Shown: one piece after another, positions 1 to 64,000 of the stretch | Layout of the letters: each line of letters starts with the position of its first letter | Numbering within the stretch: the stretch's first letter is position 1 | Virus record (IMG/VR): IMGVR_UViG_3300033148_006102 | Span: 64,001-128,000 of that record | Direction: 5' to 3' (one strand) | Length of the DNA stretch: 64,000 nucleotides | Source: a virus | Notes under the pieces: generated by a model | What the model saw: only the letters and a program-made list of their open reading frames with translations | Database searches by the model: none | What the model was told of the DNA's origin: nothing | Made by a program: the position numbers and the translations under genes

Positions 1-1
1 T

Positions 2-1198
2 GATCCGACTACGAATTTACCCACATCAAGCCCAACCGGTGTATACAAGGCTGCCATTATTGATGTGCAGAATACGTATGCAGATTCGTTGCAGGTAGGC
101 GACCCGTATTTCTTCCACAAACTTGAAGTGGATGCGGACACTGTTGAGTCATACGAGTACAGTGTTCAGCGTGGTGATATGGTAGTTATCAGCACAAACG
201 GCGGCTCGGTTGATGACGGCCGATACACGGTGCTGAATGTAATCTTTGGTGTGTGGAAGTCCGGTGAGGCAAATACACATTTCTTGCTGCTTGACGGTGT
301 GTTCGCAGATACGGCTTTTGATGCAGTCACACCGAACAACGCGGATTTCACCAAACACGAATATACGATTGAGTCATCTGTGCGAGTGGATGAGTTTCAT
401 GTGGGTGGCAAGGCCGACATCTACGTAAATTCTACGAATATTTCAGAGCAGGTGATTCAGATCCCACAGGTGACTACTGTGACAGGTTCGTCGCCGGCGC
501 GGATGATTGATATACCGATATCTGCTATCCCTGTGACGTATTCAGATGTGGGCGCCACTACGTTGGGCAGCACGTCGCTGTATGAGGACTCACAGACATT
601 CCTGTTACCGTTTCTGGACATCGTGTCGATCGAGGTTATTGACTTTTCGAATGCAGCTTTGGTATTGCGTACGCTGGATCGCGGAGCAGACTATACGTTC
701 ATTACTCGCAATCCGGATACTCGATTCACTGAGCAGGAAGATTCGTTCATTCGTTTACTGGACGATTCATTGGCGACCAGTGGTGCACGACTCAAGATTA
801 CGTATCAGACGAACTCAGATATTCCGACGATTCAGGCTTTTGTGTCAGATCCGGAGAATCGTGACACGACCGCGGATCTGCTTGTGCGCAGCGTGAAACC
901 TATCCAGGTTGATTTCCTCATGTCGTATGCGGGCACGCCGACTATTGATGAAGTGACAGGATTACTCGAGGCATACGTTGAATCACGGCCGCAAGGTGGA
1001 ACGATTCGTGCTAGTGATGTGGTAGCTTTCCTGCAAGTTTTTGGAGTCACGTCTGTTACGTTGCCGCTCACAATGACCGCGGTATCGTTCGCTGACGACG
1101 GTAGTATTGAAAGCCAGGTAAGTACAAATAGCATATCTATTGGCGTCCGCGAGATTTTCCAGTTGAGCGCGTCTCAGCAGATCACTAAGCTCGAATAG
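2..1198 (+). CDS. Baseplate wedge (J/gp6-like) protein, 5'-truncated
   Basis: Frame is open from base 2. The C-terminus (IQAFVSDPENRDTTADLLVR...LEAYVESRPQGGTIRASDVV) resembles baseplate J-type C-termini; phage structural context. Confidence 0.5.
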   Translation, partial: DPTTNLPTSSPTGVYKAAIIDVQNTYADSLQVGDPYFFHKLEVDADTVESYEYSVQRGDMVVISTNGGSVDDGRYTVLNVIFGVWKSGEANTHFLLLDGVFADTAFDAVTPNNADFTKHEYTIESSVRVDEFHVGGKADIYVNSTNISEQVIQIPQVTTVTGSSPARMIDIPISAIPVTYSDVGATTLGSTSLYEDSQTFLLPFLDIVSIEVIDFSNAALVLRTLDRGADYTFITRNPDTRFTEQEDSFIRLLDDSLATSGARLKITYQTNSDIPTIQAFVSDPENRDTTADLLVRSVKPIQVDFLMSYAGTPTIDEVTGLLEAYVESRPQGGTIRASDVVAFLQVFGVTSVTLPLTMTAVSFADDGSIESQVSTNSISIGVREIFQLSASQQITKLE

Positions 1199-1267
1199 CG
1201 GCCGGCGCGCATTCTCGTCAATCGCTCGCAGCTTCTGGCAGGATCCGCCGGTCGCAGCCTTTCATCT

Positions 1268-1286
1268 GGGATGATGCCAAAATCCC
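1268..1286. promoter_or_regulatory. 19-bp palindromic motif copy (GGGATGAT-GCC-AAAATCCC)
   Basis: One mismatch per half-site to the consensus GGGAYTAT-N3-ATARTCCC seen at 21048, 33545, 44872 and 58703. Confidence 0.5.
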
Positions 1287-1454
1287 ATTGATATGCGGCA
1301 TAAGACTATGAGAATTTGGTTTCTATGTCCAACTATCCTGTTGATGTGAAACCGAGAGTAAAAACTTTACTGCAATGGGGGAGCCGCACCGCGGCTTTTT
1401 GACACAACGGAGCCGCGAGTACTGGCGAACGCTGTATTAGTCGGCTTCCTGGGC

Positions 1455-1904
1455 ATGGTGGTCTGCCGCAATTGGCTCAGTTTGCTCAACGCACAGACTC
1501 ATAAACCCGTGTACCCGTTTGTCCGTGACGTCTTAATGGCCTCGGACGGTTTGCCACAAGAAATTATTGATGACTGGGTTGAGGCCATTTCCTTTGAAGA
1601 GTTGTATTGTCCGGATGCACAGGCCTCGGGACATCTAATCGATAATCTTGGTGAGATTCCAGTCGATACACCATTGCGTAAATTCGAAGAGGCGCTGCAG
1701 CACCGACTACACACCGCTCGTCATAGCTTGGAATACGCAATGACGCATCTCACGTCCGAGGATGTTCGCAAGCTTACATGCGGTCTGTATGTTGAGCTCC
1801 GCAAGGACTACGACATTCATCAGTATTACATGCGACCACCGGAAGAAATAAACCCGGAAGAGGGGATGCCGTTGCCGCTTGGAACGTTGCCACCAGACTG
1901 GTAA
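1455..1904 (+). CDS. Hypothetical protein (possibly starts at 1325 via a +1 shift at TTT-TGA 1397-1402)
   Basis: 149-aa ORF. The upstream 25-codon ORF 1325-1402 joins it in frame if one T of the run 1396-1400 is skipped. Confidence 0.6.
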   Translation: MVVCRNWLSLLNAQTHKPVYPFVRDVLMASDGLPQEIIDDWVEAISFEELYCPDAQASGHLIDNLGEIPVDTPLRKFEEALQHRLHTARHSLEYAMTHLTSEDVRKLTCGLYVELRKDYDIHQYYMRPPEEINPEEGMPLPLGTLPPDW

Positions 1905-1923
1905 AAGTTTTTCACAAAATCTC

Positions 1924-1952
1924 TTGATTCTTGATGCTATCACAGATACCTT
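1924..1952 (+). promoter_or_regulatory. Sigma70-like promoter of the tRNA island
   Basis: TTGATT-17 bp-TACCTT; the same -10 hexamer occurs at 17989. Confidence 0.55.
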
Positions 1953-1966
1953 TACGTCTTACTGTA

Positions 1967-2107
1967 ATGGATAGCTTTTGCTACATGTTGCGGATGAGAC
2001 CAATGCGTTTGATAAGACAAGCCGAACCGAAAACGACACCAGTCACCCATAATATGGGTCGACAGGTGATTGATTTCGCGTGGAAGGATCCCGGCCGGTT
2101 TGCTTAA
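1967..2107 (+). CDS. Putative attenuator leader peptide MDSFCYMLRMRPMRLIRQAEPKTTPVTHNMGRQVIDFAWKDPGRFA
   Basis: 46 codons translated by hand; the last codons overlap an antiterminator strand (2090-2103). Confidence 0.55.
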   Translation: MDSFCYMLRMRPMRLIRQAEPKTTPVTHNMGRQVIDFAWKDPGRFA

Positions 2108-2129
2108 AAGACGCTGAACATAGTAGCGC

Positions 2130-2167
2130 AAACCGGCGGGAACTCAAAAGCCCGCCGGTTTCTTTTT
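2130..2167 (+). terminator. Intrinsic terminator with alternative antiterminator pairing
   Basis: AAACCGGCGGG/CCCGCCGGTTT 11-bp stem followed by CTTTTT; 2128-2140 can instead pair with 2090-2103. Confidence 0.8.
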
Positions 2168-2200
2168 GACAACTTTGTGATCACCGGGAGCAGCATTAGA

Positions 2201-2283
2201 TCAGGGCAACCTTCGGGGTGAAGGAGCGGGCTGTTAACCCGTCGTGAGAAATCACATGCTGGGTTCGACACCCAGGCCCTGAG
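2201..2283 (+). tRNA. tRNA-Asn(GTT), atypical: long variable arm, no encoded CCA
   Basis: TCAGGGC/GCCCTGA acceptor, G73, loop CT-GTT-AA, V-arm GTGA-GAAA-TCAC, T-loop TTCGACA; followed by CCC. Confidence 0.75.
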
Positions 2284-2286
2284 CCC

Positions 2287-2340
2287 TTGAACCCTCCTCG
2301 CAGAATGTTATAGTGTAGTTAACTTTTGTAAGGAGGGTTC
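2287..2340 (+). promoter_or_regulatory. Internal promoter inside an RBS-sequestering hairpin for the HNH gene
   Basis: TTGAAC-16-TATAGT with an extended TG; inverted repeat GAACCCTCCT (2289-98)/AGGAGGGTTC (2331-40) covers the AGGAGG SD. Confidence 0.55.
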
Positions 2341-2342
2341 GA

Positions 2343-2888
2343 ATGGGAACATCGCAGCATGTTAAAGATTGGCGGGCGCGAACAAAGGCACGGATGGTCG
2401 CGGCAATGGGAGGCGCATGTGTTTGTTGTGGTTACGACACGTACGAGGGAGCGCTGCTTTTTCATCATCGAGATCCGAGCACGAAAGATTTTTCGTTGAG
2501 CGGAGTTCGAATGAATCCGAAGAAGTGGTCACGGATTGTCGAGGAACTGAGAAAATGTGTGCTCGTTTGTTGGAACTGCCATATCGAGTTACATGCGGGC
2601 TTACGAAACATACCTGTAGGTGCGGCGGGCTTTGATGAATCGTTTGCCGATTATCGGGCAGAACAACGGGCGAAACTTTTTGATACGTGTCCTGTTTGTG
2701 GGGATAGAAAACGTAAACGACGGAAGTACTGTTCCATCGCATGTAGCCATGAAAATAAAAAGCGTGTATCTGATGAACAATTACGCGCAATGGCAGAACA
2801 AGGAGCAAACTATTCGCAGATAGGACGCGAGTACGGGATTTCTGGAAATGCTGTGAAGAAACGACTGGAGAAATTAAACGGGGTGTAG
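2343..2888 (+). CDS. HNH endonuclease with C-terminal Zn-ribbon/HTH
   Basis: CVCCGY...LLFHHRDP...KCVLVCWNCHIELH; the stop codon lies inside tRNA-Pro. Confidence 0.8.
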   Translation: MGTSQHVKDWRARTKARMVAAMGGACVCCGYDTYEGALLFHHRDPSTKDFSLSGVRMNPKKWSRIVEELRKCVLVCWNCHIELHAGLRNIPVGAAGFDESFADYRAEQRAKLFDTCPVCGDRKRKRRKYCSIACSHENKKRVSDEQLRAMAEQGANYSQIGREYGISGNAVKKRLEKLNGV

Positions 2889-2953
2889 TTCAGAGGAAGA
2901 ACGCCGTGTTTGGGACGCGGAGGCCGGGATTTCAAAATTCCCCACCCCGACCA
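2879..2953 (+). tRNA. tRNA-Pro(TGG)
   Basis: CGGGGTG/CACCCCG-A-CCA; loop TT-TGG-GA. Confidence 0.92.
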
Positions 2954-2962
2954 CTTGAGGAT

Positions 2963-3040
2963 GCCTAGCGAGGCCGAAGTAGTCGAGGCACTTGGTTGTG
3001 GTCCAAGGGGAAGTGGGCGCAAGTCCCATCGCTAGGCCCA
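2963..3040 (+). tRNA. tRNA-His(GTG)
   Basis: Encoded G-1:C73, CCTAGCG/CGCTAGG, loop TT-GTG-GT, CCA. Confidence 0.9.
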
Positions 3041-3050
3041 GATTGAAAGA

Positions 3051-3124
3051 GCGCCTGTAGTTCAATGGAAGAATGACAGCCTTCCAAGCTGTAGACGAGG
3101 GATCGATACCCTCCAGGCGCTCCA
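3051..3124 (+). tRNA. tRNA-Gly(TCC)
   Basis: GCGCCTG/CAGGCGC-T-CCA; loop CT-TCC-AA. Confidence 0.92.
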
Positions 3125-3158
3125 GCTCTTTGACATCTGAAACGGCCAAACAAAAAAC

Positions 3159-3228
3159 GGGCGTAGATACAGGCTCGATGCCTGTCCTTTCCCGGTTGGG
3201 TAAGGTAGCTTAACGCAAAGCGACGCCC
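3159..3228 (+). ncRNA. Circularly permuted tRNA-like RNA (closed acceptor, no anticodon loop)
   Basis: GGGCGT..ACGCCC outer stem enclosing a T-arm, an acceptor capped by GGTT, TA and a D-arm. Confidence 0.65.
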
Positions 3229-3233
3229 TTTTC

Positions 3234-3307
3234 GCCGCTCTAGCTCAAGGGCAGAGCGCCACTCTCGTAAAGTGGAGATCCCAGTTCGACTCTGGGGAGC
3301 GGCTCCA
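3234..3307 (+). tRNA. tRNA-Thr(CGT)
   Basis: GCCGCTC/GAGCGGC-T-CCA; loop CT-CGT-AA. Confidence 0.92.
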
Positions 3308-3333
3308 AATTTCTTTTACATGAAAGGATAATT

Positions 3334-3522
3334 GTGGATTTGGTGACGAAAGAAGACGTAAACATCGACTTCGCAGAGGAAACAGAATTTCAGCTGCAGC
3401 TACTCGACCACCGCGTTGCGCCTACGTTGGTCGTCAAGCGCGGTGGTGACATCGTCCTGATCAAGATTTCGAAGGCCAAGGCCGAAGAGCTCTTGAAACT
3501 GGACATTACGGTAGAGGGATAG
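3334..3522 (+). CDS. Small hypothetical protein
   Basis: GAAAGGA SD, GTG start; the last base of TAG is +1 of tRNA-Thr(GGT). Confidence 0.65.
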   Translation: MDLVTKEDVNIDFAEETEFQLQLLDHRVAPTLVVKRGGDIVLIKISKAKAEELLKLDITVEG

Positions 3523-3595
3523 CCACTATAGCTCAAGGGAAGAGCACTCGCTTGGTACGCGGGCGATCTCAGTTCGACTCTGAGTAGTGGCTCCA
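3522..3595 (+). tRNA. tRNA-Thr(GGT)
   Basis: GCCACTA/TAGTGGC-T-CCA; loop TT-GGT-AC. Confidence 0.9.
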
Positions 3596-3615
3596 CATCA
3601 TTATGAAAGGGATCG

Positions 3616-4152
3616 ATGATTGAACGTGAGCGGGAAATTGAAGAACGTTTCTTGTTAACACAAATGACCAGCGAAGTTGGCAAAACGATGGCGACGCACA
3701 TAACAGTAGGAGCCATTCAAACGGTCGAACAGCTGAAGGAACAGTTTTGCGAATACGTAGACTCGTGTTATGCAAATTTTCGCTCAAAGATAGGAGTACG
3801 CCAGCGTAGCTCAACGGCAGAGCTTTCGACTTGTAATCGGAAAGACGTCGGTTCGAATCCGACCGCTGGCTCCAAACTTGAAAAGGACGGAGTGGAATAC
3901 AAGGTTGGCGATCGCGTCATCATGGCCGGTCGCGGAATAAACGAGATAGTAGAACTTCCGAATCCGCCCGAAAAGACCACAATCACCCTGCTGTCACCGA
4001 GTGGTCAGGTATGGTGGGCCGGAGTTGAAGACATTGTGCGATTCCCTGAGAAAGAGTATTACGATCAGTTTATAGCAGATTCGGAAAGACTTGATCTTTG
4101 GGGTGTACCCGCTTTGTACAGATGGCGGGACGAAACATATCCGGAAACGTAG
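3616..4152 (+). CDS. Hypothetical ORF reading through tRNA-Thr(TGT); second in-frame SD+GTG at 3892
   Basis: SD GAAAGGG before 3616 and AAAAGGA before 3892; stop TAG equals tRNA-Phe positions 8-10. Confidence 0.55.
   Translation: MIEREREIEERFLLTQMTSEVGKTMATHITVGAIQTVEQLKEQFCEYVDSCYANFRSKIGVRQRSSTAELSTCNRKDVGSNPTAGSKLEKDGVEYKVGDRVIMAGRGINEIVELPNPPEKTTITLLSPSGQVWWAGVEDIVRFPEKEYYDQFIADSERLDLWGVPALYRWRDETYPET
3800..3874 (+). tRNA. tRNA-Thr(TGT)
   Basis: GCCAGCG/CGCTGGC-T-CCA; loop CT-TGT-AA. Confidence 0.93.
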
Positions 4153-4221
4153 CTCAGTTTTGGTAGAGCACCGGCCTGAAGAGTCGGGTTGTCGCCGGTT
4201 CGATTCCGACCGGTTCCACCA
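4143..4221 (+). tRNA. tRNA-Phe(GAA)
   Basis: GGAAACG/CGGTTCC-A-CCA (one mismatch); loop CT-GAA-GA; one T-stem mismatch. Confidence 0.85.
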
Positions 4222-4232
4222 ACTTCCGACAT

Positions 4233-4274
4233 GGACAGTTTTCCCGCTATATTGATGTAGAGGGAAAACTGTCC
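4233..4274. repeat. 13-bp perfect inverted repeat (terminator or promoter hairpin)
   Basis: GGACAGTTTTCCC/GGGAAAACTGTCC with loop GCTATATTGATGTAGA. Confidence 0.7.
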
Positions 4275-4292
4275 TTTGTTCGGGAGAATAAC

Positions 4293-6821
4293 ATGCCTGA
4301 TGCTGATCTCAGCCTGATCCTGAAGGGAAGTCGTGAAGTACATACGGCTTACCAAATCCAGATCATTTACGACGGCTTGAATGCGACACAACAAACTGCT
4401 GCAGCCACGCTGTTGGCAGAATACGGCATAAATGCCACAAATATCACGGCGACGAGTGCGCCGTTGGATGATATCGAACGCGCTCTGCAAACTATGTTGG
4501 CGACATTTATGGGAACTGCAGCTACAGGCTCAGGACCAGGTGTCGCTGACTTGGCGGCCTTGAAAGCGATCATTGCAGGTGATCGTACAGACAAGGACGT
4601 GCGGCTAGTCGAATCAGTAGGGTTAACCTATCGTTTCGATGCTGACAGCATTGTGGATCCTACAACAGATCCTGACATTGAAATTCCGGATGACGTTACG
4701 CATCCAGCCCCAGGTCGCTGGTATCTGGTTGAACTGGATGAAGCTGACGAAATTCTGTACGTCAACACAGCGAGTTGGCTGACGGCCACGCATATGCAAG
4801 CGGCTGTCGACGAATTGGCACCGGTGATGCATTCGCCAGTTGCAGATATTGCTGGATTGACGGCGATTGTCGCAGCTTCGCGTGCAGACAGGATGCTGGC
4901 CTTTGTTGATGATCAGAATCGTTTGTATAGTTTTGATGCTGCGGATACGACAGATCCGACTACGCGCACAGACATGGAAATTCCTGATGACGTGACGCAC
5001 CCAGCGCCAGGTCGTTGGATTCGAATGGCGTATCATGCATCTGAGCATGAAAACGGCGGTGTTGATGAGATCAGTGTTGCCGGTCTTAGTGGCCTCTTAG
5101 CAGATGACCAGAATCCGGTTAATCACGCAACTGATCACCAGCATGGCGGCAGCGATGAAGTCGCAACTGCCACACCTGGCGCCAACGCTATTCCGAAGGC
5201 AGACGCATCTGGCTTGCTTGATGGCTGGATCACACAGGCTTGGGACGCGATCGTCGTGGGCACTAACACGGCGGCTACGGATAAGACCAATATTGATGCG
5301 GCTATCTCAGCTGTATCTGCTGGGTCAGGCGATCGTAAGACCATCCTGTTGATGGGACGGTTTGCACTCGGTGCTAATGTGTTCGCGGCAGCGGATTACA
5401 TTACTTTCAATGCTGAGCAAGCATATTTCCGCAAGACTGCAGACAACGCTGGTACGATTTACTTCACCGGTACTGAAATGGTTATGCTCGGCGGTTTTGT
5501 CGAGAACGCCGGTTCATCGTCTAGCGGTGGTTTCTTTGGTGGTCATAAGTGGGAAGGCGGCTTTGTTCTTAGCTGGCCAGCCGCAACACTTATTTCAACT
5601 TCGCAGACCTATGCGCAGTTATCATACCGCGCACAGAGCGGCCTGCCTGTTTCGATATCTGGGGCGGGTTCACAGATTACCGCGAATTATGTAAACGGCG
5701 CAACAGCACCAACCAATAGTTCTTGGGATGTCGCCGCTTCGTCTGGAACGATCACACTTTCTGGCGATAACGTTAATTATCGTAATGGTGGAGGCGGCCC
5801 AGCTGTTGTGGTTTCAGGCTCGGGATCATACTGGCGTGGTAGAGCAAGTGGCGGTATTACAGTAACAGGTACGTATTCGCATGTTGAGGTACCGAACGGT
5901 GCTGCGACATGTAGCGTTACGCAATCTGGCCAAGAAAGCTTTGTAGACGTTCGAGCATCAACTGGCGCAATAGCGCTGAGTGGTATCAATATCACAACGC
6001 GCATCCAATACACTGGTTCCACAGTGTCATCTTTCACGAATACCGCGTCGGATTCAGATATTTTGGTTCGCATGCGTTACCTCGGTAATGCAGTAAATAT
6101 CGCGTTGGGTACAAGAAACACGTACTCGCTGCTCGTGCGGGATACAGCTGGTGGTACAGCTGATACTCTAACGCTGTTATCAGGTACGGACTGTCCAGAA
6201 GCTAAGATTCAGACAGTTCAGCCGACAGTTGATATCGGTGGCGCATCTTTGACAGGCTGCTCCATGACGGTGATGGCTACTGCAGCAGGCGCAGCGGTAA
6301 CAGCCAAGAATGGCTCAGTCGGTAACACGATTGACATTTATTGCGATACGCAGCCGACAGTCGAGGCAGACGCGGCACTTGAGAACACAATTCGTTGGTA
6401 CGACACTTCTGCCCGCGGTATCCTTCGGATGGCGTGGGAGAAGGGTCGCCTGTACCAGACCAAGGAAGAGCTCATCGACTTTGGTGGTACCGGTGCGAAG
6501 AACACGACTATTCAGGTCGACGCGAACGAATGGTGCGAAGGTGTACCGTTGGTTATCGAAACCATTGTTGCGGGTACAAACCCAGGAGCACCGACACAGG
6601 TTGTACCGACTTGGAATGCTGGCGGTATGACAGATCCAACACCGATTGCAGGTGTTGCGGTCAATACGAAGAGTACAGCAGATCTCTTCGAACAGTCTGC
6701 AGCAGCAGCTACTTTGAATCTTGATCCACAGACCGGCGGTGCAGCCTCTGTGGTTGATGCGACCGGCAAGGTGCGGGTCCGTTTCACAACCATCAGGAAT
6801 CTGGCAATGCCGGACGAATAA
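4293..6821 (+). CDS. Large virion/tail-fibre-like protein with beta-rich C-terminal half
   Basis: 842 aa; duplicated EIPDDVTHPAPGRW module, two HxxxHxxGGxDE motifs, G/S/T-rich beta-strand region. Confidence 0.55.
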   Translation: MPDADLSLILKGSREVHTAYQIQIIYDGLNATQQTAAATLLAEYGINATNITATSAPLDDIERALQTMLATFMGTAATGSGPGVADLAALKAIIAGDRTDKDVRLVESVGLTYRFDADSIVDPTTDPDIEIPDDVTHPAPGRWYLVELDEADEILYVNTASWLTATHMQAAVDELAPVMHSPVADIAGLTAIVAASRADRMLAFVDDQNRLYSFDAADTTDPTTRTDMEIPDDVTHPAPGRWIRMAYHASEHENGGVDEISVAGLSGLLADDQNPVNHATDHQHGGSDEVATATPGANAIPKADASGLLDGWITQAWDAIVVGTNTAATDKTNIDAAISAVSAGSGDRKTILLMGRFALGANVFAAADYITFNAEQAYFRKTADNAGTIYFTGTEMVMLGGFVENAGSSSSGGFFGGHKWEGGFVLSWPAATLISTSQTYAQLSYRAQSGLPVSISGAGSQITANYVNGATAPTNSSWDVAASSGTITLSGDNVNYRNGGGGPAVVVSGSGSYWRGRASGGITVTGTYSHVEVPNGAATCSVTQSGQESFVDVRASTGAIALSGINITTRIQYTGSTVSSFTNTASDSDILVRMRYLGNAVNIALGTRNTYSLLVRDTAGGTADTLTLLSGTDCPEAKIQTVQPTVDIGGASLTGCSMTVMATAAGAAVTAKNGSVGNTIDIYCDTQPTVEADAALENTIRWYDTSARGILRMAWEKGRLYQTKEELIDFGGTGAKNTTIQVDANEWCEGVPLVIETIVAGTNPGAPTQVVPTWNAGGMTDPTPIAGVAVNTKSTADLFEQSAAAATLNLDPQTGGAASVVDATGKVRVRFTTIRNLAMPDE

Positions 6822-6834
6822 TAGAGGATGAACG

Positions 6835-7080
6835 ATGGCAGTAACAAGAGATGATGTGGTCACGAAGTTTGACGCACTTCCTGACACCGGTACCATTCGC
6901 GCCCTCGGTTCGGACTACAACATTGTCTGTACCAAGGACGAGGAAACGCCGGCGAACCCTCCGCTGATCGTGGCGGTACAACCACTTGATGGCAGCACGC
7001 ATGTCTTTCTTCAGCATCAGAATGATGATACGCCAGAACCATATGTCGAAGGACCTTGGGAGGCGTTAATTACAGCGTAA
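6835..7080 (+). CDS. Hypothetical protein
   Basis: 81 aa with GAGGA SD. Confidence 0.6.
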   Translation: MAVTRDDVVTKFDALPDTGTIRALGSDYNIVCTKDEETPANPPLIVAVQPLDGSTHVFLQHQNDDTPEPYVEGPWEALITA

Positions 7081-7630
7081 TGAATTCATTCTTTACTGCG
7101 GATCTCCATTTGGATCACGCGAAGATACTACGGCCGGACTTTTGTGCCCGGCCGTATTCTTGTGTAGAGGAAATGAATGAGGCGTTGATCGCGAATTGGA
7201 ACGACCGCGTTACCAAACATGACCAGATATACATACTTGGCGACGTTTCATGGGAGAAACGCGCGATAGAGCATGTACAACGATTAAATGGTCAGAAGTT
7301 TTGATCATAGGTAATCATGATCGAAAGCTACTACCAAAGTACAAGAAGTCAGGCCTATTCCAGTGGGTAAAACCGCTGCACGAAATCAAGGTCGACGACC
7401 AGAAGATTGTGCTTTGTCATTACTCCATGCGCACATGGAATCGTATGCAGCACGGATCCTGGCATTTATTCGGCCATAGTCACGGAACGCTCCCGCCGCA
7501 TGGTAAGTCATTCGATGTAGGCGTGGACTGTTGGAACTATGCGCCGGTCTCATATGAAGAAGTAAAACAAAAGATGGACACACTCGAGATAATATCAGTT
7601 GATCACCACAGACCAAAAGAAGGAGAATAA
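7080..7630 (+). pseudogene. Calcineurin-like metallophosphoesterase split by a 1-nt frameshift near 7300
   Basis: ADLHLDH, YILGDV, GNHD and HLFGHSHG motifs are split over two frames; adding one T at AAGTTTTGA restores KFLIIGNHD. Confidence 0.75.
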
Positions 7631-7631
7631 C

Positions 7632-8021
7632 TTGGCAATAAAACTGAACCAATTTCAAAACGGTCGACAGCGAGAGCATACTGTATCGATTCGCACTATC
7701 ATGGAACGTGCATTGGCGCGGACCGAAGATCAAACGCCTTTTCTAAGGGGTGTGCTGTTGTTAGATAAAGAATGGCGACAGATCTGTACAAAGCTGGACT
7801 ACATTGATGCTGCGCTAGCAGCGGCGGAACGCTACGAAGCTTCACTCAATGATAGCAGTCAAACGGCGGAAGATATGATGTTTGAAGCTTTGCGCGAACG
7901 TCTACCCAGCGATGTTGTCGACATGATGGAGTCGGTCACGCCATTCCGCAAGGATGGCAGTACACCGGCAGTTGAGGCAGTTGAGAAACTGGGAAAGTTT
8001 GTAGACAATGCGAAGCTTTAA
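7632..8021 (+). CDS. Hypothetical protein
   Basis: AAGGAGA SD and TTG start within ORF-track 7599-8021. Confidence 0.6.
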   Translation: MAIKLNQFQNGRQREHTVSIRTIMERALARTEDQTPFLRGVLLLDKEWRQICTKLDYIDAALAAAERYEASLNDSSQTAEDMMFEALRERLPSDVVDMMESVTPFRKDGSTPAVEAVEKLGKFVDNAKL

Positions 8022-8208
8022 GCAATGTGTTGAAGAATACAAACAAAATCATGCCTGTTTTTGCCTATATTGCGGTCACGACGAGCTGATAGTTCAAGAG
8101 CGATCTGGTCCTAAGATCGAGATGAAACAGCTTGTGACGTGCCCCAAGTGCAAGAGGGCCTGGTGGGAATACTGGGGCTTGATCAGTGTTGAAGAAGCGC
8201 TAGCATGA
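8008..8208 (+). CDS. Small Zn-ribbon protein
   Basis: CLYC...CPKC. Confidence 0.6.
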   Translation: MRSFKQCVEEYKQNHACFCLYCGHDELIVQERSGPKIEMKQLVTCPKCKRAWWEYWGLISVEEALA

Positions 8209-8283
8209 GGCCTCGTCGTCTAATGAACAGGACACTACCCTCCGAAGGTAGAGATCCAGGTTTGAGTCCTGGCGGGGCTACCA
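8209..8283 (+). tRNA. tRNA-Arg(CCG)
   Basis: GGCCTCG/CGGGGCT-A-CCA; loop CT-CCG-AA. Confidence 0.9.
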
Positions 8284-8297
8284 ATTGAAAGGAACAG

Positions 8298-8783
8298 ATG
8301 AAGATTTTGCCCAAGCCATATGATTGGGATATATGCATGCTTGAGATGGCGGCCACACTCGCCAAGATGAGCAAAGATACGTCGACACAGGTTGGCGCAC
8401 TGCTTGTCAGCCCTGATAAGCGGCGCATGTCAGGAGGCTACAACGGCTTTCCGACGAACATTCCCGATTATGAGGACTGGTGGAATCGACGCGAAGACAC
8501 AGAAGGTGAATTTACCAAGTACGAGCTGGTGGTCCATGCTGAGGAAAACGCCATCTGCCAAGCGCGTACGGATCTCACGGGCTGGACGCTGTACTGCACG
8601 CATCAACCATGTCTTCGGTGTTCAAGGTTGATAGCTTCGCAAGGTATTCGACGTGTTGTATGGGATGCGGGTCATGAGGTGACGCGCATGGATCTACAAA
8701 CAGAGAAGGCGCTGAAGCTTTTCGAAGAAGCGGGAATCGAAGTACACACGATTCATTACCGGGATACATATAAGGGGGCGTAG
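8298..8783 (+). CDS. dCMP deaminase family protein
   Basis: SKDTSTQVGA, GYNGFP, VHAEENAI, PCLRC motifs. Confidence 0.92.
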   Translation: MKILPKPYDWDICMLEMAATLAKMSKDTSTQVGALLVSPDKRRMSGGYNGFPTNIPDYEDWWNRREDTEGEFTKYELVVHAEENAICQARTDLTGWTLYCTHQPCLRCSRLIASQGIRRVVWDAGHEVTRMDLQTEKALKLFEEAGIEVHTIHYRDTYKGA

Positions 8784-8851
8784 CTCAACGGAATTAGAGC
8801 GCTGGTCTACGGAACCAGAGGTTGAAGGTTCGAATCCTTCCGTCCCTACCA
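8774..8851 (+). tRNA. tRNA-Arg(ACG)
   Basis: GGGGGCG/CGTCCCT-A-CCA; loop CT-ACG-GA. Confidence 0.92.
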
Positions 8852-8984
8852 TCTTGAAAGGAAACTGTGGAGAAGCAGGAAGTTGTAATCAAAGTAGTTG
8901 AAAAGGGTGGCAGCGGAATAAGTATCCTGTCGCTGCTTGGCATCGCCGGCGTACTGCCAAGCAGTATGGTTGGTATCAGTAATT

Positions 8985-9058
8985 GGCCACGTCGTCTAAT
9001 GGAAGGATACCAGGCTTTCAACCTGGAGACCGGGGATCGATACCCCGCGTGGCTACCA
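8985..9058 (+). tRNA. tRNA-Glu(TTC)
   Basis: GGCCACG/CGTGGCT-A-CCA; loop CT-TTC-AA; embedded in frame in ORF 8867-9262. Confidence 0.9.
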
Positions 9059-9076
9059 ATTTCACAAGGAGAAGGA

Positions 9077-9262
9077 ATGGCAGAAGAATATGTGACATCG
9101 TTGGTGGACAAACCATCGATTGATATTACTGCACCAAAGGCAGTACAGATCGATATTCGTGAGGATGGGAAGGTGCTCTGGATCAACGTGGACGGGATCT
9201 GTCGTTTACGTTGTTGTCAGATTGAGCTCCTTGAAGTTGAAGACAGGCGAACGAAGAAATGA
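9077..9262 (+). CDS. Small hypothetical protein (in frame with an upstream GTG at 8867)
   Basis: AAGGAGAAGGA SD before ATG 9077. Confidence 0.6.
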   Translation: MAEEYVTSLVDKPSIDITAPKAVQIDIREDGKVLWINVDGICRLRCCQIELLEVEDRRTKK

Positions 9263-9567
9263 AGATGTATATTTTGGTCAAGGAGGATGTGCGCTTAGGC
9301 CTTGCCGCCGTAAGTATCGCGCACGCTGCCATGGCCGCCTATTTGGCATACAAAGACACGCCAGAAGTAAAAGAATGGCTCGCCGGTCCTTTCTACAAAG
9401 TTGTGTGTAAAGTGACTGCGCAAGAGATGGAGCAGGCTAAGGACGCCGGGGACTATGTCAGGATCACAGATTCAAACTATGCGGATGGGACTGTGATAAT
9501 TGCACTGGCATTCAAGCCGCGGGAAGAATACCCGAAGGCGTTCAAATACTTCAAGCTTTTCAAATAG
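9259..9567 (+). CDS. Peptidyl-tRNA hydrolase 2 (PTH2)-like protein
   Basis: MYILVKEDV...AVSIAHAA...FYKVVCKV...ALAFKPR pattern of PTH2-fold proteins. Confidence 0.75.
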   Translation: MKMYILVKEDVRLGLAAVSIAHAAMAAYLAYKDTPEVKEWLAGPFYKVVCKVTAQEMEQAKDAGDYVRITDSNYADGTVIIALAFKPREEYPKAFKYFKLFK

Positions 9568-9642
9568 GTCGCGTGGCGCAACAGGGAGCGCATCAGCATG
9601 ACACGCTGAAGGTTAGAGGTTCGATTCCTCTCGTGGCCACCA
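9567..9642 (+). tRNA. tRNA-Val(GAC)
   Basis: GGTCGCG/CGTGGCC-A-CCA; loop AT-GAC-AC. Confidence 0.88.
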
Positions 9643-9656
9643 AATTTGAGGAAAAC

Positions 9657-9905
9657 ATGCTAGAACCACAGAAGACAAAACACATCAAAGAATACCCAGT
9701 CACCATAGAAACCATATTTCCTTTGGATACGTTTGACGTGCGATGGACAGAAGGTCCGGCGACGCAGCGCGTAAAGATTCGACAGGTAGAAACAGGAATC
9801 TATTTGATGTGCGACAACGATGTGCGCCCGCTCGAGGTCACAATTCCTTGGGAACGATTCTTCAATAAAATTGAAGAGCTCGTATTATCGAGCAAGCCGA
9901 TATAA
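9657..9905 (+). CDS. Hypothetical protein
   Basis: GAGGA SD and ATG 9657; ORF-track start 9573 lies inside the tRNA. Confidence 0.6.
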   Translation: MLEPQKTKHIKEYPVTIETIFPLDTFDVRWTEGPATQRVKIRQVETGIYLMCDNDVRPLEVTIPWERFFNKIEELVLSSKPI

Positions 9906-9981
9906 GCCCGCATAGCTCAACTGGGAGAGCGCCTGACTTACATTCAGGAGGTTGGGAGTTCGAAACTCTCTGTGGGCACCA
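9906..9981 (+). tRNA. tRNA-Val(TAC)
   Basis: GCCCGCA/TGTGGGC-A-CCA; loop CT-TAC-AT. Confidence 0.9.
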
Positions 9982-9982
9982 T

Positions 9983-10060
9983 GGCCGCATCGTCTAGTCT
10001 GGCTCAGGATACTGCCCTCTCAAGGCAGAGACGAGGGTTCAAATCCCTCTGCGGCTACCA
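9983..10060 (+). tRNA. tRNA-Glu(CTC)
   Basis: GGCCGCA/TGCGGCT-A-CCA; loop CT-CTC-AA. Confidence 0.9.
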
Positions 10061-10078
10061 CAATTTTGAGAAAGGAAA

Positions 10079-10154
10079 AGCCCCGTAGCTTAATTGGAAA
10101 AGCGTCCGCCTCCTAAGTGGTCAGATCTCGGTTCGACTCCGGGCGGGGCCGCCA
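10079..10154 (+). tRNA. tRNA-Arg(CCT)
   Basis: Loop CT-CCT-AA, T-loop TTCGACT, GCCA end; 1:72 mismatch. Confidence 0.82.
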
Positions 10155-10159
10155 ATAAC

Positions 10160-10435
10160 ATGACACACAAATTCATCAAAGAAAAAATAGAACCAAAACT
10201 TGCGGAGCTTGAAGCGAAGTTTCCGCGACGTTCAAAAGTGAGAGTGCGGAGCGCGCCTTGGGAATACCCGCATTGGCAGCGCATAGGGCACGTAGTTGAC
10301 TATGACGTGCGACACAGCGCAAATGATAGTTTGCGTGGTGTGATCAAGATTGTCGCACAGGATGTAGATCCTTGGTATGCATGGGAAGAGGATGTTGAGA
10401 TTCTTTGGGATGCGCCATCTGGGACTTTACCATAA
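10160..10435 (+). CDS. Hypothetical protein
   Basis: ATG just after the tRNA-Arg CCA within ORF-track 10094-10435. Confidence 0.55.
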   Translation: MTHKFIKEKIEPKLAELEAKFPRRSKVRVRSAPWEYPHWQRIGHVVDYDVRHSANDSLRGVIKIVAQDVDPWYAWEEDVEILWDAPSGTLP

Positions 10436-10444
10436 TCACAGAAT

Positions 10445-10520
10445 GCCGCTGTCGTTCAACGGAATAGGACATCCGCCTTCTAAGCGGAGAATCGGGGTTC
10501 GAATCCCTGCAGCGGTACCA
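10445..10520 (+). tRNA. tRNA-Arg(TCT)
   Basis: GCCGCTG/CAGCGGT-A-CCA; loop CT-TCT-AA. Confidence 0.92.
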
Positions 10521-10521
10521 G

Positions 10522-10593
10522 GGCACACCCGCATGGTGCGGACTTGCCTCTCATAAGGGCAAAGATTGAGTTCGATTCTCAGGTGTGCCACCA
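10522..10593 (+). tRNA. tRNA-Ile2 or Met (CAT), short D-loop type
   Basis: GGCACAC/GTGTGCC-A-CCA; D-arm CCGCA-TGG-TGCGG; loop CT-CAT-AA. Confidence 0.8.
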
Positions 10594-10684
10594 AATTTCT
10601 CTTGCAACGGTGAATCGGCATAATAGGATTCACGCAGGACTTTATTTTGCCGGAACAGTCCGCCGGCTTACAAAGGAGATCGCA

Positions 10685-12082
10685 ATGATGCATCACAGTA
10701 ACTGTGTGGTCACGCTCTGTGACCAGGACAACCGCCCATTCAGAGAATACAGCCACCACCGCGAAGGCGACGCCTCTCGCGCTAAGGTTAGTATTTCGTA
10801 CGGAACTGAGTACAAGTTCATGTTCCGTATCAGGGACCATCTTCGCCGGCGCGTCGAGTTCACGATCGACGGGTCGCAGGTAGGCGAGCTCATCTTCGAG
10901 GGTAACTCGCAGACCTATCTCGAGCGCTTCATCGACAGCGCACGCAAGTTCAAGGTCGTACATCCGGAGAGTAGCGAGTGCCAGGATCCGGGTAATCCGA
11001 AGAACGGCCAAGTCGAATTGACGGTATGGACAGAGAAGGCGCCGCCTCCGCCACCACCAAGGCCTGCGCGGCGTGCATTCCGCAGCCGTGGTATCACGGG
11101 ACAGACCATAGGTTGTTCTGGTATGAACAGCCCCGTCTTTGGTTCTTCTGCAGGCTCACTGGGATCCGCAGGTCCTGAATATGAGATGTTGACCAACGGC
11201 GCGGCCGCAACAGGCGAGGGCGGTTACTCGAATCAGGAATTTGGGTCGACTACCTGGCGCGGCGACGCAGGTGAGCCGATTACCTTCCAGTTCAAGATTA
11301 TGGGGAAGGAAGATGAGCATGCGCCGAACAGTAAGTTCTTCTACTGTGCGAAGTGCGGTGATCAGGTTCCTGTAGGCTCTAATTATTGCGGCAGGTGTGG
11401 TGCGCATATAGCAAGCATGAATCCTGACGGGTGCACGATTCATCTCGGCATCGTGCTTGATGAGTCGTCATCTATGGAAGGCGACTGGGATATGACGATC
11501 GACGCGATCAACGAGTATCTCGATACGCTGCAGGGTGACGACCACCGATACAGGGTCTCGATCACAGCCTTCAATACGGTGAGTCGTCCGGTCTTTCATG
11601 CGACGGATCTGACGAAGGATGTCCGGATAAGTCGGCACAACTACCGGCCTAACGGTATGACGGCGTTGTACGACGCGATCGCGGATGGTATCGGTAGCCT
11701 CGAAGACAGCGTATGGGATTATGACGGCAAGGCCATGCTGGTGATCATGACAGATGGCCAAGAGAATAGCTCCAGGAACTTCAGCCTTGACCGGATCCGT
11801 AAGTTGATCTCGAGCAAAGAACGCGATGGCAACTGGACGTTTGTCTACATGGGATCGCACAACGATGCTTGGAAGCATGGCAGCGCGCTCGGAATTAGTA
11901 AGGCGAATGTCATGCAGTTTGATCAGGCACAGGCGCAGCCGTTGATGCGCGCGTTTGGTGCAAGTACGCAGGCATATGCCAGCAGCGCGGATGCAAACTC
12001 GCAGGCCATCTTCGCGTCGAATAAAGCGGATTACAAGAATATCGGCGCAACGGCGATAGACGATCATAAGGCGGATTGTTAA
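10685..12082 (+). CDS. Multi-domain protein: N-terminal unknown domain, Zn-ribbon, C-terminal vWA domain
   Basis: AAAGGAG SD; CAKC..CGRC; VLDESSSM (DxSxS MIDAS), TALYDAI, VIMTDGQENSS. Confidence 0.8.
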   Translation: MMHHSNCVVTLCDQDNRPFREYSHHREGDASRAKVSISYGTEYKFMFRIRDHLRRRVEFTIDGSQVGELIFEGNSQTYLERFIDSARKFKVVHPESSECQDPGNPKNGQVELTVWTEKAPPPPPPRPARRAFRSRGITGQTIGCSGMNSPVFGSSAGSLGSAGPEYEMLTNGAAATGEGGYSNQEFGSTTWRGDAGEPITFQFKIMGKEDEHAPNSKFFYCAKCGDQVPVGSNYCGRCGAHIASMNPDGCTIHLGIVLDESSSMEGDWDMTIDAINEYLDTLQGDDHRYRVSITAFNTVSRPVFHATDLTKDVRISRHNYRPNGMTALYDAIADGIGSLEDSVWDYDGKAMLVIMTDGQENSSRNFSLDRIRKLISSKERDGNWTFVYMGSHNDAWKHGSALGISKANVMQFDQAQAQPLMRAFGASTQAYASSADANSQAIFASNKADYKNIGATAIDDHKADC

Positions 12083-12127
12083 CGTTTTCCGGCCCCAAAG
12101 CATAAGTAGTGACGGGCTCTTGACTTT

Positions 12128-12637
12128 GTGATGCACCTGTGTTTTACTCGGCGCATGAAAAAGTTCAAGAGCCCAGCTAAGCACCAAACACCGTTATATC
12201 GAGCACGATGTGCGTATCGTGATATGTCACGTCGTTGCGGCAATCCTAACGGAAAGAATCCAGCATATGTTGATGTTGAACTCCGAATGACGATGGAAGC
12301 ATGGCTGGAGTGGTCGCTGCCGCATTACGAAAAGTTTATAGCTGAAAACCCCGGTGTGTCGCCAAGCGTATCGCGTAACGGCGATGTAGGTCATTATGAA
12401 ATCGGGAACCTGGAAATCGTGTCTTTACAAGAAAATCGTCGACGACAGAAGACGAAGTTGTTGGTGCGACCAAACGGTACGAAGCTTTGTTGTACGTGCA
12501 GGGTGGTGCAGCCAAAAGAAAATTTTTGTAAGAACAGAACACGCGCAGATGGCTTGAATCACGAGTGTCGTAGCTGTCGCGCCATTCGTGTGCGTGAATG
12601 GCGCGCAAAGAAAAAGAAGGCTCCTACTCCTAGATAG
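12128..12637 (+). CDS. HNH-type homing endonuclease
   Basis: MSRRCGNP...SVSRNGDVGHYEIGNLEIV plus C-terminal CCTC..CRSC; stop lies in the tRNA-Lys D-loop. Confidence 0.7.
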   Translation: MMHLCFTRRMKKFKSPAKHQTPLYRARCAYRDMSRRCGNPNGKNPAYVDVELRMTMEAWLEWSLPHYEKFIAENPGVSPSVSRNGDVGHYEIGNLEIVSLQENRRRQKTKLLVRPNGTKLCCTCRVVQPKENFCKNRTRADGLNHECRSCRAIRVREWRAKKKKAPTPR

Positions 12638-12693
12638 CGAGGAACCTGTCTCTTAAACAGGGAAGCGGCGTGCAAGTCGTCGAGGAGCCACCA
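12619..12693 (+). tRNA. tRNA-Lys(CTT)
   Basis: GGCTCCT/AGGAGCC-A-CCA; loop CT-CTT-AA; T-loop TGCAAGT. Confidence 0.85.
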
Positions 12694-12701
12694 ACATATA
12701 A

Positions 12702-12776
12702 GGGCTCATAGTTCAATTCGTAGAACAGCTGACTCATAATCAGCCGATCTCGGTGCAAATCCGGGTGAGCCCACCA
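12702..12776 (+). tRNA. tRNA-Met(CAT), elongator-like
   Basis: GGGCTCA/TGAGCCC-A-CCA; loop CT-CAT-AA. Confidence 0.88.
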
Positions 12777-12798
12777 TCGCTTTCCTTGAAAGGATGGG

Positions 12799-13263
12799 AT
12801 GTCATATACATACGAAACTCTTGTTGAAGTTCAATGTTATAAGTGTGGGATTCGCTTTGGACTGATCCAGAGCTATTACGATCTGCGGAAGCGTGATAAG
12901 AAAGAGTGGTATTGTCCGAACGGCCATACACAGTATTTCATAGGTGAAACTGCTGAACAACGGTTACGCCGTGAATTGCGCGCGGAGGAAGCAAAACACA
13001 GGAAAACCAAGCAAACACTGAAGACACAGCAGACAAGGACTGCAAATTATAGGGAAGACAACGACGCTAAGGATCGCCAGATGATTTCCTTGCGTGGCAC
13101 GATAACCATGTTGCGCCGATACATGAAGGATGGTAAATGTCCGTGTTGTCACAAGACAGTTGATGATTTACCGGGGCATCTAAAAGAAAAGCATCCCCAT
13201 TTCATGGCGCCGGTGCAACCCAAGAAAGAGAAGGAATGCCAAAACCAGAACAAGAACGAGTGA
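12799..13263 (+). CDS. Cys/His-rich coiled-coil hypothetical protein
   Basis: GAAAGGA SD; CYKC, CPNGH, CPCC...HLKEKH. Confidence 0.7.
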   Translation: MSYTYETLVEVQCYKCGIRFGLIQSYYDLRKRDKKEWYCPNGHTQYFIGETAEQRLRRELRAEEAKHRKTKQTLKTQQTRTANYREDNDAKDRQMISLRGTITMLRRYMKDGKCPCCHKTVDDLPGHLKEKHPHFMAPVQPKKEKECQNQNKNE

Positions 13264-13508
13264 ACCTCAAACTGGAGCTGACAGGCCTGCGGGAGTGCGA
13301 TGCGGTCAGTATTGTCAAGCTGATGTGCATGATGAACTACTTCGGCTCGGCCGGTTGCTCGCGAACCATCAAGCTGTTCGTGGACGGCGACGGCGCATTT
13401 AATTTCGGTCGCGTGCTGGTCGACGGCGAGGAAGTATCACGCAAGGAGCGGCTGAAGCTGATTGGGGAATATGACAAGGAAGATGGGCTGGACTTCGCGT
13501 TCGATTAG
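13236..13508 (+). CDS. Hypothetical protein
   Basis: AAGGA SD; last base of the stop is +1 of tRNA-Lys(TTT). Confidence 0.65.
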   Translation: MPKPEQERVNLKLELTGLRECDAVSIVKLMCMMNYFGSAGCSRTIKLFVDGDGAFNFGRVLVDGEEVSRKERLKLIGEYDKEDGLDFAFD

Positions 13509-13584
13509 GGAGCGTGGCGCAATGGTATAGCGCATCGGTCTTTTAAACCGAGGGTTGTGGGTTCGAGTCCCACCGCTCCCACCA
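13508..13584 (+). tRNA. tRNA-Lys(TTT)
   Basis: GGGAGCG/CGCTCCC-A-CCA; loop CT-TTT-AA. Confidence 0.93.
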
Positions 13585-13585
13585 T

Positions 13586-13660
13586 TGGCGCGTAGTGTAA
13601 TTGGGAACACGGCAGACTCTGGATCTGCAGTAGAGGGTTCGATTCCTTCCGCGCCAACCA
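13586..13660 (+). tRNA. tRNA-Gln(CTG)
   Basis: TGGCGCG/CGCGCCA-A-CCA; loop CT-CTG-GA. Confidence 0.92.
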
Positions 13661-13695
13661 AATTTATGGCCGTTCAGATGGACGGAGAAAGGAAG

Positions 13696-14289
13696 ATGAT
13701 GAAGCGGAACGTACTATTGTTAAACAAGAATTGGCAGCCGATCGCGTCGGCGCCGTGGAGAACTGCGGTAAAGATTGTGATTCGCGGCCATGGGTACGTC
13801 GTGGATCATCGAACTTTTGAACGCTTGGATTGGGTAGCTTGGGTCGCTACGCATTCGGCCGGTATCGATGCGGATGTAGACCGGAGGAGATACATCCAAA
13901 CTGGTGTACGGTTAATCGAATGTCCGAAAGTAGTGACCCTTGCCCGATTCGGCGGTTTACCCAAGCGTCGCCTGGCGTTCAGCCGTAACGGCATTTATGC
14001 CAGAGACAGCCATCGTGGTAAGCCGCAGTGTCAGTACTGCGGATCTTACCCAACTGGTAGAAGCCTGACGTTGGATCACGTTATCCCGCGGGCGCAGGGC
14101 GGAAAGACGCAGTGGGAGAATTGTGTTGTGGCCTGCGAAAAATGCAATATGCTCAAAGCAGATCGCACACCAGAACAAGCAGGCATGCGCCTGTTGAGTA
14201 AGCCTAAACGGCCAGAAGTTTTCCAAGCGTTGCTTGGCGAACTCGAACCGGAATGGGAAGTGTTTGTGAAGCAAGGAAATACAGCATGA
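13696..14289 (+). CDS. HNH endonuclease (McrA/HNH_5-like)
   Basis: VLLLNKNWQPI...CQYCG...LTLDHVIPRAQGG...NCVVACEKCNMLKADRTPEQAGM. Confidence 0.9.
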   Translation: MMKRNVLLLNKNWQPIASAPWRTAVKIVIRGHGYVVDHRTFERLDWVAWVATHSAGIDADVDRRRYIQTGVRLIECPKVVTLARFGGLPKRRLAFSRNGIYARDSHRGKPQCQYCGSYPTGRSLTLDHVIPRAQGGKTQWENCVVACEKCNMLKADRTPEQAGMRLLSKPKRPEVFQALLGELEPEWEVFVKQGNTA

Positions 14290-14471
14290 ATGGGACTGAG
14301 CTGAGAGAATACATACGGAAGCAGGTCCGCAGGTTCCATTACATGAGCCTGTGGGATCTTGTCAGTGAACGAAGTAGCCTACCCAGAAATGGAATGCTAC
14401 ATCGAATCCTGGGACACGTGATTGATTACCGACTCTTGGAGTCGGCGCGACAAAGAGCAGGTACAACGTAG
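14286..14471 (+). CDS. Small hypothetical protein
   Basis: ATGA overlap with the HNH stop; TAG overlaps tRNA-Trp +1/+2. Confidence 0.5.
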   Translation: MNGTELREYIRKQVRRFHYMSLWDLVSERSSLPRNGMLHRILGHVIDYRLLESARQRAGTT

Positions 14472-14541
14472 GTCGGGCGCTGGGTCGCAGGACGGTCTCC
14501 AAAATCGTCCTTGGTGGGTTCGATTCCCACCCGGCCTGCCA
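14470..14541 (+). tRNA. tRNA-Trp(CCA), minimal D-arm
   Basis: AGGTCGG/CCGGCCT-G-CCA; 7-bp anticodon stem; loop CT-CCA-AA. Confidence 0.82.
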
Positions 14542-14558
14542 ACAATTTTGGAGGTAAC

Positions 14559-14759
14559 GTGGAATTTGAATATGAATGCAAACTTTGCGGAGCGATCGTC
14601 AAACTAGCGGATCTTGATAAACATCTTGAAGAGGAGCATTGGCTCTCTGCGGATGTTAAAGCTGCGCCCAAGAGTGAGTTCTATAAGCTCCACCTCGAGG
14701 GAGATTGTTATGCGATTGCGGCAGACAGCCTGCCAAAAATAAACGGTTCTGTGGCATAA
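14559..14759 (+). CDS. Small C2H2-like Zn-finger protein
   Basis: GGAGG SD, GTG start; CKLC...HLEEEH. Confidence 0.6.
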   Translation: MEFEYECKLCGAIVKLADLDKHLEEEHWLSADVKAAPKSEFYKLHLEGDCYAIAADSLPKINGSVA

Positions 14760-14818
14760 GACTGTGTAAGGGCAATCTTATGTGGGATGGCCCGTAATGT
14801 AACGGCTAGCACATGGAA

Positions 14819-14893
14819 TGCGGGATCGTTCAATTGGTAGGACACCTGACTTTGAATCAGGCAATGAGAGTTCAAATCTCTCTCCCGCAGCCA
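14819..14893 (+). tRNA. tRNA-Gln(TTG)
   Basis: TGCGGGA/TCCCGCA-G-CCA; loop CT-TTG-AA. Confidence 0.92.
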
Positions 14894-14907
14894 AAAAAGG
14901 AATAGCG

Positions 14908-15399
14908 ATGAAAAAACACAGTCATGGGAAATACGTGATGTTAGTGTTTTCCGATGGTACACGTGTTCTAGAACATCGCTATGTGATGGCGCGACATATT
15001 GGTCGGAAACTACATAGTGATGAAGTGGTGCATCATCGGAACGGAGACGGAAAAGATAATCGTCTACGCAATTTACGGTTATGGTCTTCGAACAGTGAAC
15101 ATACACAACATCACGCGCGGGAGCGTAGTCGAAGTGTCACATGCATGACCTGTGGTAGGTCCTTTGTGTTGAGCCTGGGCGAGTATACGCGCAGGAAACG
15201 TCGAGTAAAACATGGTTTGTACTGCTCACGCTCGTGTGCAGCGCGTTCACCATATACGCGGCGCGCGGAAAGCAAAATTGGTGATTACATACAGCTGTGT
15301 AAAGATTTACCAGGTATATCGATCAATGAAGCAGCAAGTATTCTGAGGGTTTGTCGTAGGACCATATGTAATTGGCGACGACGCCTGAAGAACAATTAA
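14908..15399 (+). CDS. HNH homing endonuclease (HNH_3-like) with C-terminal HTH
   Basis: EHRYVMARHIGRKL...VVHHRNGDGKDNRLRNL. Confidence 0.88.
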   Translation: MKKHSHGKYVMLVFSDGTRVLEHRYVMARHIGRKLHSDEVVHHRNGDGKDNRLRNLRLWSSNSEHTQHHARERSRSVTCMTCGRSFVLSLGEYTRRKRRVKHGLYCSRSCAARSPYTRRAESKIGDYIQLCKDLPGISINEAASILRVCRRTICNWRRRLKNN

Positions 15400-15435
15400 C
15401 TTTCTTTTGAATCTTTCGTCAAAGGAGAACGAAGA

Positions 15436-17031
15436 ATGGCGAACAAGTCAATTTTCAGCACCCAGCGGGGGCCTGTACATCGACAGTACGGGGAAAGTGT
15501 GAAGACCGTTGATACGGTCAATGAGGCAGGCGGAGAGGCTTACAGCTTCACAGCAAAGTCTGCATTGGCGCAGTTGGCATCGACGGGCTGCTTTGGCAAC
15601 ACGTTCTATGTGAATGCCAAGAGTCAGCTTGACAAGGTTCAGGAATTGTTGCCACAGGTTGACAGCGAGTTTTTGGCCAAGCTGGCCGTATATGCCCGCC
15701 AGAAGGGTTACATGAAGGACATGCCGGCGCTCATGCTCGCGTATCTCTTCGCGCATGCGAAGGATTCTGCGACAGTTGGCGCGTATTTCAAGGCAGCGTT
15801 CCCGGAGGTCATGGACAATGGCCGTATGTTGCGAAACTTTGTCCAGATCATCCGTAGTGGCGTCACCGGGCGTAAGTCGTTCGGTACGGCCGGCAAGCGT
15901 GTGATCCAGGACTGGTTGACTAACCGGTCATACTGGAAGTTGTTCGGCGAAGCAGTTGGCAATGATCCGTCGATGTGTGATGTGCTCAAGATGACGCGGC
16001 CGCATCCAAAGGATGATGAGCAGCGTGCATTGTTTGGTTACATCACTGATGCGAAGGAAGGTTGGGACCGCGAGGCTCTGCCGGACTTCGTGAAGGAATT
16101 TGAGGCCTTCAAGCAGGATCAGACCAAACCTGTACCGAACGTTTCATTCGAACGGTTGTCTGCCCTTCCGCTTGGAAAGGAACACTGGATCGAGATCGCC
16201 AAGAAGGCGACTTGGTTCCAGACGCTCAAATCTCTTAACACGTACAAGCGTCATGGGGCGCTTGAGCATTCTGATGTTGTCGACATTGTCGCTGAGCGTT
16301 TGGCAGATCTTGAGTTGGTCAAGAAGGCCAAGGTATTTCCGTACCAGATCTTTGTGGCTTACAAGGCCGCGAATGACCTGCCACGGAAGATTACTAATGC
16401 GCTGCAGGATGCGCTGGAGCACGCGCTCCGAAACATCCCATTTTATGAGGGCCAGGTTTACATCTTCCCAGATGTTTCCGGCTCAATGTTATGGGGTAAC
16501 TTGACAGGTCATTCGCAGAGTTCAATTCGTTGTATTGACGTGGCGGCATTGATCACCGCGGCGATCATGAAGACGAACTATCTGGCGGAAGTACTTCCGT
16601 TTGATACACGCGTGCATGATGCGAAGTCATTGAATCATCGTGATTCAGTAGTACGCAACGCAGAGATCTTGTCGCGCTTTGGCGGTGGCGGAACGTACTG
16701 CGAGCTTCCGCTGCGTGAACTGAACGACCGTAACGCGAAGGGCGACCTGTTAATCTACGTCTCGGATAACGAGTCGTGGGTCGGCGCCGGCTATCGCAGC
16801 CATACAGGCTTGCTCAATGAGTGGGCGAAGTTCAAGCAGCGTAACCGGCAGGCCAAGATGGTCTGCATTGATCTGCAGGCTAACACCAGCACGCAGGCAA
16901 CGGATACGCCGGACATCTTGAATGTCGGTGGATTCTCTGATCAGGTGTTCAACGTTATCGACGCCTTTTTGAAGGGTGGATCTGATAAGGAACATTGGGT
17001 CAAGGAAATCGAGAAAGTTTATCTAGGATAG
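15436..17031 (+). CDS. rsr: Ro60/TROVE RNA-binding protein (Rsr)
   Basis: NEAGGEAY, LAQLASTGCFGNTFY, YARQKGYMKDMP, MLRNFVQIIRSG, vWA DVSGSM, SDNESW, LNVGGFSDQVF. Confidence 0.95.
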   Translation: MANKSIFSTQRGPVHRQYGESVKTVDTVNEAGGEAYSFTAKSALAQLASTGCFGNTFYVNAKSQLDKVQELLPQVDSEFLAKLAVYARQKGYMKDMPALMLAYLFAHAKDSATVGAYFKAAFPEVMDNGRMLRNFVQIIRSGVTGRKSFGTAGKRVIQDWLTNRSYWKLFGEAVGNDPSMCDVLKMTRPHPKDDEQRALFGYITDAKEGWDREALPDFVKEFEAFKQDQTKPVPNVSFERLSALPLGKEHWIEIAKKATWFQTLKSLNTYKRHGALEHSDVVDIVAERLADLELVKKAKVFPYQIFVAYKAANDLPRKITNALQDALEHALRNIPFYEGQVYIFPDVSGSMLWGNLTGHSQSSIRCIDVAALITAAIMKTNYLAEVLPFDTRVHDAKSLNHRDSVVRNAEILSRFGGGGTYCELPLRELNDRNAKGDLLIYVSDNESWVGAGYRSHTGLLNEWAKFKQRNRQAKMVCIDLQANTSTQATDTPDILNVGGFSDQVFNVIDAFLKGGSDKEHWVKEIEKVYLG

Positions 17032-17037
17032 GAATTT

Positions 17038-17177
17038 GGGGCGAATGCGGACGGGATTACATTGATTCATAATCCGTTGGTCGGAGGTTCGAATCCTTCC
17101 CTCGCCACCACTATGGCGAGGTAGCTCAGTCTGGTAGAGCAGCGTATATGTCAAATCTCGTCGATTCTCGTCGCCCC
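17038..17177 (+). ncRNA. yrlA: YrlA-like Y RNA with permuted tRNA module
   Basis: GGGGCGA/TCGCCCC closing stem; T-arm, acceptor 3' strand with ACCA, acceptor 5' strand, D-arm in permuted order; directly after rsr. Confidence 0.85.
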
Positions 17178-17196
17178 ATCCTTTTCCTTCTTATTT

Positions 17197-17273
17197 GGGT
17201 GAATGCCGGTATGGGAGTACATTTCTGCGTGTAATGCTGAACCATGACCACTCTCTACCATCTTTCGTCACCC
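17197..17273 (+). ncRNA. Short Y-RNA-like RNA 2
   Basis: GGGTGA/TCACCC stem; shared GAATGC..TACATT and TCGTC motifs. Confidence 0.75.
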
Positions 17274-17285
17274 ACCCTTTTGAAA

Positions 17286-17353
17286 TGGCCGAATGCCGAT
17301 TGGACTACATTGTATCCATCACAAACAACGTCTAATCATAAGCTCGTCGGCCA
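17286..17353 (+). ncRNA. Short Y-RNA-like RNA 3
   Basis: TGGCCGA/TCGGCCA stem; GAATGC..TACATT; inner GATTGGAC/GTCTAATC stem. Confidence 0.75.
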
Positions 17354-17362
17354 TTTTCTTTT

Positions 17363-17759
17363 GGGGGTGAGTAGGATCGACTGGTCGTTACTGACTGGAA
17401 GAAGCGTGTCGCAGTTGACCAACACCTGCGTTATCAAGATGGTCGCAAACCCAGATGGCAACATCCATCACATGAGCGATTACGCTCGTCCGCAGCTTCA
17501 GGCTGCATAAAGGACAGCTCCGACCAGGTAGCTACCACACCTGGCTGCGGGATACCAACCCAAGGTGAGAAACCAAACAGAGTTAGGTCGGTGAACATGC
17601 CGCAGAGGGGATTCACCATCGAAGTTACGGCGGATAAGGCGTGACCGGGCTGTCGTCGGCTCAGAGGATCGCTCGAAAACATAGATGACGACTACACACG
17701 TAGAAGTGCCGGAATGATCGATACAGCACACGGGGTGCGACTCCCCGTCACCTCCACCA
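17363..17759 (+). ncRNA. ssrA: tmRNA; tag (A)ANPDGNIHHMSDYARPQLQAA
   Basis: GGGGGTG/CACCTCC-A-CCA with G3:U70, GGATCGAC 5' motif, PK1-like pairings, tag ORF 17445-17510 ending AA. Confidence 0.93.
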
Positions 17760-17765
17760 GATTTT

Positions 17766-17873
17766 GCCGTCGAATGCGGTGATAATTATTACCCCGCACT
17801 GAAAACTATTTCGGGAATTTGGCTACCGGAAATAGGCAGTAGGAAGCCGAATAGCCTACGGGGAATCGGCGGC
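17766..17873 (+). ncRNA. Y-RNA-like RNA 4
   Basis: GCCGTCGA/TCGGCGGC stem with the CGAATGCGG motif; internal hairpins. Confidence 0.55.
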
Positions 17874-17907
17874 CCATATTGAGAGCGCACGGGGGTTCCG
17901 TGCACGC

Positions 17908-17956
17908 GCCGCGCAACGTTCATGCTCATGTCCGTTGCGCGGCTGCTTTCTTTTTT
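17908..17956 (+). terminator. Intrinsic terminator closing the Ro-Y-ssrA unit
   Basis: GCCGCGCAACG/CGTTGCGCGGC 11-bp stem followed by TGCTTTCTTTTTT. Confidence 0.8.
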
Positions 17957-17966
17957 ACGAAGAGGG

Positions 17967-17994
17967 TTGACATCCGATTTATCGAATGTACCTT
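17967..17994 (+). promoter_or_regulatory. Sigma70-like promoter
   Basis: TTGACA-16-TACCTT right after the terminator. Confidence 0.65.
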
Positions 17995-18144
17995 GAGATG
18001 TTCGCGGAGCTTAGCAGGCTTGCACTGCGATTTCGGTTTCTCTGTTCCGACCTGGCACGCTATGCGTGATTAAAAACAGAGTGGTGGACTGGGACAGTGG
18101 ATGGAGGACACCAAATCCGCCGGAAGCCTGTCACGCCCTCGTCT

Positions 18145-18176
18145 TGATCCGGGACGCTAACTTGGATCAGCTTTTT
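18145..18176 (+). terminator. Terminator-like hairpin ending a structured leader
   Basis: TGATCCGGG/CTTGGATCA followed by GCTTTTT. Confidence 0.55.
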
Positions 18177-18184
18177 GAATTTGT

Positions 18185-18262
18185 TGCGGGGTGGAGCAGT
18201 CTAGTCAGCTCGCAAGGCTCATAACCTTGAGGTCGTCAGTTCAAATCCTTCCCCCGCCACCA
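18185..18262 (+). tRNA. Initiator-like tRNA-Met(CAT) with degenerate T-stem
   Basis: TGCGGGG/CCCCGCC-A-CCA with 1:72 mismatch, fMet-type D-arm; T-stem GTCAG/CCTTC has 3 mismatches. Confidence 0.7.
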
Positions 18263-18275
18263 ATTTGGAGAAAAG

Positions 18276-18341
18276 ATGAAGACGTTACTGAGTTACTCGT
18301 CCTTGTATCTGTGCCTCTCAGGCGCGGAGGTTGGCGTGTAA
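18276..18341 (+). CDS. Putative attenuator leader peptide MKTLLSYSSLYLCLSGAEVGV
   Basis: GGAG SD; 21 codons followed by a terminator. Confidence 0.55.
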   Translation: MKTLLSYSSLYLCLSGAEVGV

Positions 18342-18366
18342 CTGGATCTTCATCACCTACCGGTCC

Positions 18367-18401
18367 CAGAAACCCGCCAGCACAACCTGGCGGGTTTTCT
18401 G
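18367..18401 (+). terminator. Intrinsic terminator
   Basis: CAGAAACCCGCCAG/CTGGCGGGTTTTCTG. Confidence 0.8.
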
Positions 18402-18433
18402 TTGAGCTCTTTGACATTTGTGACGGAACTAAT

Positions 18434-18523
18434 GGTCGGTGTTCCCCATGGCGGTCTGTAAAACCGTTGTCGTTAAATATTTGGGGTAGTAGACGAATGG
18501 TCCAATTCCATTACCGACCACCA
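18434..18523 (+). tRNA. tRNA-Tyr(GTA), no D-stem, long variable region
   Basis: GGTCGGT/ACCGACC-A-CCA; loop CT-GTA-AA; T-arm AATGG-TCCAATT-CCATT. Confidence 0.78.
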
Positions 18524-18540
18524 TTTCTTGAAAGGAAAAC

Positions 18541-19029
18541 ATGGGAAGAGAAGTACGAATGGTTCCACCCAACTGGAAGCATCCAATAGGCGATCGTGGA
18601 TACCTACAACCAATGCACGATGAGAACTTCGAAGAAGCACTTGCGGAGTGGAAGAACGGTCAGGCTGCATGGGAAGCTGGCACGCACGAAGATTTCGCAG
18701 AATATGGTGAAGACACCTCCTGGGAAGATTGGGCCGGCGAAGAGCCAGAGCCTGAATACTATCGGCCATGGAAAGCCGAAGAAGCCACGTGGTATCAGCT
18801 CTGGGAGACGGTTAGCGAAGGTACGCCGGTAACACCACCTTTTGCAACAAAGGAAGAGCTCGCGGACTACCTAGTCAATGTCGGCGAAGACTTCGGCCGG
18901 CGACAGACATGGCCGCGCGAGGCCGCTGATAACATGATGCGAGAAGAATGGGCGCCTTCGTTCATTGCTCGAGACGGCGTGATAATGGAGCCTAAGGATC
19001 CTGCTTTCTTTTCGGGAATGAAGAAATAA
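18541..19029 (+). CDS. Hypothetical protein
   Basis: GAAAGGA SD; 162 aa, Trp/acidic-rich. Confidence 0.75.
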   Translation: MGREVRMVPPNWKHPIGDRGYLQPMHDENFEEALAEWKNGQAAWEAGTHEDFAEYGEDTSWEDWAGEEPEPEYYRPWKAEEATWYQLWETVSEGTPVTPPFATKEELADYLVNVGEDFGRRQTWPREAADNMMREEWAPSFIARDGVIMEPKDPAFFSGMKK

Positions 19030-19032
19030 TAA

Positions 19033-19109
19033 GCCTCCGTAGGCGAATTGGGATAGCCGCTTGACTTAGGATCAAGTGTTTGTGAGTTCGACTTTCACCG
19101 GAGGTACCA
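19033..19109 (+). tRNA. tRNA-Leu(TAG), short variable loop
   Basis: GCCTCCG/CGGAGGT-A-CCA; loop CT-TAG-GA. Confidence 0.88.
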
Positions 19110-19114
19110 ATATT

Positions 19115-19236
19115 GAAGAGTACGGCGACGCAGCGAACTGCGGACGGGGTAGGCGGGTTGCTAGCACTTGGCCTGCACGGGCGGAATAAATCGAAAGACG
19201 CCGTGAGCAGAGGTAATTGAACTGCCCGTACTCTTC
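19115..19236 (+). ncRNA. Unknown multi-hairpin structured RNA
   Basis: 11-bp closing stem GAAGAGTACGG/CCGTACTCTTC and four internal hairpins; flanked by tRNAs. Confidence 0.6.
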
Positions 19237-19244
19237 TTCATTTT

Positions 19245-19321
19245 GGCAGCGTAGGCGAATTGGGATAGCCGCCGTACTCAAAATGCGGTGTTTGTGGGTT
19301 CGACTCCCACCGCTGCTACCA
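19245..19321 (+). tRNA. tRNA-Leu(CAA), short variable loop
   Basis: GGCAGCG/CGCTGCT-A-CCA; loop CT-CAA-AA. Confidence 0.88.
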
Positions 19322-19330
19322 CATTCAACT

Positions 19331-19413
19331 GGCTGGATGGCGGAACTGGTAGACGCGCACGGTTGAGGGCCGTGTTCCCAGGAGTGAGGGTTCGAATCCC
19401 TCTCCAGCCACCA
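19331..19413 (+). tRNA. tRNA-Leu(GAG)
   Basis: GGCTGGA/TCCAGCC-A-CCA; loop TT-GAG-GG; longer variable region. Confidence 0.88.
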
Positions 19414-19423
19414 GTTTGACGGA

Positions 19424-19500
19424 GCCTCCGTAGCCCAACTGGGAGAGGCACTTGGTTTAAGCCCAAGTCAGTGTCGGTTCGAATCCGACCGGAGGTACCA
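19424..19500 (+). tRNA. tRNA-Leu(TAA), short variable loop
   Basis: GCCTCCG/CGGAGGT-A-CCA; loop TT-TAA-GC. Confidence 0.85.
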
Positions 19501-19501
19501 A

Positions 19502-19589
19502 GGAGGTATGGCTGAGTGGAAAAGCTCCCGGTTGCTAACCGGTGGACAGGGTAACACCTGCGCAGGTTCGAATCCTGCTACCTCCGCCA
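19502..19589 (+). tRNA. tRNA-Ser(GCT)
   Basis: GGAGGTA/TACCTCC-G-CCA; long V-arm; loop TT-GCT-AA. Confidence 0.9.
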
Positions 19590-19608
19590 ATTTTCTTAAA
19601 GGAGAAAA

Positions 19609-19980
19609 GTGAAACGATATAAGCTGAACCTATCAACAAGATTAGTCGGCACGCTAAATATAGAAGCCGAATCAAAAGAAGAGGCCCTGGAAAAGGCAAA
19701 CGTACGAAGTGATAACAGTAATATCGAATGGTTGAATCACGACCAGGCAGCTGAGATCACCGGTGTTGACTGTCTGGGCGAGGCCACCATCCGCGAATAC
19801 ACCTTCACGGTTAAGCGACAGCTTCAAGGTCAATGTGAAGTAGAGGCGGCTAATGAAGACGAGGCCCGCCGAAAGCTCGACAGTATCATGGAGCATAGTG
19901 ATGGTGACATCGAATGGGATGATGATGGCTATGACATCGAAGATGTTGAAATTGAGGAATGGGAAGCTGACGAGGAGTAA
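19609..19980 (+). CDS. Acidic protein with an internally duplicated domain
   Basis: AAAGGAG SD; two copies of (R/K)Y....V/IEAxxxEEA....IEW. Confidence 0.7.
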   Translation: MKRYKLNLSTRLVGTLNIEAESKEEALEKANVRSDNSNIEWLNHDQAAEITGVDCLGEATIREYTFTVKRQLQGQCEVEAANEDEARRKLDSIMEHSDGDIEWDDDGYDIEDVEIEEWEADEE

Positions 19981-19981
19981 A

Positions 19982-20479
19982 ATGTCGGCAAAATGTAAAA
20001 CACCAAACAAAATAGATCTCAAGAAGCTCGATCTTTATCGAGTCAAATTTGAATGGAATGGTGAGACAGTTTACGGTCTTGTCGATTTGTACGATAGAGA
20101 CTCTGATGAATACGCCGAACGTGGCTTAGTACTTGTGGATCATTGTGTGCTGAGGACACGATATGCGCTACCGCCAAGTAAACTGACACCAATGAAATGT
20201 TCTTTTGAACCTGATGATGAATTTGACCAATATGTTGAGCAGCAGGCCAAAGAGGCGCAAGAGCTCCATAAATCGCTGCCGAAGGACAAGCTCTGTGTTG
20301 GCCATATGTTTTCAATCGGTGTGGGCGATGGTTATGCGTCTTATGTGGTAACAAAGGTATTCAAGAAGAATTGCGATATTGAATGGCGCGGCTTCTGTGT
20401 GGATCGTTGGACGGACCATCACTTCGGATGGGGCGGCCGCTTCCCGATCGATGAGATCATGCGGTACGTGGGACCATAG
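19982..20479 (+). CDS. Hypothetical protein
   Basis: ATG right after the previous stop, within ORF-track 19853-20479. Confidence 0.7.
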   Translation: MSAKCKTPNKIDLKKLDLYRVKFEWNGETVYGLVDLYDRDSDEYAERGLVLVDHCVLRTRYALPPSKLTPMKCSFEPDDEFDQYVEQQAKEAQELHKSLPKDKLCVGHMFSIGVGDGYASYVVTKVFKKNCDIEWRGFCVDRWTDHHFGWGGRFPIDEIMRYVGP

Positions 20480-20481
20480 CT

Positions 20482-20703
20482 TTGACGATGTACATACGCG
20501 AGTCCGCGGATGAATATAGGCCGATCTCAGATGAGGAATTCGATGAGATCAACCGCAAGTGTGATACTGTTTCAGGTGATGCAATTTGTGAAGTATGTGG
20601 AAAACCATATCGTGATCACCCTACGTTGAAGATATACCAGGATCGACACACAGCGTGGTGGTTTCCGAAGATCCTTTGCAACGGGCGCTATGGTCATACG
20701 TAG
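20482..20703 (+). CDS. Small Cys-containing protein
   Basis: CEVCGKPY..H..C; last base of the stop is +1 of tRNA-Ser(TGA). Confidence 0.6.
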   Translation: MTMYIRESADEYRPISDEEFDEINRKCDTVSGDAICEVCGKPYRDHPTLKIYQDRHTAWWFPKILCNGRYGHT

Positions 20704-20789
20704 GAGGGTACCGCTGAAGTGGTCGGCAACCGGTCTTGAAAATCGGGGTGGTGTAACAGCCAGGGGTTCGAACCCTCTACCCTCCGCCA
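20703..20789 (+). tRNA. tRNA-Ser(TGA)
   Basis: GGAGGGT/ACCCTCC-G-CCA; long V-arm; loop CT-TGA-AA. Confidence 0.9.
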
Positions 20790-20794
20790 AATTA

Positions 20795-20833
20795 CTACGC
20801 CCTCGGTGGCTAAATAGACCTCCGAGGGCGTAG
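20795..20833. repeat. 12-bp perfect inverted repeat
   Basis: CTACGCCCTCGG/CCGAGGGCGTAG with loop TGGCTAAATAGACCT. Confidence 0.7.
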
Positions 20834-20896
20834 CGAAAAGGCTCGACGCATTCTGGGAAGGTTTTTCAGATCTGTCAATTGCAATCTTTTGTACGG

Positions 20897-20969
20897 GGCC
20901 GCGATCCGCTGGGAGTGGGGTGCGTCTGCAAAACGCACAGATCAGGTTCGACTCCTGACGCGGCCTCCA
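20897..20969 (+). tRNA. tRNA-Cys(GCA), short D-loop type
   Basis: GGCCGCG/CGCGGCC-T-CCA; D-arm CCGCT-GGG-AGTGG; loop CT-GCA-AA. Confidence 0.85.
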
Positions 20970-21047
20970 TAATTTTTTACCTGCCTCCGCGTTTGTGGAG
21001 GCAGCTGTCGTTGCTGGTTATACTGATAAAGAGAGGCTGTCTAATTT

Positions 21048-21066
21048 GGGACTATCGCATAGTCCC
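21048..21066. promoter_or_regulatory. 19-bp palindromic operator/promoter motif
   Basis: GGGACTAT-CGC-ATAGTCCC perfect palindrome. Confidence 0.7.
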
Positions 21067-21089
21067 AGGTCGGTTCGTGGAGCTAGCTC

Positions 21090-22595
21090 ATGACCATTCC
21101 CGCCAGACAACGAGATACGGTTTCACGTGAAAACCGGCTTGTAGATTTGCTCCAAAAGTACATCGCTACTCTGTCAACTTCAGACCAGACACTGGCGCGC
21201 GCAGATCTAGCGTCAATGGGTATTGAGATTGACAATTATGCTAAGGCCGGTGCGGCTTCTTTGGAAGCGTTGCGCAGTGGGCTTGGCTACGTCCAATCGC
21301 AATATGGTGCCGGGGAAGGCGAGTATGTCCCGCAGGTCAAATTGACCATTGAGTCATTTGTCGCGGATTTTGCTGCAGCCTTAGCGGAGCTGAACACTGC
21401 TATTGAGGAAGCACGGGCGATCAATCAATTTTCGATCGAGCTCATCCTGGAGCGTACAGATCCTTCAACCAGCACATGGTTCTATATGAAAGAAGCTGTA
21501 GCGGGTGATACGACGCTGAGCTTAGCTGGTTTTGAGAATGTGTTCATTTCATCCTACGACACGTTACGTGTTGCGTGCATGGAAATGAAGCTACATTTGA
21601 GCAAGAATATCCGACGACTCGTTATCACGGATGCCTATGTGGGCGCGTACGAGATTGAGCCGGTCGAAGATGATGGGACTGTATCAACCTGGGCGTATCC
21701 ACTAACGTTGGATCTCATAGGTGGTGCGCTATACGAGCGAGGCACAGCAGCGCCATTTACAGCCACACGTCTTCCGGTTGGTGCAGTTTATTCCCGGCGT
21801 GCACAGCTGTTTGCGCCGTTGTTAGGCTATCCGTTGGAATCTAGCGCGTTAACGTACAACACGCTTTATATGTTCGATGAGCTGAGTTGGGTTCTTGGAT
21901 CCACTCCGCAGAATGGACTCATCAAGCTTTTAGATGGCTATGATACAGAAGTAACTATTCGTCGGCCGTACATGCAAGGTAGCAGTGCAAACGCGGCGTT
22001 ATTTACGGTGGCACCAGGCGAAATTGGCTTCTTCCGGATGCTGTACGTGTACGACCACATATATCCACGAGGTGGTTTGCGGCCGCGCTATGTGCTGTTC
22101 GCCAGCGTAGATGGCGCTACGTACAACATTAATGAGGCGTTGTTTGCCGATACGCCAGACGTTTATAATCGTTCACTTGATGATCAGGTAAACGGTTGGT
22201 TCCCGCTTGATTCTACGAAGGCACCGCTAGCACATTATGGCCGTTGCACCTTGCGGAATATCGCGATCCAGACAGCAGATTGGAGTTACCTAAATGATTC
22301 GATCTATGTGGATGTGACAGAGTCGTTTGTGTTGGATAACGTGCGTCTTCATAAAGACGGGGATACTAATCCCATGTTCTCGATGCACAGCGATTGTACA
22401 GTGCATTTGACGAACTGCCATTTTGACGGCGCTATGGCATGGCCTATCATCGAAGAGAATGGTGGTACACCAACAGTAAATGTATTGGTTAATTCAAGCT
22501 TTATGGGAACTGGTTTCACCGAGTGGCTGAAGGGCCAAGGTGTGACAGCGAATGGCGCTGTCGGTCGTAACATTGAAAACGGGGCAGTAGTCTAA
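21090..22595 (+). CDS. Hypothetical virion-associated protein, beta-helix-like C-terminus
   Basis: 501 aa; first gene after the tRNA island. Confidence 0.6.
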   Translation: MTIPARQRDTVSRENRLVDLLQKYIATLSTSDQTLARADLASMGIEIDNYAKAGAASLEALRSGLGYVQSQYGAGEGEYVPQVKLTIESFVADFAAALAELNTAIEEARAINQFSIELILERTDPSTSTWFYMKEAVAGDTTLSLAGFENVFISSYDTLRVACMEMKLHLSKNIRRLVITDAYVGAYEIEPVEDDGTVSTWAYPLTLDLIGGALYERGTAAPFTATRLPVGAVYSRRAQLFAPLLGYPLESSALTYNTLYMFDELSWVLGSTPQNGLIKLLDGYDTEVTIRRPYMQGSSANAALFTVAPGEIGFFRMLYVYDHIYPRGGLRPRYVLFASVDGATYNINEALFADTPDVYNRSLDDQVNGWFPLDSTKAPLAHYGRCTLRNIAIQTADWSYLNDSIYVDVTESFVLDNVRLHKDGDTNPMFSMHSDCTVHLTNCHFDGAMAWPIIEENGGTPTVNVLVNSSFMGTGFTEWLKGQGVTANGAVGRNIENGAVV

Positions 22596-22777
22596 TGTTT
22601 GTAGAAAATCTGGAAGCAATCAACGCGACCACGGTTAGAGCTACGTTTGATGATGCTTCAACCGTCGATGTCACCGTATCATATGCAAATCGCCAATTTA
22701 CTGTATCATCAGAGGGACTCACTGCTCCGCAGGAAGCTGCAATCAGAGCGTGGGTAGATGAATTCGGACCGCCGTAA
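22595..22777 (+). CDS. Small hypothetical protein
   Basis: TAATG coupling on both sides. Confidence 0.65.
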   Translation: MFVENLEAINATTVRATFDDASTVDVTVSYANRQFTVSSEGLTAPQEAAIRAWVDEFGPP

Positions 22778-24270
22778 TGGTACAAGTGCCGGTACATCTG
22801 GAAGGCTCAGTAAAAGCTGCTAAGGTTAAGGCCGAGCTGCAGCCGTTGCAACGTAACGTTGTTGAGGCACTACGGCGTTCTCCAGGTTTGGTTGCGGCGT
22901 ACGGTACCGGTACAGGCAAGACGTTGGCCAGCATAGCAGCGGCGCATGAACTCGGTATGCCTATCGAAGCAATCGTGCCTGCTGCTCTTCAAGAGAACTA
23001 CGCCAAAGAAATCGCAAAGCATGTCGAAGGCGAGCAGCCGGCACGCATCCGATCGTATGAAAAGGCGACGAAAGATCAGACGATTGATCCGAATGCGTTA
23101 ATGGTGCTGGATGAGGCACATCGAATTCGAAACGCGATGTCTAGTCGTAGTGCGACGCTTCAGGGTCTTGCACCGCATGCACAGAAACGATTGGCATTGA
23201 CTGGTTCGCCAATTTACAACCGCCCAGCCGACATTGCTTCGCTGGTGAACTTTGCAGCCGGCAAAGAAGTTTTGCCATCGAATCCGAAGCAGTTCAAGAA
23301 GATGTTTATCGGCGAGCGGAAGCTGATGCCGAGTTTGTATGCGCAGCTACGCGGTGTACAGCCCGGTGTTGAAGAGTACGTGAAGGGTGATCCGTATCTT
23401 TACGAGCAGCTCAAGAAGTACGTGCTTTACAAGAAGGATCAAGGGAACGAGCACTTTCCGAAGCAGGATGACGAGGTCGTCAATGTTCCCATGTCGAAGG
23501 TACAGAATCGCGTATACCGTGGTTTGCTCAGACGGCTTCCTTTCTGGGCGCAATACAAGTTCAAGCGTGGATTGCCGCCGTCAAAACGTGAAGCACGTGA
23601 GCTCAATGCCTTCATGGGCGGTGTGCGGCAAGTATCGAATACGCCATCGGGTTTTTTACGTAAGCTTACGCCGGAGAAAGAGCGTGAGCATACACCGAAG
23701 ATCAACAAGGCGGTCGAGACGATTAGGAAGAATCTCAAGAAGAACCCGCGGCACCGGGCTGTGATCTTCACGAATTATTTACAGAGTGGTGTGGATCCGA
23801 TCGAGCGTCGTTTGCGTGAGGCTGGGATTCCTCATGCGGTATTCAAGGGTGGATTGAAGCCGGAAGAGCGTAAGCAGATCGTGCACGATTACAACACGGG
23901 CAAAACACCAGTATTAGCGATCACTTCGTCTGGGGCTGAGGGTTTGGATCTCAAAGGCACGCGAGCAGTTCACCTCATAGAGCCACACTTCAATGATGAA
24001 AAGATCCAGCAGGTAATTGGCCGCGCTCGCCGATACAAATCGCATGAGCACCTCCCGGAGGATGAACGGAAGGTTAAGGTTCTGCATTACGCAGCGCAGC
24101 CACGTGCTGGCCTGTTGAAACGCCTGTTTACCAAGCAGAAGCACGTGCCGGGTGTTGACGAGTACTTGATGGGCCTATCGCACAGAAAAGCACAACTGGG
24201 TAAGCAGTTGGAGCGAATGATGCAAATCGCGACGAAAGAACGACTTAGGGCGCCACACATGGCAGCCTGA
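22777..24270 (+). CDS. Superfamily 2 (SNF2-like) helicase/ATPase
   Basis: YGTGTGKT, LDEAH, LTGSP, SGAEGLDLKG, QVIGRARR. Confidence 0.9.
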   Translation: MVQVPVHLEGSVKAAKVKAELQPLQRNVVEALRRSPGLVAAYGTGTGKTLASIAAAHELGMPIEAIVPAALQENYAKEIAKHVEGEQPARIRSYEKATKDQTIDPNALMVLDEAHRIRNAMSSRSATLQGLAPHAQKRLALTGSPIYNRPADIASLVNFAAGKEVLPSNPKQFKKMFIGERKLMPSLYAQLRGVQPGVEEYVKGDPYLYEQLKKYVLYKKDQGNEHFPKQDDEVVNVPMSKVQNRVYRGLLRRLPFWAQYKFKRGLPPSKREARELNAFMGGVRQVSNTPSGFLRKLTPEKEREHTPKINKAVETIRKNLKKNPRHRAVIFTNYLQSGVDPIERRLREAGIPHAVFKGGLKPEERKQIVHDYNTGKTPVLAITSSGAEGLDLKGTRAVHLIEPHFNDEKIQQVIGRARRYKSHEHLPEDERKVKVLHYAAQPRAGLLKRLFTKQKHVPGVDEYLMGLSHRKAQLGKQLERMMQIATKERLRAPHMAA

Positions 24271-24336
24271 CATATCGTCATCTACATATTGACATTGCTA
24301 TATTGACAGGTATCCTTTTGCGATGCGGAGACCCTG

Positions 24337-24936
24337 ATGGCAAAGATATATGTAGACACCGACGATGGCGGCCGGTCTGTTTACTACGTACGAGAAGACG
24401 ACTTAGTTTTTTGTCTGCGAACAATTGGGAAATTTGCTACGAGAGCGCCAGTAGAGACGATTCCCGCATCGTCGAAAGAAGTGCGATTTGCTGAGGCGCT
24501 CAGTCGTGTACGTAAACACTGGGACGAATTGACCCAGGAACTGCGGCCGGACGTATGTAGGCGCATCCAGGATACCTGGGGCCGCCAACCTGCGTGGTTT
24601 TTTGAGCAGGGAAATTCGCATTACCGGGCCGACATCAATAACGCCAACCAAGCTATTGACAGCATTCTCGCACGTCGGGATAAACAGTCCAGCCACCTCT
24701 TAGCAATTCAAGATACCGGTGCAAGAGCGCTCACCTTGGTCAGTAACTGGGCTAGGTTAACACAAAACGAAAAGAGCTCGCTTGCACGCCTCCATATTTT
24801 GTTGGAGGCCGCGGAAGAAAGATTAGGCAATCCCGTGGAAGGCGAGGATGCTGAGAAGTATATTGGCGAAGCTCTATTTGGGACACGTTTCAGAGATCTA
24901 CGTGAGATCGTAGATGAAGTATATGCGCGCTTGTAA
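24337..24936 (+). CDS. Hypothetical protein
   Basis: GGAG SD; upstream ATATTGACA direct repeat / TTGACA-16-TATCCT. Confidence 0.7.
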   Translation: MAKIYVDTDDGGRSVYYVREDDLVFCLRTIGKFATRAPVETIPASSKEVRFAEALSRVRKHWDELTQELRPDVCRRIQDTWGRQPAWFFEQGNSHYRADINNANQAIDSILARRDKQSSHLLAIQDTGARALTLVSNWARLTQNEKSSLARLHILLEAAEERLGNPVEGEDAEKYIGEALFGTRFRDLREIVDEVYARL

Positions 24937-25277
24937 TGGCTATGATGCTATTGCAAGGACGACGTATGCATTACCTCACGTGGGAACAAATTTCTGAGAA
25001 TGAATTCCTGGGAAAATGCCAGGAAGGCACTATTCAAGCGCGTCTGATCCGTCGTCGAAAGGGTTGGATGCTGGAGCTTCGCATACTAACAAATCACTGG
25101 TTGCAGGACCCCAGTGTATCGGCGAAACCCACGGACCTGCAAGACAGAGCGGATCGAATTATCCGCAATGGCGTGGCCCGATGGCTTCGGGTCTCGGAAG
25201 GAGTAGAAAATGCCAGAAGATGCAATTGCAGTAGAAATGCTAAGTACGCCCGCGCAGTTTGCAGCGAGGCCGAGTGA
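24936..25277 (+). CDS. Hypothetical protein
   Basis: TAATG coupling. Confidence 0.55.
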   Translation: MAMMLLQGRRMHYLTWEQISENEFLGKCQEGTIQARLIRRRKGWMLELRILTNHWLQDPSVSAKPTDLQDRADRIIRNGVARWLRVSEGVENARRCNCSRNAKYARAVCSEAE

Positions 25278-25827
25278 GAACCCGCATTACAAGTTTGGGT
25301 ACAACCAGCAGAAGGATATTCTCGCGTTACGCCAGAGGATCCTTGACAACATTGAGGAAGATCATGGGTCAGAGCCGCTGGTCTATTTGGACGGTATGCC
25401 GCCGCGGGAGTTCTGTGCAGCGAACTTTCAAATATTCCGCAAAGAGAATGTGGTGGTCACTCGCCCACGCGTCGATCGAAAGCCTAAACTGTTATATGGT
25501 TTCGGCTATCAGGAAACCGGGCGTAGTATTTACGGTCGCTTCGGACTGCCGAACAAAGACGATATCTTGGAGCTTGGCGGCAAGATCCAGGACATCATGG
25601 ATAAAATGGTAGAACCCGATAGTGAGTTGATCAGAAAGCTTGAGCTGAAGAGCGCCGTCGCAGGCACCACGCCTATGCTCGAGAAAGCTGATCCTGCACA
25701 GGTAGTACCAAATACAGGTGGAGTCATCCGAAAAGATTTTAGCGGTACCCAGATCTACCAACGTGTTGTGATTATACAGCGGGATCAAGAAGCGTCGCAC
25801 AATGAATGGTTCGCGGTACTTGTGTAG
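25210..25827 (+). CDS. Hypothetical protein
   Basis: 205-aa ORF. Confidence 0.65.
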   Translation: MPEDAIAVEMLSTPAQFAARPSENPHYKFGYNQQKDILALRQRILDNIEEDHGSEPLVYLDGMPPREFCAANFQIFRKENVVVTRPRVDRKPKLLYGFGYQETGRSIYGRFGLPNKDDILELGGKIQDIMDKMVEPDSELIRKLELKSAVAGTTPMLEKADPAQVVPNTGGVIRKDFSGTQIYQRVVIIQRDQEASHNEWFAVLV

Positions 25828-25839
25828 GGATGATTACCT

Positions 25840-28596
25840 GTGGCCGGTGGTATTACATCTGACCTGTTCGGAGGCTTTGAAGACGTAGATCCAAGGCCGG
25901 ATCCGAACCCAAATCTACTTGATTACGACACACTCTTCAGGGCGGTCGGCAATACGTTCCGTACGTTCCGGGCTGTTGACCGGGACTTGGTGCGGTCGAT
26001 TTGGGAAGGCATTACGCGCGTCTTTGATAACGAGTATCGTCAGCTCGAGCAGATTAATGCGTCGAAGAACATCAACACGGTACCGACGTATATTCGAAAG
26101 GATTGGCTGCAGTACGAACTGGAGTACGATTACCTTGGCACCCCGCATGCACATGTACTCCAACAGGTCGTAACCACCGGTGGCCTACCGACTGATCTCA
26201 ATGGGAAATATTATGTTGATCTCCTGCACTTCTATCAAGAGGACGCATTCCAGCTGTGGATAGATGGTAAGGAAGTACTACCGAACCTCGATCCATTCAG
26301 CCTGACGAATGTGCCAGCGCTTGGTGGAAGTACGCTGACTGGTTCTCGCTTGTGGTTTGATTCAGACTTGTCAATAGGCACTGTGCTTGTCATCCATGGT
26401 CTACGGCAGCAGGAACGGCTGTCATTTACTGGCGACGGAACAACAGCTACATTCTCATTCGGGAATGCAGTTGATATTAACAGCGCCACAGTTTATCTGA
26501 ATGATGTGCAGATCGGCGAAGGCACTGTCCGGTTTGTCGGGTCGAAGGTTATTCTAACTGGCGGTGTATCTGTTGGTGATACTTTCCGCATCACAGATGG
26601 CACCAACTCATATGGCGTGACGGCCACATCGCCGACGCAGACGTTCAATGTTGGGTTCATTCCGAATCGGGAAACGGCGAAGGTATACCTGAACGGTATC
26701 GAGATCCAACATGGCTTTACGCTGGAAAGTTCGCGGATTAGCTTCTTGGTGGCACCGCGAGTCGGCACGACTATTTCTGTTGTTGGAACCGTTATTCGGA
26801 CACATTCGCATGAAGAGATTTCATTCACGCTACCATCGCCAACAGATACGCTAACACTACCGGCAGATGTTGAGCCTTTTACATTGGATGCCGGTGGGGA
26901 CATGGATGGTTTCTTCCCCGTATTGGTATTTGTAGACGGTTTGCTTGTTCCGCCGAGTGCGCTCTCGTTCACAAGTAGTACTATTGTTGTGTTGCCAGGC
27001 GTTGTACCAGCAGGCACGCAGGTTGATATGTGGTGGGCGGTGGACGCCGGCCGTGTAGCGCATGTTCATGATTTGCAGACGATTCAGGTAACTGCACCGG
27101 AAACGACGTTTGTTCATGGTGGTCAATATGACGTCGGTGATCCCATTATGGTGACTGTCGACGGCGTACTTCAAGTGAACAACGATGACTATCGGCTTGT
27201 TGGTTTGCGTGGTCAGACGATCATCTTTACGAGCGCCGTACCAGCTAGTGCTATCGTGCACATCACAGGTCAGCGGTTCCAGCATACGTGGCGCGCAACA
27301 ACAGCGACGTTCCCGAAACGACTTGTGGCGGCCGAATCAATTCAAAACGGAATTGATTATCCGACTATCGTGATGGTGCCGCGCGTAGATGGGGAAGGCG
27401 ATTTCGAGATTCTTGACGGGGTACTTTACACGCCGCTCAAGATTGATGCTCCATGGTTTAAGAATGCCGATATTGACGAGGATACGGTTTACAACAACTT
27501 CGGTTCGTTGTTGGAATATCGTCAAGCTTCTAGTGAAACGTATACGCGCATTGTGCGGGCTTTATTTGCAGCTTACACGGCAGGTAGTCAGGTCTATACG
27601 TTAGAGAACTTCTCGCGATTGATCCTCAACACGCCTTTTGCGCAAGAATCAGGCAAAGTTTTATCTGTTGTAGCAGATAGCACAGGTGATCATGTTGTCA
27701 CTATCCGTGAATTGGATGGGACGGAAACGGCATACCGTGTACCAGCGATTATGACTGTAGATGTGATACCTGGGCAGGCGGTACGCCGATACCAAAGTCT
27801 AGCCGCGGGTGTACAGATCCATGACTCGGTGACGTCGCCAGATTGGTACGACGTTTTCCCCTTTTTGATCTACATTGGCGATCAGTTCAGTTCGACATTC
27901 GAAGCAGGGCGCGTACTCGATCGCGGTGTACCAGCGACTTATAAAGGGGATGGTTCGTACGTATCGGCCACGCACCGAATTTCAGATCCTTTGCTTGATG
28001 CGGACAAGTTGGAGGGTTTGCGCAAGGGTGACCGAATTGAGTACACCATTGGTGCAACCACGTATGTTGATTACATCGATCAGATTGATGAGATATCGAA
28101 GGAAATTCTGCTCGGTACGGATCCCACCACAGTAGTTGCAGTTGTTCCGCCAGGTAATGCGACGGTTGATTCCTATACTATTTCGTTCCGTCGTTTTCCA
28201 CGCTACGACGAAAACTTCTTTATGGATCAACCGGAGAAGCCGTACATCGACTATATAAATCAGCAGATGTATGAGCTGCTCAAGCAGTTTGTATTCCTTG
28301 TTGAGGTCACGGCCGAGTTGGTGACAGATCCAGAAGCAATGGAAACTTTGCGGCTACTGCTGAATACGGGCAAGCGAGCTGTCACGACATACGTGTTTTT
28401 CAGTTTCTTGGGCGGTGATGCGTTGTCTTCGCTCGATGGGCGTGACGGTATGCACGAAAATGTGTCTTTGAACATGCAGGATGACGTTACATTTACGACG
28501 ACGCCGGCATATCTGATTTTTGGTCAGACCACGCTTAGTACGGGCGGAGCACACCCGACGACAGGTGGTTACGTGGCGCCTAGCCCAGTACCGTAG
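25840..28596 (+). CDS. Large baseplate/tail structural protein
   Basis: 918 aa; repeated GDGTTATFSF / V.V.VDG.L Ig-like modules; structural context. Confidence 0.55.
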   Translation: MAGGITSDLFGGFEDVDPRPDPNPNLLDYDTLFRAVGNTFRTFRAVDRDLVRSIWEGITRVFDNEYRQLEQINASKNINTVPTYIRKDWLQYELEYDYLGTPHAHVLQQVVTTGGLPTDLNGKYYVDLLHFYQEDAFQLWIDGKEVLPNLDPFSLTNVPALGGSTLTGSRLWFDSDLSIGTVLVIHGLRQQERLSFTGDGTTATFSFGNAVDINSATVYLNDVQIGEGTVRFVGSKVILTGGVSVGDTFRITDGTNSYGVTATSPTQTFNVGFIPNRETAKVYLNGIEIQHGFTLESSRISFLVAPRVGTTISVVGTVIRTHSHEEISFTLPSPTDTLTLPADVEPFTLDAGGDMDGFFPVLVFVDGLLVPPSALSFTSSTIVVLPGVVPAGTQVDMWWAVDAGRVAHVHDLQTIQVTAPETTFVHGGQYDVGDPIMVTVDGVLQVNNDDYRLVGLRGQTIIFTSAVPASAIVHITGQRFQHTWRATTATFPKRLVAAESIQNGIDYPTIVMVPRVDGEGDFEILDGVLYTPLKIDAPWFKNADIDEDTVYNNFGSLLEYRQASSETYTRIVRALFAAYTAGSQVYTLENFSRLILNTPFAQESGKVLSVVADSTGDHVVTIRELDGTETAYRVPAIMTVDVIPGQAVRRYQSLAAGVQIHDSVTSPDWYDVFPFLIYIGDQFSSTFEAGRVLDRGVPATYKGDGSYVSATHRISDPLLDADKLEGLRKGDRIEYTIGATTYVDYIDQIDEISKEILLGTDPTTVVAVVPPGNATVDSYTISFRRFPRYDENFFMDQPEKPYIDYINQQMYELLKQFVFLVEVTAELVTDPEAMETLRLLLNTGKRAVTTYVFFSFLGGDALSSLDGRDGMHENVSLNMQDDVTFTTTPAYLIFGQTTLSTGGAHPTTGGYVAPSPVP

Positions 28597-28625
28597 GCGC
28601 TTATCCTGTTAGCAGGAAGACAATT

Positions 28626-30005
28626 ATGGACAAGGTTCGCTTTCAAGATAACGAAGTCGCCGAAAAAGACGACATGAACGCCATTACGGACCTGACTCAG
28701 GATTACCTGAAAGAGTTCGTACAGGCTTTTGGTAACGACGCATTGTCGTTCCTGTTCAACAATTCACCGCCGTCTATTGCAAGCGAAGTTGGCCAGACGC
28801 TTACGTATGACATTCCGACGCAGCGTTATTGTGCGAGCGGTTTGATTGAACTGATTCCTGATGATGGTGGCGGCGTACATCAGGAGAGCGTTGTCAATTC
28901 AAGTCCGACGGTGACGATGTGGCACTGGATCTTCTTTACCATTATCGAAACCGAGCTTACTGGTACACGTACGATTGTAAATCCGGCGACGGGCGTAGGT
29001 GCGGCGACGCCAGGAACAGTCGTACAAACACAGTTAAGCTACCAAGTTGAGTCGGTGGAAACGGCTGTCGGTGCAGGCATGCCGTCGTTACCTGCATGGG
29101 GTGGTGCTGGTACACGCGTCGGAGAGGTGTGTTACGGTTACTGGGTAATGGATCCTACGGGTGGCGCCAGTTCATGGCAGCAGCTTGTAGCGAATGTACT
29201 AGTGTTACCAGGTTCCGTGGCTATTGGTGATCACGCAGCAGCGCATGTAGTTAGTGGAGGCTCGAACGAAATTCCTTTGCCAACGGGTACGGCGCGCGGC
29301 TTGATGGATATCAACTCTGGCAGTTACTTGGCCAAGATGTTGACGCATGTGAAGCCCGGAACGAATGAACCATTCAGCACTGTGATGGGTGGCGCGAACA
29401 ACTATCCGGCCAGTCCATATCATGCGGTGTCTTCGCCGGGGCGATACGCCGAGTTAGCTCTGACAGTTGGTTCAGGACTCTCGAAGGCTGGCGGTGTATT
29501 GAATCACGATTGGGGTACGCCCGGCGTTGATGCAAACAAGCCAGCCCGTGCTATTGATGTTGTTGCAGCAGCAGTCCCGAAATTTGCCAGCGGATATATC
29601 AACGTGTCTTCTGCAGGATCCTACAACGACATCAATCTTGTTCACAACTGGGGTAACAATCCGGCCACAGGTCAGCCTTACGTGCCACGCATGATTTATG
29701 TGCATGGCGTCGTAGAGGCACCGGGCGGCGTTTTGCGCTATGGCTGGGGTGTGGCAAGCAGTAATGATGTTGGTAATCACGCAACAGAGTGGGCTAATTT
29801 GGTGGCAAGCCAAGTATGCCTGGGTGGTTCAAAGGCAAACACGTCGTCTACAGAAGGTGTGCCGCTGACCGGTAAGCTGGTTCACAACATGTTAAATGGA
29901 TCGGTTTCTTACGAAGGTAAACTGCAGGGCCGTTATTCCAACTACGTGACTTTACGGATAGGCTCGAATCGAGACTTCCCGTTGATTTGGTGGATGATTG
30001 CATAA
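28626..30005 (+). CDS. Tail-fibre/baseplate-associated protein
   Basis: 459 aa, G/A/T-rich, HAAAHVVSGGSNEI motif. Confidence 0.5.
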   Translation: MDKVRFQDNEVAEKDDMNAITDLTQDYLKEFVQAFGNDALSFLFNNSPPSIASEVGQTLTYDIPTQRYCASGLIELIPDDGGGVHQESVVNSSPTVTMWHWIFFTIIETELTGTRTIVNPATGVGAATPGTVVQTQLSYQVESVETAVGAGMPSLPAWGGAGTRVGEVCYGYWVMDPTGGASSWQQLVANVLVLPGSVAIGDHAAAHVVSGGSNEIPLPTGTARGLMDINSGSYLAKMLTHVKPGTNEPFSTVMGGANNYPASPYHAVSSPGRYAELALTVGSGLSKAGGVLNHDWGTPGVDANKPARAIDVVAAAVPKFASGYINVSSAGSYNDINLVHNWGNNPATGQPYVPRMIYVHGVVEAPGGVLRYGWGVASSNDVGNHATEWANLVASQVCLGGSKANTSSTEGVPLTGKLVHNMLNGSVSYEGKLQGRYSNYVTLRIGSNRDFPLIWWMIA

Positions 30006-30559
30006 TGAAGATACGAGAACCTATGTCCATTGCGGTTCGCGGGCGCATGTCCATGCAGTTGGGTCATTCACCAGATGATTCGATCGAAGCGTTCGTGCCG
30101 CAAGAACCGCAGGTGTTTCATTCCAACTTGTTTTTGACAGAGGGATACAACCTTCTAGCCGAGATTGTTGGTGGAAACTTCGTTGACGCCCAGGTCGCAT
30201 ACATCGACATAGGTAACTGGGGCGATTACCGAAACGGAATCGATGTGGGTGCGCGTGTAGCGGAAGATCTCACGGACACCGGTGTACGGAATTCGATCTT
30301 TCGAAAGGCCGTGTTGGACTTTAGCTATACGGCAAACTTAGCCGTGTTTCGTACGATCTTGCGGCCGTATGAAGGAAACACAGCTGGAGAGACTCCACCG
30401 TACATTAATGAATTCGCGCTGCTGTCTGCAGATCTGCGCGCTTTCAGTCATATTGTGCTACCGGAATCTGCAGGACTTGGTACGCCGGCTGTTCAAAAAA
30501 CAAAGACGGCCGGATTGCATGCTTTGTTGGTATACGAACTGGAATTCTTGCCGGCCTAA
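30005..30559 (+). CDS. Baseplate/fibre-attachment protein
   Basis: TAATG start; YIDIGNWG...INEFALLS..FSHIV pattern like fibre-proximal proteins. Confidence 0.5.
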   Translation: MKIREPMSIAVRGRMSMQLGHSPDDSIEAFVPQEPQVFHSNLFLTEGYNLLAEIVGGNFVDAQVAYIDIGNWGDYRNGIDVGARVAEDLTDTGVRNSIFRKAVLDFSYTANLAVFRTILRPYEGNTAGETPPYINEFALLSADLRAFSHIVLPESAGLGTPAVQKTKTAGLHALLVYELEFLPA

Positions 30560-30571
30560 TAGGTAACGACC

Positions 30572-32953
30572 ATGACACAGAGACGCGTCTTTTCATACCA
30601 CGATCTGGAAACATCCCGCCAGCATAACCGGCGTTTTGCGAAAGTTATCCAGAGCGGTGTTTATTCCGGTTTCATTCCATCCATGGCGGCCGGCAGCACC
30701 AGCAAGATTGATTTGAGCCCAGGCACCTTTGATGCTTCGCGCGCTTTGACAAAAGAAGGTGTGCTCATCATCGAAGATGCGACGATCTATGACGCTGTCG
30801 AAGTATCACAGCCGGACGCAGTGAATCCGCGGTGGGATTTATTGGTCATTGAATATCAGTACACGACTAATGCAGCTTTGGCCGCTACCTACACACTGAT
30901 ATCTGGCACACCAAGCGCGACACCAACACAGCCCACCGCGAATGATTATCAAGTACCGCTTGCGTATGTTTACGTGCGAGCAGATACATCCGGCTCTTCA
31001 CCGCGAGTACCAAACATACTTGACGACGATTTGTATCCTGTGCAGCGCGCAAATTTGGTAAACGGTAGCGCAGAGGTCGGTGATCTTAAACCGGTAATTG
31101 CGCCAGATACGCAGCACGTGTACATCAACTCTGGCTCGTTCCACAATGCCGATGGCACAGCCGTGCTGACTTTTGAAGGCGGTTACTCGCCAGACATTGA
31201 TATTAGTTCCACGTCGGTATGGTACTACGTATACGGCATAACAGATAACCTAACGATTGTTGAGATTGAGAAGGTTAGTAGCCTAGCAGATGTGTCGGCA
31301 TTTTCCAGCACCGTCATGCCTTTGGTCATCGCTCGTACTGTGGCTGCTACTGGACCAACTACTAATGACGCACAGATAGCAGAGTTAATTGACCTGCGTA
31401 CGATTTTCTATCGGGCGCCAGCGCTGAATCTGGAAAACGATAAGTGGACCGATCACTTCCAGAATTCGATGTTTCTCAATATGGTACCCGAATACTTCGA
31501 AGATGATTCGGGGTTGTTGAATCTTGGTGTGTATGATTCAGGATCAACTACATATAATACAACGGATGTGGCCGGTGGGGCGTCAACACCAGACTTTACG
31601 CTATCCATTGATGCGGTTACAACTGAGTTGGTGATTACATACAATGGTTCGGGGTTATCGCAGGAAGCGTATATCATTCTTGATGATTTGTTGACGAACC
31701 CGAGCGCAGGCTTTACGCAACCTACGCATTTGCAAGTAATCGGCGAATCCAATTTAACGAAGAATTTGCGGTATTCATATGCGACGGCGAGCCCGACATC
31801 GCCTGCTTCCTTTATTACGATAAGCCAGAAGGTAGAGCCGCCAGAGGAAGCGCTGCCCATACTGTTTGCGTCACCGGGACCAAGTAATCTTTACTTGCGA
31901 CTTGAGCTACAAGCAGGCGAGTTTAGCGCGGCCGGCGAGACGCGTAGAATTGGGGCCATCGTAAGCTTCTTTAACATCGATCCAGCTACTGGTGCGCAGA
32001 CATCATACGTACAGGATGCTATCGAAAATGCGATCTATGCACCGCAGAATCTGATCGCGAATCCGTTCATACTGTGGTCGCAAAATAATCCGAATACTGC
32101 AGGTACACAGGTTCCGCACGATTATCTCAACGATCTGGTATTAACTATCGAAGACGCCGGCGACATGGGACCAGATGGTTGGTATCTGCTGAATGATATT
32201 CCAGGAAGCGATATCGTTACCTTGAAGCGTCCGAAGATAACTGCTGTTCCGTACGAAGGTCGTGCGATTATGCAGATCACGGCTACGGACGCGGTTACTT
32301 TCACGTTGGAACATCGGATACCTTTTACCGCGAATTTGGTCGGAGCAGGACTGACCTTCAGCTGCGATGTGCTATCACCTGTGGCTTCTGTTGAGTTACA
32401 GTTGTTCAGATACGGGTTGGACGCAAGTCAAAACTTAGTAGCTACTGACTTTGGAGTGAGCGCTGTTCATGTGGGCAGTGAGGCGCGGATATTTGTGACA
32501 ACATCAGATACCGCCATTACGCCAGTAACAATTGAAGACCTGTATATTGGCGCTCGGTTTTTTATTACCATGCCGGCAGGGGCCACAGTAACTCTCTCAC
32601 GGCCGATGTTGGCAATCGGCGAATTTGACTCTGGTCTACCATTTGTGCCACCGGAAGACGTGGTTTCGAAAGCGCTTGGTTACTACGAACGTGTTCGTAT
32701 GGTGTATTCGGGTTATGCGGATCAGTCAACCCTTATCACCGTGTCGGCACCGATTCAGCGTAAGTGGACCGAGATGGGCTCATTGGTTGTACAAGAAGCA
32801 GCAAATGGACCGATAACAACCTTGTCAAATCTCGGTGCGCTGACACTGGCGTCATCGTATAAGCATATTCAGGCACAGGCCCGAACAAGTACAATCGGAC
32901 CATGGGCTATGGATGGAGACTTTGAAGTAATCTTGCAACCGGAGATTGTCTAA
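30572..32953 (+). CDS. Tail-fibre/baseplate structural protein
   Basis: 793 aa; PDAVNPRWDLLVI...QVPLAYVYV N-terminal module typical of fibre proteins. Confidence 0.55.
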   Translation: MTQRRVFSYHDLETSRQHNRRFAKVIQSGVYSGFIPSMAAGSTSKIDLSPGTFDASRALTKEGVLIIEDATIYDAVEVSQPDAVNPRWDLLVIEYQYTTNAALAATYTLISGTPSATPTQPTANDYQVPLAYVYVRADTSGSSPRVPNILDDDLYPVQRANLVNGSAEVGDLKPVIAPDTQHVYINSGSFHNADGTAVLTFEGGYSPDIDISSTSVWYYVYGITDNLTIVEIEKVSSLADVSAFSSTVMPLVIARTVAATGPTTNDAQIAELIDLRTIFYRAPALNLENDKWTDHFQNSMFLNMVPEYFEDDSGLLNLGVYDSGSTTYNTTDVAGGASTPDFTLSIDAVTTELVITYNGSGLSQEAYIILDDLLTNPSAGFTQPTHLQVIGESNLTKNLRYSYATASPTSPASFITISQKVEPPEEALPILFASPGPSNLYLRLELQAGEFSAAGETRRIGAIVSFFNIDPATGAQTSYVQDAIENAIYAPQNLIANPFILWSQNNPNTAGTQVPHDYLNDLVLTIEDAGDMGPDGWYLLNDIPGSDIVTLKRPKITAVPYEGRAIMQITATDAVTFTLEHRIPFTANLVGAGLTFSCDVLSPVASVELQLFRYGLDASQNLVATDFGVSAVHVGSEARIFVTTSDTAITPVTIEDLYIGARFFITMPAGATVTLSRPMLAIGEFDSGLPFVPPEDVVSKALGYYERVRMVYSGYADQSTLITVSAPIQRKWTEMGSLVVQEAANGPITTLSNLGALTLASSYKHIQAQARTSTIGPWAMDGDFEVILQPEIV

Positions 32954-33540
32954 TGATCGTCAGGCAGAACCCTAACGCAGATCCGACTCGGCGTTCCTTC
33001 GAACGGCTGAACACTGCCGGCGACGCGCATCGTTTCGCCGCGGCTACGACAGGCTATCAAACGGTCATGCGGGCGAACGATATTGGTTATGGCCCGGTGG
33101 TGGATTTGGGTGGCGGATCGTACGAATTCACGTTGCCGTTTTCGTATCTGGTGGCAACTAACCAGCTCGAGGTTTACATCATTTCAGCAGGTACAGCGAA
33201 CAAGCTTATCAATACGTCAGTACTTGCAGCCGCAGATACCGCGAATTATATCGCGACGGCAGACAAGACCACAATTGAAGCCGGGCCGTATTTCGAAGAG
33301 AGTACCGGAGAAATGGTGATTGTGCACAATATTATACTGGATGATCTCATCTGGTTCTTAATCCCTCATACGAGTGTACCTGGAATCAGCCAAAACCGTG
33401 TTACGGTTGCGCCACAATCGGATCGTACTGCTCTGAAGTTCTTGGGGAGCGGCGATGGTTGGGAGTATGTGACGCCCGATGGTCAGCCAGGCCGGGTTTA
33501 TGTCACGAACAATCACCAACTCGTGGCCGAGAAACTCTAA
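32953..33540 (+). CDS. Structural hypothetical protein
   Basis: TAATG coupling; 195 aa. Confidence 0.6.
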   Translation: MIVRQNPNADPTRRSFERLNTAGDAHRFAAATTGYQTVMRANDIGYGPVVDLGGGSYEFTLPFSYLVATNQLEVYIISAGTANKLINTSVLAAADTANYIATADKTTIEAGPYFEESTGEMVIVHNIILDDLIWFLIPHTSVPGISQNRVTVAPQSDRTALKFLGSGDGWEYVTPDGQPGRVYVTNNHQLVAEKL

Positions 33541-33544
33541 ACGT

Positions 33545-33563
33545 GGGATTATAGCAAAGTCCA
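33545..33563. promoter_or_regulatory. 19-bp palindromic motif copy
   Basis: GGGATTAT-AGC-AAAGTCCA. Confidence 0.55.
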
Positions 33564-33569
33564 AGATTC

Positions 33570-34559
33570 ATGCTGACAGCTGGAACATATGATGCGGTAA
33601 ACCTTTGTGTTAATGGAGGTTTTGACGAAGTAACACCTTCTGGGCTTGTACCAGCAGGCTGGGGAATTGAGGGTGCTGCACCAAATCCTGCGACGTATCC
33701 GTTGTGTTGTGATGAAGATGCGGAAGCATGCGTACCAGCCGTGCCTGTTTCGGAAGCGGAGATAACAAACTTTTTTGCTCGCCTAAGTGAGCCGGTTGAC
33801 TATCCAGGTTATAGGCATAAGTTAAACGTGGTTGTGCGGTCTGAAGATCCGACGAAAGGTGTGACGCTCTCGCATTGGGCAAATATGCGAAAGCAAAATA
33901 CTCGAGCATGGTCACGCCATTGGAAAACTACAGGGTACGTGGATCGCTATCCGTTTACGGTTGAGTTCAGCTTACGTGTGCTTCAAGGCGCAGGTACGAT
34001 CGAATTTCAATCGTTTGATATTACGGGTGGAGCAGTAACCGAACGTACAATCAACGCAGAAGTAAGCGAATGGGCTCGCTACAATGTACAGTTTACCTGG
34101 GATGGGTCATCTGCCATACCAGAGTCGGCTTTCTTACTGAAAGCTGTGCGAACCAGTGAAACATCGCAGTTTGAGTTTGAGATAACTGCGTTTCAGTGGA
34201 TTGCTGGGTATCACGATGACGCACGCTTTACAGGCGATCCTAGCTATCAAGTAACACCGCGGAACACGATCATTATGGTGATGGGTCCTGTGTGTCCGAT
34301 AGGTACGCGACCGCTGCGTGAAGTATATCCGGATGCTGAACAGCGATTTCCGCTTGGAGCATTAAACGGTACGTTGGCGACAGGAGGATCGGAATCACAC
34401 ACGCATGAGACTGGTGAACCGGTAAGTGGTTCAAATCGTCGCTTTACACGCGATGGTGGCGAAGAAGCGATGTCGCGAAATCCCCCACATAAACATGGAA
34501 CGAGTGAGGCACCTAACCGGCCGTATTCGTATGCGTTCAATTACTGTATTAAGCTATGA
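33570..34559 (+). CDS. Short tail-fibre-like protein (collar + HxH)
   Basis: NLCVNGGF, GPVCPIG, SHTH, HKH, terminal CIKL. Confidence 0.6.
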   Translation: MLTAGTYDAVNLCVNGGFDEVTPSGLVPAGWGIEGAAPNPATYPLCCDEDAEACVPAVPVSEAEITNFFARLSEPVDYPGYRHKLNVVVRSEDPTKGVTLSHWANMRKQNTRAWSRHWKTTGYVDRYPFTVEFSLRVLQGAGTIEFQSFDITGGAVTERTINAEVSEWARYNVQFTWDGSSAIPESAFLLKAVRTSETSQFEFEITAFQWIAGYHDDARFTGDPSYQVTPRNTIIMVMGPVCPIGTRPLREVYPDAEQRFPLGALNGTLATGGSESHTHETGEPVSGSNRRFTRDGGEEAMSRNPPHKHGTSEAPNRPYSYAFNYCIKL

Positions 34560-36895
34560 CGAATAACAGAACAGAGTTTTTGCCTGTTGCGCATGCGCTA
34601 AACCGCGTACGAAATGGCGGCTTTCATCACGAGTACGCCTACTGGGAGGCTTCTAGTCTTGCAGGTCTACCGTCGCGGCAAGAGATTACGCCGTATGCAG
34701 AAAGCTATCCTAAGTGGACTGTGGGTGGGACTGAAGCAAAGGGTGTAAAGCAGATTCTGCTTGGTGTGCCTGGCTATCGACCAAGCTACGCACTCTGGTA
34801 CATCAGTGCTAAGTCGGTCAGCATACCCAATAATTACATGCAGATTACGGCCGTGCCGCGAGAAACGGAAGGTACGTTTCTTGCAAATGGCGGTGTAGTC
34901 GTTGGTTCGCGTGTGCGGCTGTACCAGATGGGTAATTCCGCACATGACGGTTATTGGCGCGTCATAGAGATCGTGAATGCCACGACAGTCAAAATTCGGC
35001 CTGAAGTAGGCGTTGTGGAACCAGCGGCTATTGCGCCAGCCGGAGTAGAGTATGTTGGTCGAGAAGTCGATCGTTATCGTTACCAGTTTGGGGCAGCGAT
35101 TACCTTCAAGGAAGAATACATTCCTGGTAAGTTTGACATAGCTGTCACTTTGTTCGCAGGAGACGACCCGACAGGTACAACGTATAAAATGGTTCACCGG
35201 CAAATGCCGTTTGAAGATCCGCTTTCTGTGCCAACGCCGGTTGTCGGCCTCAACGCAACTAAGACGGGCGGTAAGCACTTGCCGCCAACAGGTACGCCGG
35301 ACTGGGTACGTCATTATTTTGCTTTCGATTACGAATCAGAAGACTACTACGACCGCGCCGAATTCATGCTGGAAAGTTTGAATGCATCAGATTGGGAAGC
35401 CAGTGATATTGTAGTCGTACAGGGCGAGGTGCTGGCCTTACGAGTCAATGATACGGGCATAGCGACTAATAATGACTTACCCACGCCTACCGGTGTGGTC
35501 AACGTATGGACGCCGGATTTTGTTGAATATTCGACAGATCCATTAGACACGATGGCGCTCGGTGGAGAGGTCATACTGCATGTCGGTGACGTTTGTCCGC
35601 CAGGCTACAGTGAGGTGCTTTCGGCGCAGCGCATGTACAAACAGGATGGCAGCGGCGAAGCGATATATAATGTGCAGGCTGGTAATGCAAATGTGACGGT
35701 GGCGATGAAGTCGGGGTTTACTACGATTGCTGAAATCAAAATCGGTAATCCGGGTGGAACACCTTTTGACTACACCCAAAATGAGATTCAGCAAATGCTG
35801 CACGCTGGAATTCACCTTGAATTCGATACGGCGTTAACCACGGTGATGATGCTGCGGGTACAAGGAGCAACAGTATCCGCGCAGCGTGCTACATTTGAAG
35901 TAGGTATGCGGAAAGAACAAGCTGATGCGTTAACAGCGTATATTGCGGCAAATCCGGCAACAAACGTATATATTGCGCTATCCTCTTTCCAGCATTATGA
36001 CGATATGCGCACAATTACCCTCGAGATATTGGATTTGACTGGTGTAGTTCCCGCGGGTGTGGGTGTGGCCTCTGTCATGATTATGGATTCTCGTCGTGGC
36101 CAGCATTCTTTCACGATTTCCAATACTGGTGCAGGTCACACTAGCACGAGTATTGATAGTGCGCTAATTGCTTCGGAAGACGATTTGGCAGAAGCAATTG
36201 TGAAGTTGGTTAACCAAGAGTATTCGGGCGCATTCAATTTGCCGTACCTTAGCGCACAACAAGCGGATACTGTCGCAATTATCACAGTACCGGCAGATGC
36301 GGAAGTATCTGGTGAGGCGGTAGAAGGCGGAATAGCTATCGCGACGGATATCGTTTCTCCGAATTTACGTATTACGTCGACAGGCCACGGTATTCGCCCC
36401 GCGTTGATCAGCGAAGAGCCCGCGCATGTTGATGAAGAAAATGACGCGCCGGCGCCTTTTCCGGATAACAAGCTTCAGATAGAGGAACTACAACTGATTG
36501 TCGGGGACATTCTTGACTTTTTTGAGGTATACGATATTTCTACAGATCCGCCAACATTGGTTATTCCATCTCCCCGGCGTGTGAAGATCTCAAGCGTAGT
36601 ACGTAATTTGACTACCCGTGAGGAACACTATCTGGTTACGCAATTAAGCGGTGCAGCAGTGCCGGCTAATTGGGCGGAGTCAGTAGGCGGACCAGATCGG
36701 ACAAATCAGTTCCAGGTTTATCCTGTGCGTATTTTTGGACACGCACACCGAGCCAAAGGACTGATAGAAGGTTTTCAACACATACGTCTAGACGACGGGA
36801 GTATTACGTCATTTGGAGCAGGTCACTTCCACGATCTGGACCGGATTACGTCTTTACCACAATATTTACGTGTACGACTTTGTGAGAGGATCTGA
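34556..36895 (+). CDS. Tail-fibre-like protein (collar split by a large insert)
   Basis: NRVRNGGF, GDVCPPGY, GHAH, HFH, terminal CERI. Confidence 0.6.
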   Translation: MTNNRTEFLPVAHALNRVRNGGFHHEYAYWEASSLAGLPSRQEITPYAESYPKWTVGGTEAKGVKQILLGVPGYRPSYALWYISAKSVSIPNNYMQITAVPRETEGTFLANGGVVVGSRVRLYQMGNSAHDGYWRVIEIVNATTVKIRPEVGVVEPAAIAPAGVEYVGREVDRYRYQFGAAITFKEEYIPGKFDIAVTLFAGDDPTGTTYKMVHRQMPFEDPLSVPTPVVGLNATKTGGKHLPPTGTPDWVRHYFAFDYESEDYYDRAEFMLESLNASDWEASDIVVVQGEVLALRVNDTGIATNNDLPTPTGVVNVWTPDFVEYSTDPLDTMALGGEVILHVGDVCPPGYSEVLSAQRMYKQDGSGEAIYNVQAGNANVTVAMKSGFTTIAEIKIGNPGGTPFDYTQNEIQQMLHAGIHLEFDTALTTVMMLRVQGATVSAQRATFEVGMRKEQADALTAYIAANPATNVYIALSSFQHYDDMRTITLEILDLTGVVPAGVGVASVMIMDSRRGQHSFTISNTGAGHTSTSIDSALIASEDDLAEAIVKLVNQEYSGAFNLPYLSAQQADTVAIITVPADAEVSGEAVEGGIAIATDIVSPNLRITSTGHGIRPALISEEPAHVDEENDAPAPFPDNKLQIEELQLIVGDILDFFEVYDISTDPPTLVIPSPRRVKISSVVRNLTTREEHYLVTQLSGAAVPANWAESVGGPDRTNQFQVYPVRIFGHAHRAKGLIEGFQHIRLDDGSITSFGAGHFHDLDRITSLPQYLRVRLCERI

Positions 36896-37884
36896 TGGCC
36901 GACCAAGTCAATGTGTATTCGTCAACGCGCAACGGCATCAATCAGCTGCTAAACGGCAGTTTGCAGGCCATTGCTCGCGTGGTGGATTACGCCGATATGG
37001 CTTCGCCATTAACACCGTTTCGCGAAGGGGCCGTGCAAGATCCTGTATTGAATTCGGTGGTTAACATCGAAGAGGCCAAGCCGGCTTCCGAGACAATCGG
37101 CGGATGGAAATTCTGGGGTACTAAGGGACAAGCGTTTCATCGACGTACCCGTGGTGCCGGTGCCGTTCGTGATGGTGGCCATCGAGGGGGAGTATACGTC
37201 CAGGTTGACTTCTTGTTGGAAGGCACCATTTATATTGAGCAGCCGCTAGATCCTTTTGAGCATCTACTGTCACGGGTAATCACGTTTAGTGCAGGATTTG
37301 ATGCGGCAGAAGGTGCGGTTGACCTGCAACTACAACTCGTTGATGGTATAACTGTTGTAGCAGAATCCGACCCATTCTCGTCGGCTTTTCTGACTGGTTA
37401 TCAGCGGTTGAAGCTCGAAGCTACACTGGCAAATGATTTAAGCAGCTTGGCAGTACGGATTAAGGCCGTTGGTAAGCAAAATACAGCTTTTCGGTTTACT
37501 GATCTTTCGTTAAGTTTTGGTCAGCAGCGTTTGCTTGACACAGACTTGGCGCCAGATCTAGGTGAAATCGGCCGGCCAGGCGGCGCATTGATAATGGTGG
37601 TTGGCGATGCCTGTCCACCGGGATATCGCATCAATTGCGATCTTCTCAACCGGATCCCGTTCATGACGCACGGTGATATTTTAGCTGACGACGCGCAACG
37701 CGACACCGGCGAAGGTGGTGTATTTATTCACGATCATGGCGGAAGAAGTGGTCCTGCTATCGGGCATACGAAGGTGGCATACGGCGGAGGCACACATCTG
37801 TCGGGACACAGACATACTGTTGAAGCGTCGGATTTTACGCCACCTACGTTTCAGATCCTGTTCTGCGAGAAGATCGGTCCGTGA
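36895..37884 (+). CDS. Short tail-fibre-like protein (collar + HxH)
   Basis: NQLLNGSL, GDACPPGY, HDH, HRH, terminal CEKI. Confidence 0.6.
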   Translation: MADQVNVYSSTRNGINQLLNGSLQAIARVVDYADMASPLTPFREGAVQDPVLNSVVNIEEAKPASETIGGWKFWGTKGQAFHRRTRGAGAVRDGGHRGGVYVQVDFLLEGTIYIEQPLDPFEHLLSRVITFSAGFDAAEGAVDLQLQLVDGITVVAESDPFSSAFLTGYQRLKLEATLANDLSSLAVRIKAVGKQNTAFRFTDLSLSFGQQRLLDTDLAPDLGEIGRPGGALIMVVGDACPPGYRINCDLLNRIPFMTHGDILADDAQRDTGEGGVFIHDHGGRSGPAIGHTKVAYGGGTHLSGHRHTVEASDFTPPTFQILFCEKIGP

Positions 37885-38183
37885 GGAAGCGCCTTATACT
37901 GATATACGTTGAAGGTTGCAGTTTCTGCAAGCGTGAGCTCTATGGAGCTGCGGAACAGCTTGCGCATGAGATCGGATACGAGTTTTCGAAGCGTAAGCCT
38001 ACGATGCAAGAGCTGCAGACACGACGTTGGTCGGCTGGTTTTCCTGCTTTCGTGCTTGAGTGGGGACCGCACCAGCTGATTATGGTAGGTAACAAGGTTG
38101 TGCCCACGCTGGCTCGGTATACGGACGTTCTTCGGGAAGCTAATCTTACCCCGGCCGAATTAGCGCAGCACATCCAAACATAG
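37881..38183 (+). CDS. Thioredoxin/glutaredoxin-like protein
   Basis: CSFC motif and later GFPAFV (cis-Pro loop). Confidence 0.6.
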   Translation: MRKRLILIYVEGCSFCKRELYGAAEQLAHEIGYEFSKRKPTMQELQTRRWSAGFPAFVLEWGPHQLIMVGNKVVPTLARYTDVLREANLTPAELAQHIQT

Positions 38184-38193
38184 GTGATGCGCT

Positions 38194-41100
38194 ATGGCAT
38201 TCCAGATGGTAACCGCGGCTCTCAAGACCGCATTTGAGGGACAGGCCTACTCCGAACAAGTTCTCGCAATCGAACCTACTGGTGCTATTACGTACAGCAT
38301 CGTATCCGGCGCGTTACCGAGTGGTGTTACGCTAACACCGGCTACTGGTGTTGTTTCAGGTACACCAGCTGCAGGTACCGTTGGAACGTATACGGTCAAG
38401 TTTGACGCGGATGACGGTGCCACAACCGTCCAGACAGGCAACCTAACCTTTTCAGTGCTACCGGCGGCCTACAACCGGGCAGCCGAATTTCTGTTGCAGA
38501 ACAAGGTGCAAGTCGGCGCCGATCATGTTTATGGATCTGGCGTCGATCGCGTAGATCTTGAACGGCACTTCTTTGATCTGCCGTCAGACAAAACATATGT
38601 TCACGATGCGATTCGAATTCTGATGCAATCGGTGGCGGGCTATCCGGCAACGGATCGGTCAGTTGATCAAGTAGCGCGGGATCTGAATACGGCAATTACA
38701 GCGATCAGCGGCAAGGTTTTTGCCGAAACAACAGCTGCATTGGTTGACGGAAATACTGCGGCCTTAACAGATATCGGCGGTAATCAAGCAACTTTCCAGA
38801 TGACGGGTGCGATTTACTTCGGTAAGTCTGGAAGCGCAGACGCGGCGACGTCCCGATCATACGTACGAATTACAGACCCAACCACAGAAGACGAATACAC
38901 GGATGACGATGGAAACGAGCTCGTTATCGCATCGATCTATGACGATCAGGCAGTACCAGTTGAAATTAATCCAGATTTAAATGGCGCAACGCAAGTTGAT
39001 AGCGACGGTTTCTATGTGGGTACGACGGTAACGGTTACGGTCGGTTTCTCTGCCGGTTCCACCAATCCAAAGACATACATTGCAGCGCAACCGGATACAA
39101 ATCTTGTCGTTAATTATGGTCTGAAGAAGACGTTCCAGACTTTGACAGAGGCCGCGCTTTTCCGCAAAGCAAATATTACTGGTGAGGTCGATGCTGACAT
39201 CAAACAGTACATTGCGGAAATTAAAGGTGACGATTACTTTGCCACGCCCGCGATTGACTTAGTTACAGCAGCGGCAGCTATTGCGGCGTCAGCTAAATTC
39301 CTTGTGATTGGTCCGTCTGGTCATTATGCGGACTTTGATACGGCGCTTGCGGCGATTCTCGCGGACACCACAACATACCCAGCTGGTAGCTATATTTTCA
39401 TGACATTGCCGCCAGGTGTGACACAGTATTTGTCAGCTGATCGTACAATTGATCGTGATTTATCTATTACAGCTGTATCAGTTGCACCAATTACTGGATC
39501 AGCTAGTACGTACATAGCCAAGGATGGTACGGCCAACCCGTATCGGATTCTTGTAAGCGGCGGCAATTTGTATCTGGATTTACGGAATGTTGGTCTGCGT
39601 TGTCAGGATACTGCACCGGATGCAAATAAAGAATTGATCTATGTTTCAGGCGCCAATGACTGCTATGTGCATTTCCAGGATTTCAATGGCGGCGGTCAGT
39701 GTTTATGGTCCGAGCATAACGCGGCAACGGCAGTTATTCGACAGGATGTGGCAGGCACAGGAACCATCCGTTGTACTGTGACTGATGGCTGTTTAATGTC
39801 GATCGTTGCTCCTGCGACATATGTAATTGATGTCGCAGCCGGTGGGTTGGCGTTTATTGCTGTGTATGGTGATGGCGATTGGGAAGATGGCGCTTTGAAC
39901 GGCGCTCCAGGCGCTATCGGTAGTATCGCGCAGTACACAGTCATACCGACTAAAACAACGCCATCGGTTTCTGGTGGTATGACACGATTACCGACAAGAC
40001 CTCCACACATGTCTGTGCCAGCTCGATCTTCAGATCCGACACCTAGTGCGGTTCCTGCGGATGATAACGGTATGATGTGGTACAACACCGCATCACACCT
40101 TATTCGAGCATGCATCAATTCGGTCTTTGTCAGCATGATGTCAAACCCGATGACTACACAGGGCGACATCATTACTGGTGCAGCTAGCGGTGTGCCACAA
40201 CGGTTAGCGCTTGGGACACAAAATTATGTGCTGGCCGCTGGCGCAACAGACCCACAATGGATGAACCTTGTACCAATTACTACGCAGGGTGACATCATTT
40301 ATGGGAATGCGACGCCGGTACCTGCCCGCTTGCCGATCGGTTCCACAGATCAGGTACTAACGGTGTCAGGCGGTCAACCAGCGTGGGCGGCCGCGACACC
40401 TCTTACTACAGCCGGCGACATAATCCGTGGTGATACCGCTTCTGGTGATCCAGAACGTCTAGCATTAGGCGCGGCTGGTACTGTGTTGACATCTGTTGGT
40501 GGTCAGGCCGCATGGGCAGTACCTGGCTCTGGGACCTGGACCATCAATAACACGCAAGTCATTCATGTATCGGAGAATGGAAACGATGGTACTGGAGACG
40601 GAAGCCCATACAAGCCGTACTTAACGGTATCAAAGGCATTGACCGTGCTTGCGGCTTCTGGACCAACAGCCATCATGGTGCACGGCGATATTACCGAAAC
40701 CGCGGCACTGGATTTAAGTGGTTACAGTGATTTGGCAATCATCGGAGATGGCCAGGGTGTTAGCCGTATTCTCAACGCAACGACAAATACGACCATGATC
40801 GTGCTGCCAACGGCCGCCAAGTCGAATATCGCGATCATGAACATCATGCTTGAAAACACGGACGATGATCCGGCTAGTCAGGCACTTCGGGTCGGTACAT
40901 CGGGCGCGGCAGGATCCTTGACGAACCTGATTATTCACAATGTGCACTGCAAGGCACGTGGTGGACAAGACGGTATCGTGCGCCTTTGGGTGGACAACGC
41001 AAGTGGCTCTTGGGCTTCGTCTTCGATCACGAACTTGAGTATCGAATGGGGTACGATACCAACGGCGCCAGCGGTCACGACCGGATTGGACCTAACAGAT

Positions 41101-42126
41101 CTGCTTGACGCGTCTGCATCAATTCTTATCGATGGATTGCAATTTGTGAATCTGGGTTGGAGTGGTGCACACTCTGTCGATGCGTATGCAGTTGAAGTTA
41201 TGAATTCGACGGTTTATAGCAAAGTCATCATTAACAATATGCAGATGGATGTAGCGCCGATCGGTACAGGTCAGCGCGTAGGTGTAAAAGGCACCGGGGC
41301 TTCTACCGTCACCGTACAAAATTCAAAGATTCGAATTGACGCCGGTAACGACATCACGGGCAATGTCTACGGCATGCTTTACTGTTTAGCGCTTAATAAT
41401 GACGTTACTATCTATCGTGAGTTTGATGCAGCGCCGGGTTCATCTAGTACGACAGCCGGGATCGGTGCATTATTGAGCGGTTCTACTGGTAACGTCGGCC
41501 GGGTAATACTGCATACAACAGGTACTTGGACTCTAGCTGAGCTCACCGTAGGCTATTTTTGCAGCGCATTAAATCAGCATTACGGTGAAAACACGGGCAT
41601 ACTGCTGTTGGGTGGTGATGGTGGTGATACGCTAACGGCCAACGCGGATTACGGCATAGGTGGAGTATATGTACTCGGTAGTTCGCAACCAAGCTACCAC
41701 GCTACGCTTACTGGTGTGCTAGATACTGTGCGCAGTACTGGTGCAGGAATAGCCACATTTACCAATTTCCAAGCTACTCACATCCGCGCTATAAGCGGTG
41801 CAACACATATCGGCCATTTAGTTTCCGTGATGCTGGACACCGATGCGGCCAATACCGCGCTCACTACTTGTGCTGCGCTGGCTTTGGGGAAGGCTACCTT
41901 AGCGAACACCGTGATCATAGGTTCTGGGGTGTTAGCTTTTGTGGATCGGGGCGCTACCAGTGCTGCATATGCGGGTCCGGCTGTGGTGCATCGTCCTGAA
42001 ACAGGTTTTGGCGGTAATCCTTCACTTGTTAGGCCGGCTAATAATCTGGCTTATTCGAAATTTACGAGCGCCACAGACGCGACGGTTGCGGCAGGTCTTT
42101 CGACCACTAACATGGGTACTGTCTAA
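38194..42126 (+). CDS. Large tail fibre/spike: Ig-like N-terminus, fibre repeats, beta-helix
   Basis: YSIVSGALPSGVTLTPATGVVSGTP; three TTxGDII..RL.LG..W repeats; HVSENGNDGTGDGS..PYLTVSKAL. Confidence 0.7.
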   Translation: MAFQMVTAALKTAFEGQAYSEQVLAIEPTGAITYSIVSGALPSGVTLTPATGVVSGTPAAGTVGTYTVKFDADDGATTVQTGNLTFSVLPAAYNRAAEFLLQNKVQVGADHVYGSGVDRVDLERHFFDLPSDKTYVHDAIRILMQSVAGYPATDRSVDQVARDLNTAITAISGKVFAETTAALVDGNTAALTDIGGNQATFQMTGAIYFGKSGSADAATSRSYVRITDPTTEDEYTDDDGNELVIASIYDDQAVPVEINPDLNGATQVDSDGFYVGTTVTVTVGFSAGSTNPKTYIAAQPDTNLVVNYGLKKTFQTLTEAALFRKANITGEVDADIKQYIAEIKGDDYFATPAIDLVTAAAAIAASAKFLVIGPSGHYADFDTALAAILADTTTYPAGSYIFMTLPPGVTQYLSADRTIDRDLSITAVSVAPITGSASTYIAKDGTANPYRILVSGGNLYLDLRNVGLRCQDTAPDANKELIYVSGANDCYVHFQDFNGGGQCLWSEHNAATAVIRQDVAGTGTIRCTVTDGCLMSIVAPATYVIDVAAGGLAFIAVYGDGDWEDGALNGAPGAIGSIAQYTVIPTKTTPSVSGGMTRLPTRPPHMSVPARSSDPTPSAVPADDNGMMWYNTASHLIRACINSVFVSMMSNPMTTQGDIITGAASGVPQRLALGTQNYVLAAGATDPQWMNLVPITTQGDIIYGNATPVPARLPIGSTDQVLTVSGGQPAWAAATPLTTAGDIIRGDTASGDPERLALGAAGTVLTSVGGQAAWAVPGSGTWTINNTQVIHVSENGNDGTGDGSPYKPYLTVSKALTVLAASGPTAIMVHGDITETAALDLSGYSDLAIIGDGQGVSRILNATTNTTMIVLPTAAKSNIAIMNIMLENTDDDPASQALRVGTSGAAGSLTNLIIHNVHCKARGGQDGIVRLWVDNASGSWASSSITNLSIEWGTIPTAPAVTTGLDLTDLLDASASILIDGLQFVNLGWSGAHSVDAYAVEVMNSTVYSKVIINNMQMDVAPIGTGQRVGVKGTGASTVTVQNSKIRIDAGNDITGNVYGMLYCLALNNDVTIYREFDAAPGSSSTTAGIGALLSGSTGNVGRVILHTTGTWTLAELTVGYFCSALNQHYGENTGILLLGGDGGDTLTANADYGIGGVYVLGSSQPSYHATLTGVLDTVRSTGAGIATFTNFQATHIRAISGATHIGHLVSVMLDTDAANTALTTCAALALGKATLANTVIIGSGVLAFVDRGATSAAYAGPAVVHRPETGFGGNPSLVRPANNLAYSKFTSATDATVAAGLSTTNMGTV
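40150..40515 (+). repeat. Three tandem ~38-40 aa fibre repeats
   Basis: MTTQGDIITG.., ITTQGDIIYG.., LTTAGDIIRG.. each ending in W. Confidence 0.8.
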
Positions 42127-42650
42127 TGAAGTATGCATACGAAAAAGCCACGGGCGAAATATACGAGCTTGATGATGCTGTTACAGATGAAAAATTCCCT
42201 GCGGAAGACTGGGAGTTTGATATCACTGTAGATTTCGAAGCATTGAGTGGTGTTCCGTATCACTATCGCGAAATTGTAGGCGGCGCTTTGGTGGAAATGG
42301 ATCAGGCCGGAAAAGATGCAGTAGATGCAGCAGCGTTGGCCGATTGGAAGGCGCAATGTAAAGCTAATCTGGCGCTGGAGTGCAAGGTTTACATCGAGAG
42401 CAAATGTCCGGCGCATAATCAGAACACGTTGAATGGGTTGTATGTTGAAGCCGCGACAAATCGCAAGGCACATATCAAGGAACTATGGGATTGGATCGAA
42501 ACAGTTATTGCATACAACCAAGGTAAGCAAGATGACATTGCCGAAGCTGCAGATGAGTCCGCAGCTTCGGCAATAACCCAGGATTTTGCCGCGTATGACG
42601 CAACCTGGCCAAATGTTACGATTGCGTCTGTCCGAGCAATTGAGGATTAG
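42126..42650 (+). CDS. Tail-fibre assembly chaperone-like protein
   Basis: Directly follows the fibre gene; helical acidic protein (GALVEMDQAGKDAVDAA). Confidence 0.5.
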   Translation: MKYAYEKATGEIYELDDAVTDEKFPAEDWEFDITVDFEALSGVPYHYREIVGGALVEMDQAGKDAVDAAALADWKAQCKANLALECKVYIESKCPAHNQNTLNGLYVEAATNRKAHIKELWDWIETVIAYNQGKQDDIAEAADESAASAITQDFAAYDATWPNVTIASVRAIED

Positions 42651-42651
42651 T

Positions 42652-43251
42652 ATGGGACTGCTATCGGTAAAAGCACGACCAGAATTAGCGCGTGAGCCTT
42701 TATGGGAATACACGCCGCGTACGTTGTGTATACCGATGGCGCGGACGCATCCTGAGTTTAATGAGCAGTTGACCGATAAGCATATGGCGATGCTGGAAGA
42801 GGTCATCGCTGATGTCTGTGAGTACTTATCTAGTCTCGGATGTTTGTTCTTTCGAGATCCGGAAGGCGTAGACTTGGAGATTCGTATTTACGCGCACTGG
42901 ATTGATCCGACGATCAATCATGGTGTGGCACGTACAAACACTGAACAGCGACTTGCAGAGATCGAACTTAATATCGGAAAAATTCAGTACGGGTTTTTGA
43001 CGAAGGGCTTCCTTCGCGGATTAGTACTGCATGAAATCGGCCATGCTTTGGGCTTGGTCGTAACACCATCGGAGAGTGCAGAGAAGGCCGGTTCGTCGGA
43101 TCGGTCATTAAATCACTGTAGACATCTTACCTGCGCCATGACGCACACTAGGTTGGCGGGATGGTTCAGGCTCTTCTTAGCGTGGTTAGTTAGTCGACAA
43201 CAAACCTTCTGTTCTTCGTGCAAGAACTTCCTCGTGAGACGGCTACCATAG
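42652..43251 (+). CDS. Zn metalloprotease (metzincin-like)
   Basis: LHEIGHALGL ... HC...CAM. Confidence 0.7.
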   Translation: MGLLSVKARPELAREPLWEYTPRTLCIPMARTHPEFNEQLTDKHMAMLEEVIADVCEYLSSLGCLFFRDPEGVDLEIRIYAHWIDPTINHGVARTNTEQRLAEIELNIGKIQYGFLTKGFLRGLVLHEIGHALGLVVTPSESAEKAGSSDRSLNHCRHLTCAMTHTRLAGWFRLFLAWLVSRQQTFCSSCKNFLVRRLP

Positions 43252-43263
43252 AAAAGGAACACG

Positions 43264-43824
43264 ATGGACGAGTCGACTGTTGCAATTGTTATGGCGGCTT
43301 TGGCGTGCGTAAGCGTACTGGCATATACGGTGCGCTATGCGGTGAAGGCCTTGATTAGCACCAAAAACGACAAGGAAAACAAGAGCACAAATACTGCGGC
43401 GGATGTACTTCCATCGCGGGCTACGATAAAGATTGCACCACTGGAGCGGCAGATTAACACAATGGCCGCACAGGTAAGCACCTTAGCGACACAAGTTCAG
43501 GCGTTAGTGGACCGCCCGAGCTTTTTGACAGAAGATCAACAGGATATTCTCCGCCAGTTGTACCGGATGCACGATCAACTGGATAATGACGGCACACCAA
43601 TGTGCTACACACCACGGTCTTGGCGAGAATTGTTGATTGAGATTGTGCAGAAGATGCGGGATCTCTCTGCGACAGATGACACGATGATGAAGCTTATTGA
43701 TACCATCAGTAAGCGGTTGGACGAGATCACGCGGCAGCAGAACGAGCATGATAAAGCCATGCAGCAGTCGTACAATGAACTCGTGTCACGTTTAGAACGG
43801 GCAATAAGAGACTCACGGGGATAA
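43264..43824 (+). CDS. Membrane-anchored coiled-coil protein (holin-like?)
   Basis: N-terminal hydrophobic helix; AAAGGA SD. Confidence 0.45.
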   Translation: MDESTVAIVMAALACVSVLAYTVRYAVKALISTKNDKENKSTNTAADVLPSRATIKIAPLERQINTMAAQVSTLATQVQALVDRPSFLTEDQQDILRQLYRMHDQLDNDGTPMCYTPRSWRELLIEIVQKMRDLSATDDTMMKLIDTISKRLDEITRQQNEHDKAMQQSYNELVSRLERAIRDSRG

Positions 43825-43827
43825 CCC

Positions 43828-44019
43828 ATGCCTAACACAGAAACTCTTTTTCCCGAAGCGCCGCCGGAGACTGAGCTTTTGGAAGAGCTCGACAAGATCG
43901 GTAAGGCTGCCAAGCGCCATCAGGCGACTGGTAAAAAGCTGCTAGAGCGCATTGCAAACGGCAATGGTCATAGTGAAGCAGCCGAAGAGGAAGTCGAGGA
44001 AGAGGACGAGGAAACATAG
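43828..44019 (+). CDS. Small acidic protein
   Basis: 63 aa with poly-Glu tail. Confidence 0.55.
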   Translation: MPNTETLFPEAPPETELLEELDKIGKAAKRHQATGKKLLERIANGNGHSEAAEEEVEEEDEET

Positions 44020-44868
44020 ATGGCGACTATAGTCACTGTGACGGACATCTCAGGTGGAGATGTCGTGTTCGATCTCGTCTCCAGCGCAACGTACGATAAC
44101 GTGCGCGTGGAGTTTGTGCGCTTGAGTGATGGTACCCAGTTACAGGCTACCAACGAGTCACCGGCCGCAGCTATTACGGTGACCTTCACATCAACTGTCG
44201 GTGTGGCAATGATTGTGACGTTGACGCAGGCGGGCGCATTCGTGGAGTCTGCGCCACCGGTACTACTCGAAGGATCTGATTTCGGTGAGCTGGCGACATA
44301 TATTTGTTTCGAGCAGTCATCGTACGCACAGTATTACAACGTTTATCGTACGACGGTTTCGGTGGGTGTGTCTTCGAAGACTCTGTTAGGAACAACAGAA
44401 GTACCGTTCTTCAAAGACACAACAGCATACGCCGATGACGCTGCAGCTGCAGATACCCAGTATGATCCAACACCTGTAGTAGATGGCGAAGAACAAGGAC
44501 CAACCGCGTTAACGGAGCAAACGCGCCATGCGATGCCGACCTGTTTGGTGTATGGCGATGTAACCGATCTTTTTGGCCAAGCGTTGTATGGCCAAGAAGT
44601 ATCATTCCGGCCGCAGGATCAATTACGCGGTCAGATCCGTGGCCAGCGGCGCCAGTCTGTACATAACCGACAGATGACGTTCCGCCAGATAATTATGTCA
44701 CCGAGCCGTAAAGGACGATTCGGTGCGTATCTTCTGCAGGATGCGCGGGTAACGCTAGAAATAGGTGGAGGACCGCATTTCACGGACTTTGTGGTACCGC
44801 GACAGGCGAGCGCCAATCTTGCAGACCTTACACTGGTACCGAGGTTCAAGAGCGATACCCACGGTTAA
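44020..44868 (+). CDS. Structural hypothetical protein
   Basis: 282 aa, beta-rich. Confidence 0.65.
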   Translation: MATIVTVTDISGGDVVFDLVSSATYDNVRVEFVRLSDGTQLQATNESPAAAITVTFTSTVGVAMIVTLTQAGAFVESAPPVLLEGSDFGELATYICFEQSSYAQYYNVYRTTVSVGVSSKTLLGTTEVPFFKDTTAYADDAAAADTQYDPTPVVDGEEQGPTALTEQTRHAMPTCLVYGDVTDLFGQALYGQEVSFRPQDQLRGQIRGQRRQSVHNRQMTFRQIIMSPSRKGRFGAYLLQDARVTLEIGGGPHFTDFVVPRQASANLADLTLVPRFKSDTHG

Positions 44869-44871
44869 CCT

Positions 44872-44890
44872 GGGACTATAGGATAATCCC
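44872..44890. promoter_or_regulatory. 19-bp palindromic motif copy
   Basis: GGGACTAT-AGG-ATAATCCC. Confidence 0.7.
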
Positions 44891-44893
44891 AAA

Positions 44894-46219
44894 ATGGCAG
44901 TACCCGAATCCACAATGACGTTGGTGACGAAGACGTACAATTCGATTGCGGTCGATATTACGCCTCCACCATCGTATCCCGCGTACGCATATACCCGAGT
45001 TACTTGGGTTGATGTAGCAACTGGTACGACGGGTTATCAAGACATCATAGGTACCGGGACTGTCACGTTGACAGGCCTGCGATCACGTGCGTATCACATG
45101 GTCATGGCGCAGACTGTCAATACGTCAGGTGATGCGTCGATCATAACGAATAACAGCGCGTTGTTGACCATTACGCAGTTTGAGAGTGATACGATCCTTC
45201 AATCAAGTGTTGAGATCGACACGGTCAGCGTACAGCCGAACGGCTTAGTAAAAATCGAATACCGCTGTATTGCCATTGATAACGCATCCGGTGACCTTGT
45301 CGGCGCACGCTATGATCCAAGTGGCGGTGGTTTTTTGCGGATGACGCCGGCTGAAACAGATCCAGCCCATAGTGGTATTGACGGCCTTGCCTTCAGCATT
45401 GCACCAGGCACATCGCATGTGTACATGTGGAATGCGCTTGCAGATCTGGGCGAGGATTTCTTTGGGACTGTGGATGTGTCTTTAGTCTTTTGGATCAATG
45501 GTATAGAGACCGCGCCAGCTTACTTCAACAGCCTCTCTGTGGATTTCCGGGAAGTAGAATATCCGCAGGCCTTCATTGCGCCAGGCGATACGTTGACGTT
45601 GACATTTACAGCGTTCCATAATGGTGTGCCAGCAGATTTCGATGTCGTTCAGGTAACTGAAGTACGTGACCCAACAGGCGCAGTTGTCGCTGGCGGACCA
45701 TATGCGGCAACGCCACAAACAGGAACTGGTAATTACTCGGTAGATATCCCGATCGCGGGTGGCGCCACGCTGGGACAGTACGTCGCGCAGATCGATACCA
45801 ATACACCGGCGGTCGCACCTTTCACTCAACAGGCCCAGCTGAACAAAGCATTCTTTGTTGTTGCGGCATCGACGTATGGTCAGATCTGTACGCGGGATGA
45901 CGATACCGTAATCTTGTACGGACAGGTGTATGGACTCGATAAACAGCCGTTGGCATCAAAGACCGTCGTTTTCGAATATGTTACGGACACTGAGCATCTA
46001 TCCCGCGTAGGTTCGGACAATGTTGTGATCGAGACAGACACATTAGGTCATTTCTGCGCGGCGCTGATGCGGAAGGCAACAATTCGTATGTCGATTCCGT
46101 GCTACGAAATCCATCGTCGTATCATTCTCCCAGATGCGCCATATGCCGACTTCATCGCTTACGGCGACACACAGCCATCCATAGTTGCGCGTGACGCGTT
46201 TGGTCATCCTATACCGTAG
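44894..46219 (+). CDS. Structural protein with FN3/Ig-like modules
   Basis: TVTLTGLRSRAYHMV FN3-like strand; C-terminus resembles that of 44020-44868. Confidence 0.55.
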   Translation: MAVPESTMTLVTKTYNSIAVDITPPPSYPAYAYTRVTWVDVATGTTGYQDIIGTGTVTLTGLRSRAYHMVMAQTVNTSGDASIITNNSALLTITQFESDTILQSSVEIDTVSVQPNGLVKIEYRCIAIDNASGDLVGARYDPSGGGFLRMTPAETDPAHSGIDGLAFSIAPGTSHVYMWNALADLGEDFFGTVDVSLVFWINGIETAPAYFNSLSVDFREVEYPQAFIAPGDTLTLTFTAFHNGVPADFDVVQVTEVRDPTGAVVAGGPYAATPQTGTGNYSVDIPIAGGATLGQYVAQIDTNTPAVAPFTQQAQLNKAFFVVAASTYGQICTRDDDTVILYGQVYGLDKQPLASKTVVFEYVTDTEHLSRVGSDNVVIETDTLGHFCAALMRKATIRMSIPCYEIHRRIILPDAPYADFIAYGDTQPSIVARDAFGHPIP

Positions 46220-46282
46220 GTAAAAAATTTAGGCAACGGAAGACCGACGCATACGCGCCGGCCTCCGCTACCGCAGAGGTTG

Positions 46283-46588
46283 CTAACCTCGTGGCCCGTC
46301 GAGTAGTTGATTCAACTTCACGACGGCGGCTTTGCCGACAACTTCGCCGATCAGTGATGTAACGGCTGGAATGACCATAGATACTTTTTGACGTAGTTCT
46401 GGATCTAGCCGCAGAGCCTCAAGCACTAGCTCCGGTGTTGCTTGAAATGCCTTCAAAAGAGCTACGGAATCTACACTGATTCCACCTACCGATGAAAGTG
46501 GTTGTTGAACGCGACGTGCTACGACGCCATTTGTCATATTTACACCTCGGCAGGGCTCGAATACGTATTCGCCAGGTTTGAAATACAT
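46283..46588 (-). CDS. Hypothetical protein (only credible minus-strand gene)
   Basis: GGGGA SD on the minus strand; fills an otherwise empty gap. Confidence 0.6.
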   Translation of the reverse strand: MYFKPGEYVFEPCRGVNMTNGVVARRVQQPLSSVGGISVDSVALLKAFQATPELVLEALRLDPELRQKVSMVIPAVTSLIGEVVGKAAVVKLNQLLDGPRG

Positions 46589-46779
46589 CGTTATTTCCCC
46601 ATACTGATATTGTTGGCAGCATTACCAACAATGGAAGTGTCTGCTGATCTGTAACTCACCGCGGATAAAACACATCGGTGAGTGCAGCGTATCGGTCCTG
46701 CAAAGGGCTGAAGCACAAATGCAGGGTTGCCGATCGCAGAGCGTCTCATACAATGCGTATGAGCGCAGTAGGAGAGTCA

Positions 46780-47568
46780 ATGAGTATTCCTTCCGGTGGA
46801 CGTACATATGATCTCGCCCATCCTTCTGAGGGCGATATGACGCAAGGCGTCTCAAAAGGTGAACGAACTGGTCAACGCGGTGGTGACACTGGCGCTGACG
46901 GTTATACTGTTGGTGCAGAACCCCGTAAGATTATCCTCCGGGATGATGTCCAAGAGGGCTTCCACTATCCCGAACGTGGTCCTGCGTATAATGAAGCGCA
47001 AGGTGAACGTAAGGATTTGGGGTTGCTTCGAAAGATGTTAACAAAGAGAAGCGGAGATAGCGGCATGACCTGTCTAGAACGCGTAAAGCAAGCGATTGAT
47101 GCGATGGCACCAAAATCGGCCGTCGCCCGAGCTGTGCAAGGGACAGCTCTGACTGGTACTTCTGCCATTGGTCGTGTGAAGGCAGCTCTGGACTTAGGCC
47201 AGAATCCTGCTCTTCAAACTGCCGGGCAGTTATCAATGCAGCAGCCTTCGCCGGCGTTGCCACAGGTCAATGAGCTTATGACGCAACTTGCGATGAAGCA
47301 GTTGCAGGAAGAGCTCAACAAATCGACAGAGGTTAACGATCCTGTTGAGGCGGAAAACGAGAGTCTTCGCCGACAAGTTGAAAACCTTCGTCTGAAGAAG
47401 GAACTACTGGAAAAGCAGCAGGAAATGGGAGCTTTGGCGCCGCAACAGCAGGGTGCAGCACCGGCACCACCTCCTGCAGAGGGAGGAATGCCTCCAGACT
47501 CAGCAGAGGCACAGCAGGCACCTGCTCCGCCGTTTGAACAGGCGTTGAGTCCTGGCCAAACGATGTAA
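46780..47568 (+). CDS. Low-complexity/coiled-coil protein (scaffold-like?)
   Basis: AGGAG SD; Q/P/A-rich C-terminus; TTGCCG-16-TACAAT upstream. Confidence 0.65.
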   Translation: MSIPSGGRTYDLAHPSEGDMTQGVSKGERTGQRGGDTGADGYTVGAEPRKIILRDDVQEGFHYPERGPAYNEAQGERKDLGLLRKMLTKRSGDSGMTCLERVKQAIDAMAPKSAVARAVQGTALTGTSAIGRVKAALDLGQNPALQTAGQLSMQQPSPALPQVNELMTQLAMKQLQEELNKSTEVNDPVEAENESLRRQVENLRLKKELLEKQQEMGALAPQQQGAAPAPPPAEGGMPPDSAEAQQAPAPPFEQALSPGQTM

Positions 47569-47627
47569 AACCTCGCTTCATAGTCTTATGCCATTGATTG
47601 GCTATTTCTTGGCAGGTAGGAAGATCC

Positions 47628-48701
47628 ATGTTCAAAGTCGCAGGAAAAGTCATCGACCAGTATGATGATCCCAAGTTCTTCGAAGATGAAGAGATGTTGA
47701 AAGTGGCAGCGCAGGCAGGTGTGTTGCCGGAAGAACTTGATAAACTGCCGGACAGCGACTTTGCGCTGAAGATCGCCGGCCGCACCAAACTTCATCGGTA
47801 TTACCCGATCCGAAACAAGATTGCCACCATGATTTCTTTATGGGGTTTCGAAAGAATATCCCCGAGCCTACCCGAGGATGTGGCCGTGAATGCTGCCACT
47901 CATCTAAAGGAGGCCTGCGAACGGTTCGACATCGATCACCCGATTCGTAAATTGGCGGCCGATTCTGTCGACCCAGTTCTCGACCACCGTCTCATCCGCA
48001 CAGATACCAAGCTTTCTCGGGAAGCGTTGGTTCTTGATCTGAATCATAAGGTTGCGGCATATCTTGAGGAATTCGATTCATACGAACCCAGGGATCGGGT
48101 CACTCTTGCCAGTGAGCTCAAACTACTTGCGGATACGCTTGGTGAGAAGCTCGCTGACGCACGTGTCTTGGATTACGTACCAACAGAGGGTGTTGGGCCG
48201 TTATTCCATTTGGCTGTTAACCAGCGCGAAACCAAATTGGCCGGCGATGGTAAAGCTGCGGAGATCACGGAACTACGTAATCTTTTCACTGAGGAAATGG
48301 ACCCACGCAGTTGTGCTGAAGCGCTAACTGCTTTTGATAAGACCGCAGGATTGAACACCGAGCGAGATCGGCTGATTGATCCGTTCAAGGCTGCTTTTGG
48401 TGGACAGGACAAGTACGCCTTGTGCAGCCCTTTTGCGACATATGATCCGTGGTACTACAAGTTGATGTCACTTGCTTATAATGTGGATCTTCTGCGGGAT
48501 CATTTCACGCAGGAGTTTATCGATCGTTTCCAACGTGCTCCCCAGCAAGAATATGAGCGCGCGGATTCGGCTATTCAAGCACGTATTCGAGATTTGGTAG
48601 ATCGAGTTGTGGAGGATCGAGTAGAAGGTCTGCGGCCAGGTAAGGAACATACTTTCGATAAGAAACGGTACGTAGACGTACCAAATCGAGCGGCTGAATA
48701 G
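47628..48701 (+). CDS. Head-associated hypothetical protein rich in K-x-A motifs
   Basis: AGGTAGGA SD; 13 KxA motifs counted by eye. Confidence 0.7.
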   Translation: MFKVAGKVIDQYDDPKFFEDEEMLKVAAQAGVLPEELDKLPDSDFALKIAGRTKLHRYYPIRNKIATMISLWGFERISPSLPEDVAVNAATHLKEACERFDIDHPIRKLAADSVDPVLDHRLIRTDTKLSREALVLDLNHKVAAYLEEFDSYEPRDRVTLASELKLLADTLGEKLADARVLDYVPTEGVGPLFHLAVNQRETKLAGDGKAAEITELRNLFTEEMDPRSCAEALTAFDKTAGLNTERDRLIDPFKAAFGGQDKYALCSPFATYDPWYYKLMSLAYNVDLLRDHFTQEFIDRFQRAPQQEYERADSAIQARIRDLVDRVVEDRVEGLRPGKEHTFDKKRYVDVPNRAAE

Positions 48702-48702
48702 T

Positions 48703-49299
48703 GTGCTGGACGTCAACGCGAGTGCTGTAAAGATCTACGAGGCGATCAAGGCAAAAGTCCCTGATTGGCCAGACCCGCATATACCAATCGAGATCATTCG
48801 GCATCATCTGTTTGGTGCCGACGAAGCTGATGACCGCTTGATCGCGAAAGTGCAGGCGGTCAACGCCATATGTGTGAATGATAACTGGGCATCAGATTGG
48901 TTGCCCTTTGTATCGGTTGTTCTGTCATTGAACGGCGTGGAAGTAGATCCGGAGATGCTCGAGCCTCCGCTCGTGGGGCATCTGGCGTGTGCATTTCACA
49001 TGCTGCGTGATCTGGCAAAACATCGCGGTATTACATTGCCGCGGTTAACGAACGATATAGGCAATGTGGTACGAGCAGCATGTCGTGCAGAAGGCCTACT
49101 GCGGTATCCCGAGTCATTACGAGAGTTCGAACCGGCGTACAGTGTTGAAGATCGGGCGAATATTGCTCTAATCGATAAGACGCTGGAGCTAGCAAAGTCT
49201 CGTGACGATATTGATTGGGACGTTTTTCCAGCAGATGTGGTCTCCTACAATGTTGCTAAGTTGATTGATATCGACGAGTACTGCGATTCTGGAAGGTAA
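48703..49299 (+). CDS. Hypothetical protein
   Basis: 198 aa upstream of the portal. Confidence 0.7.
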   Translation: MLDVNASAVKIYEAIKAKVPDWPDPHIPIEIIRHHLFGADEADDRLIAKVQAVNAICVNDNWASDWLPFVSVVLSLNGVEVDPEMLEPPLVGHLACAFHMLRDLAKHRGITLPRLTNDIGNVVRAACRAEGLLRYPESLREFEPAYSVEDRANIALIDKTLELAKSRDDIDWDVFPADVVSYNVAKLIDIDEYCDSGR

Positions 49300-49302
49300 A
49301 AC

Positions 49303-51222
49303 ATGGCAGGTGGTACTACATTAAGCTCGACACCCGCCGGCCGCTTTACTGCGGAACCATCAGGCTTAAATAGAAATCGATATCCGCACCAGTTCTTCTC
49401 GTTGTCGGATGGGTTTATTCCGTCGACGACGAAGGAAATGATGCGTTGGGCGCTGTATTTGTACAGCACCAACCCCATCATCAACCAGATCTTCCGGAAG
49501 ATTGCGGGGTTCATCACAACCAAGATCATGGTTAGTGGCGATGCGGACGAAGATAAGCAAGTAGTTGAAGAATTCATCCATGATACGCTCAAACTGCCGC
49601 GGCAAGAGCGGCGCATGATGATCGACTACTTGTTGTATGGCAATGCGTTTGCCAAGTTCATTCCGCCGGCCGACAAGTACATGGTCTGTGACAAGTGCAA
49701 GGCGAAAACGCGCTTGGACGAAGTTGATAAGTGGACGTTTAAGAACATGCGCTTCTCCGGCACTTGTCCGAAGTGCGGCGCAAAAGGTACCAAAGAGCTC
49801 GCTGAGGAACCGATCAAAAACCGGAAGCGGGCGCGTTTGGTGCGTATTAATCCGCGTTATATCGACATCCACTACAACCCGCTAACAGAACAACGGCTAT
49901 ACATTTTCAATGTGCCGGCTGCGATTGAGCAAAGTCTCAAGCAAAGCAAAGATTACGTCCAGCGATGGTTTGTTGAAACTACGCCGCTTGATGTGATCAT
50001 GGCGATCAAGAAAAAGAAGGTCATCAAGTGGAACGAGCAGGAAGTATTTCACTTCCTCTTTGATTCAGCCTCGCGTGATGACGATACGTTCGGCGAGATC
50101 CCGTTATTACCCGTCTTCAAGCAGACCTGGCTACTACATACGCATTGGCGCGCGCAGGAAGCAATCTCGATTGAGCATATCACACCGTGGTTGCTCGTTA
50201 GTCCGGCGTCCGGGGGATCATCAGATGTCATGCACAGTTATGACATGGGACGCTGGACGAATTTCATGCGTCAGGCGTTTCTCAACTGGCGACGGGATCC
50301 CAATTACATTGCGCTCAGTCCGTTCCCGGTTACACAGGTGCAACTCCGCGGTGATGCGAAGGCGTTGGATACCTTCAACCAGCAGGAATTTTTGGTCAAA
50401 ATCATATCCGGCGGCATGGGCGTGCCGGAAGGTTTCATCTTTGGTGGCATGACCTGGAGCAGCGCGAGCGTTGAACTGCGGGCGCTTGAAAATGAATGGA
50501 TCAACCTGACTGCCCGGTTGGAAGAGTTCATCAAATGGGTTAAAACCAAGGCTGAGGCCATGCTGGATCTTCCGAAGGTGGAGATCGAGCACCAAGAATT
50601 CAAGATGGCCGATGATGTGCAGCAACGGCAACAAAGCCTACAGTTAGCTGCGCAAGGCGTGATTTCTCAGCAGCAGCTATGTCGTGACCTGGGTTATGAT
50701 TATGACGAAATGCTGCGCGAGAAGAAGCGTGAGCACGAAACAGATCAGTCTGGTGTGGCCATGCAGCAGAAGCGTGAGGCACAGGCACAAGCTGAAGTTT
50801 TGAAGATTCAAGGGCGGGTCCAGCTCGAACTTGAATTACAGCGTTTGAAGGAAACGCATAAGTTGCAACAGCAATTGGAAGCTGGTACAGTACCGGATAC
50901 ACCAACGGACTTTGGGAATGCCGGCCAGTTATCAGCGGTGAATGCACCAGGTCGTACAGACACGGTTCAGATCGGGCCAATGACATATTCCGAGGAACTG
51001 CTGCGGAACATGGCATCAAACTTCATGCGCACACGGCCGACAAACGAAATGCGCGAACGTGAACTGCGTACTTTGGAACTCGGAGATCCCGGTGGACGCG
51101 TACTTGCGAGAACGATTCGTAGGTATATGAAAGAAATCGAGGCGGAGTCGCGGAAGGCGGTTATGAACCCGTTACCGCAACAGAAGCCTGGTAAACGTAG
51201 TCCTCAGAATATGGTGATCTGA
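49303..51222 (+). CDS. Portal protein with Zn-ribbon insertion
   Basis: YLLYGNAF, RINPRYIDIHYNP, FGEIPLLPVF, ISGGMGVPEGFIFG; CDKC/CPKC insert. Confidence 0.7.
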   Translation: MAGGTTLSSTPAGRFTAEPSGLNRNRYPHQFFSLSDGFIPSTTKEMMRWALYLYSTNPIINQIFRKIAGFITTKIMVSGDADEDKQVVEEFIHDTLKLPRQERRMMIDYLLYGNAFAKFIPPADKYMVCDKCKAKTRLDEVDKWTFKNMRFSGTCPKCGAKGTKELAEEPIKNRKRARLVRINPRYIDIHYNPLTEQRLYIFNVPAAIEQSLKQSKDYVQRWFVETTPLDVIMAIKKKKVIKWNEQEVFHFLFDSASRDDDTFGEIPLLPVFKQTWLLHTHWRAQEAISIEHITPWLLVSPASGGSSDVMHSYDMGRWTNFMRQAFLNWRRDPNYIALSPFPVTQVQLRGDAKALDTFNQQEFLVKIISGGMGVPEGFIFGGMTWSSASVELRALENEWINLTARLEEFIKWVKTKAEAMLDLPKVEIEHQEFKMADDVQQRQQSLQLAAQGVISQQQLCRDLGYDYDEMLREKKREHETDQSGVAMQQKREAQAQAEVLKIQGRVQLELELQRLKETHKLQQQLEAGTVPDTPTDFGNAGQLSAVNAPGRTDTVQIGPMTYSEELLRNMASNFMRTRPTNEMRERELRTLELGDPGGRVLARTIRRYMKEIEAESRKAVMNPLPQQKPGKRSPQNMVI

Positions 51223-51557
51223 TGCTCCACAAAGGCGTGCCCCGTAACCTAACATCGATACAACATGATATTCAAGATCTCGACGGATGCGTCACCTTCG
51301 CTATCTTGGATATGATGATTATGTCAGAACGCTTGCGTTGCGAAGAAATCCTGAACAACACAACGTCGTTTCAAGTGCTGAATGCTGACGAGCTCAAGAA
51401 GCAGTCGTCGGAAGGCGAACTCCACTACCATGTCATTTTGACTTATGTCGATCGGACGATCACAGTGGACGAAAGCTATCTTGAGAATCTCCGAGCACGC
51501 CGCAAAGCATTCGAGCAAACTGAAGCGAGGTTGGCAGCAACCGTGGCAAGTCAATAA
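51222..51557 (+). CDS. Hypothetical protein
   Basis: TGATG coupling to the portal. Confidence 0.65.
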   Translation: MLHKGVPRNLTSIQHDIQDLDGCVTFAILDMMIMSERLRCEEILNNTTSFQVLNADELKKQSSEGELHYHVILTYVDRTITVDESYLENLRARRKAFEQTEARLAATVASQ

Positions 51558-51581
51558 GACTAGAATGCTAGTGGATTGAGA

Positions 51582-54500
51582 ATGAAGACGTTCAACAAAT
51601 CCACAGAGCTCGCGTATAACCGTATGCGCGCGAACGTCGTCGATCGAATATCGGCGATGTTTCCTATTGATACTCGCAAATACACGGTCACGGCGAAGAA
51701 CTTTCGCTGGATTGATAGCGCTGTCAACGATCTCAAACCCTTTCTTACAGCGAAGTTACGTAAAAATACTCTCGCGACACCATTGCGGGCGCACATCACG
51801 GTGAAGGACAAAAAGGGGAAGGTAGTCTACGAAGATAAGGACTTCCTGGTTACCGCGGTACCGAAGATGACGCCGCTAGGATCTTATGTAGTAAACGGGT
51901 CTGACGTTCAAACCATTACACAAGCGCGTCGTAAGCCTGGTATTTATACGTCACGCATGCCTAACGATAACATCTTGACACGTTTCAGCACTGCCGGCGG
52001 GGAGATCGGCATTATGCTGGACCGGCTTACTCGAGTATTCAAGGTTCGGGTGAGGGCGAAGTTCTTCCCGCTGTATTCAATTGCAGCGGCTGCTGGTGTG
52101 ACAGATGAAGAGTTGCGCAAGGCGTGGGGTGACGAACTTTACCGGATCAACAAACAGAAGGCCAAACCACTCAAGGATCAACAACGTTTCTGGCAGGCTA
52201 CACGGCGCGTTGCCTTACCGACGGACGCATCAGAAATTTCAGCCGGAATCAAGGCGTTCTTGGAGTCAAAACCACTGGATCCCAAAGTTACGAAGTTGAC
52301 CGTTGGCGAGGGTTTCGACGCGATAAATGCTCGTGCGCTTGTGGCGGCCTCAGAAGCAGCTTTGAAGGTACAGCAGGGTAAGCGTGAAGTTGACGACATG
52401 GAGTCGTTGGCATACAAGAACTACTACGGTATCGAAGACTTCGTGAGTGAAGCACTAGACCAAGCTACAAACAAGATTCGAAATCATATCGCCTACCTTC
52501 TGGATCGGACTGATAACGCTAAGCGTGCGCTTAGTCCCGAACTCTTTACTCAGCCTATTATGGGCGAGTTTACGCAGTCAGAGTTTTCACGATTTTCGTC
52601 ACAAAACAATCCGCTGGACATACTGGCGACAGATAATCTGGTGACCATTACCGGTCGTGGCGGTATCCAGAATCATCATGCCATTACCGAAGGTCTGCGG
52701 GCGCCGCATAGTACGCATCTTGGGTTTTACGATCCAACGCATACGCCAGAAGGTTGCCATGATTCTGAGACTGAAGTATTTACGGATAAGGGCTGGGTAA
52801 AGTGGCCTGATGTAACTGAGAACACTAGCTTCGCTTGTTTGATGGATGGAGATGTACTTGAGTACCATAAGGCTGAAGAGCTGCAGGTATATGACTGGAA
52901 TCAGCCTCTTTATGGATTTAAATCCAAGACCATTGAATATCTCGTCACAGCTAATCATCGCATGTGGGTTCGCCCAGATGATAGTGATCGCGGGCAGGGG
53001 TTACCGAAGTACCGCTTTGAAGCTGCCGAAGCTGCGCATTTGAAGCCACGTAAGGTTCGGTGTGGTGGGCATCTGGCGTATTACGGTAAACTAGTTAATC
53101 GTAGCACAATACGCTTAGCTGAGGTCCAGGGTGGGAGCGCTACAAAACAAGCCGACGCTTTTGATATTGAGGATTGGGCGGAATTCTTGGGATGGTATAT
53201 TTCCGAGGGTAGTACTTGGTACAAACCTGAAATCGGTAAGTATGCTGTACAGATTACTCAACGATTAGACGCGAATCCCGAAAACGTAGCTCGTATCGCT
53301 GCATTGTTGGATCGCATGCGACTTCCGTTCTCATTCAGTAAGCCCAAAACTTTTTCAATTTCACGGAAGCAACTGGCTGCGTATACGAAACAGTTTGGAA
53401 AATGCGATGAGAAGTTTTTACCTGAAGAGGTTTTTGAATGGCCTGTAGTTGCACGTGAGCGCTTGCTTGAAAGTCTGATGCTAGGTGATGGTCGAAAAGG
53501 TAAAACAAAAATCGGGTGGTTATCTGGAAGTGGCTATTGCACGACAAGTTTACGGCTAGCTAAAGATGTGGAACGTCTTTGTTTTGGGTTGGGGATTTCA
53601 ACACGTACCGTATTTGAACCAGACGAACGTGCAGTACATTACAAAGGTTGCTGGATTATACACTTGCATGTGTGCCACGAACGGACGCTCCGTAAAAGTA
53701 TGACAGCACAAGATTCTGGCTATTTCATGCAGGCATATAATGGCAAAGTGTATTGTGCTACGGTACCAGGTCATCGTTTGTATTGCCGTAGAAATGGTAA
53801 AGGTGGCTTCTGGTCAGGTAACTCTGGCATCGGAATCACAACACACATGGCGTCGGGTGTTGTGCGACAGGGCCAGGAATTGAAAAGCCCTTTCTTCGAT
53901 GTGCGTAACAAGTGGCGAGTAGTGAACCTGACGCCGACGCAGTTGATCGGTAAGGTCATCGCGTTTCCTGACCAAATTGACGCGAAGACGCGGAAGTTCA
54001 AAACCGCTACGGTTAACGTTATTCAGGACGACAAACAGAATCGTGTGCGTACGGATAAAGTCGATTACGCCATGATCGATAGCGCGATGGTGTTTGACCC
54101 TATCACGGGTATGATGCCGTTCTTGCAGAACACAGATGCGAACCGTGTGTTGATGAGCGCACGCCATATGGAGCAGGCGGTACCGCTGATTACACGAGAA
54201 GCGCCGCTGGTTTCCGCACGCGTAGGCGATACCGATATTACTCAAGAACAACGGCTTCATTACACCGGTGTTGGCTCACGGGCACCGGTGGCCGGCGAAG
54301 TTACTCGAGTAACAGCACAGAAAATCACGATTACCGATAAGGACGGAAAGAAGCACGTTGTTCCGATGCTTCGTGATTATCCGTTGAACAGCGAGCAGTA
54401 CTTTACCGAGGTCCCCGCGGTTAAAGCTGGGGACAAGGTAAAAGAAGGCGAAATACTGGCGGATAATAATTTTACCCATAACGGTAGTCTGGCGCTGGGT

Positions 54501-57500
54501 AAGAATTTGACCACAGTATTCATGCCCTATCGCGGACTGAATTTTGAGGACGGCATCGTCATTTCTGAAACGGGCGCGCACAAATTGTCGTCAGAACACA
54601 AGCACGAACTACAGCTTGAATTGGCGAAAAATGTGTTGTACGGCGTTGACAAGTTGTTTGCGATTCAGCCGGACGCCCAGCAGAACTATGATAGCAGTAA
54701 GTTTGATGAAAAGGGTTTACCCAAAGTCGGCGCTAAATTCCATCACGGCGAAATATTGTTGCCGGCTGTGCGAGAAGTGAAGGTAGATCCGACAAGTGAA
54801 TTCGCCCGCATCCACAAAAAATTGCGTAACCCTTATCGAGATGCTTCAATTGTGTGGGAGGAACCTGTCGAGGGCGAAGTAGTACATGTCGCAAAAACTT
54901 CAAAGTTTGTGTCGGTGCTATTGAAGACGATCGAGGCCGCTCAGGTTGGTGATAAGCTTAGTTCGCGCAATGCGAGTAAGGGCATCATTACTGCAATTAT
55001 ACCTGACAAAGAAGCGCCGCATATCAAAGGCGAGCCTGTCGATGTTATCTTTAATCCCTTTGGCGTACCCGGCCGTGTGAACCCCGGTTTGTTCATGGAG
55101 GCCGCCGCATCGAAGATCGCAGATAAAACAGGCCAGCCATACCTCATCCGACAATTTGATCCGAAAGTCAGTATGAACGATCAGCTGATATCGGAGCTGA
55201 AGAAGCACAAGTTGTCGGATACCGAAGAAGTCACAGATCCGTTGACTGAGACGACTCATTCGGATGTGCTTACTGGAAAAGTGTACTGGGGTAAGCTGAA
55301 GCACCATGTACGCAAAAAGTTCAGCGCACGTGGTTTGGATCATTACACACTCGAAGAGCGACCTGGAAAAGGACACCACGCGTCGGCACAGACTATTGGC
55401 GCATTAGATACATATGCATTGCTCGCGCACGGCGTACCGCATGTGATGACGGAATTTACAGGTCTCAAAGCGAATCGAAACGATGAATATTGGAATGCGC
55501 TACAGACAGGTGCACCTTTGCCGGCGCCAAAACGTCCGTTCGTGTTGACCAAGTTTGAGACCTACTTACGTGGCAGCGGAATAAATCTGAAGCGCGAAGG
55601 CACGAAGATCAAAGCGTTGCCGCTAACGGATAAGGACGTCACGACGATGTCCCAGGGTAAGATCAAGAATCCGTTAGTGGTAAATGCGAAGTCATTGAAT
55701 CCTGAACGTGGTGGATTATTTGACGAGGGGATAACTGGCGGCTTCAACGCCAACAATTGGAATCACATAGACTTGGCAGAACCGGTGCCAAATCCACTCT
55801 ATGAGGTTCCCATTGTTACTCTAACCGGTATCAAGAAAACGGAGTACGAATCGATTCTTGCCGGCCAGCTTTATGTGACGCGTGGTGGTACATTGGGTAC
55901 ACGCCAAGTGGAGAACGCGGTCACAGGCGGAGCCGGAATCAAACGTTTGCTTGAGATGATCGATGTTGCGCGTGAATACAAGAAAGCGAAAGCACAGGTC
56001 CTGACAGCAAAGAAGGCCGATCTGGCCCGGCTCTACAAGAAGCTGAAGTATTTGACGGCGCTCAAAGATCTCAAACTGACGCCGGTTGAGGCGTACGTGA
56101 TGCACAAAATGCCGGTCGTTCCGACATCGTTTAGACCGGTAACGGCATTACCAGATGGCAGTCTGAATGTGGCTGACATTAATCATGGGTATCGAGAGGT
56201 GCTCATGGTTAACGACCAACTCAAGAAACTCAAGCAGGACGGCATCGATGATGAGCACTTGGTTCCACTTCGACGCGGCTTATATGGCGCGGTGTCCGGT
56301 ACAATTGGCCTCACCGAACCTCTCACGCGATCAGCGAATTTTAAAGGTTTCATTAGTACAATTGCTGGACGCCAAAATAAAAGTGGCATGTTTCAAGGCC
56401 AACTGGTTTCACGGCGCCAAGATTTATCAGGCCGGTCTACCGTCATCCCCGAGCCCACATACGGGATGGATGAAGTCGGCTTGCCTCGTGAGATGGTTTA
56501 CACGATATACCGTCCGCTCATTGTTCGAGAACTCGTTACAACGCTCCGCGTTAAGCCTCTTGAAGCTCGAAAGCTGATTGAGGAAAACGACCCAAGAGTT
56601 GCGCATGTTGCACGGGAACTGGTAAAGCTCCACCCAGTATTACTGAACCGCGCGCCAACGTTGCATAAGTTCTCCATCATGGGCCTGAAGCCGCGGATCA
56701 TCGAAGGTAAAGCGATCAAGGTGAATCCGCTTATCATCAACGGTATGAACATGGACTTTGACGGTGACTCAAGCGCGGTACATCCCGTTATATCGCTTGA
56801 TGCGCGTCAGGAAGTCTTGGAGAAAATGCTGCCCAGTAAGAATCTGATGTCTCCGCGAGACCGACAGCGCATCGTGCCGAATATTTCGCGTGAAACGGTA
56901 CTGGGTCTCTGGATGATGACCCGTCCGGTGTATCCGTCTGATATTCAGATCATGCATGGCGTGAAGGCGCTGCGCCTCATTGATGAAGGCAAAACTCGAG
57001 TAAACACCCGCATAATGTATCGCGGTAAGCCTACCACACCTGGCTTTTTCTTAGTTCGCGCTGCAGTGCCCGCGTATGTCGATATGGATCCCGGCAAAGA
57101 AGTTACCGGTAAAATGGTTGAGGGTTGGATTCAGCAGATCGCAAAGAAGAGTCCATCTGATGCGGCTCGTGTGCTCAATGACTTGAAGAACCTGGGTAAC
57201 TACTATGTCAGCCGTATTGGTTATTCAGTATCACTGAACGACATGTCCGCCGGTCAAGCCGAGCGTGATCGTATTATGCGCCGATTGGTTAGAAATCTCC
57301 GCCAAGAAGGCATGAAGATGGAGGTTTTCCAGCGTGGCATCGGTGAACTGAATAAGTTGATGAAGCGTCAGAAGAAAAATCGTCTGGTGCAGATGGTTAA
57401 TTCCGGTGCGCTATCCAAGGCTGACGCGATGCGGAAGATGATCTTGCCGGCCGTCGCGGTGACAGATTACAAAGGCAAAGTGGTACCGCTGCTACTTGAA

Positions 57501-58703
57501 AAGTCGTATGCACAAGGAATGCCGTTAAATCAATGGTGGGCGACGGTACCAGGTGCGCGTAAGGGCCTCGCAGATAAAGGCCTATCTACTGCGGATACAG
57601 GCGCTTTTACTAAGGAATTGATGAACACGGCGATTACGCAAATTATTCGCGAGCACGACTGCGGCACAACTGGCTACATAGAAATTGACCGGGATGACCC
57701 ACATATTCTTGGTCGTACGTTGGCGACGGGGAGCAAGAAGGGCCAACAGATTACCGCAGACATGGTGAAGCGTCTTCCGAAAAAGGTCAAGGTACGCTCA
57801 CCGCTTAAATGTCAGTCGAAGGATGGTATTTGTCAGCTGTGCTATGGTTTGGATGAGCATAACGCGCTACCAGTGATTGGCCGTAATATCGGCGTAGTCG
57901 CGGCGCACACAATCAGCGAACCGGCGACACAGTTAACACTGAAGGCTTTTCATACATCTGGTTCTGCCGGCGTACAGCAGTTTGGCTTCGATCGCGTGAA
58001 ACAAGTGTTTTCGCTTCCGGAGAATATTAAAGGTAAAGCGATCCTAGCACTCGAAGATGACAAGGTCACAGAACTACGTCGCTCGCCATTGGGCGGGCAC
58101 GACATAATCACTGAAAAAGGTCACAGCTATTACTGTGATACGTTTGTCGGTACGGCCGTGAAGAAAGGACAAAAGATCAAGAAAGGGCAGCAGTTGTCCG
58201 AACGCGGTACGTTGAAGATTCAAGAAGTGGCTGAATTACGTGGTATCGAAACTGCGCAAAAGCAGCTCGTCAACGATATGCATGCGGCATACGCTGCCGG
58301 CGGTGTGCATATTGACAAGAAAATTTTTGAAACAGTGGCGCGGCCAATGGCGACGAAAGTCAAGGTCACAAACCCAGGCGATGGTGAATTCAAGTACAAC
58401 GTACACGAAGGCGACACATATCAATCGAGTACTGTGGAGAACTGGAATAAGACTTTGTCACGTAAGATTGAGTTTGAACCGATCGTAATGGGTATGAATC
58501 GCGTACCGTTTGTGGGCGAAGATTTCATTGCTCCGCTCATGTATCAGAGATTACCGCGGACGCTGACGCAAGCGCCGGCAATGGGTATGCAGACTGATAT
58601 TGTCACTGGACACGTTATTCCGTCTCATGTATTTGGTACATTACCAGAGCGCGCGCAAAAGCTTAAAACTGATGCGCAGAAGAAGCTTCTAGCGGTCAAA
58701 TAG
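51582..58703 (+). CDS. rpoBC: Single-chain multisubunit-type RNA polymerase (beta-beta' fusion) with intein
   Basis: TPEG, GDKLSSR..KG, KLKHHV..K..AR, PERGGLF, NRAPTLH, NMDFDGD, CQSKDGICQLCYG, EPATQLTLKAFH. Confidence 0.92.
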   Translation: MKTFNKSTELAYNRMRANVVDRISAMFPIDTRKYTVTAKNFRWIDSAVNDLKPFLTAKLRKNTLATPLRAHITVKDKKGKVVYEDKDFLVTAVPKMTPLGSYVVNGSDVQTITQARRKPGIYTSRMPNDNILTRFSTAGGEIGIMLDRLTRVFKVRVRAKFFPLYSIAAAAGVTDEELRKAWGDELYRINKQKAKPLKDQQRFWQATRRVALPTDASEISAGIKAFLESKPLDPKVTKLTVGEGFDAINARALVAASEAALKVQQGKREVDDMESLAYKNYYGIEDFVSEALDQATNKIRNHIAYLLDRTDNAKRALSPELFTQPIMGEFTQSEFSRFSSQNNPLDILATDNLVTITGRGGIQNHHAITEGLRAPHSTHLGFYDPTHTPEGCHDSETEVFTDKGWVKWPDVTENTSFACLMDGDVLEYHKAEELQVYDWNQPLYGFKSKTIEYLVTANHRMWVRPDDSDRGQGLPKYRFEAAEAAHLKPRKVRCGGHLAYYGKLVNRSTIRLAEVQGGSATKQADAFDIEDWAEFLGWYISEGSTWYKPEIGKYAVQITQRLDANPENVARIAALLDRMRLPFSFSKPKTFSISRKQLAAYTKQFGKCDEKFLPEEVFEWPVVARERLLESLMLGDGRKGKTKIGWLSGSGYCTTSLRLAKDVERLCFGLGISTRTVFEPDERAVHYKGCWIIHLHVCHERTLRKSMTAQDSGYFMQAYNGKVYCATVPGHRLYCRRNGKGGFWSGNSGIGITTHMASGVVRQGQELKSPFFDVRNKWRVVNLTPTQLIGKVIAFPDQIDAKTRKFKTATVNVIQDDKQNRVRTDKVDYAMIDSAMVFDPITGMMPFLQNTDANRVLMSARHMEQAVPLITREAPLVSARVGDTDITQEQRLHYTGVGSRAPVAGEVTRVTAQKITITDKDGKKHVVPMLRDYPLNSEQYFTEVPAVKAGDKVKEGEILADNNFTHNGSLALGKNLTTVFMPYRGLNFEDGIVISETGAHKLSSEHKHELQLELAKNVLYGVDKLFAIQPDAQQNYDSSKFDEKGLPKVGAKFHHGEILLPAVREVKVDPTSEFARIHKKLRNPYRDASIVWEEPVEGEVVHVAKTSKFVSVLLKTIEAAQVGDKLSSRNASKGIITAIIPDKEAPHIKGEPVDVIFNPFGVPGRVNPGLFMEAAASKIADKTGQPYLIRQFDPKVSMNDQLISELKKHKLSDTEEVTDPLTETTHSDVLTGKVYWGKLKHHVRKKFSARGLDHYTLEERPGKGHHASAQTIGALDTYALLAHGVPHVMTEFTGLKANRNDEYWNALQTGAPLPAPKRPFVLTKFETYLRGSGINLKREGTKIKALPLTDKDVTTMSQGKIKNPLVVNAKSLNPERGGLFDEGITGGFNANNWNHIDLAEPVPNPLYEVPIVTLTGIKKTEYESILAGQLYVTRGGTLGTRQVENAVTGGAGIKRLLEMIDVAREYKKAKAQVLTAKKADLARLYKKLKYLTALKDLKLTPVEAYVMHKMPVVPTSFRPVTALPDGSLNVADINHGYREVLMVNDQLKKLKQDGIDDEHLVPLRRGLYGAVSGTIGLTEPLTRSANFKGFISTIAGRQNKSGMFQGQLVSRRQDLSGRSTVIPEPTYGMDEVGLPREMVYTIYRPLIVRELVTTLRVKPLEARKLIEENDPRVAHVARELVKLHPVLLNRAPTLHKFSIMGLKPRIIEGKAIKVNPLIINGMNMDFDGDSSAVHPVISLDARQEVLEKMLPSKNLMSPRDRQRIVPNISRETVLGLWMMTRPVYPSDIQIMHGVKALRLIDEGKTRVNTRIMYRGKPTTPGFFLVRAAVPAYVDMDPGKEVTGKMVEGWIQQIAKKSPSDAARVLNDLKNLGNYYVSRIGYSVSLNDMSAGQAERDRIMRRLVRNLRQEGMKMEVFQRGIGELNKLMKRQKKNRLVQMVNSGALSKADAMRKMILPAVAVTDYKGKVVPLLLEKSYAQGMPLNQWWATVPGARKGLADKGLSTADTGAFTKELMNTAITQIIREHDCGTTGYIEIDRDDPHILGRTLATGSKKGQQITADMVKRLPKKVKVRSPLKCQSKDGICQLCYGLDEHNALPVIGRNIGVVAAHTISEPATQLTLKAFHTSGSAGVQQFGFDRVKQVFSLPENIKGKAILALEDDKVTELRRSPLGGHDIITEKGHSYYCDTFVGTAVKKGQKIKKGQQLSERGTLKIQEVAELRGIETAQKQLVNDMHAAYAAGGVHIDKKIFETVARPMATKVKVTNPGDGEFKYNVHEGDTYQSSTVENWNKTLSRKIEFEPIVMGMNRVPFVGEDFIAPLMYQRLPRTLTQAPAMGMQTDIVTGHVIPSHVFGTLPERAQKLKTDAQKKLLAVK
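52755..53822 (+). mobile_element. Intein (356 aa) with LAGLIDADG homing endonuclease
   Basis: CHDSETEVFTDKGW start, FLGWYISEGS and LMLGDG blocks, ends WSGN followed by Ser; inserted after TPEG. Confidence 0.92.
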
Positions 58704-58721
58704 GGATTATGGCATAGTCCC
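58703..58721. promoter_or_regulatory. 19-bp palindromic motif copy
   Basis: GGGATTAT-GGC-ATAGTCCC overlapping the RNAP stop. Confidence 0.7.
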
Positions 58722-58729
58722 AGAAAATC

Positions 58730-59956
58730 ATGGAAATACTAGTTGGTAGAATTATTGAGGCGTATCCGGTCGAAGGTCGGTACGACATAAGCGTCGATGG
58801 CAAAGCCAAAGTCGGGGCGTATCCGATTGAATCAGGTATAGTTTCAACCTGGGAAAAGCATGAGAATGTTGCAGTAGTCAAACTGGCCACAGGCTACTAC
58901 ATTCTTGGTCGGCGATGGAATCCCAGAACACGTCCAGCTGGGTTGGATAATGAGATTGACAAGCAAGTTGAGGAGCTCAATAAAGCCACTCGAGATCTAC
59001 TGCGTCAGCTGGTCAATCCTGAAGAGGATCCACCCTCGCCACGTCCGACACGTCGCCCAGATGACATTAAGACCGTGCCTGCCAAAGGCGAGAAGGTTAT
59101 ATCTAATGGAAAAGGTGTAGCCCATTTACGCAAGGACGGTTCTTGGTTAATACGTGCGGCCGAATTCTGCTTCACACTCTGGGACGCTACTAGGTATGTT
59201 TGCCAGACTGTTGCTAAAAAGATGGTCTGGATTGTGCCTGGGATTAAGACGTGGATGGAAGGTGAGGCCACTGCGCCATTCGTCGGGCATGCCTATCACG
59301 AAACACAGATTTCGCCGACACTGAGTAAGTTGGCACAAGATCTGATCAAATTGCAGGCGGGTTTTCATCCCACAGCGTTAACGACGCCAGGTATTGAATT
59401 AGCCGTCGGGCAGTTTTTGCGTGTCAGTTTTGATGCGAATGAAGGTATTTACAAGCTGCGAGTTATTAATCCGGCCGATCCGTCAGGCGCAACGGATTTC
59501 GCAACGATGCAGCTGGATCAAACGCAGATTGATCTGAAGACATTACTGGGTCAAGTCACTGTCACACCAGAAGAAGTCACGATTAAAGACGGCGAATCAA
59601 TCATATCGGTGAAGCCGGAATCGATTGATGTAGCTACTGTGAGTCAAACTGAGAGTGCGACAACGCGTACAGTTACGGACGGTACACATACACATAGCGT
59701 GGATTCGTATACGCAGACGGTGGCGAATGCGCGAACTGTAACTGTAGCTACTGGGAGTGAAACGAAGAACATCGCGGCCGGCGCATCGACAGAAACAATC
59801 GGCGCTGGAGCAAAGACGATCAATGTGCTGGCCGGAGCTTTCGTGGTCAACGCGGTGGCCGGCACTATAGTGTTAAACAGCCCTACTATTCAATTGCAGG
59901 GTGATTTGGACGTCAAGGGCAAGATTAGCCAACGCGGCGAGGTTATTCACGAGTAG
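58730..59956 (+). CDS. Baseplate central spike (gpV/gp5-like)
   Basis: N-terminal GRIIEAYP..GRYDI OB-like start; C-terminal T/V-rich beta-helix repeats. Confidence 0.6.
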   Translation: MEILVGRIIEAYPVEGRYDISVDGKAKVGAYPIESGIVSTWEKHENVAVVKLATGYYILGRRWNPRTRPAGLDNEIDKQVEELNKATRDLLRQLVNPEEDPPSPRPTRRPDDIKTVPAKGEKVISNGKGVAHLRKDGSWLIRAAEFCFTLWDATRYVCQTVAKKMVWIVPGIKTWMEGEATAPFVGHAYHETQISPTLSKLAQDLIKLQAGFHPTALTTPGIELAVGQFLRVSFDANEGIYKLRVINPADPSGATDFATMQLDQTQIDLKTLLGQVTVTPEEVTIKDGESIISVKPESIDVATVSQTESATTRTVTDGTHTHSVDSYTQTVANARTVTVATGSETKNIAAGASTETIGAGAKTINVLAGAFVVNAVAGTIVLNSPTIQLQGDLDVKGKISQRGEVIHE

Positions 59957-59964
59957 GAACTGCT

Positions 59965-61773
59965 ATGGGTACAGATCTATTTCTTTCGACGCCGGAAGAG
60001 ACTATCGCGCAGCAGCGTAATGACGATGTCAAGCAAGCTGCGGTAACCCTTCCACCTGATGAGGCTGAATGGGTACCTACGATTATTGACGACCTGCAGA
60101 TGCAGTTTCCGGAGTTGGGTTATTCCAGCTTGCGCGTAAACTTCAATGCGAAAAACGCAAACGAAGGCGTGGCGACAGGTGACATCCAGGTCGACGAGCG
60201 CATGTCCATTCCGTTTGTTGTGGATAAGTTCAAGCTACAGCCATTTGACATGTTCCTACACGACAGCGAACTGTACCCGATGACGCGGCGTTCACTGTCG
60301 AATGTATTGAACAACAAAGCGGAATTTGGCGAACTGGTCGAACCGGGCCGTGGTGAGACAAGCGATGCCTTCTTGACAAATGCTTTGCCGCCGTTTGACG
60401 GAAAGTACACGTTTGCTGGTCTTGGTGTGTACGACGGCAAGAACGTTGTCGATGTATTGGAGCATGTGCCTGATCACTTGGCGCAGTTGGCGATTAAGCA
60501 GGGCCAGCATATTCGGAAACTGGCACAGGCCAAGCCGAGCGAAGAACCCATACGCAAAGTAGCGAACACACGCTTTCGTAAGAAGACGTTGCGGGTGATC
60601 GATCCTGACGTGGATCTCAACAAGCTTGCCGTTGATACACCTGGTGTGTACGACGTTCCTGCAGTGGGGCATCGTAAGTTGGCTTGCTATGCTTTTACGC
60701 ACCAGCTGGATGACATAGGTTTTAAGATTGTTGAAGCACCTATGATTTGTGCGCTCAACGGCGTCGGATTCAGCAAGTTAGCCGAGTTTGTGTCGTACGG
60801 TGAGAATCGTGGCGACGATGAAATGCTTGAGAAATTGGCTGAACCGGAGCCGGGTAAAACCTACTGCTTTGTTTTTGGCCACAATGGCGAGTATGCCTGC
60901 ACGCAGCCATATACGATTAAGGCGGCAAGTGATGGTTTGGTGATTACCGCCGGCGGAATGCGTATCGTTGCTAATGAGGCGCTCAAGACGCCGGTGAAGA
61001 CTGCGGAATGCCTTACATTACCAGGGAAGGCGTTGATTGGTTTGGAGACTGAACGCAACCCAATCATCCCTTATACCATCACGCAGGCGGCGAAAATTGC
61101 AACACGGGATGCTGTAACACTGCAGTATAACGCACCAGATAGCACTTATACTTTGCGAGGTGTAAAGCACGCGGGATTTGACATCCCGATGCAGCAACAT
61201 AGGATGTTCAATGTGTTGAAGCCGTACTATGAAGCGGAGAGCTTGAAGGCTGGGTTGCTCAAGGCTGCGCGAGTAGGGTCGGTCTTCATTAACGACAACA
61301 TAGAACCAGAGGAGTGGGAGGCCTGGGAGCAGGCTGAGCTCCACGACGAGGCACAGAAGAAGTACCTCGGCGACTACATCAAGACTGCCAGCTTTGCATG
61401 GCCGTCAAATGTGATGAAGCGAGCCTGTATCCATGCGGGTCTGCTGGTCGACGCCTTTGAAAAGGACATGTTAGCATATGAATCGACGTTGGGTCAGTGT
61501 TTCTCGAAGGTTGCCGAAGGGGATTCCGTCGGCGGTCATGATTCAGTTGATTCATTACTCAGCATTAATTTCCTTAACGAGGAAACGCTGTATCGATATA
61601 TCGACAGCATTGATACGCTGAAACAAGCGCGGCAGGTTTGTCTGCGTATGTTGCTAGCAAGTCGTATCGGTCTACCAGTACCTGCAGCACCTCTTCGTGC
61701 GGCCGCATTTGCTCTGGATGAAGTTGTCAACAATCTGGAGCGACTACGTCAGATCGTAGGCATGCGGCGCTAA
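59965..61773 (+). CDS. Head-morphogenesis hypothetical protein rich in K-x-A motifs
   Basis: 602 aa; about 17 KxA motifs counted by eye. Confidence 0.7.
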   Translation: MGTDLFLSTPEETIAQQRNDDVKQAAVTLPPDEAEWVPTIIDDLQMQFPELGYSSLRVNFNAKNANEGVATGDIQVDERMSIPFVVDKFKLQPFDMFLHDSELYPMTRRSLSNVLNNKAEFGELVEPGRGETSDAFLTNALPPFDGKYTFAGLGVYDGKNVVDVLEHVPDHLAQLAIKQGQHIRKLAQAKPSEEPIRKVANTRFRKKTLRVIDPDVDLNKLAVDTPGVYDVPAVGHRKLACYAFTHQLDDIGFKIVEAPMICALNGVGFSKLAEFVSYGENRGDDEMLEKLAEPEPGKTYCFVFGHNGEYACTQPYTIKAASDGLVITAGGMRIVANEALKTPVKTAECLTLPGKALIGLETERNPIIPYTITQAAKIATRDAVTLQYNAPDSTYTLRGVKHAGFDIPMQQHRMFNVLKPYYEAESLKAGLLKAARVGSVFINDNIEPEEWEAWEQAELHDEAQKKYLGDYIKTASFAWPSNVMKRACIHAGLLVDAFEKDMLAYESTLGQCFSKVAEGDSVGGHDSVDSLLSINFLNEETLYRYIDSIDTLKQARQVCLRMLLASRIGLPVPAAPLRAAAFALDEVVNNLERLRQIVGMRR

Positions 61774-62987
61774 TGGCGAAGAAAAAAGTCAAATCGAAAC
61801 GTAAGTTGCTCAAGCGGCGACCCCGGCGTATGTCGGAAGATGAACTGCTTGAGGAATTTGGCATTGCCCGCAACGTTCTCTACCAGAGCTTTGATATTAA
61901 GATCCTCAATCTCAAACGAGACGAACAGTTTGGTATAACCTTCTACTACGTACCGTCGTCGGCGAAGCCGTTGCTTCAGATGTTGGGTGCGCATCCGCTA
62001 AGTATCGTAGACGCAATTAACGCGAAGACCGAAGCATGGGATGAAGAGGCTGCGGTATGGCGTAAAGAAAAGGATCTACCGTCTCGGAAGATAATGAGTA
62101 CAGCGGCAGTTGGAGAAGCTTTGGGGCGACCACGCCCACAACGCCTACCTTGTCCGCCCTATTTCCCTTTCATGATGCTGTTGATTTTTACGCGTAAGGA
62201 TCAATACGTATTTGACGAGTTAGTTCGACGTAATCTGGTTAAGGGTCGTCCGCCACTCATGTCTTTGCGCAGGATCAAACGATGGCGGGCAGAGCTGCGT
62301 CGTCGAGTATCACCGCCGTTGCAGAAAATGTTGGACGGCAAGATGCCCAAGTCGTTGCCAGAACGGAAAGCATGGGAGCTGTACCTCAAGTCTCTGGGAG
62401 TAGATCCGGAATATCAGTTGGTCACGCTGTTTAATCCGGTGTTCCAGGATAATTATGTACGAGTTGGCTTTGAGGCCTTGCTCATGTGTCGTACGACAAT
62501 GGGCCGCAAGGTGGTTATAGCAGAACGCTACTACAACTTACCATATTCGCAGGAGGAAATTGAAGCGTACCTGAACTTGTTTTATCGGATCAGTCATTTA
62601 CATCCAGCTGATCAGGAACTTTACTTAGAGAGTTTGCCAGCGACGGAGAGAGAACAAAAGCGTGATGCGCTGACGATGCCGTTCGACAAGTTTATGGTCA
62701 CATATCGGATTCCTACAAAGAATCCGGAGGGAGATACGGTGCGAGTTATGATGTATGATGCTTCACACGTTTGTTTGAAACTACATCCGAGCATGCCTGG
62801 CTACGAAAAGGCCGTGGACCAGGCAGTTCGTGCTTTCTCACGTATAACGACTCTGGCACGGGATTTGGAATTGCCTGTGTCGAAGCCACGACGCCCATGG
62901 GCACCGGTGAAGAAGATTGGGAACATTCGGGATTTTAAGCGGGTTGTCCGTACAGCAGGAGGCGGAGGATCAAACTCCGGCTCATGA
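61773..62987 (+). CDS. Basic hypothetical protein preceding terminase
   Basis: 404 aa, K/R-rich; TAATG coupling. Confidence 0.65.
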   Translation: MAKKKVKSKRKLLKRRPRRMSEDELLEEFGIARNVLYQSFDIKILNLKRDEQFGITFYYVPSSAKPLLQMLGAHPLSIVDAINAKTEAWDEEAAVWRKEKDLPSRKIMSTAAVGEALGRPRPQRLPCPPYFPFMMLLIFTRKDQYVFDELVRRNLVKGRPPLMSLRRIKRWRAELRRRVSPPLQKMLDGKMPKSLPERKAWELYLKSLGVDPEYQLVTLFNPVFQDNYVRVGFEALLMCRTTMGRKVVIAERYYNLPYSQEEIEAYLNLFYRISHLHPADQELYLESLPATEREQKRDALTMPFDKFMVTYRIPTKNPEGDTVRVMMYDASHVCLKLHPSMPGYEKAVDQAVRAFSRITTLARDLELPVSKPRRPWAPVKKIGNIRDFKRVVRTAGGGGSNSGS

Positions 62988-64000
62988 TTCGGAGTTCGAC
63001 GAATCGTATGTTCCTGTACGCTGTGCGTATGACGTAGTACCTGAAGAGCTTGCAGCTCCAGAGGACGAGTATCTCTACTCCGGACCTCGTGATAAGTCAC
63101 GTCCAGATCTTTTGATAGACGAATACCGGAATATACCGCCATTATACGATGGTGCGGATGTCCTGCGGTATTCGGATGTTGCCGCGCAGTATCTGTTCGT
63201 TATGGGCCGACCGTTCAATCTGATAGATCGGCCATTTCTGCGTGAGATTATGGACATTGACTCTCGCGAGACGCACTTGCAGTGCGGTCGCCAGGTCGGT
63301 AAGTCCATTACGATGGCGTCGGAGCTGATTATTCACGGTACTGGCGTCCCAAACTACCCACAACTGTACGTAACGCCACGAGGTGGGCAGGCATCTGTTT
63401 TCTCGCGTGACGTGTTCAACGCTATCTGTAAGGACTCTCCGGAGATTATTCCGTTTGTATCAGGTGAGGCTACTTGGCAGGTGAACGCCCGCGAGTTCAC
63501 AAACAGATCTCGTACATATTTCCGTTCGGCCTTTCACACACCTGACGCTATTCGCGGAATTACGGCAGGTCGTATCATTTACGACGAACGACAGGACTTG
63601 GTATCTGATTTTGTTGCAGTCATTAACGAATGCGCTGCCAACTTCCCTGATCGTCGTACAAAATTCGTCGGTACACCAAAATCCAAATCGAACATGCTAA
63701 GCCGCGATTTTTATAAGTCGACGGCATGCGAATGGTTGGTGCGTTGTGACGCATGCAATCATTACAACTACCAAGACATGTCGATTATTGGTGATACTGG
63801 TTATATCTGTCAGAAGTGCGGCAAGCCAATTGACGTTAGTAGCGGTTGTTGGGTACCAGCGAATCCGTCCAAGGTCGGTGATTCAAACGGTTATCGAATC
63901 ACCCAGATGATGAACCCGAATGTTAGTTTTGCAGACGTCAAGCGAAAGATTGAGGATCAGGCGTCTACCGAGCTGACAGTCCATAACGAGATTTTCGGGT
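62944..64000 (+). CDS. Terminase large subunit (GpA-like), 3'-truncated; TTG start tentative
   Basis: Hand-translated open frame to the window end: CGRQVGKS, RGITAGRIIYDERQD, VGTPKS, CDAC..CQKC. Confidence 0.85.
   Translation, partial: MSVQQEAEDQTPAHDSEFDESYVPVRCAYDVVPEELAAPEDEYLYSGPRDKSRPDLLIDEYRNIPPLYDGADVLRYSDVAAQYLFVMGRPFNLIDRPFLREIMDIDSRETHLQCGRQVGKSITMASELIIHGTGVPNYPQLYVTPRGGQASVFSRDVFNAICKDSPEIIPFVSGEATWQVNAREFTNRSRTYFRSAFHTPDAIRGITAGRIIYDERQDLVSDFVAVINECAANFPDRRTKFVGTPKSKSNMLSRDFYKSTACEWLVRCDACNHYNYQDMSIIGDTGYICQKCGKPIDVSSGCWVPANPSKVGDSNGYRITQMMNPNVSFADVKRKIEDQASTELTVHNEIFG

What the first reader, a model, noticed from the sequence alone, without database searches (positions are those of the whole stretch)
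15436..17873. Ro60 followed by four Y-RNA-like genes with tmRNA interleaved
After rsr come one YrlA-type RNA and three RNAs (77, 68, 108 nt) sharing a terminal stem, GAATGC, usually TACATT, and a 3' TCGTC/TCGGC, each with a different payload. tmRNA lies between the third and fourth, and one terminator closes the unit. Bacterial Ro60 typically has one or two Y RNAs that tether partners such as PNPase. Inference: a modular set of Ro60 RNPs with different or no effector arms (decoys, gatekeepers), co-transcribed with tmRNA.
Basis: partly seen in the sequence, partly recalled or inferred. Interest (0 to 1): 0.8.

Follow-up and report, generated by a model that had tools for sequence, protein, structure and literature searches.

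The report
Phage Ro60, Y RNAs and tmRNA
A 195-kb uncultured phage carries a Ro60 gene followed, without gaps, by three convincing partner "Y" RNAs and a ribosome-rescue tmRNA, but rows of three to seven Y RNAs prove usual beside this kind of Ro60 gene, so this is a good new example of known biology, and the proposed fourth Y RNA is doubtful.

Summary
The observation mostly holds. The ORF at 15436-17031 is a Ro60/Rsr protein. A YrlA RNA follows at 17038-17177 (Rfam 64.9 bits, just under the 69-bit cut-off). Two short hairpin Y RNAs follow at 17197-17273 and 17286-17353, both with the YrlA Rsr-binding stem. Then come a tmRNA (17363-17759), a fourth candidate (17766-17873) and a strong terminator (17908-17956). 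Spacers are only 6-19 nt and U-rich, so one transcript is very likely.

The only close relative is a 178-kb phage-like contig, L013. It has the same order (rsr, YrlA, two short Y RNAs, tmRNA), with compensatory stem changes, but nothing like Y4.

Y4 has the 5' GNCGAAUG motif and an 8-bp closing stem. It lacks the 3' loop and the UACAU signature, misses my covariance model, and resembles background matches.

The premise that bacteria have one or two Y RNAs fails for this clade. Of 168 rsr loci, 93 carry three to nine modules on the rsr strand (492 modules, against 2 on the opposite strand). A phage Ro60 that binds two phage Y RNAs and host PNPase is already published.

The tmRNA adjacency recurs in a second, probably phage, lineage and may be undescribed. 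Earlier reports of this scan already noted tandem Y arrays on other DNA.

The parts
15436..17031 (+). rsr: Ro60/Rsr protein, 531 aa (TROVE ring plus vWA domain; the MIDAS-type DVSGS motif is present)
   Evidence: Pfam vWA_Ro60 1.4e-14 and TROVE 2.6e-8. PDB matches: phage phiLo Ro60 9KOP/9L5Y at 4.4e-20 and D. radiodurans Rsr 2NVO at 5e-19. The closest protein is 67% identical, on a 178-kb contig; the next ones are about 50% identical and bacterial.
17038..17177 (+). Y1: a YrlA-type Y RNA. It has the Rsr-binding stem (GGGGCGA AUGC ... CUCG UCGCCCC) and a permuted tRNA-like domain (T arm, acceptor-like stem with encoded ACCA, D arm).
   Evidence: RF02553, 64.9 bits (cut-off 69), E 3.4e-14, model positions 1-114. 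MFE -53.8 kcal/mol, z -3.2. The L013 ortholog at 7670-7804 (48.7 bits) shows three both-sided compensatory changes in stem 2 (read).
17197..17273 (+). Y2: a 77-nt hairpin Y RNA. It has the Rsr-binding stem (GGGUGA AUGC ... UUCG UCACCC), a bulged stem 2, UACAU, and an extended apical hairpin.
   Evidence: Descriptor hit. R1 covariance model 42.2 bits, but it was a seed member. MFE -25.5 kcal/mol, z -2.7. In the motif GGUGAAUG the conserved C is a U, and the paired 3' base is an A rather than a G.
17286..17353 (+). Y3: a 68-nt short hairpin Y RNA (YrlB-like class): UGGCCGA AUGCC GAUUGGAC UACAUU ... GUCUAAUC ... CUCG UCGGCCA.
   Evidence: Descriptor hit. R1 57.8 bits, as a seed member. MFE z -3.6. 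The L013 ortholog at 8016-8082 shows two compensatory changes in stem 2. It fits the consensus of 59 short Y RNAs from many phyla.
17363..17759 (+). tmRNA (ssrA). It has a G3-U70 acceptor stem and an encoded CCA. The tag frame at 17457-17510 reads GNIHHMSDYARPQLQAA*.
   Evidence: RF00023, 69.1 bits (cut-off 47), E 8e-25. The tag was translated. The homologous tag in L013 is GNVHNMSDYTRPLALVA, and that tmRNA scores 109 bits. ARAGORN misses the window copy.
17766..17873 (+). Y4 candidate: a 108-nt multi-hairpin element closed by an 8-bp stem (GCCGUCGA / UCGGCGGC) and carrying GUCGAAUGC. Its status as a Y RNA is doubtful.
   Evidence: Sequence. MFE -38 kcal/mol, z -2.5. No R1 hit and no Rfam hit. 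No counterpart after the L013 tmRNA. Closings of this kind are near background.
17908..17956 (+). Intrinsic terminator: an 11-bp GC-rich hairpin (GCCGCGCAACG / CGUUGCGCGGC) followed by UGCUUUCUUUUUU. A second hairpin precedes it at 17887-17903.
   Evidence: Fold of 17875-17960: -41.6 kcal/mol, z -4.8, 0 of 200 shuffles as stable. No convincing terminator-like site lies between rsr and this point.

Best explanation
This is an ordinary rsr-Y RNA cassette of the YrlA type, carried by a large tRNA-rich phage and fused into one non-coding RNA operon with the phage tmRNA.

Shown by sequence:
- A Ro60/Rsr gene.
- One YrlA with a tRNA-like effector domain.
- Two short hairpin Y RNAs with the same Rsr-binding handle: a terminal helix, a 5' GNCGAAUGC, a second helix, UACAU, and a 3' YUYG loop.
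- A tmRNA that starts 9 nt after Y3.
- One strong terminator.

Inferred:
- rsr, Y1-Y3 and the tmRNA are made as one precursor. This parallels the Yrn2-tRNAAsp-Yrn1 precursor of D. radiodurans.
- Host enzymes cut the precursor at the U-rich spacers: RNase P at the tmRNA 5' end, plus RNase E and trimming exonucleases.
- Each Y RNA then binds the outer face of the phage Rsr ring through its 5' strand. It gates the ring cavity and, through its payload, tethers Rsr to a host effector.
- The likeliest effector is PNPase, as shown for D. radiodurans, S. Typhimurium and Thermus phage phiLo. This would direct degradation of structured or damaged RNA during infection.
- The cassette sits beside tRNA and tmRNA genes that keep translation running.

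Y4 is most likely either a remodelled, possibly inactive Y derivative or an unrelated structured 3' element.
For: - Protein identity.
- YrlA.
- Y2 and Y3 carry the consensus handle.
- The relative L013 keeps the order rsr, YrlA, short Y, Y3 ortholog, tmRNA, with compensatory changes in stems.
- The handle travels with rsr. There are 492 modules on the rsr strand against 2 on the other strand in 168 loci.
- When sites are picked by the 5' motif alone, 533 of 696 on the rsr strand have a perfect 6-bp partner plus YG. On the other strand it is 3 of 59.
- Spacers of 6-19 nt and a single terminator.
- Literature: GNCGAAN0-1G is the likely Rsr contact; all three tested bacteria have at least two Y RNAs; Deinococcus makes a polycistronic Y/tRNA precursor (PMC4201824). 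Phage phiLo Ro60 binds two phage Y-like RNAs and host PNPase (PMC12135203).
Against: - There are no expression or binding data for this uncultured phage.
- YrlA scores just under Rfam's cut-off.
- Y2 and Y3 were in the seed of my model, so their scores are partly circular.
- Only one close relative exists, so covariation within the lineage rests on two sequences.
- The phage has no RtcB or RNA ligase, so the RNA-repair context seen in enterobacteria is missing.
- PNPase as the effector is an analogy, not a result.
Confidence: 0.78

Rival explanations
1. All four elements, Y4 included, are Rsr-binding RNAs. Y4 would be a new Y RNA class with a multi-helix payload and a closed 3' side.
For: - Y4 has an exact GNCGAAUG motif (GUCGAAUG) directly after a U-rich 6-nt spacer, like the others.
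- An 8-bp terminal stem encloses the whole gap between the tmRNA and the terminator hairpins.
- Ro60 contacts mainly the 5' strand (PMC4201824; bioRxiv 10.1101/312249).
Against: - It has no 3' YUYG loop, no UACAU and no long-range stem 2.
- AUGCGG can pair locally instead.
- It is missed by R1 at E<=10.
- It is absent from L013.
- GAATGC with a 7-bp closing stem and no loop occurs 97 times on the rsr strand and 69 times on the opposite strand.
Confidence: 0.3
2. Only YrlA is functional. Y2 and Y3 are decaying duplicates of its stem, or mere processing spacers between rsr and the tmRNA.
For: - The mini-Y of L013 (7942-7998) has stem sequences nearly identical to its neighbouring YrlA, as a recent duplication with loss of the tRNA domain would give.
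- Decayed copies do exist: window 3142-3241 and L013 7805-7941.
Against: - Y3 has an ortholog with compensatory changes in L013.
- Short hairpin Y RNAs of this design are common beside rsr: 95 of the 492 modules across many phyla, with a conserved consensus.
- Short Y RNAs (YrlB, Yrn2) are bound by Rsr in all three tested bacteria (PMC4201824).
Confidence: 0.1
3. The tight linkage to the tmRNA is functional. On this view the Rsr-Y RNPs act together with tmRNA-mediated ribosome rescue, for example by clearing the damaged mRNAs, tRNAs or rRNA that cause stalling.
For: - The tmRNA starts 9 nt after Y3.
- The order is the same in L013.
- A second, probably phage, lineage (L104/L099) also places a tmRNA just after an rsr-Y-tRNA array.
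Against: - Only 2 of 168 rsr loci besides the window have a tmRNA in range.
- In L104 a promoter-like sequence precedes the tmRNA.
- Mycobacteriophage Ro genes are not next to the tmRNA.
- Clustering of stable-RNA genes in phage tRNA islands explains the adjacency without any shared function.
Confidence: 0.12

Closest known systems
YrlA/YrlB with Rsr in Salmonella Typhimurium and Mycobacterium smegmatis (Chen et al. 2013, 2014; Rfam RF02553)
   Same: - Ro60 ortholog with Y RNAs within 4 kb on the same strand.
- One Y RNA has a permuted tRNA-like domain, and there are shorter hairpin Y RNAs.
- GNCGAAN0-1G motif.
- Processing from a common precursor.
   Different: - Here the carrier is a phage.
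- There are three (perhaps four) RNAs.
- There are no rtcBA genes.
- A tmRNA lies inside the same unit.
Yrn2-tRNAAsp-Yrn1 locus of Deinococcus radiodurans
   Same: Y RNAs are co-transcribed with a tRNA-type gene as a polycistronic precursor next to rsr. Two Y RNAs have different payloads, and PNPase tethering is shown for one.
   Different: The Deinococcus Y RNAs belong to the metazoan-like lineage and lie upstream of rsr. The co-transcribed stable RNA is a tRNA, not a tmRNA.
Thermus phage phiLo Ro60 with Yrl1 and Yrl2 (NAR 2025, PMC12135203; PDB 9KOP, 9L5Y)
   Same: A phage-encoded Ro60 has several phage-encoded Y-like RNAs carrying the CGAA motif near the gene. Binding to Ro60 and ternary complexes with host PNPase are shown in vitro. 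It is the best PDB match to this protein.
   Different: The phiLo RNAs lie upstream of the gene. No tRNA-like YrlA and no tmRNA are reported. The proteins are only distantly related.
Mycobacteriophage cluster C Ro-like protein with YrlA (Pedulla 2003; Chen 2014)
   Same: Large phages carry many tRNAs, a tmRNA, a Ro homologue and a YrlA.
   Different: There the Ro gene is not adjacent to the tRNA and tmRNA genes, and the protein is only about 22-24% identical.

Membership tests
Ro60/Rsr protein | TROVE (HEAT-repeat ring) domain followed by a vWA domain with a MIDAS motif | tested here: met
   Pfam TROVE 2.6e-8 and vWA_Ro60 1.4e-14. DVSGS is read in the translation (consensus). The protein matches the solved Rsr and Ro60 structures over nearly its full length.
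YrlA (Rfam RF02553) | Score at or above Rfam's gathering threshold (69 bits) | tested here: not met
   64.9 bits, E 3.4e-14, with the full model aligned. This is a near miss caused by long insertions.
YrlA (criteria of Chen et al. 2014) | Best genome match to the model, within 4 kb of rsr, on the same strand; GNCGAAN0-1G; T arm, acceptor-like stem and D arm in permuted order | tested here: met
   It is the best hit in the whole phage genome. It starts 6 nt after the rsr stop. GGCGAAUG is present, and the T, acceptor and D arms align.
Y RNA (general; applied to Y2 and Y3) | The 5' and 3' ends pair into a long stem that holds the conserved Ro60-binding motif, and the gene lies next to rsr | tested here: met
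   Folds, descriptor, consensus with 59 short Y RNAs. Y3 has GCCGAAUG. Y2 has GGUGAAUG with a compensating 3' A.
Y RNA (general; applied to Y2 and Y3) | Physical binding to Ro60/Rsr and Rsr-dependent accumulation | not testable with these tools
   This needs RIP, EMSA or Northern blots.
Y RNA (applied to Y4, 17766-17873) | Handle architecture: terminal stem, 5' AUGC loop facing a 3' YUYG loop, long-range stem 2, UACAU | tested here: not met
   Only the 5' motif and the terminal stem are present. There is no R1 match and no ortholog in L013.
tmRNA (RF00023) | Score above the gathering threshold; tRNA-like ends with G3-U70 and CCA; tag reading frame ending in a stop codon | tested here: met
   69.1 bits against a cut-off of 47. 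GGGGGUG/CACCUCC-ACCA is read. The tag GNIHHMSDYARPQLQAA* is homologous to the L013 tag. ARAGORN did not call it.
Intrinsic terminator | GC-rich hairpin directly followed by a U tract | tested here: met
   The simple scanner missed it because the loop is 14 nt.

The most novel reading that the evidence does not exclude
The phage makes a graded set of Rsr RNPs from one precursor and ties their production to its tmRNA. Y4 would be a new multi-helix class of Rsr ligand, and the rsr-Y-tmRNA module, seen in two phage lineages, would be a dedicated unit that joins ribosome rescue to degradation of the damaged RNAs behind stalling, for example after attack by host anticodon nucleases.
Probability: 0.1. 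Interest if true: 0.6.

Novelty: new member of a known kind. Interest (0 to 1): 0.3.

Why it matters
For the phage, the result gives a clean, compact candidate for testing what Ro60-Y RNPs do during infection. One 2.5-kb fragment encodes the protein, three ligands with different payloads, and a tmRNA.

The by-product matters more widely. In the rsr clade that shares the YrlA handle, tandem arrays of three to seven Y modules are the rule. They include a widespread short hairpin class that no Rfam model matched at E<=10 in this window. rsr-Y cassettes are also often embedded in tRNA islands, and occasionally sit with a tmRNA or RNase P RNA. This fits the proposal that YrlA arose from dimeric tRNA transcripts. 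It also suggests that counts of about 1.3 Y RNAs per genome (Chen et al. 2014) are underestimates.

Tried and rejected
The 67% relative was reached through genome contigs instead.
- Seven IMG/VR contigs with Ro60 about 45% identical showed no Rfam RNA at all within 4 kb. Myxococcus phage Mx1 has Ro60 in a tRNA island but no module by descriptor or by R1.
- The metagenome scan found nothing closer than 52%. A degenerate pattern from the tmRNA tag found no relative in viral contigs.
- A 14-base Y-handle pattern in viral contigs returned mostly chance matches: only 13 of 160 locus-strands had a full module. I dropped this line.
- I tested whether Y4-like modules without the YG loop form a real subclass. 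They do not clearly do so: 97 against 69.
- I looked for RtcB and RNA ligase in the phage, to find an RNA-repair context. Neither is present.
- I aligned window 19105-19250 with the L013 Y module at 5587-5699. There is only a short 3' resemblance, which is inconclusive.
- The reviews by Sim & Wolin (2018), Boccitto & Wolin (2019) and Sim et al. (2020) were not held. The Chen 2014 supplements were not held either. I therefore could not check whether large arrays are already tabulated there.
Full report
**Setting.** The window is bases 64001-128000 of a 195,108-bp IMG/VR phage record with direct terminal repeats. The finding lies inside a plus-strand island of 28 tRNA genes interspersed with HNH endonuclease genes.

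**The observation, element by element.**

*rsr.* The ORF at 15436-17031 (531 aa) is a Ro60/Rsr protein.
- It matches Pfam vWA_Ro60 at 1.4e-14 and TROVE at 2.6e-8.
- Its best solved relatives are the Ro60 of Thermus phage phiLo (9KOP/9L5Y, 4.4e-20) and D. radiodurans Rsr (2NVO, 5e-19).

*Y1.* Six bases after the stop codon, Rfam's YrlA model aligns end to end at 17038-17180.
- The score is 64.9 bits, E 3.4e-14, just below the curated 69 bits.
- The alignment shows the terminal helix, the 5' CGAAUGC, a second helix, a T arm, an acceptor-like stem, a D arm and the 3' CUCGUCGCC.

*Y2 and Y3.* The next two elements, 17197-17273 and 17286-17353, repeat this handle around much smaller payloads.
- They fold as long hairpins (z -2.7 and -3.6).
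- Chen et al. (2014, PMC4201824) name GNCGAAN0-1G as the likely Rsr contact. Y1 has GGCGAAUG and Y3 has GCCGAAUG.
- Y2 has GGUGAAUG, and its paired 3' base is changed from G to A.

*tmRNA.* RF00023 matches 17363-17759 at 69.1 bits.
- It has a G3-U70 acceptor stem and an encoded CCA.
- Its tag frame reads GNIHHMSDYARPQLQAA*.
- ARAGORN misses it.

*Terminator.* An 11-bp GC-rich hairpin with a U tract lies at 17908-17956. The fold of 17875-17960 gives -41.6 kcal/mol, z -4.8.

*Spacers.* They measure 6, 19, 12, 9 and 6 nt and are U-rich. No convincing terminator-like site lies inside the unit. Co-transcription of rsr, Y1-Y3 and the tmRNA is therefore strongly implied, though not shown.

**Is it more than chance?** I wrote a descriptor with four requirements:
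- a 6-bp terminal stem ending in RA;
- AUG(C);
- a second stem of at least 6 bp;
- YG before the 3' strand.

It finds 6 hits in the whole phage genome against 1.4 in block shuffles. Y1, Y2 and Y3 are three consecutive hits within 320 nt.

**Relatives.** The only close relative is L013, a 178,574-bp tRNA-rich contig binned in a 'Dependentiae' MAG. Its Ro60 is 67% identical.
- It has the same order: rsr, YrlA (48.7 bits), a 57-nt mini-Y whose stems nearly copy its YrlA, an ortholog of Y3, then a tmRNA (109 bits).
- Between the two phages, stem 2 of YrlA differs by three both-sided compensatory changes. Stem 2 of Y3 differs by two (read).
- Nothing like Y4 follows the L013 tmRNA. A small ORF sits there instead.

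**Y4.** The element at 17766-17873 has GUCGAAUGC after a U-rich spacer and an 8-bp closing stem (GCCGUCGA/UCGGCGGC).
- Its 3' side is GGGGAA|UCGGCGGC, so there is no YUYG loop. There is also no UACAU.
- The bases after AUGC pair locally rather than with the far 3' side.
- I built a covariance model, R1, from 59 short Y RNAs. It scores Y3 at 57.8 bits and Y2 at 42.2 bits, both seed members.
- R1 also scores two L013 modules that were not in the seed, at 34.2 and 33.6 bits. It gives no match to Y4 at E<=10 in the window or in the whole genome.
- Across 168 rsr loci, GAATGC with a 7-bp closing stem but no YG occurs 97 times on the rsr strand and 69 times on the opposite strand. That combination alone is close to background.
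- I put the chance that Y4 binds Rsr at about 0.3.

**How unusual is a multi-Y array?** It is not unusual. I collected 168 rsr loci: 7 viral contigs, Myxococcus phage Mx1, 80 from GTDB genomes and 80 from metagenomes. Their Ro60 proteins are 40-67% identical to this one.

| Strict modules per locus (rsr strand) | Loci |
|---|---|
| 0 | 33 |
| 1 | 11 |
| 2 | 31 |
| 3 | 30 |
| 4 | 20 |
| 5 | 19 |
| 6 | 16 |
| 7 | 7 |
| 9 | 1 |

- In total there are 492 strict modules on the rsr strand and 2 on the opposite strand.
- Of these, 95 are shorter than 90 nt, and 333 carry a T-arm-like motif.
- Both the descriptor and the model demand pairing, so I repeated the test picking sites by the 5' motif alone. 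Of 696 sites on the rsr strand, 533 (77%) have a perfect 6-bp partner plus YG within 200 nt. On the opposite strand it is 3 of 59.
- Those sites carry 136 different outer-stem words. The handle is therefore a real, covarying structure that travels with rsr, and three or more copies per locus is the norm in this clade.
- Chen et al. (2014) reported 355 YrlAs in 276 genomes and at least two Y RNAs in each of the three species tested. The large arrays may be under-reported, but I could not read the reviews or the supplements.
- Earlier reports of this scan noted three- and five-member arrays in Pseudomonas and larger ones in phages. My survey agrees with them independently.

**The tmRNA adjacency.** ARAGORN finds a tmRNA in only two of the 168 loci, L013 and L104. 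Rfam adds a cut-off copy at the end of L099.
- L104 and L099 are one element. Its order is rsr, Y, tRNA-Met, Y, Y, tRNA-Glu, then a tmRNA (152.9 bits) about 110 nt later, behind a promoter-like sequence.
- An endolysin-like gene lies nearby, so this element is probably also a phage.
- Many rsr-Y loci sit in tRNA islands of up to 25 tRNAs, and one also holds RNase P RNA (L159, 131 bits).
- In a cluster C mycobacteriophage (ScoobyDoobyDoo) the Ro gene is not next to a tmRNA.
- The adjacency is thus a recurrent but rare arrangement. The clustering of stable-RNA genes explains it most simply, and I found no evidence of a functional tie.

**Mechanism.**

*Shown:* the gene content, the shared handle, its conservation and the compact layout.

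*Inferred from named precedents:*
- One precursor is cut at the U-rich spacers and at the tmRNA 5' end. This parallels the Deinococcus Yrn2-tRNAAsp-Yrn1 precursor (PMC4201824).
- The Y RNAs bind the Rsr ring mainly through their 5' strand (PMC4201824; bioRxiv 10.1101/312249).
- Their payloads recruit or exclude partners. Host PNPase is the best-supported partner (Deinococcus, Salmonella, and phage phiLo in PMC12135203).
- The phage encodes no RtcB or RNA ligase.

**Verdict.** The fourth Y RNA is doubtful. The interpretation restates the accepted model and rests on a wrong premise about typical copy number. This is a new member of a known kind, with a minor twist in gene order.

Noticed in passing
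window 3142-3241: A decayed YrlA-like element (RF02553, 24.5 bits, full model) lies between tRNA-Gly and tRNA-Thr. It keeps T-arm, acceptor-like and D-arm parts, but the Rsr handle is lost (CCAAAC in place of CGAAUGC). It is syntenic with an intact second YrlA in the relative (L013 434-563, 38.5 bits), which also follows a tRNA-Gly.
   Followed up: partly
L013 5587-5699: The relative carries a further Y module with an intact handle and a T-arm-like payload inside its tRNA array (R1 34.2 bits, not in the seed). That lineage therefore scatters Y RNAs among its tRNA genes.
   Followed up: partly
L104 1647-2758 and L099 6654-7530: A second lineage has rsr, a short Y, a variant Y with a T arm, tRNA-Met, Y, Y, tRNA-Glu, a promoter-like sequence and a tmRNA (152.9 bits). 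An amidase/PG-binding endolysin-like gene lies upstream in L099, so it is probably a phage.
   Followed up: partly
L159 9067-9827: A bacterial class A RNase P RNA (131 bits) lies in the same 11.5-kb island as rsr, 20 tRNA genes and 5 Y modules.
   Followed up: no
L145 4095-4909; also L051, L054, L128, L146: These loci hold arrays of seven back-to-back Y modules with 10-25-nt spacers. In L145 the array follows four tRNA genes and precedes rsr. In Mesorhizobium (L051, L054) it follows rsr.
   Followed up: partly
window 17083-17122 (inside Y1): The acceptor-like stem of Y1 is closed by a loop that encodes ACCA (CCUCGCC-ACCA-CUAU-GGCGAGG). RNase P-type cleavage could therefore expose a ready-made CCA end, as reported after CCA addition for M. 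smegmatis YrlA. The L013 ortholog lacks it.
   Followed up: no
window 10544-12082: The ORF upstream in the island encodes a zinc-ribbon plus vWA protein (VWA 9.7e-10). Myxococcus phage Mx1 also has a VWA protein a few kb upstream of its Ro60 in a tRNA island.
   Followed up: no
L013 7805-7941: Between the YrlA and the mini-Y of the relative lies a degenerate handle (ACCCAAAUGCC...GGAAUACAUUG) with no proper 3' partner. It is probably a decayed Y module.
   Followed up: no
window 17363-17759: ARAGORN does not report this tmRNA, although Rfam scores it 22 bits above its threshold and ARAGORN finds the L013 ortholog. Annotation that relies on ARAGORN alone would miss it.
   Followed up: yes

Follow-up and report, generated by a model that had tools for sequence, protein, structure and literature searches.

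A likely leader-peptide attenuator ahead of a Leu/Ser/Tyr/Cys tRNA gene block in a phage genome: computational evidence

What decides when a phage transcribes the tRNA genes it carries? To our knowledge, the control of phage tRNA genes is largely uncharted. The reason for having such genes is itself debated, with codon compensation and evasion of tRNA-targeting defences as the main proposals (PMC10264068, PMC11555353). The question is raised sharply by a short intergenic segment within the tRNA island of a phage genome that is complete (195,108 bp), has direct terminal repeats, and carries all its genes on the + strand. We analysed a 64,000-nt stretch of this genome (bases 64001-128000, hereafter the window). 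ARAGORN called 28 tRNAs in the whole genome, all of them within window positions 2879-20969, and HNH endonucleases, a Ro60 homologue, a YrlA-type Y RNA, and a tmRNA are interspersed among them. From the analyses described below, we consider it likely that a trp-type, ribosome-sensed leader-peptide attenuator gates the block of Leu, Ser, Tyr, and Cys (L/S/Y/C) tRNA genes together with orf162 and three small ORFs; the support is computational only, with no RNA or ribosome data.

The coordinates of the locus and of its neighbors are collected in Table 1. In the upstream part of the island, the Y RNA scored slightly below the Rfam gathering score of 69 bits; it lies directly 3' of the Ro60 gene and contains a circularly permuted tRNA-like module. 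The tmRNA is followed by a very strong terminator (17907-17957, -26.8 kcal/mol). Two further unusual tRNAs, at 2201-2285 and 2963-3039, were missed by the standard ARAGORN run. The missed genes include a tRNA-Asn (GUU) whose variable region contains an additional hairpin and which has no encoded CCA, and a tRNA-His-like (GUG) gene that was detected only in the mitochondrial mode of ARAGORN. The last tRNA gene before the segment of interest is an initiator-like tRNA-Met, whose 1:72 mismatch is readable in the sequence. Since this gene lies upstream of the putative switch, it is not gated by it.

Table 1. Positions of the leader module, its neighbors, and comparable cassettes (window coordinates unless stated otherwise)
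Feature	Position	Strand	Details
Second attenuator-shaped module	1924-2171	+	TTGATT-N17-TACCTT, 46-codon ORF ending at 2107, antiterminator/terminator, TTTTTGACA..TTGTGA, Asn-like tRNA
Ro60 homologue	15436-17031	+	TROVE and vWA_Ro60 domains
YrlA-type Y RNA	17038-17180	+	Rfam, 64.9 bits, E = 1e-13
tmRNA	17363-17759	+	Rfam, 69.1 bits; not called by ARAGORN
Promoter-like site TTGACA-N16-TACCTT	17967-17994	+	Sequence motif; function inferred
tRNA-Met (CAU), initiator-like	18185-18262	+	ARAGORN; Rfam tRNA, 42.5 bits
Shine-Dalgarno core GGAG	18267-18270	+	Followed by AAAAG and ATG at 18276; 5-nt spacing
Hairpin A (pairing 1:2)	18274-18354	+	Predicted -32.5 kcal/mol; contains the start codon and the whole ORF
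Leader ORF	18276-18341	+	21 sense codons (MKTLLSYSSLYLCLSGAEVGV); TAA stop at 18339-18341
Sensor run	18285-18320	+	Codons 4-15 (LLSYSSLYLCLS); 12 consecutive Leu/Ser/Tyr/Cys
Strand 2 (antiterminator 5' strand)	18329-18346	+	Overlaps the last leader codons and the stop codon
Strand 3	18365-18382	+	Terminator 5' arm plus 5' flank; partner is strand 2 or strand 4
Intrinsic terminator (pairing 3:4)	18369-18403	+	12-bp GC-rich stem 18369-18380/18387-18398; loop CACAAC
boxA-like motif	18406-18416	+	GCTCTTTGACA; motif match, directly 3' of the terminator
tRNA-Tyr-like gene without D arm	18434-18523	+	Sequence and fold; first gene past the putative switch
orf162	18541-19029	+	162 aa, unknown function; inside the gated unit
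tRNA-Leu UAG, CAA, GAG, UAA and tRNA-Ser GCU	19033-19589	+	ARAGORN
tRNA-Ser UGA and tRNA-Cys GCA	20703-20969	+	ARAGORN; end of the tRNA island
Cassettes of LR745206.1 (coordinates within 340000-389999)	2381-2545, 25030-25176, 47701-47890		Leader/terminator cassettes, each ahead of a tRNA block

The original prediction had placed here a Shine-Dalgarno motif, a 21-codon leader, a strong terminator, and a boxA-like motif, and all four were found where it had put them. Its residue counts (Leu 5, Ser 4, Tyr 2, Cys 1) were also correct, and these 12 residues are contiguous besides, encoded by UUA CUG AGU UAC UCG UCC UUG UAU CUG UGC CUC UCA. This run was the longest of L/S/Y/C codons in any of the six frames of the 195-kb genome (runner-up, 10), and in 30 genomes simulated with a first-order Markov model no such run exceeded 11. 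L/S/Y/C made up 12 of 20 leader residues against an expected fraction of 0.26 (binomial P = 0.0015), and the leader was poor in residues for which the upstream block has tRNAs (7/20 versus 0.59 expected). Each of the eight downstream tRNAs has a cognate codon in the run, and 11 of the 12 run codons are readable by them. Coverage of all eight had a probability of 0.25 given the peptide and of 0.09 given random L/S/Y/C codons, and this codon-level agreement was therefore not counted as evidence; the mirroring of the four Leu anticodons by four Leu codons was dropped on the same ground, as a synonymous match at P = 0.25 given the peptide. A Shine-Dalgarno sequence comparable to that of the leader precedes 16 of the 32 long ORFs in the window. 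The leader starts 5 nt past a tRNA 3' end, an odd spot for ribosome loading, and its translation is inferred.

Beyond the leader, the terminator stem (-20.7 kcal/mol, predicted) is followed by the tail TTTTCTGTT with the U tract UUUUCUGUU. In our own scan of the 195-kb genome it ranked among the approximately eight strongest terminators on the + strand; a consensus scanner overlooked it solely because three T's were counted into the stem. The 3' end of the leader had been proposed to be partly complementary to the 5' arm of this terminator. The complementarity is real and larger than claimed, with strand 2 pairing to strand 3 at a predicted -18.8 kcal/mol as a hairpin and -20.1 kcal/mol as a duplex. 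Its significance was only moderate (P = 0.025 against dinucleotide shuffles and 0.055 against random windows of the phage genome). The three predicted pairings 1:2, 2:3, and 3:4 are mutually exclusive, and the module as a whole folded more stably than shuffles (z = -4.06). In the absence of a ribosome, hairpin A is predicted to hold strand 2. When the full transcript was folded to equilibrium with ribosome masks, the terminator was always kept (P about 0.94). The attenuator model therefore requires kinetic, co-transcriptional control. The trp attenuator has the same equilibrium property and works kinetically. Equilibrium folding of the full transcript was dropped as a test because kinetic attenuators behave likewise, and co-transcriptional snapshots were used instead.

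For these snapshots, we folded the RNA up to the terminator loop (18386) with a ribosome mask of 30 nt. With the A site at codons 1 to 14, the 5' arm of the terminator was sequestered (0.87 for the core, 0.7 for the whole arm). With the A site at codons 15 to 22, sequestration was 0.12 to 0.35 for the core and about 0.2 for the whole arm; in the snapshot without a ribosome it was 0.30. The switch between the sequestered and the free arm fell at the end of the L/S/Y/C run. As far as these folding models go, the geometry is that of a ribosome-sensed attenuator with termination as the default. The coupling of leader translation to transcription remains an inference.

Every tRNA for Leu, Ser, or Cys that the phage encodes lies 3' of the terminator, as does its sole element with a GUA anticodon, and none lies before it. 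The original prediction listed one Tyr, four Leu, two Ser, and one Cys tRNA downstream. The Leu, Ser, and Cys members of this set were called by ARAGORN, but the putative Tyr gene was called neither by ARAGORN (standard, relaxed, or mitochondrial mode) nor by the Rfam tRNA model and is non-canonical. This element has a 7-bp acceptor stem, A73, CCA, a GUA anticodon in the 7-nt loop CUGUAAA, and a T arm; it fails the canonical cloverleaf, with only about 9 nt between the acceptor and anticodon stems. The first gated "tRNA" may not be a functional tRNA-Tyr. In its predicted fold, the linker CCCCA pairs with UGGGG of a 28-nt variable region, and the T loop reads UCCAAUU.

Three of the Leu genes are unusual in another respect. 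The tRNAs with anticodons UAG, CAA, and UAA (19033-19109, 19245-19321, and 19424-19500) are 77-nt paralogs, about 75% identical, with a variable loop of 5 nt in place of the long variable arm expected in bacterial tRNA-Leu; only the GAG species is longer (83 nt). Three small ORFs lie between tRNA-Ser GCU and tRNA-Ser UGA. The product of orf162 had no Pfam family match and had 809 homologues (E <= 0.001), at 55% identity or less. In other phages these homologues adjoin RecT/YqaJ recombination genes; in the present phage, the gene lies within the tRNA block.

Transcription of tRNA-Met and the leader probably begins at the promoter-like site at 17967, an assignment that rests on the motif of the site. 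The sole other intergenic copy of this TTGAyn-N16/17-TACCTT design (TTGATT-N17-TACCTT, at 1924) stands at the head of the other attenuator-shaped module. Two structures lie between the 17967 site and the tRNA-Met gene: a 180-nt strongly folded leader (-65 kcal/mol) 3' of the site, and a weaker terminator-like hairpin (18144-18170) with CUUUUUG immediately before the gene. Sigma-70-like sites are few in the phage, fewer than in shuffles. Past the terminators of both the 18369 and the 1924-2171 modules, we found (C/T)TTTGACA and then TTGTGA. The post-terminator TTGACA was considered as a promoter -35 element and rejected, as neither the site past the 18369 terminator nor that at 2166 had a -10 hexamer at promoter spacing (16 to 18 nt). 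There is therefore no visible promoter from which the L/S/Y/C block could be transcribed on its own. Since the phage's own promoters are unknown, an unrecognised promoter past the terminator cannot be excluded.

The boxA-like motif AGCTCTTTGACAT is present in two exact copies, one at 3125-3135, right after tRNA-Gly, and one at 18406-18416. With one mismatch allowed, six matches were found versus 1.9 expected, a number reached in 1 of 100 shuffles. We take GCTCTTTGACA to be one position off the E. coli rrn boxA core GCTCTTTAACA. Such copies could possibly make polymerase resistant to termination across the long untranslated tRNA stretches, a suggestion supported by the motif match alone, without NusB/NusE binding data. 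A scan of viral contigs for GCTCTTTGACA-N1-3-TTGTGA returned 53 loci, each an unrelated coding region or a promoter from another phage family.

A leader whose middle part consists solely of L/S/Y/C codons thus stands before a switchable stop and the matching tRNA genes, and the phage therefore probably makes its Tyr, Leu, Ser, and Cys tRNAs only when the leader codons are read slowly. In the mechanism that we propose, transcription from the promoter-like 17967 site would run through the initiator-like tRNA-Met gene, and a ribosome loading at GGAG/AUG (18267-18278) would then face the 12 consecutive Leu/Ser/Tyr/Cys codons. If decoding were fast, the ribosome at codon 15 or beyond, or at the stop, would cover strand 2 (18329-18346), the terminator (18369-18398) would form, and RNA polymerase would halt at the U tract. 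If aminoacyl-tRNAs for Leu, Ser, Tyr, or Cys were scarce, the ribosome would stall within 18285-18320, hairpin A would open, and the freed strand 2 would pair with the 5' arm of the terminator (18365-18382). Polymerase would then continue into the tRNA-Tyr-like gene, orf162, and the four Leu, two Ser, and one Cys tRNA genes. Without a ribosome, strand 2 would be held by hairpin A, and termination would be the default. The outcome would be a demand-driven supply of just those tRNAs that the leader samples. Both the read-through and its response to the supply of charged tRNA are inferred. Amino-acid-matched attenuation of tRNA genes, the core of what had been predicted for this locus, was supported by every available computational test: the ORF is translatable, the run is unique in the genome, the predicted pairings exclude one another, and the stall window ends with the run; no experiment bears on it.

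The design is found elsewhere. In the same phage, the module at 1924-2171 is textbook-shaped, with clear predicted 1:2/2:3/3:4 alternatives: 2090-2103 can pair with 2128-2140, or 2130-2140 can pair with 2151-2161, followed by a T run. In its leader, L/S/Y/C residues are depleted (5/45), and those of its own block show mild enrichment (32/45, P = 0.065). The other instance, LR745206.1, surfaced in BLAST and is an unrelated, AT-rich, 635-kb uncultured megaphage, of which positions 340000-389999 were analysed. This 50 kb holds three tRNA blocks, each behind a leader/terminator cassette, and we took as the leader the last small ORF before the strong terminator preceding each block. For the His/Phe/Trp/Lys/Arg/Ser block, 16 of 30 residues of the leader containing HKNFSKSHKWFS were cognate (P = 0.0095); for the Glu/Tyr/Ile/Gly/Met block, 12 of 27 in the leader containing SYESYYEEG (P = 0.03); and for the Asn/Arg/Leu/Val/Ile/Thr/Met block, 29 of 37 in the leader starting with MTTMNLNMTMNLTLNVVNITL, including a run of 20 (P = 1e-5). 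No leader was significantly enriched for the residue set of another block, the nearest case being leader B against block C (16/27, P = 0.06). In the snapshot models, each sequestration of the terminator arm falls where the matched run ends. These leaders lack a Shine-Dalgarno sequence. The same design is thus present in an unrelated phage, and the matching of leaders to blocks is diagonal. The 1924-2171 module and the megaphage cassettes resemble the 18266-18416 module in having a promoter-like site, a small ORF, an antiterminator/terminator, and a tRNA block, with a stall window that ends with the matched run. They differ from it in lacking any sequence similarity to it, and the 1924 leader, at 46 codons, is mixed and matches its block weakly.

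The most serious alternative is that the terminator is a plain, constitutive one that ends a small promoter/tRNA-Met unit, that the small ORF and its composition are coincidental, and that an unrecognised phage promoter of their own serves the downstream tRNAs. The region 18263-18400 would then be a 3' external spacer with a structure of its own, which might be released as a stable or Hfq-type small RNA in the manner of the E. coli leuZ 3'ETS. This account fits the bracketing of a single tRNA by the 17967 promoter-like site and the terminator, the good folding of the spacer, a terminator that forms in every equilibrium calculation, and the scarcity of sigma-70-like sites in a phage whose promoters are largely unknown. 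What the locus shares with 3'ETS-leuZ is a folded spacer that separates a tRNA 3' end from an intrinsic terminator; unlike 3'ETS-leuZ, the phage spacer carries tRNA-matched codons in a Shine-Dalgarno-led ORF, together with an antiterminator, and more tRNA genes lie past its terminator. Coincidence would have to be invoked four times at once, for the longest L/S/Y/C run, for an ORF led by a Shine-Dalgarno sequence, for the matching tRNAs directly downstream, and for a stall window ending with the run. Nor does the TTGACA past the terminator come with a -10 hexamer, and the cassette design recurs in the unrelated LR745206.1. We regard the plain-terminator account as unlikely, though not to be dismissed.

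The ORF might instead matter for its product, a small hydrophobic peptide (a membrane-active or signal-like 21-mer) with a terminator that merely ends its mRNA. It does have a good Shine-Dalgarno sequence and an ATG, begins with MK before a Leu-rich stretch, and is rich in Leu, Ser, and Tyr with a single Cys; small protein genes, in some cases with annotated transmembrane segments, do occur in phage tRNA regions, that of T5 being an example. In our judgement, however, the peptide is too short and too rich in Ser and Tyr for a typical membrane helix, and the downstream tRNA match and the 2:3 geometry would go unexplained, which makes a functional peptide very improbable. A switch that senses a tRNA or a protein without translation, whether T-box-like or through factor-dependent antitermination, would make the ORF irrelevant. 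Alternative structures exist and the regulated genes are tRNAs, as such a switch would have it, but no T-box matched in Rfam over 16900-21200 at E <= 1, and the position of the alternative pairing follows the reading frame and its stop codon, the arrangement seen in ribosome-sensed attenuators. We give a translation-independent switch hardly any credence. Ribosome-sensed attenuation of the L/S/Y/C block remains the reading that we favor.

Leader-peptide attenuators of this type are familiar from enterobacteria, in the leaders trpL, hisL, leuL, pheL, and thrL, in the multivalent ilvGMEDA and thr leaders, and in pheST (pheM). The phage locus shares with trp-type attenuators a short Shine-Dalgarno-led ORF, clustered regulatory codons, a stop codon at the edge of strand 2, the 1:2/2:3/3:4 pairings (here as predicted), a GC-rich terminator followed by a U tract, and, in our model, termination by default when translation is absent. 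It samples several amino acids, as the ilv and thr leaders do, and would control a component of translation and not biosynthesis, as pheM-pheST does. Unlike all of these trp-type attenuators, the phage-encoded locus starts 5 nt after a tRNA gene, would regulate tRNA genes, and samples four amino acids through 11 different codons in place of one codon repeated. Since its targets would be tRNA genes, what is sensed and what is produced would belong to the same class of molecule. The boxA-like motif recalls rrn boxA/Nus antitermination in its placement, where long untranslated RNA genes begin and, in the second copy, behind a tRNA (3125), like boxA in rrn leaders and spacers; the parallel is limited to a motif match with two exact copies, and host boxA could not be compared since the host is unknown. 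The kind of mechanism, leader-peptide attenuation, is thus known, and what is new is that it is proposed to act on tRNA genes, within a phage, through a leader that samples four amino acids. Full-text literature searches found no published description of leader-peptide attenuation of tRNA genes.

No relatives close enough for conservation or covariation analysis were found, the best protein identities being 39 to 55% and non-syntenic. Searches with orf162 gave two loci at 40 to 42% identity, and the next best match in a search of 5.8 billion proteins was at 55%; the contexts of three orf162 matches were RecT/YqaJ early regions without tRNAs, and all fetched loci were tRNA-free. Ro60 relatives reached 44 to 45% identity only, and the neighboring helicase, searched with 10-kb flanks, 39% or less. 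The exact terminator sequence had no other occurrence in the viral collection, and megablast and blastn against 50,697 phage records returned generic tRNA similarity only. Rfam matches over 16900-21200 at E <= 1 were confined to tRNA, tmRNA, YrlA, and chance plastid or viral elements.

If the proposed attenuator operates, the phage gauges decoding speed at specific codons and makes tRNAs on demand, and the question of why phages carry tRNAs becomes testable as the question of which stress induces read-through. Classic trp-type attenuation would extend to RNA genes and to viruses, and leaders would serve as a computable label for the tRNAs that a phage expects to lack. A broader interpretation, which we offer tentatively and hold to be doubtful as a whole, is that the leader is a sensor of tRNA depletion in an arms race, that replacement tRNAs with atypical bodies are switched on by it, that the island is an inducible translation-rescue module, and that the cassette is general in large phages. 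Under this depletion-sensor interpretation, cutting or depletion of host Leu, Ser, Tyr, or Cys tRNAs by anticodon nucleases, by other tRNA-targeting defences, or by the host shut-off of the phage would stall the leader. The three class-I-like tRNA-Leu species without a long variable arm and the D-arm-less Tyr-like RNA may escape the same nucleases, and the rescue module would comprise the switch, the other attenuator, Ro60/YrlA, and the tmRNA. Were this so, the cassette would represent a general and unrecognised form of tRNA gene regulation in large phages.

The tRNA region of phage T5 (NC_005859) contained promoters and small CDSs and no short leader/terminator cassette. The design is therefore not universal, and T5 was for the same lack rejected as a cultivable analogue. 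One of its genes, T5.072 (15618-15893, minus strand), is a CDS of 91 aa that immediately precedes promoter P14a and the tRNA group Tyr-Glu-Trp-Phe; it contains WEGWEGEIEWLYFYDVE, a segment rich in Tyr, Glu, Trp, and Phe, the same four amino acids, possibly by coincidence.

What the first reader, a model, noticed from the sequence alone, without database searches (positions are those of the whole stretch)
19115..19236. Unidentified 122-nt structured RNA between two tRNA-Leu genes
An 11-bp closing stem followed by TTCA encloses GCAG-CGAA-CTGC, an AGGC..GCCT arm with palindromic TGCTAGCA at its tip, a CACGG..CCGTG arm with a TC-GAAA-GA tetraloop, and GCAG..CTGC. It is spaced like a tRNA in the array, so flanking tRNA processing would release it. 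It is roughly cloverleaf-like but has no TTCGA loop, canonical anticodon loop or CCA, and I could not assign it to a known family by eye.
Basis: partly seen in the sequence, partly recalled or inferred. Interest (0 to 1): 0.7.

Follow-up and report, generated by a model that had tools for sequence, protein, structure and literature searches.

The report
Orphan stem-closed spacer in phage tRNA operon
A 122-base stretch between two leucine tRNA genes of an uncultured 195-kb phage is closed by a perfect 11-base-pair stem and matches no known RNA family, but it has no relatives anywhere I could search, so it is only a weak candidate for an extra partner RNA of the phage's Ro60 protein.

Summary
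Only the 11-bp closing inverted repeat is beyond chance. It spans the whole tRNA-to-tRNA gap, 5 nt after one tRNA and 8 nt before the next. The 100-nt interior folds no better than shuffled sequence (z = -0.02), and the four inner arms are one of many near-equal folds.

There is no Rfam match even at E<=10. There is no tRNA call, no second copy in the genome and no reverse transcriptase. I found no homologue in cultured phages, IMG/VR, JGI metagenomes or GTDB genomes. The phage's flanking proteins have no relative above about 55% identity, so covariation cannot be tested.

The context is informative. A Ro60/Rsr gene lies 2 kb upstream, followed by four Y-RNA-like units that share a conserved handle, plus a tmRNA. 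The element carries a 16-nt near-copy of the Y1 (YrlA) handle strand and two CGAA loops. It still fails a covariance model of that handle.

Best reading (about 0.3): a spacer RNA released by tRNA processing, possibly an atypical Ro60 ligand. An inert spacer or evolutionary debris is nearly as likely.

This scan has reported phage Ro60 handle-RNA arrays on other DNA before. It has not reported this element on other DNA.

The parts
19033..19109 (+). Upstream flank: tRNA-Leu(UAG), 77 nt, encoded CCA, no long variable arm
   Evidence: ARAGORN; Rfam tRNA 53.5 bits
19110..19114 (+). 5-nt A/U-rich linker (AUAUU)
   Evidence: Sequence; unpaired in every fold
19115..19125 (+). 5' arm of the 11-bp closing stem (GAAGAGTACGG)
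   Evidence: Perfect inverted repeat I20; kept in the MFE and centroid of the element and of the tRNA-element-tRNA precursor
19129..19142 (+). Hairpin 1: CGCAG-CGAA-CUGCG, the only interior helix present in all low-energy folds
   Evidence: Suboptimal folds; centroids
19133..19148 (+). GCGAACTGCGGACGGG: 16-nt near-copy (one inserted C) of the 5' handle strand of the phage's own YrlA-like RNA (17042-17056)
   Evidence: Local alignment score 25; 17 of 3000 dinucleotide shuffles reach it; only two other loci in the 195-kb genome score as high against the four handle strands
19151..19174 (+). Proposed arm 2 (AGGC..GCCU, 16-nt loop with palindrome TGCTAGCA); weakly supported
   Evidence: Sequence; appears in some suboptimal folds only
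19176..19205 (+). Proposed arm 3 (CACGG-G-CG..CG-CCGUG) with UC-GAAA-GA tip; holds the second CGAA (19192-19195)
   Evidence: Sequence; the inner GCG/CGC part recurs in most folds
19207..19225 (+). Proposed arm 4 (GCAG-AGGUAAUUGAA-CUGC), directly abutting the closing stem
   Evidence: Sequence
19226..19236 (+). 3' arm of the closing stem (CCGTACTCTTC)
19237..19244 (+). 8-nt U-rich linker (UUCAUUUU) before the next tRNA
   Evidence: Sequence
19245..19321 (+). Downstream flank: tRNA-Leu(CAA), 77 nt, encoded CCA
15436..17031 (+). Context: phage Ro60/Rsr gene (531 aa)
   Evidence: Pfam vWA_Ro60 1.4e-14 and TROVE 2.6e-8; 45% identical to the Myxococcus phage Mx1 TROVE protein
17038..17873 (+). Context: four Y-RNA-like units sharing one handle (Y1/YrlA 17038-17178, Y1b 17196-17274, Y2 17282-17357, Y3 17766-17873) with a tmRNA (17363-17759) between Y2 and Y3
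   Evidence: Rfam YrlA 64.9 bits against a gathering score of 69; tmRNA 69.1 bits; unit delineation; handle model R2 hits

Best explanation
The 122-nt segment is a discrete spacer domain of the phage's tRNA operon. It is transcribed with the Leu/Ser/Cys tRNAs and clamped by an 11-bp terminal stem. RNase P cutting at the next tRNA, and 3' maturation of the previous one within the A/U-rich linkers, would free it as a small RNA of about 122-135 nt. This is how T4 species I and II RNAs arise from the T4 tRNA operon. The most likely role is as an atypical, diverged partner or decoy RNA for the phage's own Ro60 (Rsr) protein. It combines a 5'-3' stem with an interior that shows CGAA twice in hairpin loops. 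It also carries a near-copy of the Ro60-binding strand of the phage's YrlA-like RNA. Shown here: the stem, the slot-like placement, the lack of any known family, the Ro60/Y-RNA cluster, and the local similarity. Inferred: transcription, processing, stability and Ro60 binding.
For: The closing stem is perfect, spans the gap, and persists in the precursor fold. The linkers are 5 and 8 nt and A/U-rich. All tRNAs found in the window are on the + strand. Ro60/Rsr lies 2.08 kb upstream on the same strand. Chen et al. 2014 (PMC4201824) found at least two Y RNAs in each of three characterised bacteria; in D. radiodurans and S. Typhimurium they lie within 2 kb of rsr. They note that some eluded bioinformatic discovery. 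Segment 19133-19148 matches the Y1 handle strand as well as the true Y paralogues match each other (score 25 against 25-27). Only two other loci in the genome do so. The element meets the loose Yrl definition of Hu et al. 2025: a 5'-3' stem, a large interior, and CGAA in hairpins (PMC12135203). The T4 precedent is a transcript that yields eight tRNAs plus species I and II RNAs (PMC2330249).
Against: The covariance model R2 was built from six handle units of this phage and two rsr-linked loci. Run with filters off, it recovers Y1b and Y2 (the two units of this phage used to build it) plus the independent units Y1 and, weakly, Y3. It gives the element only 3 bits on a different register. The element lacks the conserved AUGC loop, the UACA motif and the 3' CUYGUC strand. 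Neither GNCGAAN0-1G-like site is exact (GGCGACG and AGCGAACUG). An inverted repeat followed by a T-rich tract (17908-17943), which I read as a terminator, separates the Y cluster from this operon. The interior is not thermodynamically unusual. No homologue exists, so there is no covariation, and no expression data exist.
Confidence: 0.3

Rival explanations
1. The element is an inert structured spacer or processing insulator. The terminal stem keeps the 135-nt gap folded on itself, so the two nearly identical neighbouring tRNA-Leu precursors fold independently and RNase P/E get clean single-stranded entry sites. The excised piece would then be degraded and have no function in trans.
For: Only the closing stem is beyond chance, and the interior behaves like random sequence. 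The two flanking tRNAs share a 22-nt identical D-arm segment, so mis-pairing between them is conceivable. In the precursor fold the three domains stay separate. Other gaps in the island also hold simple strong hairpins, for example 20795-20833 with z = -4.9.
Against: Other adjacent tRNAs in the array, including Leu(GAG)/Leu(UAA)/Ser, are only 1-18 nt apart and need no such spacer. This reading does not explain the match to the Y1 handle strand.
Confidence: 0.3
2. The element is evolutionary debris. It would be the decayed remnant of a duplicated Y RNA, a tRNA or a small gene left between two tRNA genes, with the inverted repeat partly fortuitous and no present function.
For: The similarity to Y1 is only a fragment, covering one strand of the handle. 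The handle model fails. The interior is not unusually structured. tRNA islands are mosaic; in Mx1 an HNH endonuclease gene lies between two tRNA-Leu genes. The phage holds other tRNA-derived oddities.
Against: A perfect 11-bp stem that exactly brackets the gap is unexpected for decaying sequence (about 1e-3 by my arithmetic). The tRNA models give no residual tRNA signal.
Confidence: 0.22
3. The segment encodes a 35-residue peptide (TTG 19113 to TGA 19220, with a hydrophobic GVGGLLALGL core). GGAGG in the 3' end of the upstream tRNA would serve as the ribosome-binding site.
For: The open frame exists. GGAGG lies 8 nt upstream of the TTG.
Against: The start codon is TTG. The putative ribosome-binding site is the tRNA acceptor stem and would be removed by tRNA maturation. 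The frame is short and ends inside the element. The start codon is buried in the closing stem. There is no homologue evidence.
Confidence: 0.05
4. The element is a mobile or template element: a MITE with 11-bp terminal inverted repeats, a retron ncRNA, or an intron remnant.
For: It has terminal inverted repeats of a typical length.
Against: It is a single copy in the genome. There is no reverse transcriptase. No copies were found in any collection. There are no intron or ribozyme hits in Rfam at E<=10. No target-site duplication is evident.
Confidence: 0.03

Closest known systems
Bacterial and phage Y RNAs bound by Ro60/Rsr: YrlA (Rfam RF02553), YrlB/Yrn2 (Chen et al. 2014, PMC4201824), Thermus phage phiLo Yrl1/Yrl2 (Hu et al. 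2025, PMC12135203)
   Same: It is encoded on the same strand about 2 kb from a Ro60 gene. Its 5' and 3' ends pair into a stem around a large interior. CGAA is displayed in hairpins. A 16-nt segment nearly matches the Ro60-binding strand of the phage's own YrlA-like RNA.
   Different: It does not score with Rfam YrlA or with a model of the handle shared by this phage's four Y units and by units in related rsr loci. It lacks an exact GNCGAAN0-1G, the AUGC loop, the UACA motif, the 3' CUYGUC strand and any tRNA-like T or D arm. It lies in the next transcription unit rather than in the rsr-Y cluster.
Phage T4 species I and II RNAs (stable RNAs of unknown function within the T4 tRNA operon; PMC2330249)
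   Same: It is a small non-tRNA RNA gene occupying a slot in a phage tRNA operon, and would be expected to be cut out of the same precursor by the tRNA processing enzymes. Its function is unknown.
   Different: Expression and stability of the present element are not shown.
Class II tRNA (Leu/Ser/Tyr) cloverleaf
   Same: Three linker lengths also match (1, 1 and 0 nt).
   Different: The terminal stem is 11 bp. There is no 7-nt anticodon loop, no T loop, no D-loop GG and no CCA. ARAGORN and the Rfam tRNA and tRNA-Sec models give nothing. The fold itself is not supported over alternatives.

Membership tests
Any Rfam 15 family (4227 models) | Covariance-model match at or near the gathering score | tested here: not met
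   There was no hit inside 19110-19244 at gathering thresholds or at E<=10 with lax filters on a 351-nt stretch.
YrlA (RF02553) | CM match including the handle and the tRNA-like T and D arms | tested here: not met
   A whole-genome search at E<=10 finds 17038-17180 (64.9 bits) and weaker sites. The only hits near the element, at window 19294-19310 and 19562-19578, are 17-nt matches of about 10 bits inside tRNAs. None lies in the element.
   With filters off, R2 scores Y1b 53.3, Y2 52.7, Y1 16.9 and Y3 8.9 bits. It finds nothing in the element at E<=10 over 24 kb. When the element is searched alone, the best score is 3.0 bits in a different register.
Bacterial Y RNA (Chen et al. 2014 criteria) | GNCGAAN0-1G motif near the 5' end | tested here: not met
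   There are two one-off variants only: GGCGACG (19124-19130) and AGCGAACUG (19132-19140).
Bacterial Y RNA (Chen et al. 2014 criteria) | Encoded near rsr (within about 2 kb) on the same strand | tested here: met
   rsr ends at 17031 and the element starts at 19115, on the same strand. A terminator-like hairpin at 17908-17943 lies between them.
Phage Yrl (Hu et al. 2025 working definition) | 5'-3' stem flanking a large interior that carries CGAA in hairpins | tested here: met
   It has an 11-bp stem, with CGAA as the loop of hairpin 1 (19134-19137) and at the tip of arm 3 (19192-19195). This definition has low specificity; two CGAA in 122 nt has p of about 0.09.
Y RNA (any) | Binds Ro60/Rsr | not testable with these tools
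   This needs EMSA or RIP with the protein of 15436-17031.
tRNA / tRNA-like | Cloverleaf with T loop, D loop and 7-nt anticodon loop; detected by ARAGORN or RF00005/RF01852 | tested here: not met
Stable RNAs of phage tRNA operons (T4 species I/II type) | Lies within a tRNA operon and is released from the common precursor | tested here: inconclusive
   The placement is met. Transcription and processing could not be tested because no sequencing run was listed.
Retron ncRNA | Adjacent reverse transcriptase | tested here: not met
   There is no RVT_1 match in the 195-kb genome.
MITE / repeated mobile element | Multiple copies | tested here: not met
   It is a single copy by BLAST and by CM.

The most novel reading that the evidence does not exclude
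The element may be the founder of an undescribed class of phage Ro60 partner RNAs. Such an RNA would be made in the tRNA operon rather than beside rsr. It would keep only the protein-contacting strand of the Y handle, presented on a hairpin together with a second CGAA loop. That could let it recruit one or two Ro60 rings, or compete with the canonical Y RNAs, under conditions that induce the tRNA operon.
Probability: 0.08. Interest if true: 0.6.

Novelty: new variant of a known kind. Interest (0 to 1): 0.3.

Why it matters
If the element is a real processed RNA, it would add to the few known non-tRNA RNAs embedded in phage tRNA operons. T4 species I and II RNAs are the classic examples, and their function is not known to me. 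If it binds the phage Ro60, it would show that Ro60 partners can be recruited from outside the rsr locus and can dispense with most of the canonical handle. As it stands it is a single unconserved sequence, and only its terminal stem is statistically unusual. Its main value is as one more testable RNA in an unusually rich island that holds Ro60, four Y-like RNAs, a tmRNA, tRNA mimics and 28 tRNAs.

Tried and rejected
- **Rfam.** Gathering and E<=10 searches found nothing in the element.
- **BLAST against phages.** blastn against 50,697 phage records gave no match for the element; the flanks matched only through tRNAs.
- **Own genome.** The element is a single copy.
- **Synteny anchors.**
  - ORF162 upstream has 809 relatives, all at or below about 55% identity, and the four contexts I looked at are not syntenic and have no tRNA calls.
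  - Rsr relatives in IMG/VR (7 loci), JGI metagenomes (17 loci) and Mx1 reach at most 50% identity.
  - Mx1 shares no flanking proteins with this region.
It found nothing in 33 loci or the window, in the whole Mx1 record, in 77 loci from a 15-mer scan, or in 4 GTDB loci.
- **Exact-word scans.**
  - Two 15-mers from the element, searched in IMG/VR, gave 54 and 77 hits consistent with chance; the extended matches I inspected lay in high-GC sequence, and R1 found no homologue among the 77.
  - The shared tRNA D-arm 20-mer gave 2 unrelated arrays.
  - A 20-mer searched in GTDB gave 4 unrelated high-GC hits.
- **Sequencing runs.** None was listed, and no RNA holder was listed.
- **Earlier scan notes.** There was no look-alike on other DNA.
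- **Retron.** There is no reverse transcriptase.
- **Intrinsic terminator.** The scan did not call one.
- **Repeated word ATTGAAGAG.** Its 7 copies lie mostly in what appears to be coding sequence, consistent with Ile-Glu-Glu codons rather than a motif.
- **Palindrome TGCTAGCA.** An 8-bp palindrome in 122 nt has p of about 0.45, so it is not evidence.
- **Twin of arm 4.** The copy at 31378-31397 lies inside a 793-aa ORF and is probably chance.

Full report
**Source and setting.** The window is bases 64001-128000 of a 195,108-bp IMG/VR virus record with direct terminal repeats. Window positions 2879-20969 form a tRNA island. It holds 28 tRNA genes, all on the + strand, and a tmRNA at 17363-17759. 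The finding lies in the 135-nt gap between tRNA-Leu(UAG) (19033-19109) and tRNA-Leu(CAA) (19245-19321).

**Observation.** The 11-nt arms at 19115-19125 and 19226-19236 are perfectly complementary. Roughly three such repeats within 200 nt are expected per 64 kb. One that brackets a whole inter-tRNA gap, leaving linkers of 5 and 8 nt, has a probability of about 1e-3 over the 13 gaps of the island by my arithmetic.

The gap folds better than shuffles (z = -2.4) and ranks among the more structured of the 13 inter-tRNA gaps I scored. That signal comes from the closing stem alone. The 100-nt interior gives z = -0.02. Dozens of different interior folds lie within 1.5 kcal/mol of the MFE.

Only hairpin 1 (CGCAG-CGAA-CUGCG) and the closing stem are stable across folds. 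Repeated ACGG(N)CG and C(G/C)CCGU words allow several mutually exclusive registers. All proposed pairs are Watson-Crick, and the minus strand folds equally well. The strand is therefore assigned only by context.

**Known families.** Rfam gives nothing in the element, even at E<=10 on a 351-nt search space. ARAGORN calls no tRNA there. There is no reverse transcriptase in the genome. There is no second copy of the element. The terminator scan makes no call.

**Homologues.** None was found.
- blastn against 50,697 phage records gave no match.
- Two IMG/VR 15-mer scans gave 54 and 77 hits at roughly the number expected by chance. The extended matches I inspected from the first lay in high-GC sequence, and model R1 found no homologue among the second set.
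- A GTDB 20-mer scan gave four unrelated hits.
- A covariance model of the element (R1) found nothing in the whole Mx1 genome, in 24 rsr loci, in ORF162 loci, or in the scan loci.

The reason is that the phage itself is an orphan. The upstream 162-aa protein has 809 relatives but none above about 55% identity. The Ro60 protein has none above 50%. Synteny is not kept in the four ORF162 contexts I examined or in Mx1. No sequencing run was listed. Conservation, covariation and expression therefore cannot be assessed. This is a lack of data, not evidence of absence.

**Context that gives a lead.** ORF 15436-17031 is a Ro60/Rsr orthologue: Pfam vWA_Ro60 and TROVE, and 45% identity to the Mx1 TROVE protein. 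Directly after it lies a YrlA-like RNA at 17038-17180, scoring 64.9 bits against a gathering score of 69.

Reading the sequence and pairing the ends shows four units: Y1 17038-17178, Y1b 17196-17274, Y2 17282-17357 and Y3 17766-17873. The tmRNA sits between Y2 and Y3. The units share a handle, though Y3 carries it only in part:
- stem A ending GA/UC;
- a 5' loop AUGC;
- stem B;
- UACA;
- a 3' loop CUYG before the stem A return strand.

Arrays with the same handle follow rsr in several metagenomic relatives (L082/L083, L086, L090, L092, L098). Stem A shows compensatory changes. This matches what Chen et al. 2014 describe for bacteria. They report a GNCGAAN0-1G motif and at least two Y RNAs per species; those of D. 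radiodurans and S. Typhimurium are encoded within 2 kb of rsr. Earlier notes of this scan describe the same pairing in other phages.

**Is the element one of them?** Three points favour it.
- It lies 2.08 kb downstream of rsr on the same strand.
- Segment 19133-19148 (GCGAACTGCGGACGGG) equals the Y1 handle strand GCGAA-TGCGGACGGG with one inserted C. This score is reached by 17 of 3000 shuffles and by only two other loci in the genome. It equals the scores between true Y paralogues.
- It fits the loose definition Hu et al. 2025 used to pick the phiLo Yrl1 and Yrl2 RNAs, which do bind phage Ro60: a 5'-3' stem around a large interior with CGAA in hairpins. The element has CGAA as the loop of hairpin 1 and again at the tip of arm 3.

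Several points count against it.
- A covariance model of the handle (R2), run without filters, recovers its two training units from this phage (Y1b, Y2) and also Y1 and, weakly, Y3. It gives the element nothing at E<=10 in 24 kb, and only 3 bits in another register when the element is searched alone.
- The AUGC loop, the UACA motif and the 3' strand are missing.
- Neither GNCGAA-like site is exact.
- An inverted repeat followed by a T-rich tract at 17908-17943, which I read as a terminator, and a promoter-like site near 17968, place the element in the next transcription unit.

So it is not a member of the handle family. At most it is a derivative or an atypical ligand.

**Mechanism proposed.** The following is inferred except where stated. 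The operon transcript folds into separate tRNA, element and tRNA domains; this much is shown in silico. RNase P would cut at the 5' end of tRNA-Leu(CAA). Endonucleolytic and exonucleolytic 3' maturation of tRNA-Leu(UAG) would act in the AUAUU linker. The stem-closed piece would be released in the way T4 species I and II RNAs come from the T4 tRNA precursor (PMC2330249). It might then bind the phage Ro60 through its handle-like strand and CGAA loops.

I give this about 0.3. An inert folding or processing spacer also gets about 0.3, and decayed remnant sequence about 0.2. These are nearly as likely, because nothing beyond the terminal stem is statistically or comparatively supported. A 35-codon TTG frame exists but is unconvincing.

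**Verdict.** The feature is real but an orphan. It is correctly described as unassigned, and its interior architecture is over-read. It is of modest interest until expression or binding is tested.

Noticed in passing
window 15436-17873: The Ro60/Rsr gene is followed by four Y-RNA-like units with a shared handle (17038-17178, 17196-17274, 17282-17357, 17766-17873). A tmRNA (17363-17759) lies between the third and fourth units. Arrays with the same handle follow rsr in loci L082/L083, L086 (6 units), L090 (5 units), L092 and L098.
   Followed up: partly
window 2963-3038: The gap between tRNA-Pro and tRNA-Gly folds into a cloverleaf-like RNA. It has a 9-bp closing stem (GCCUAGCGA/UCGCUAGGC) and three hairpins. 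The middle hairpin has a 5-bp stem and a 7-nt loop, UUGUGGU, which looks like an anticodon loop reading GUG (His). ARAGORN does not call it. It also contains GCCGAAG.
   Followed up: no
window 3142-3241: There is a weak full-length YrlA match (24.5 bits) between tRNA-Gly and tRNA-Thr. It has T-arm-like and D-arm-like hairpins and appears to be a free-standing tRNA mimic.
   Followed up: partly
window 19033-19109, 19245-19321, 19424-19500; L076 15036-15109 and 15937-16010: tRNAs with Leu anticodons UAG, CAA and UAA are 77 nt with a short variable loop and A73, so they lack the long variable arm usual for bacterial tRNA-Leu. Leu(GAG) is 83 nt. Myxococcus phage Mx1 also has 74-nt tRNA-Leu genes.
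   Followed up: no
window 20795-20833: A very stable 15-bp hairpin lies in the tRNA-Ser to tRNA-Cys gap. That gap has z = -4.9, the most structured gap of the island.
   Followed up: no
window 31378-31397: AGCAGAGTTAATTGACCTGC matches arm 4 of the element at 18 of 20 positions. No such match occurred in 100 shuffles. It lies inside a 793-aa ORF, so it is probably coincidence.
   Followed up: partly
window 4804-4839 (minus strand): The handle model R2 gives 16.2 bits (E = 0.03) to CUGGCGAAUGCA..AAUUCGUCGACAG, on the strand opposite to the 842-aa ORF at 4293-6821. This could be a mini-handle or chance.
   Followed up: no
window 17908-17990: A 17-nt inverted repeat followed by a T-rich tract (terminator-like) ends the rsr/Y/tmRNA cluster. 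TTGACA-N17-TACCTT near 17968 may start the Leu/Ser/Cys tRNA operon.
   Followed up: no
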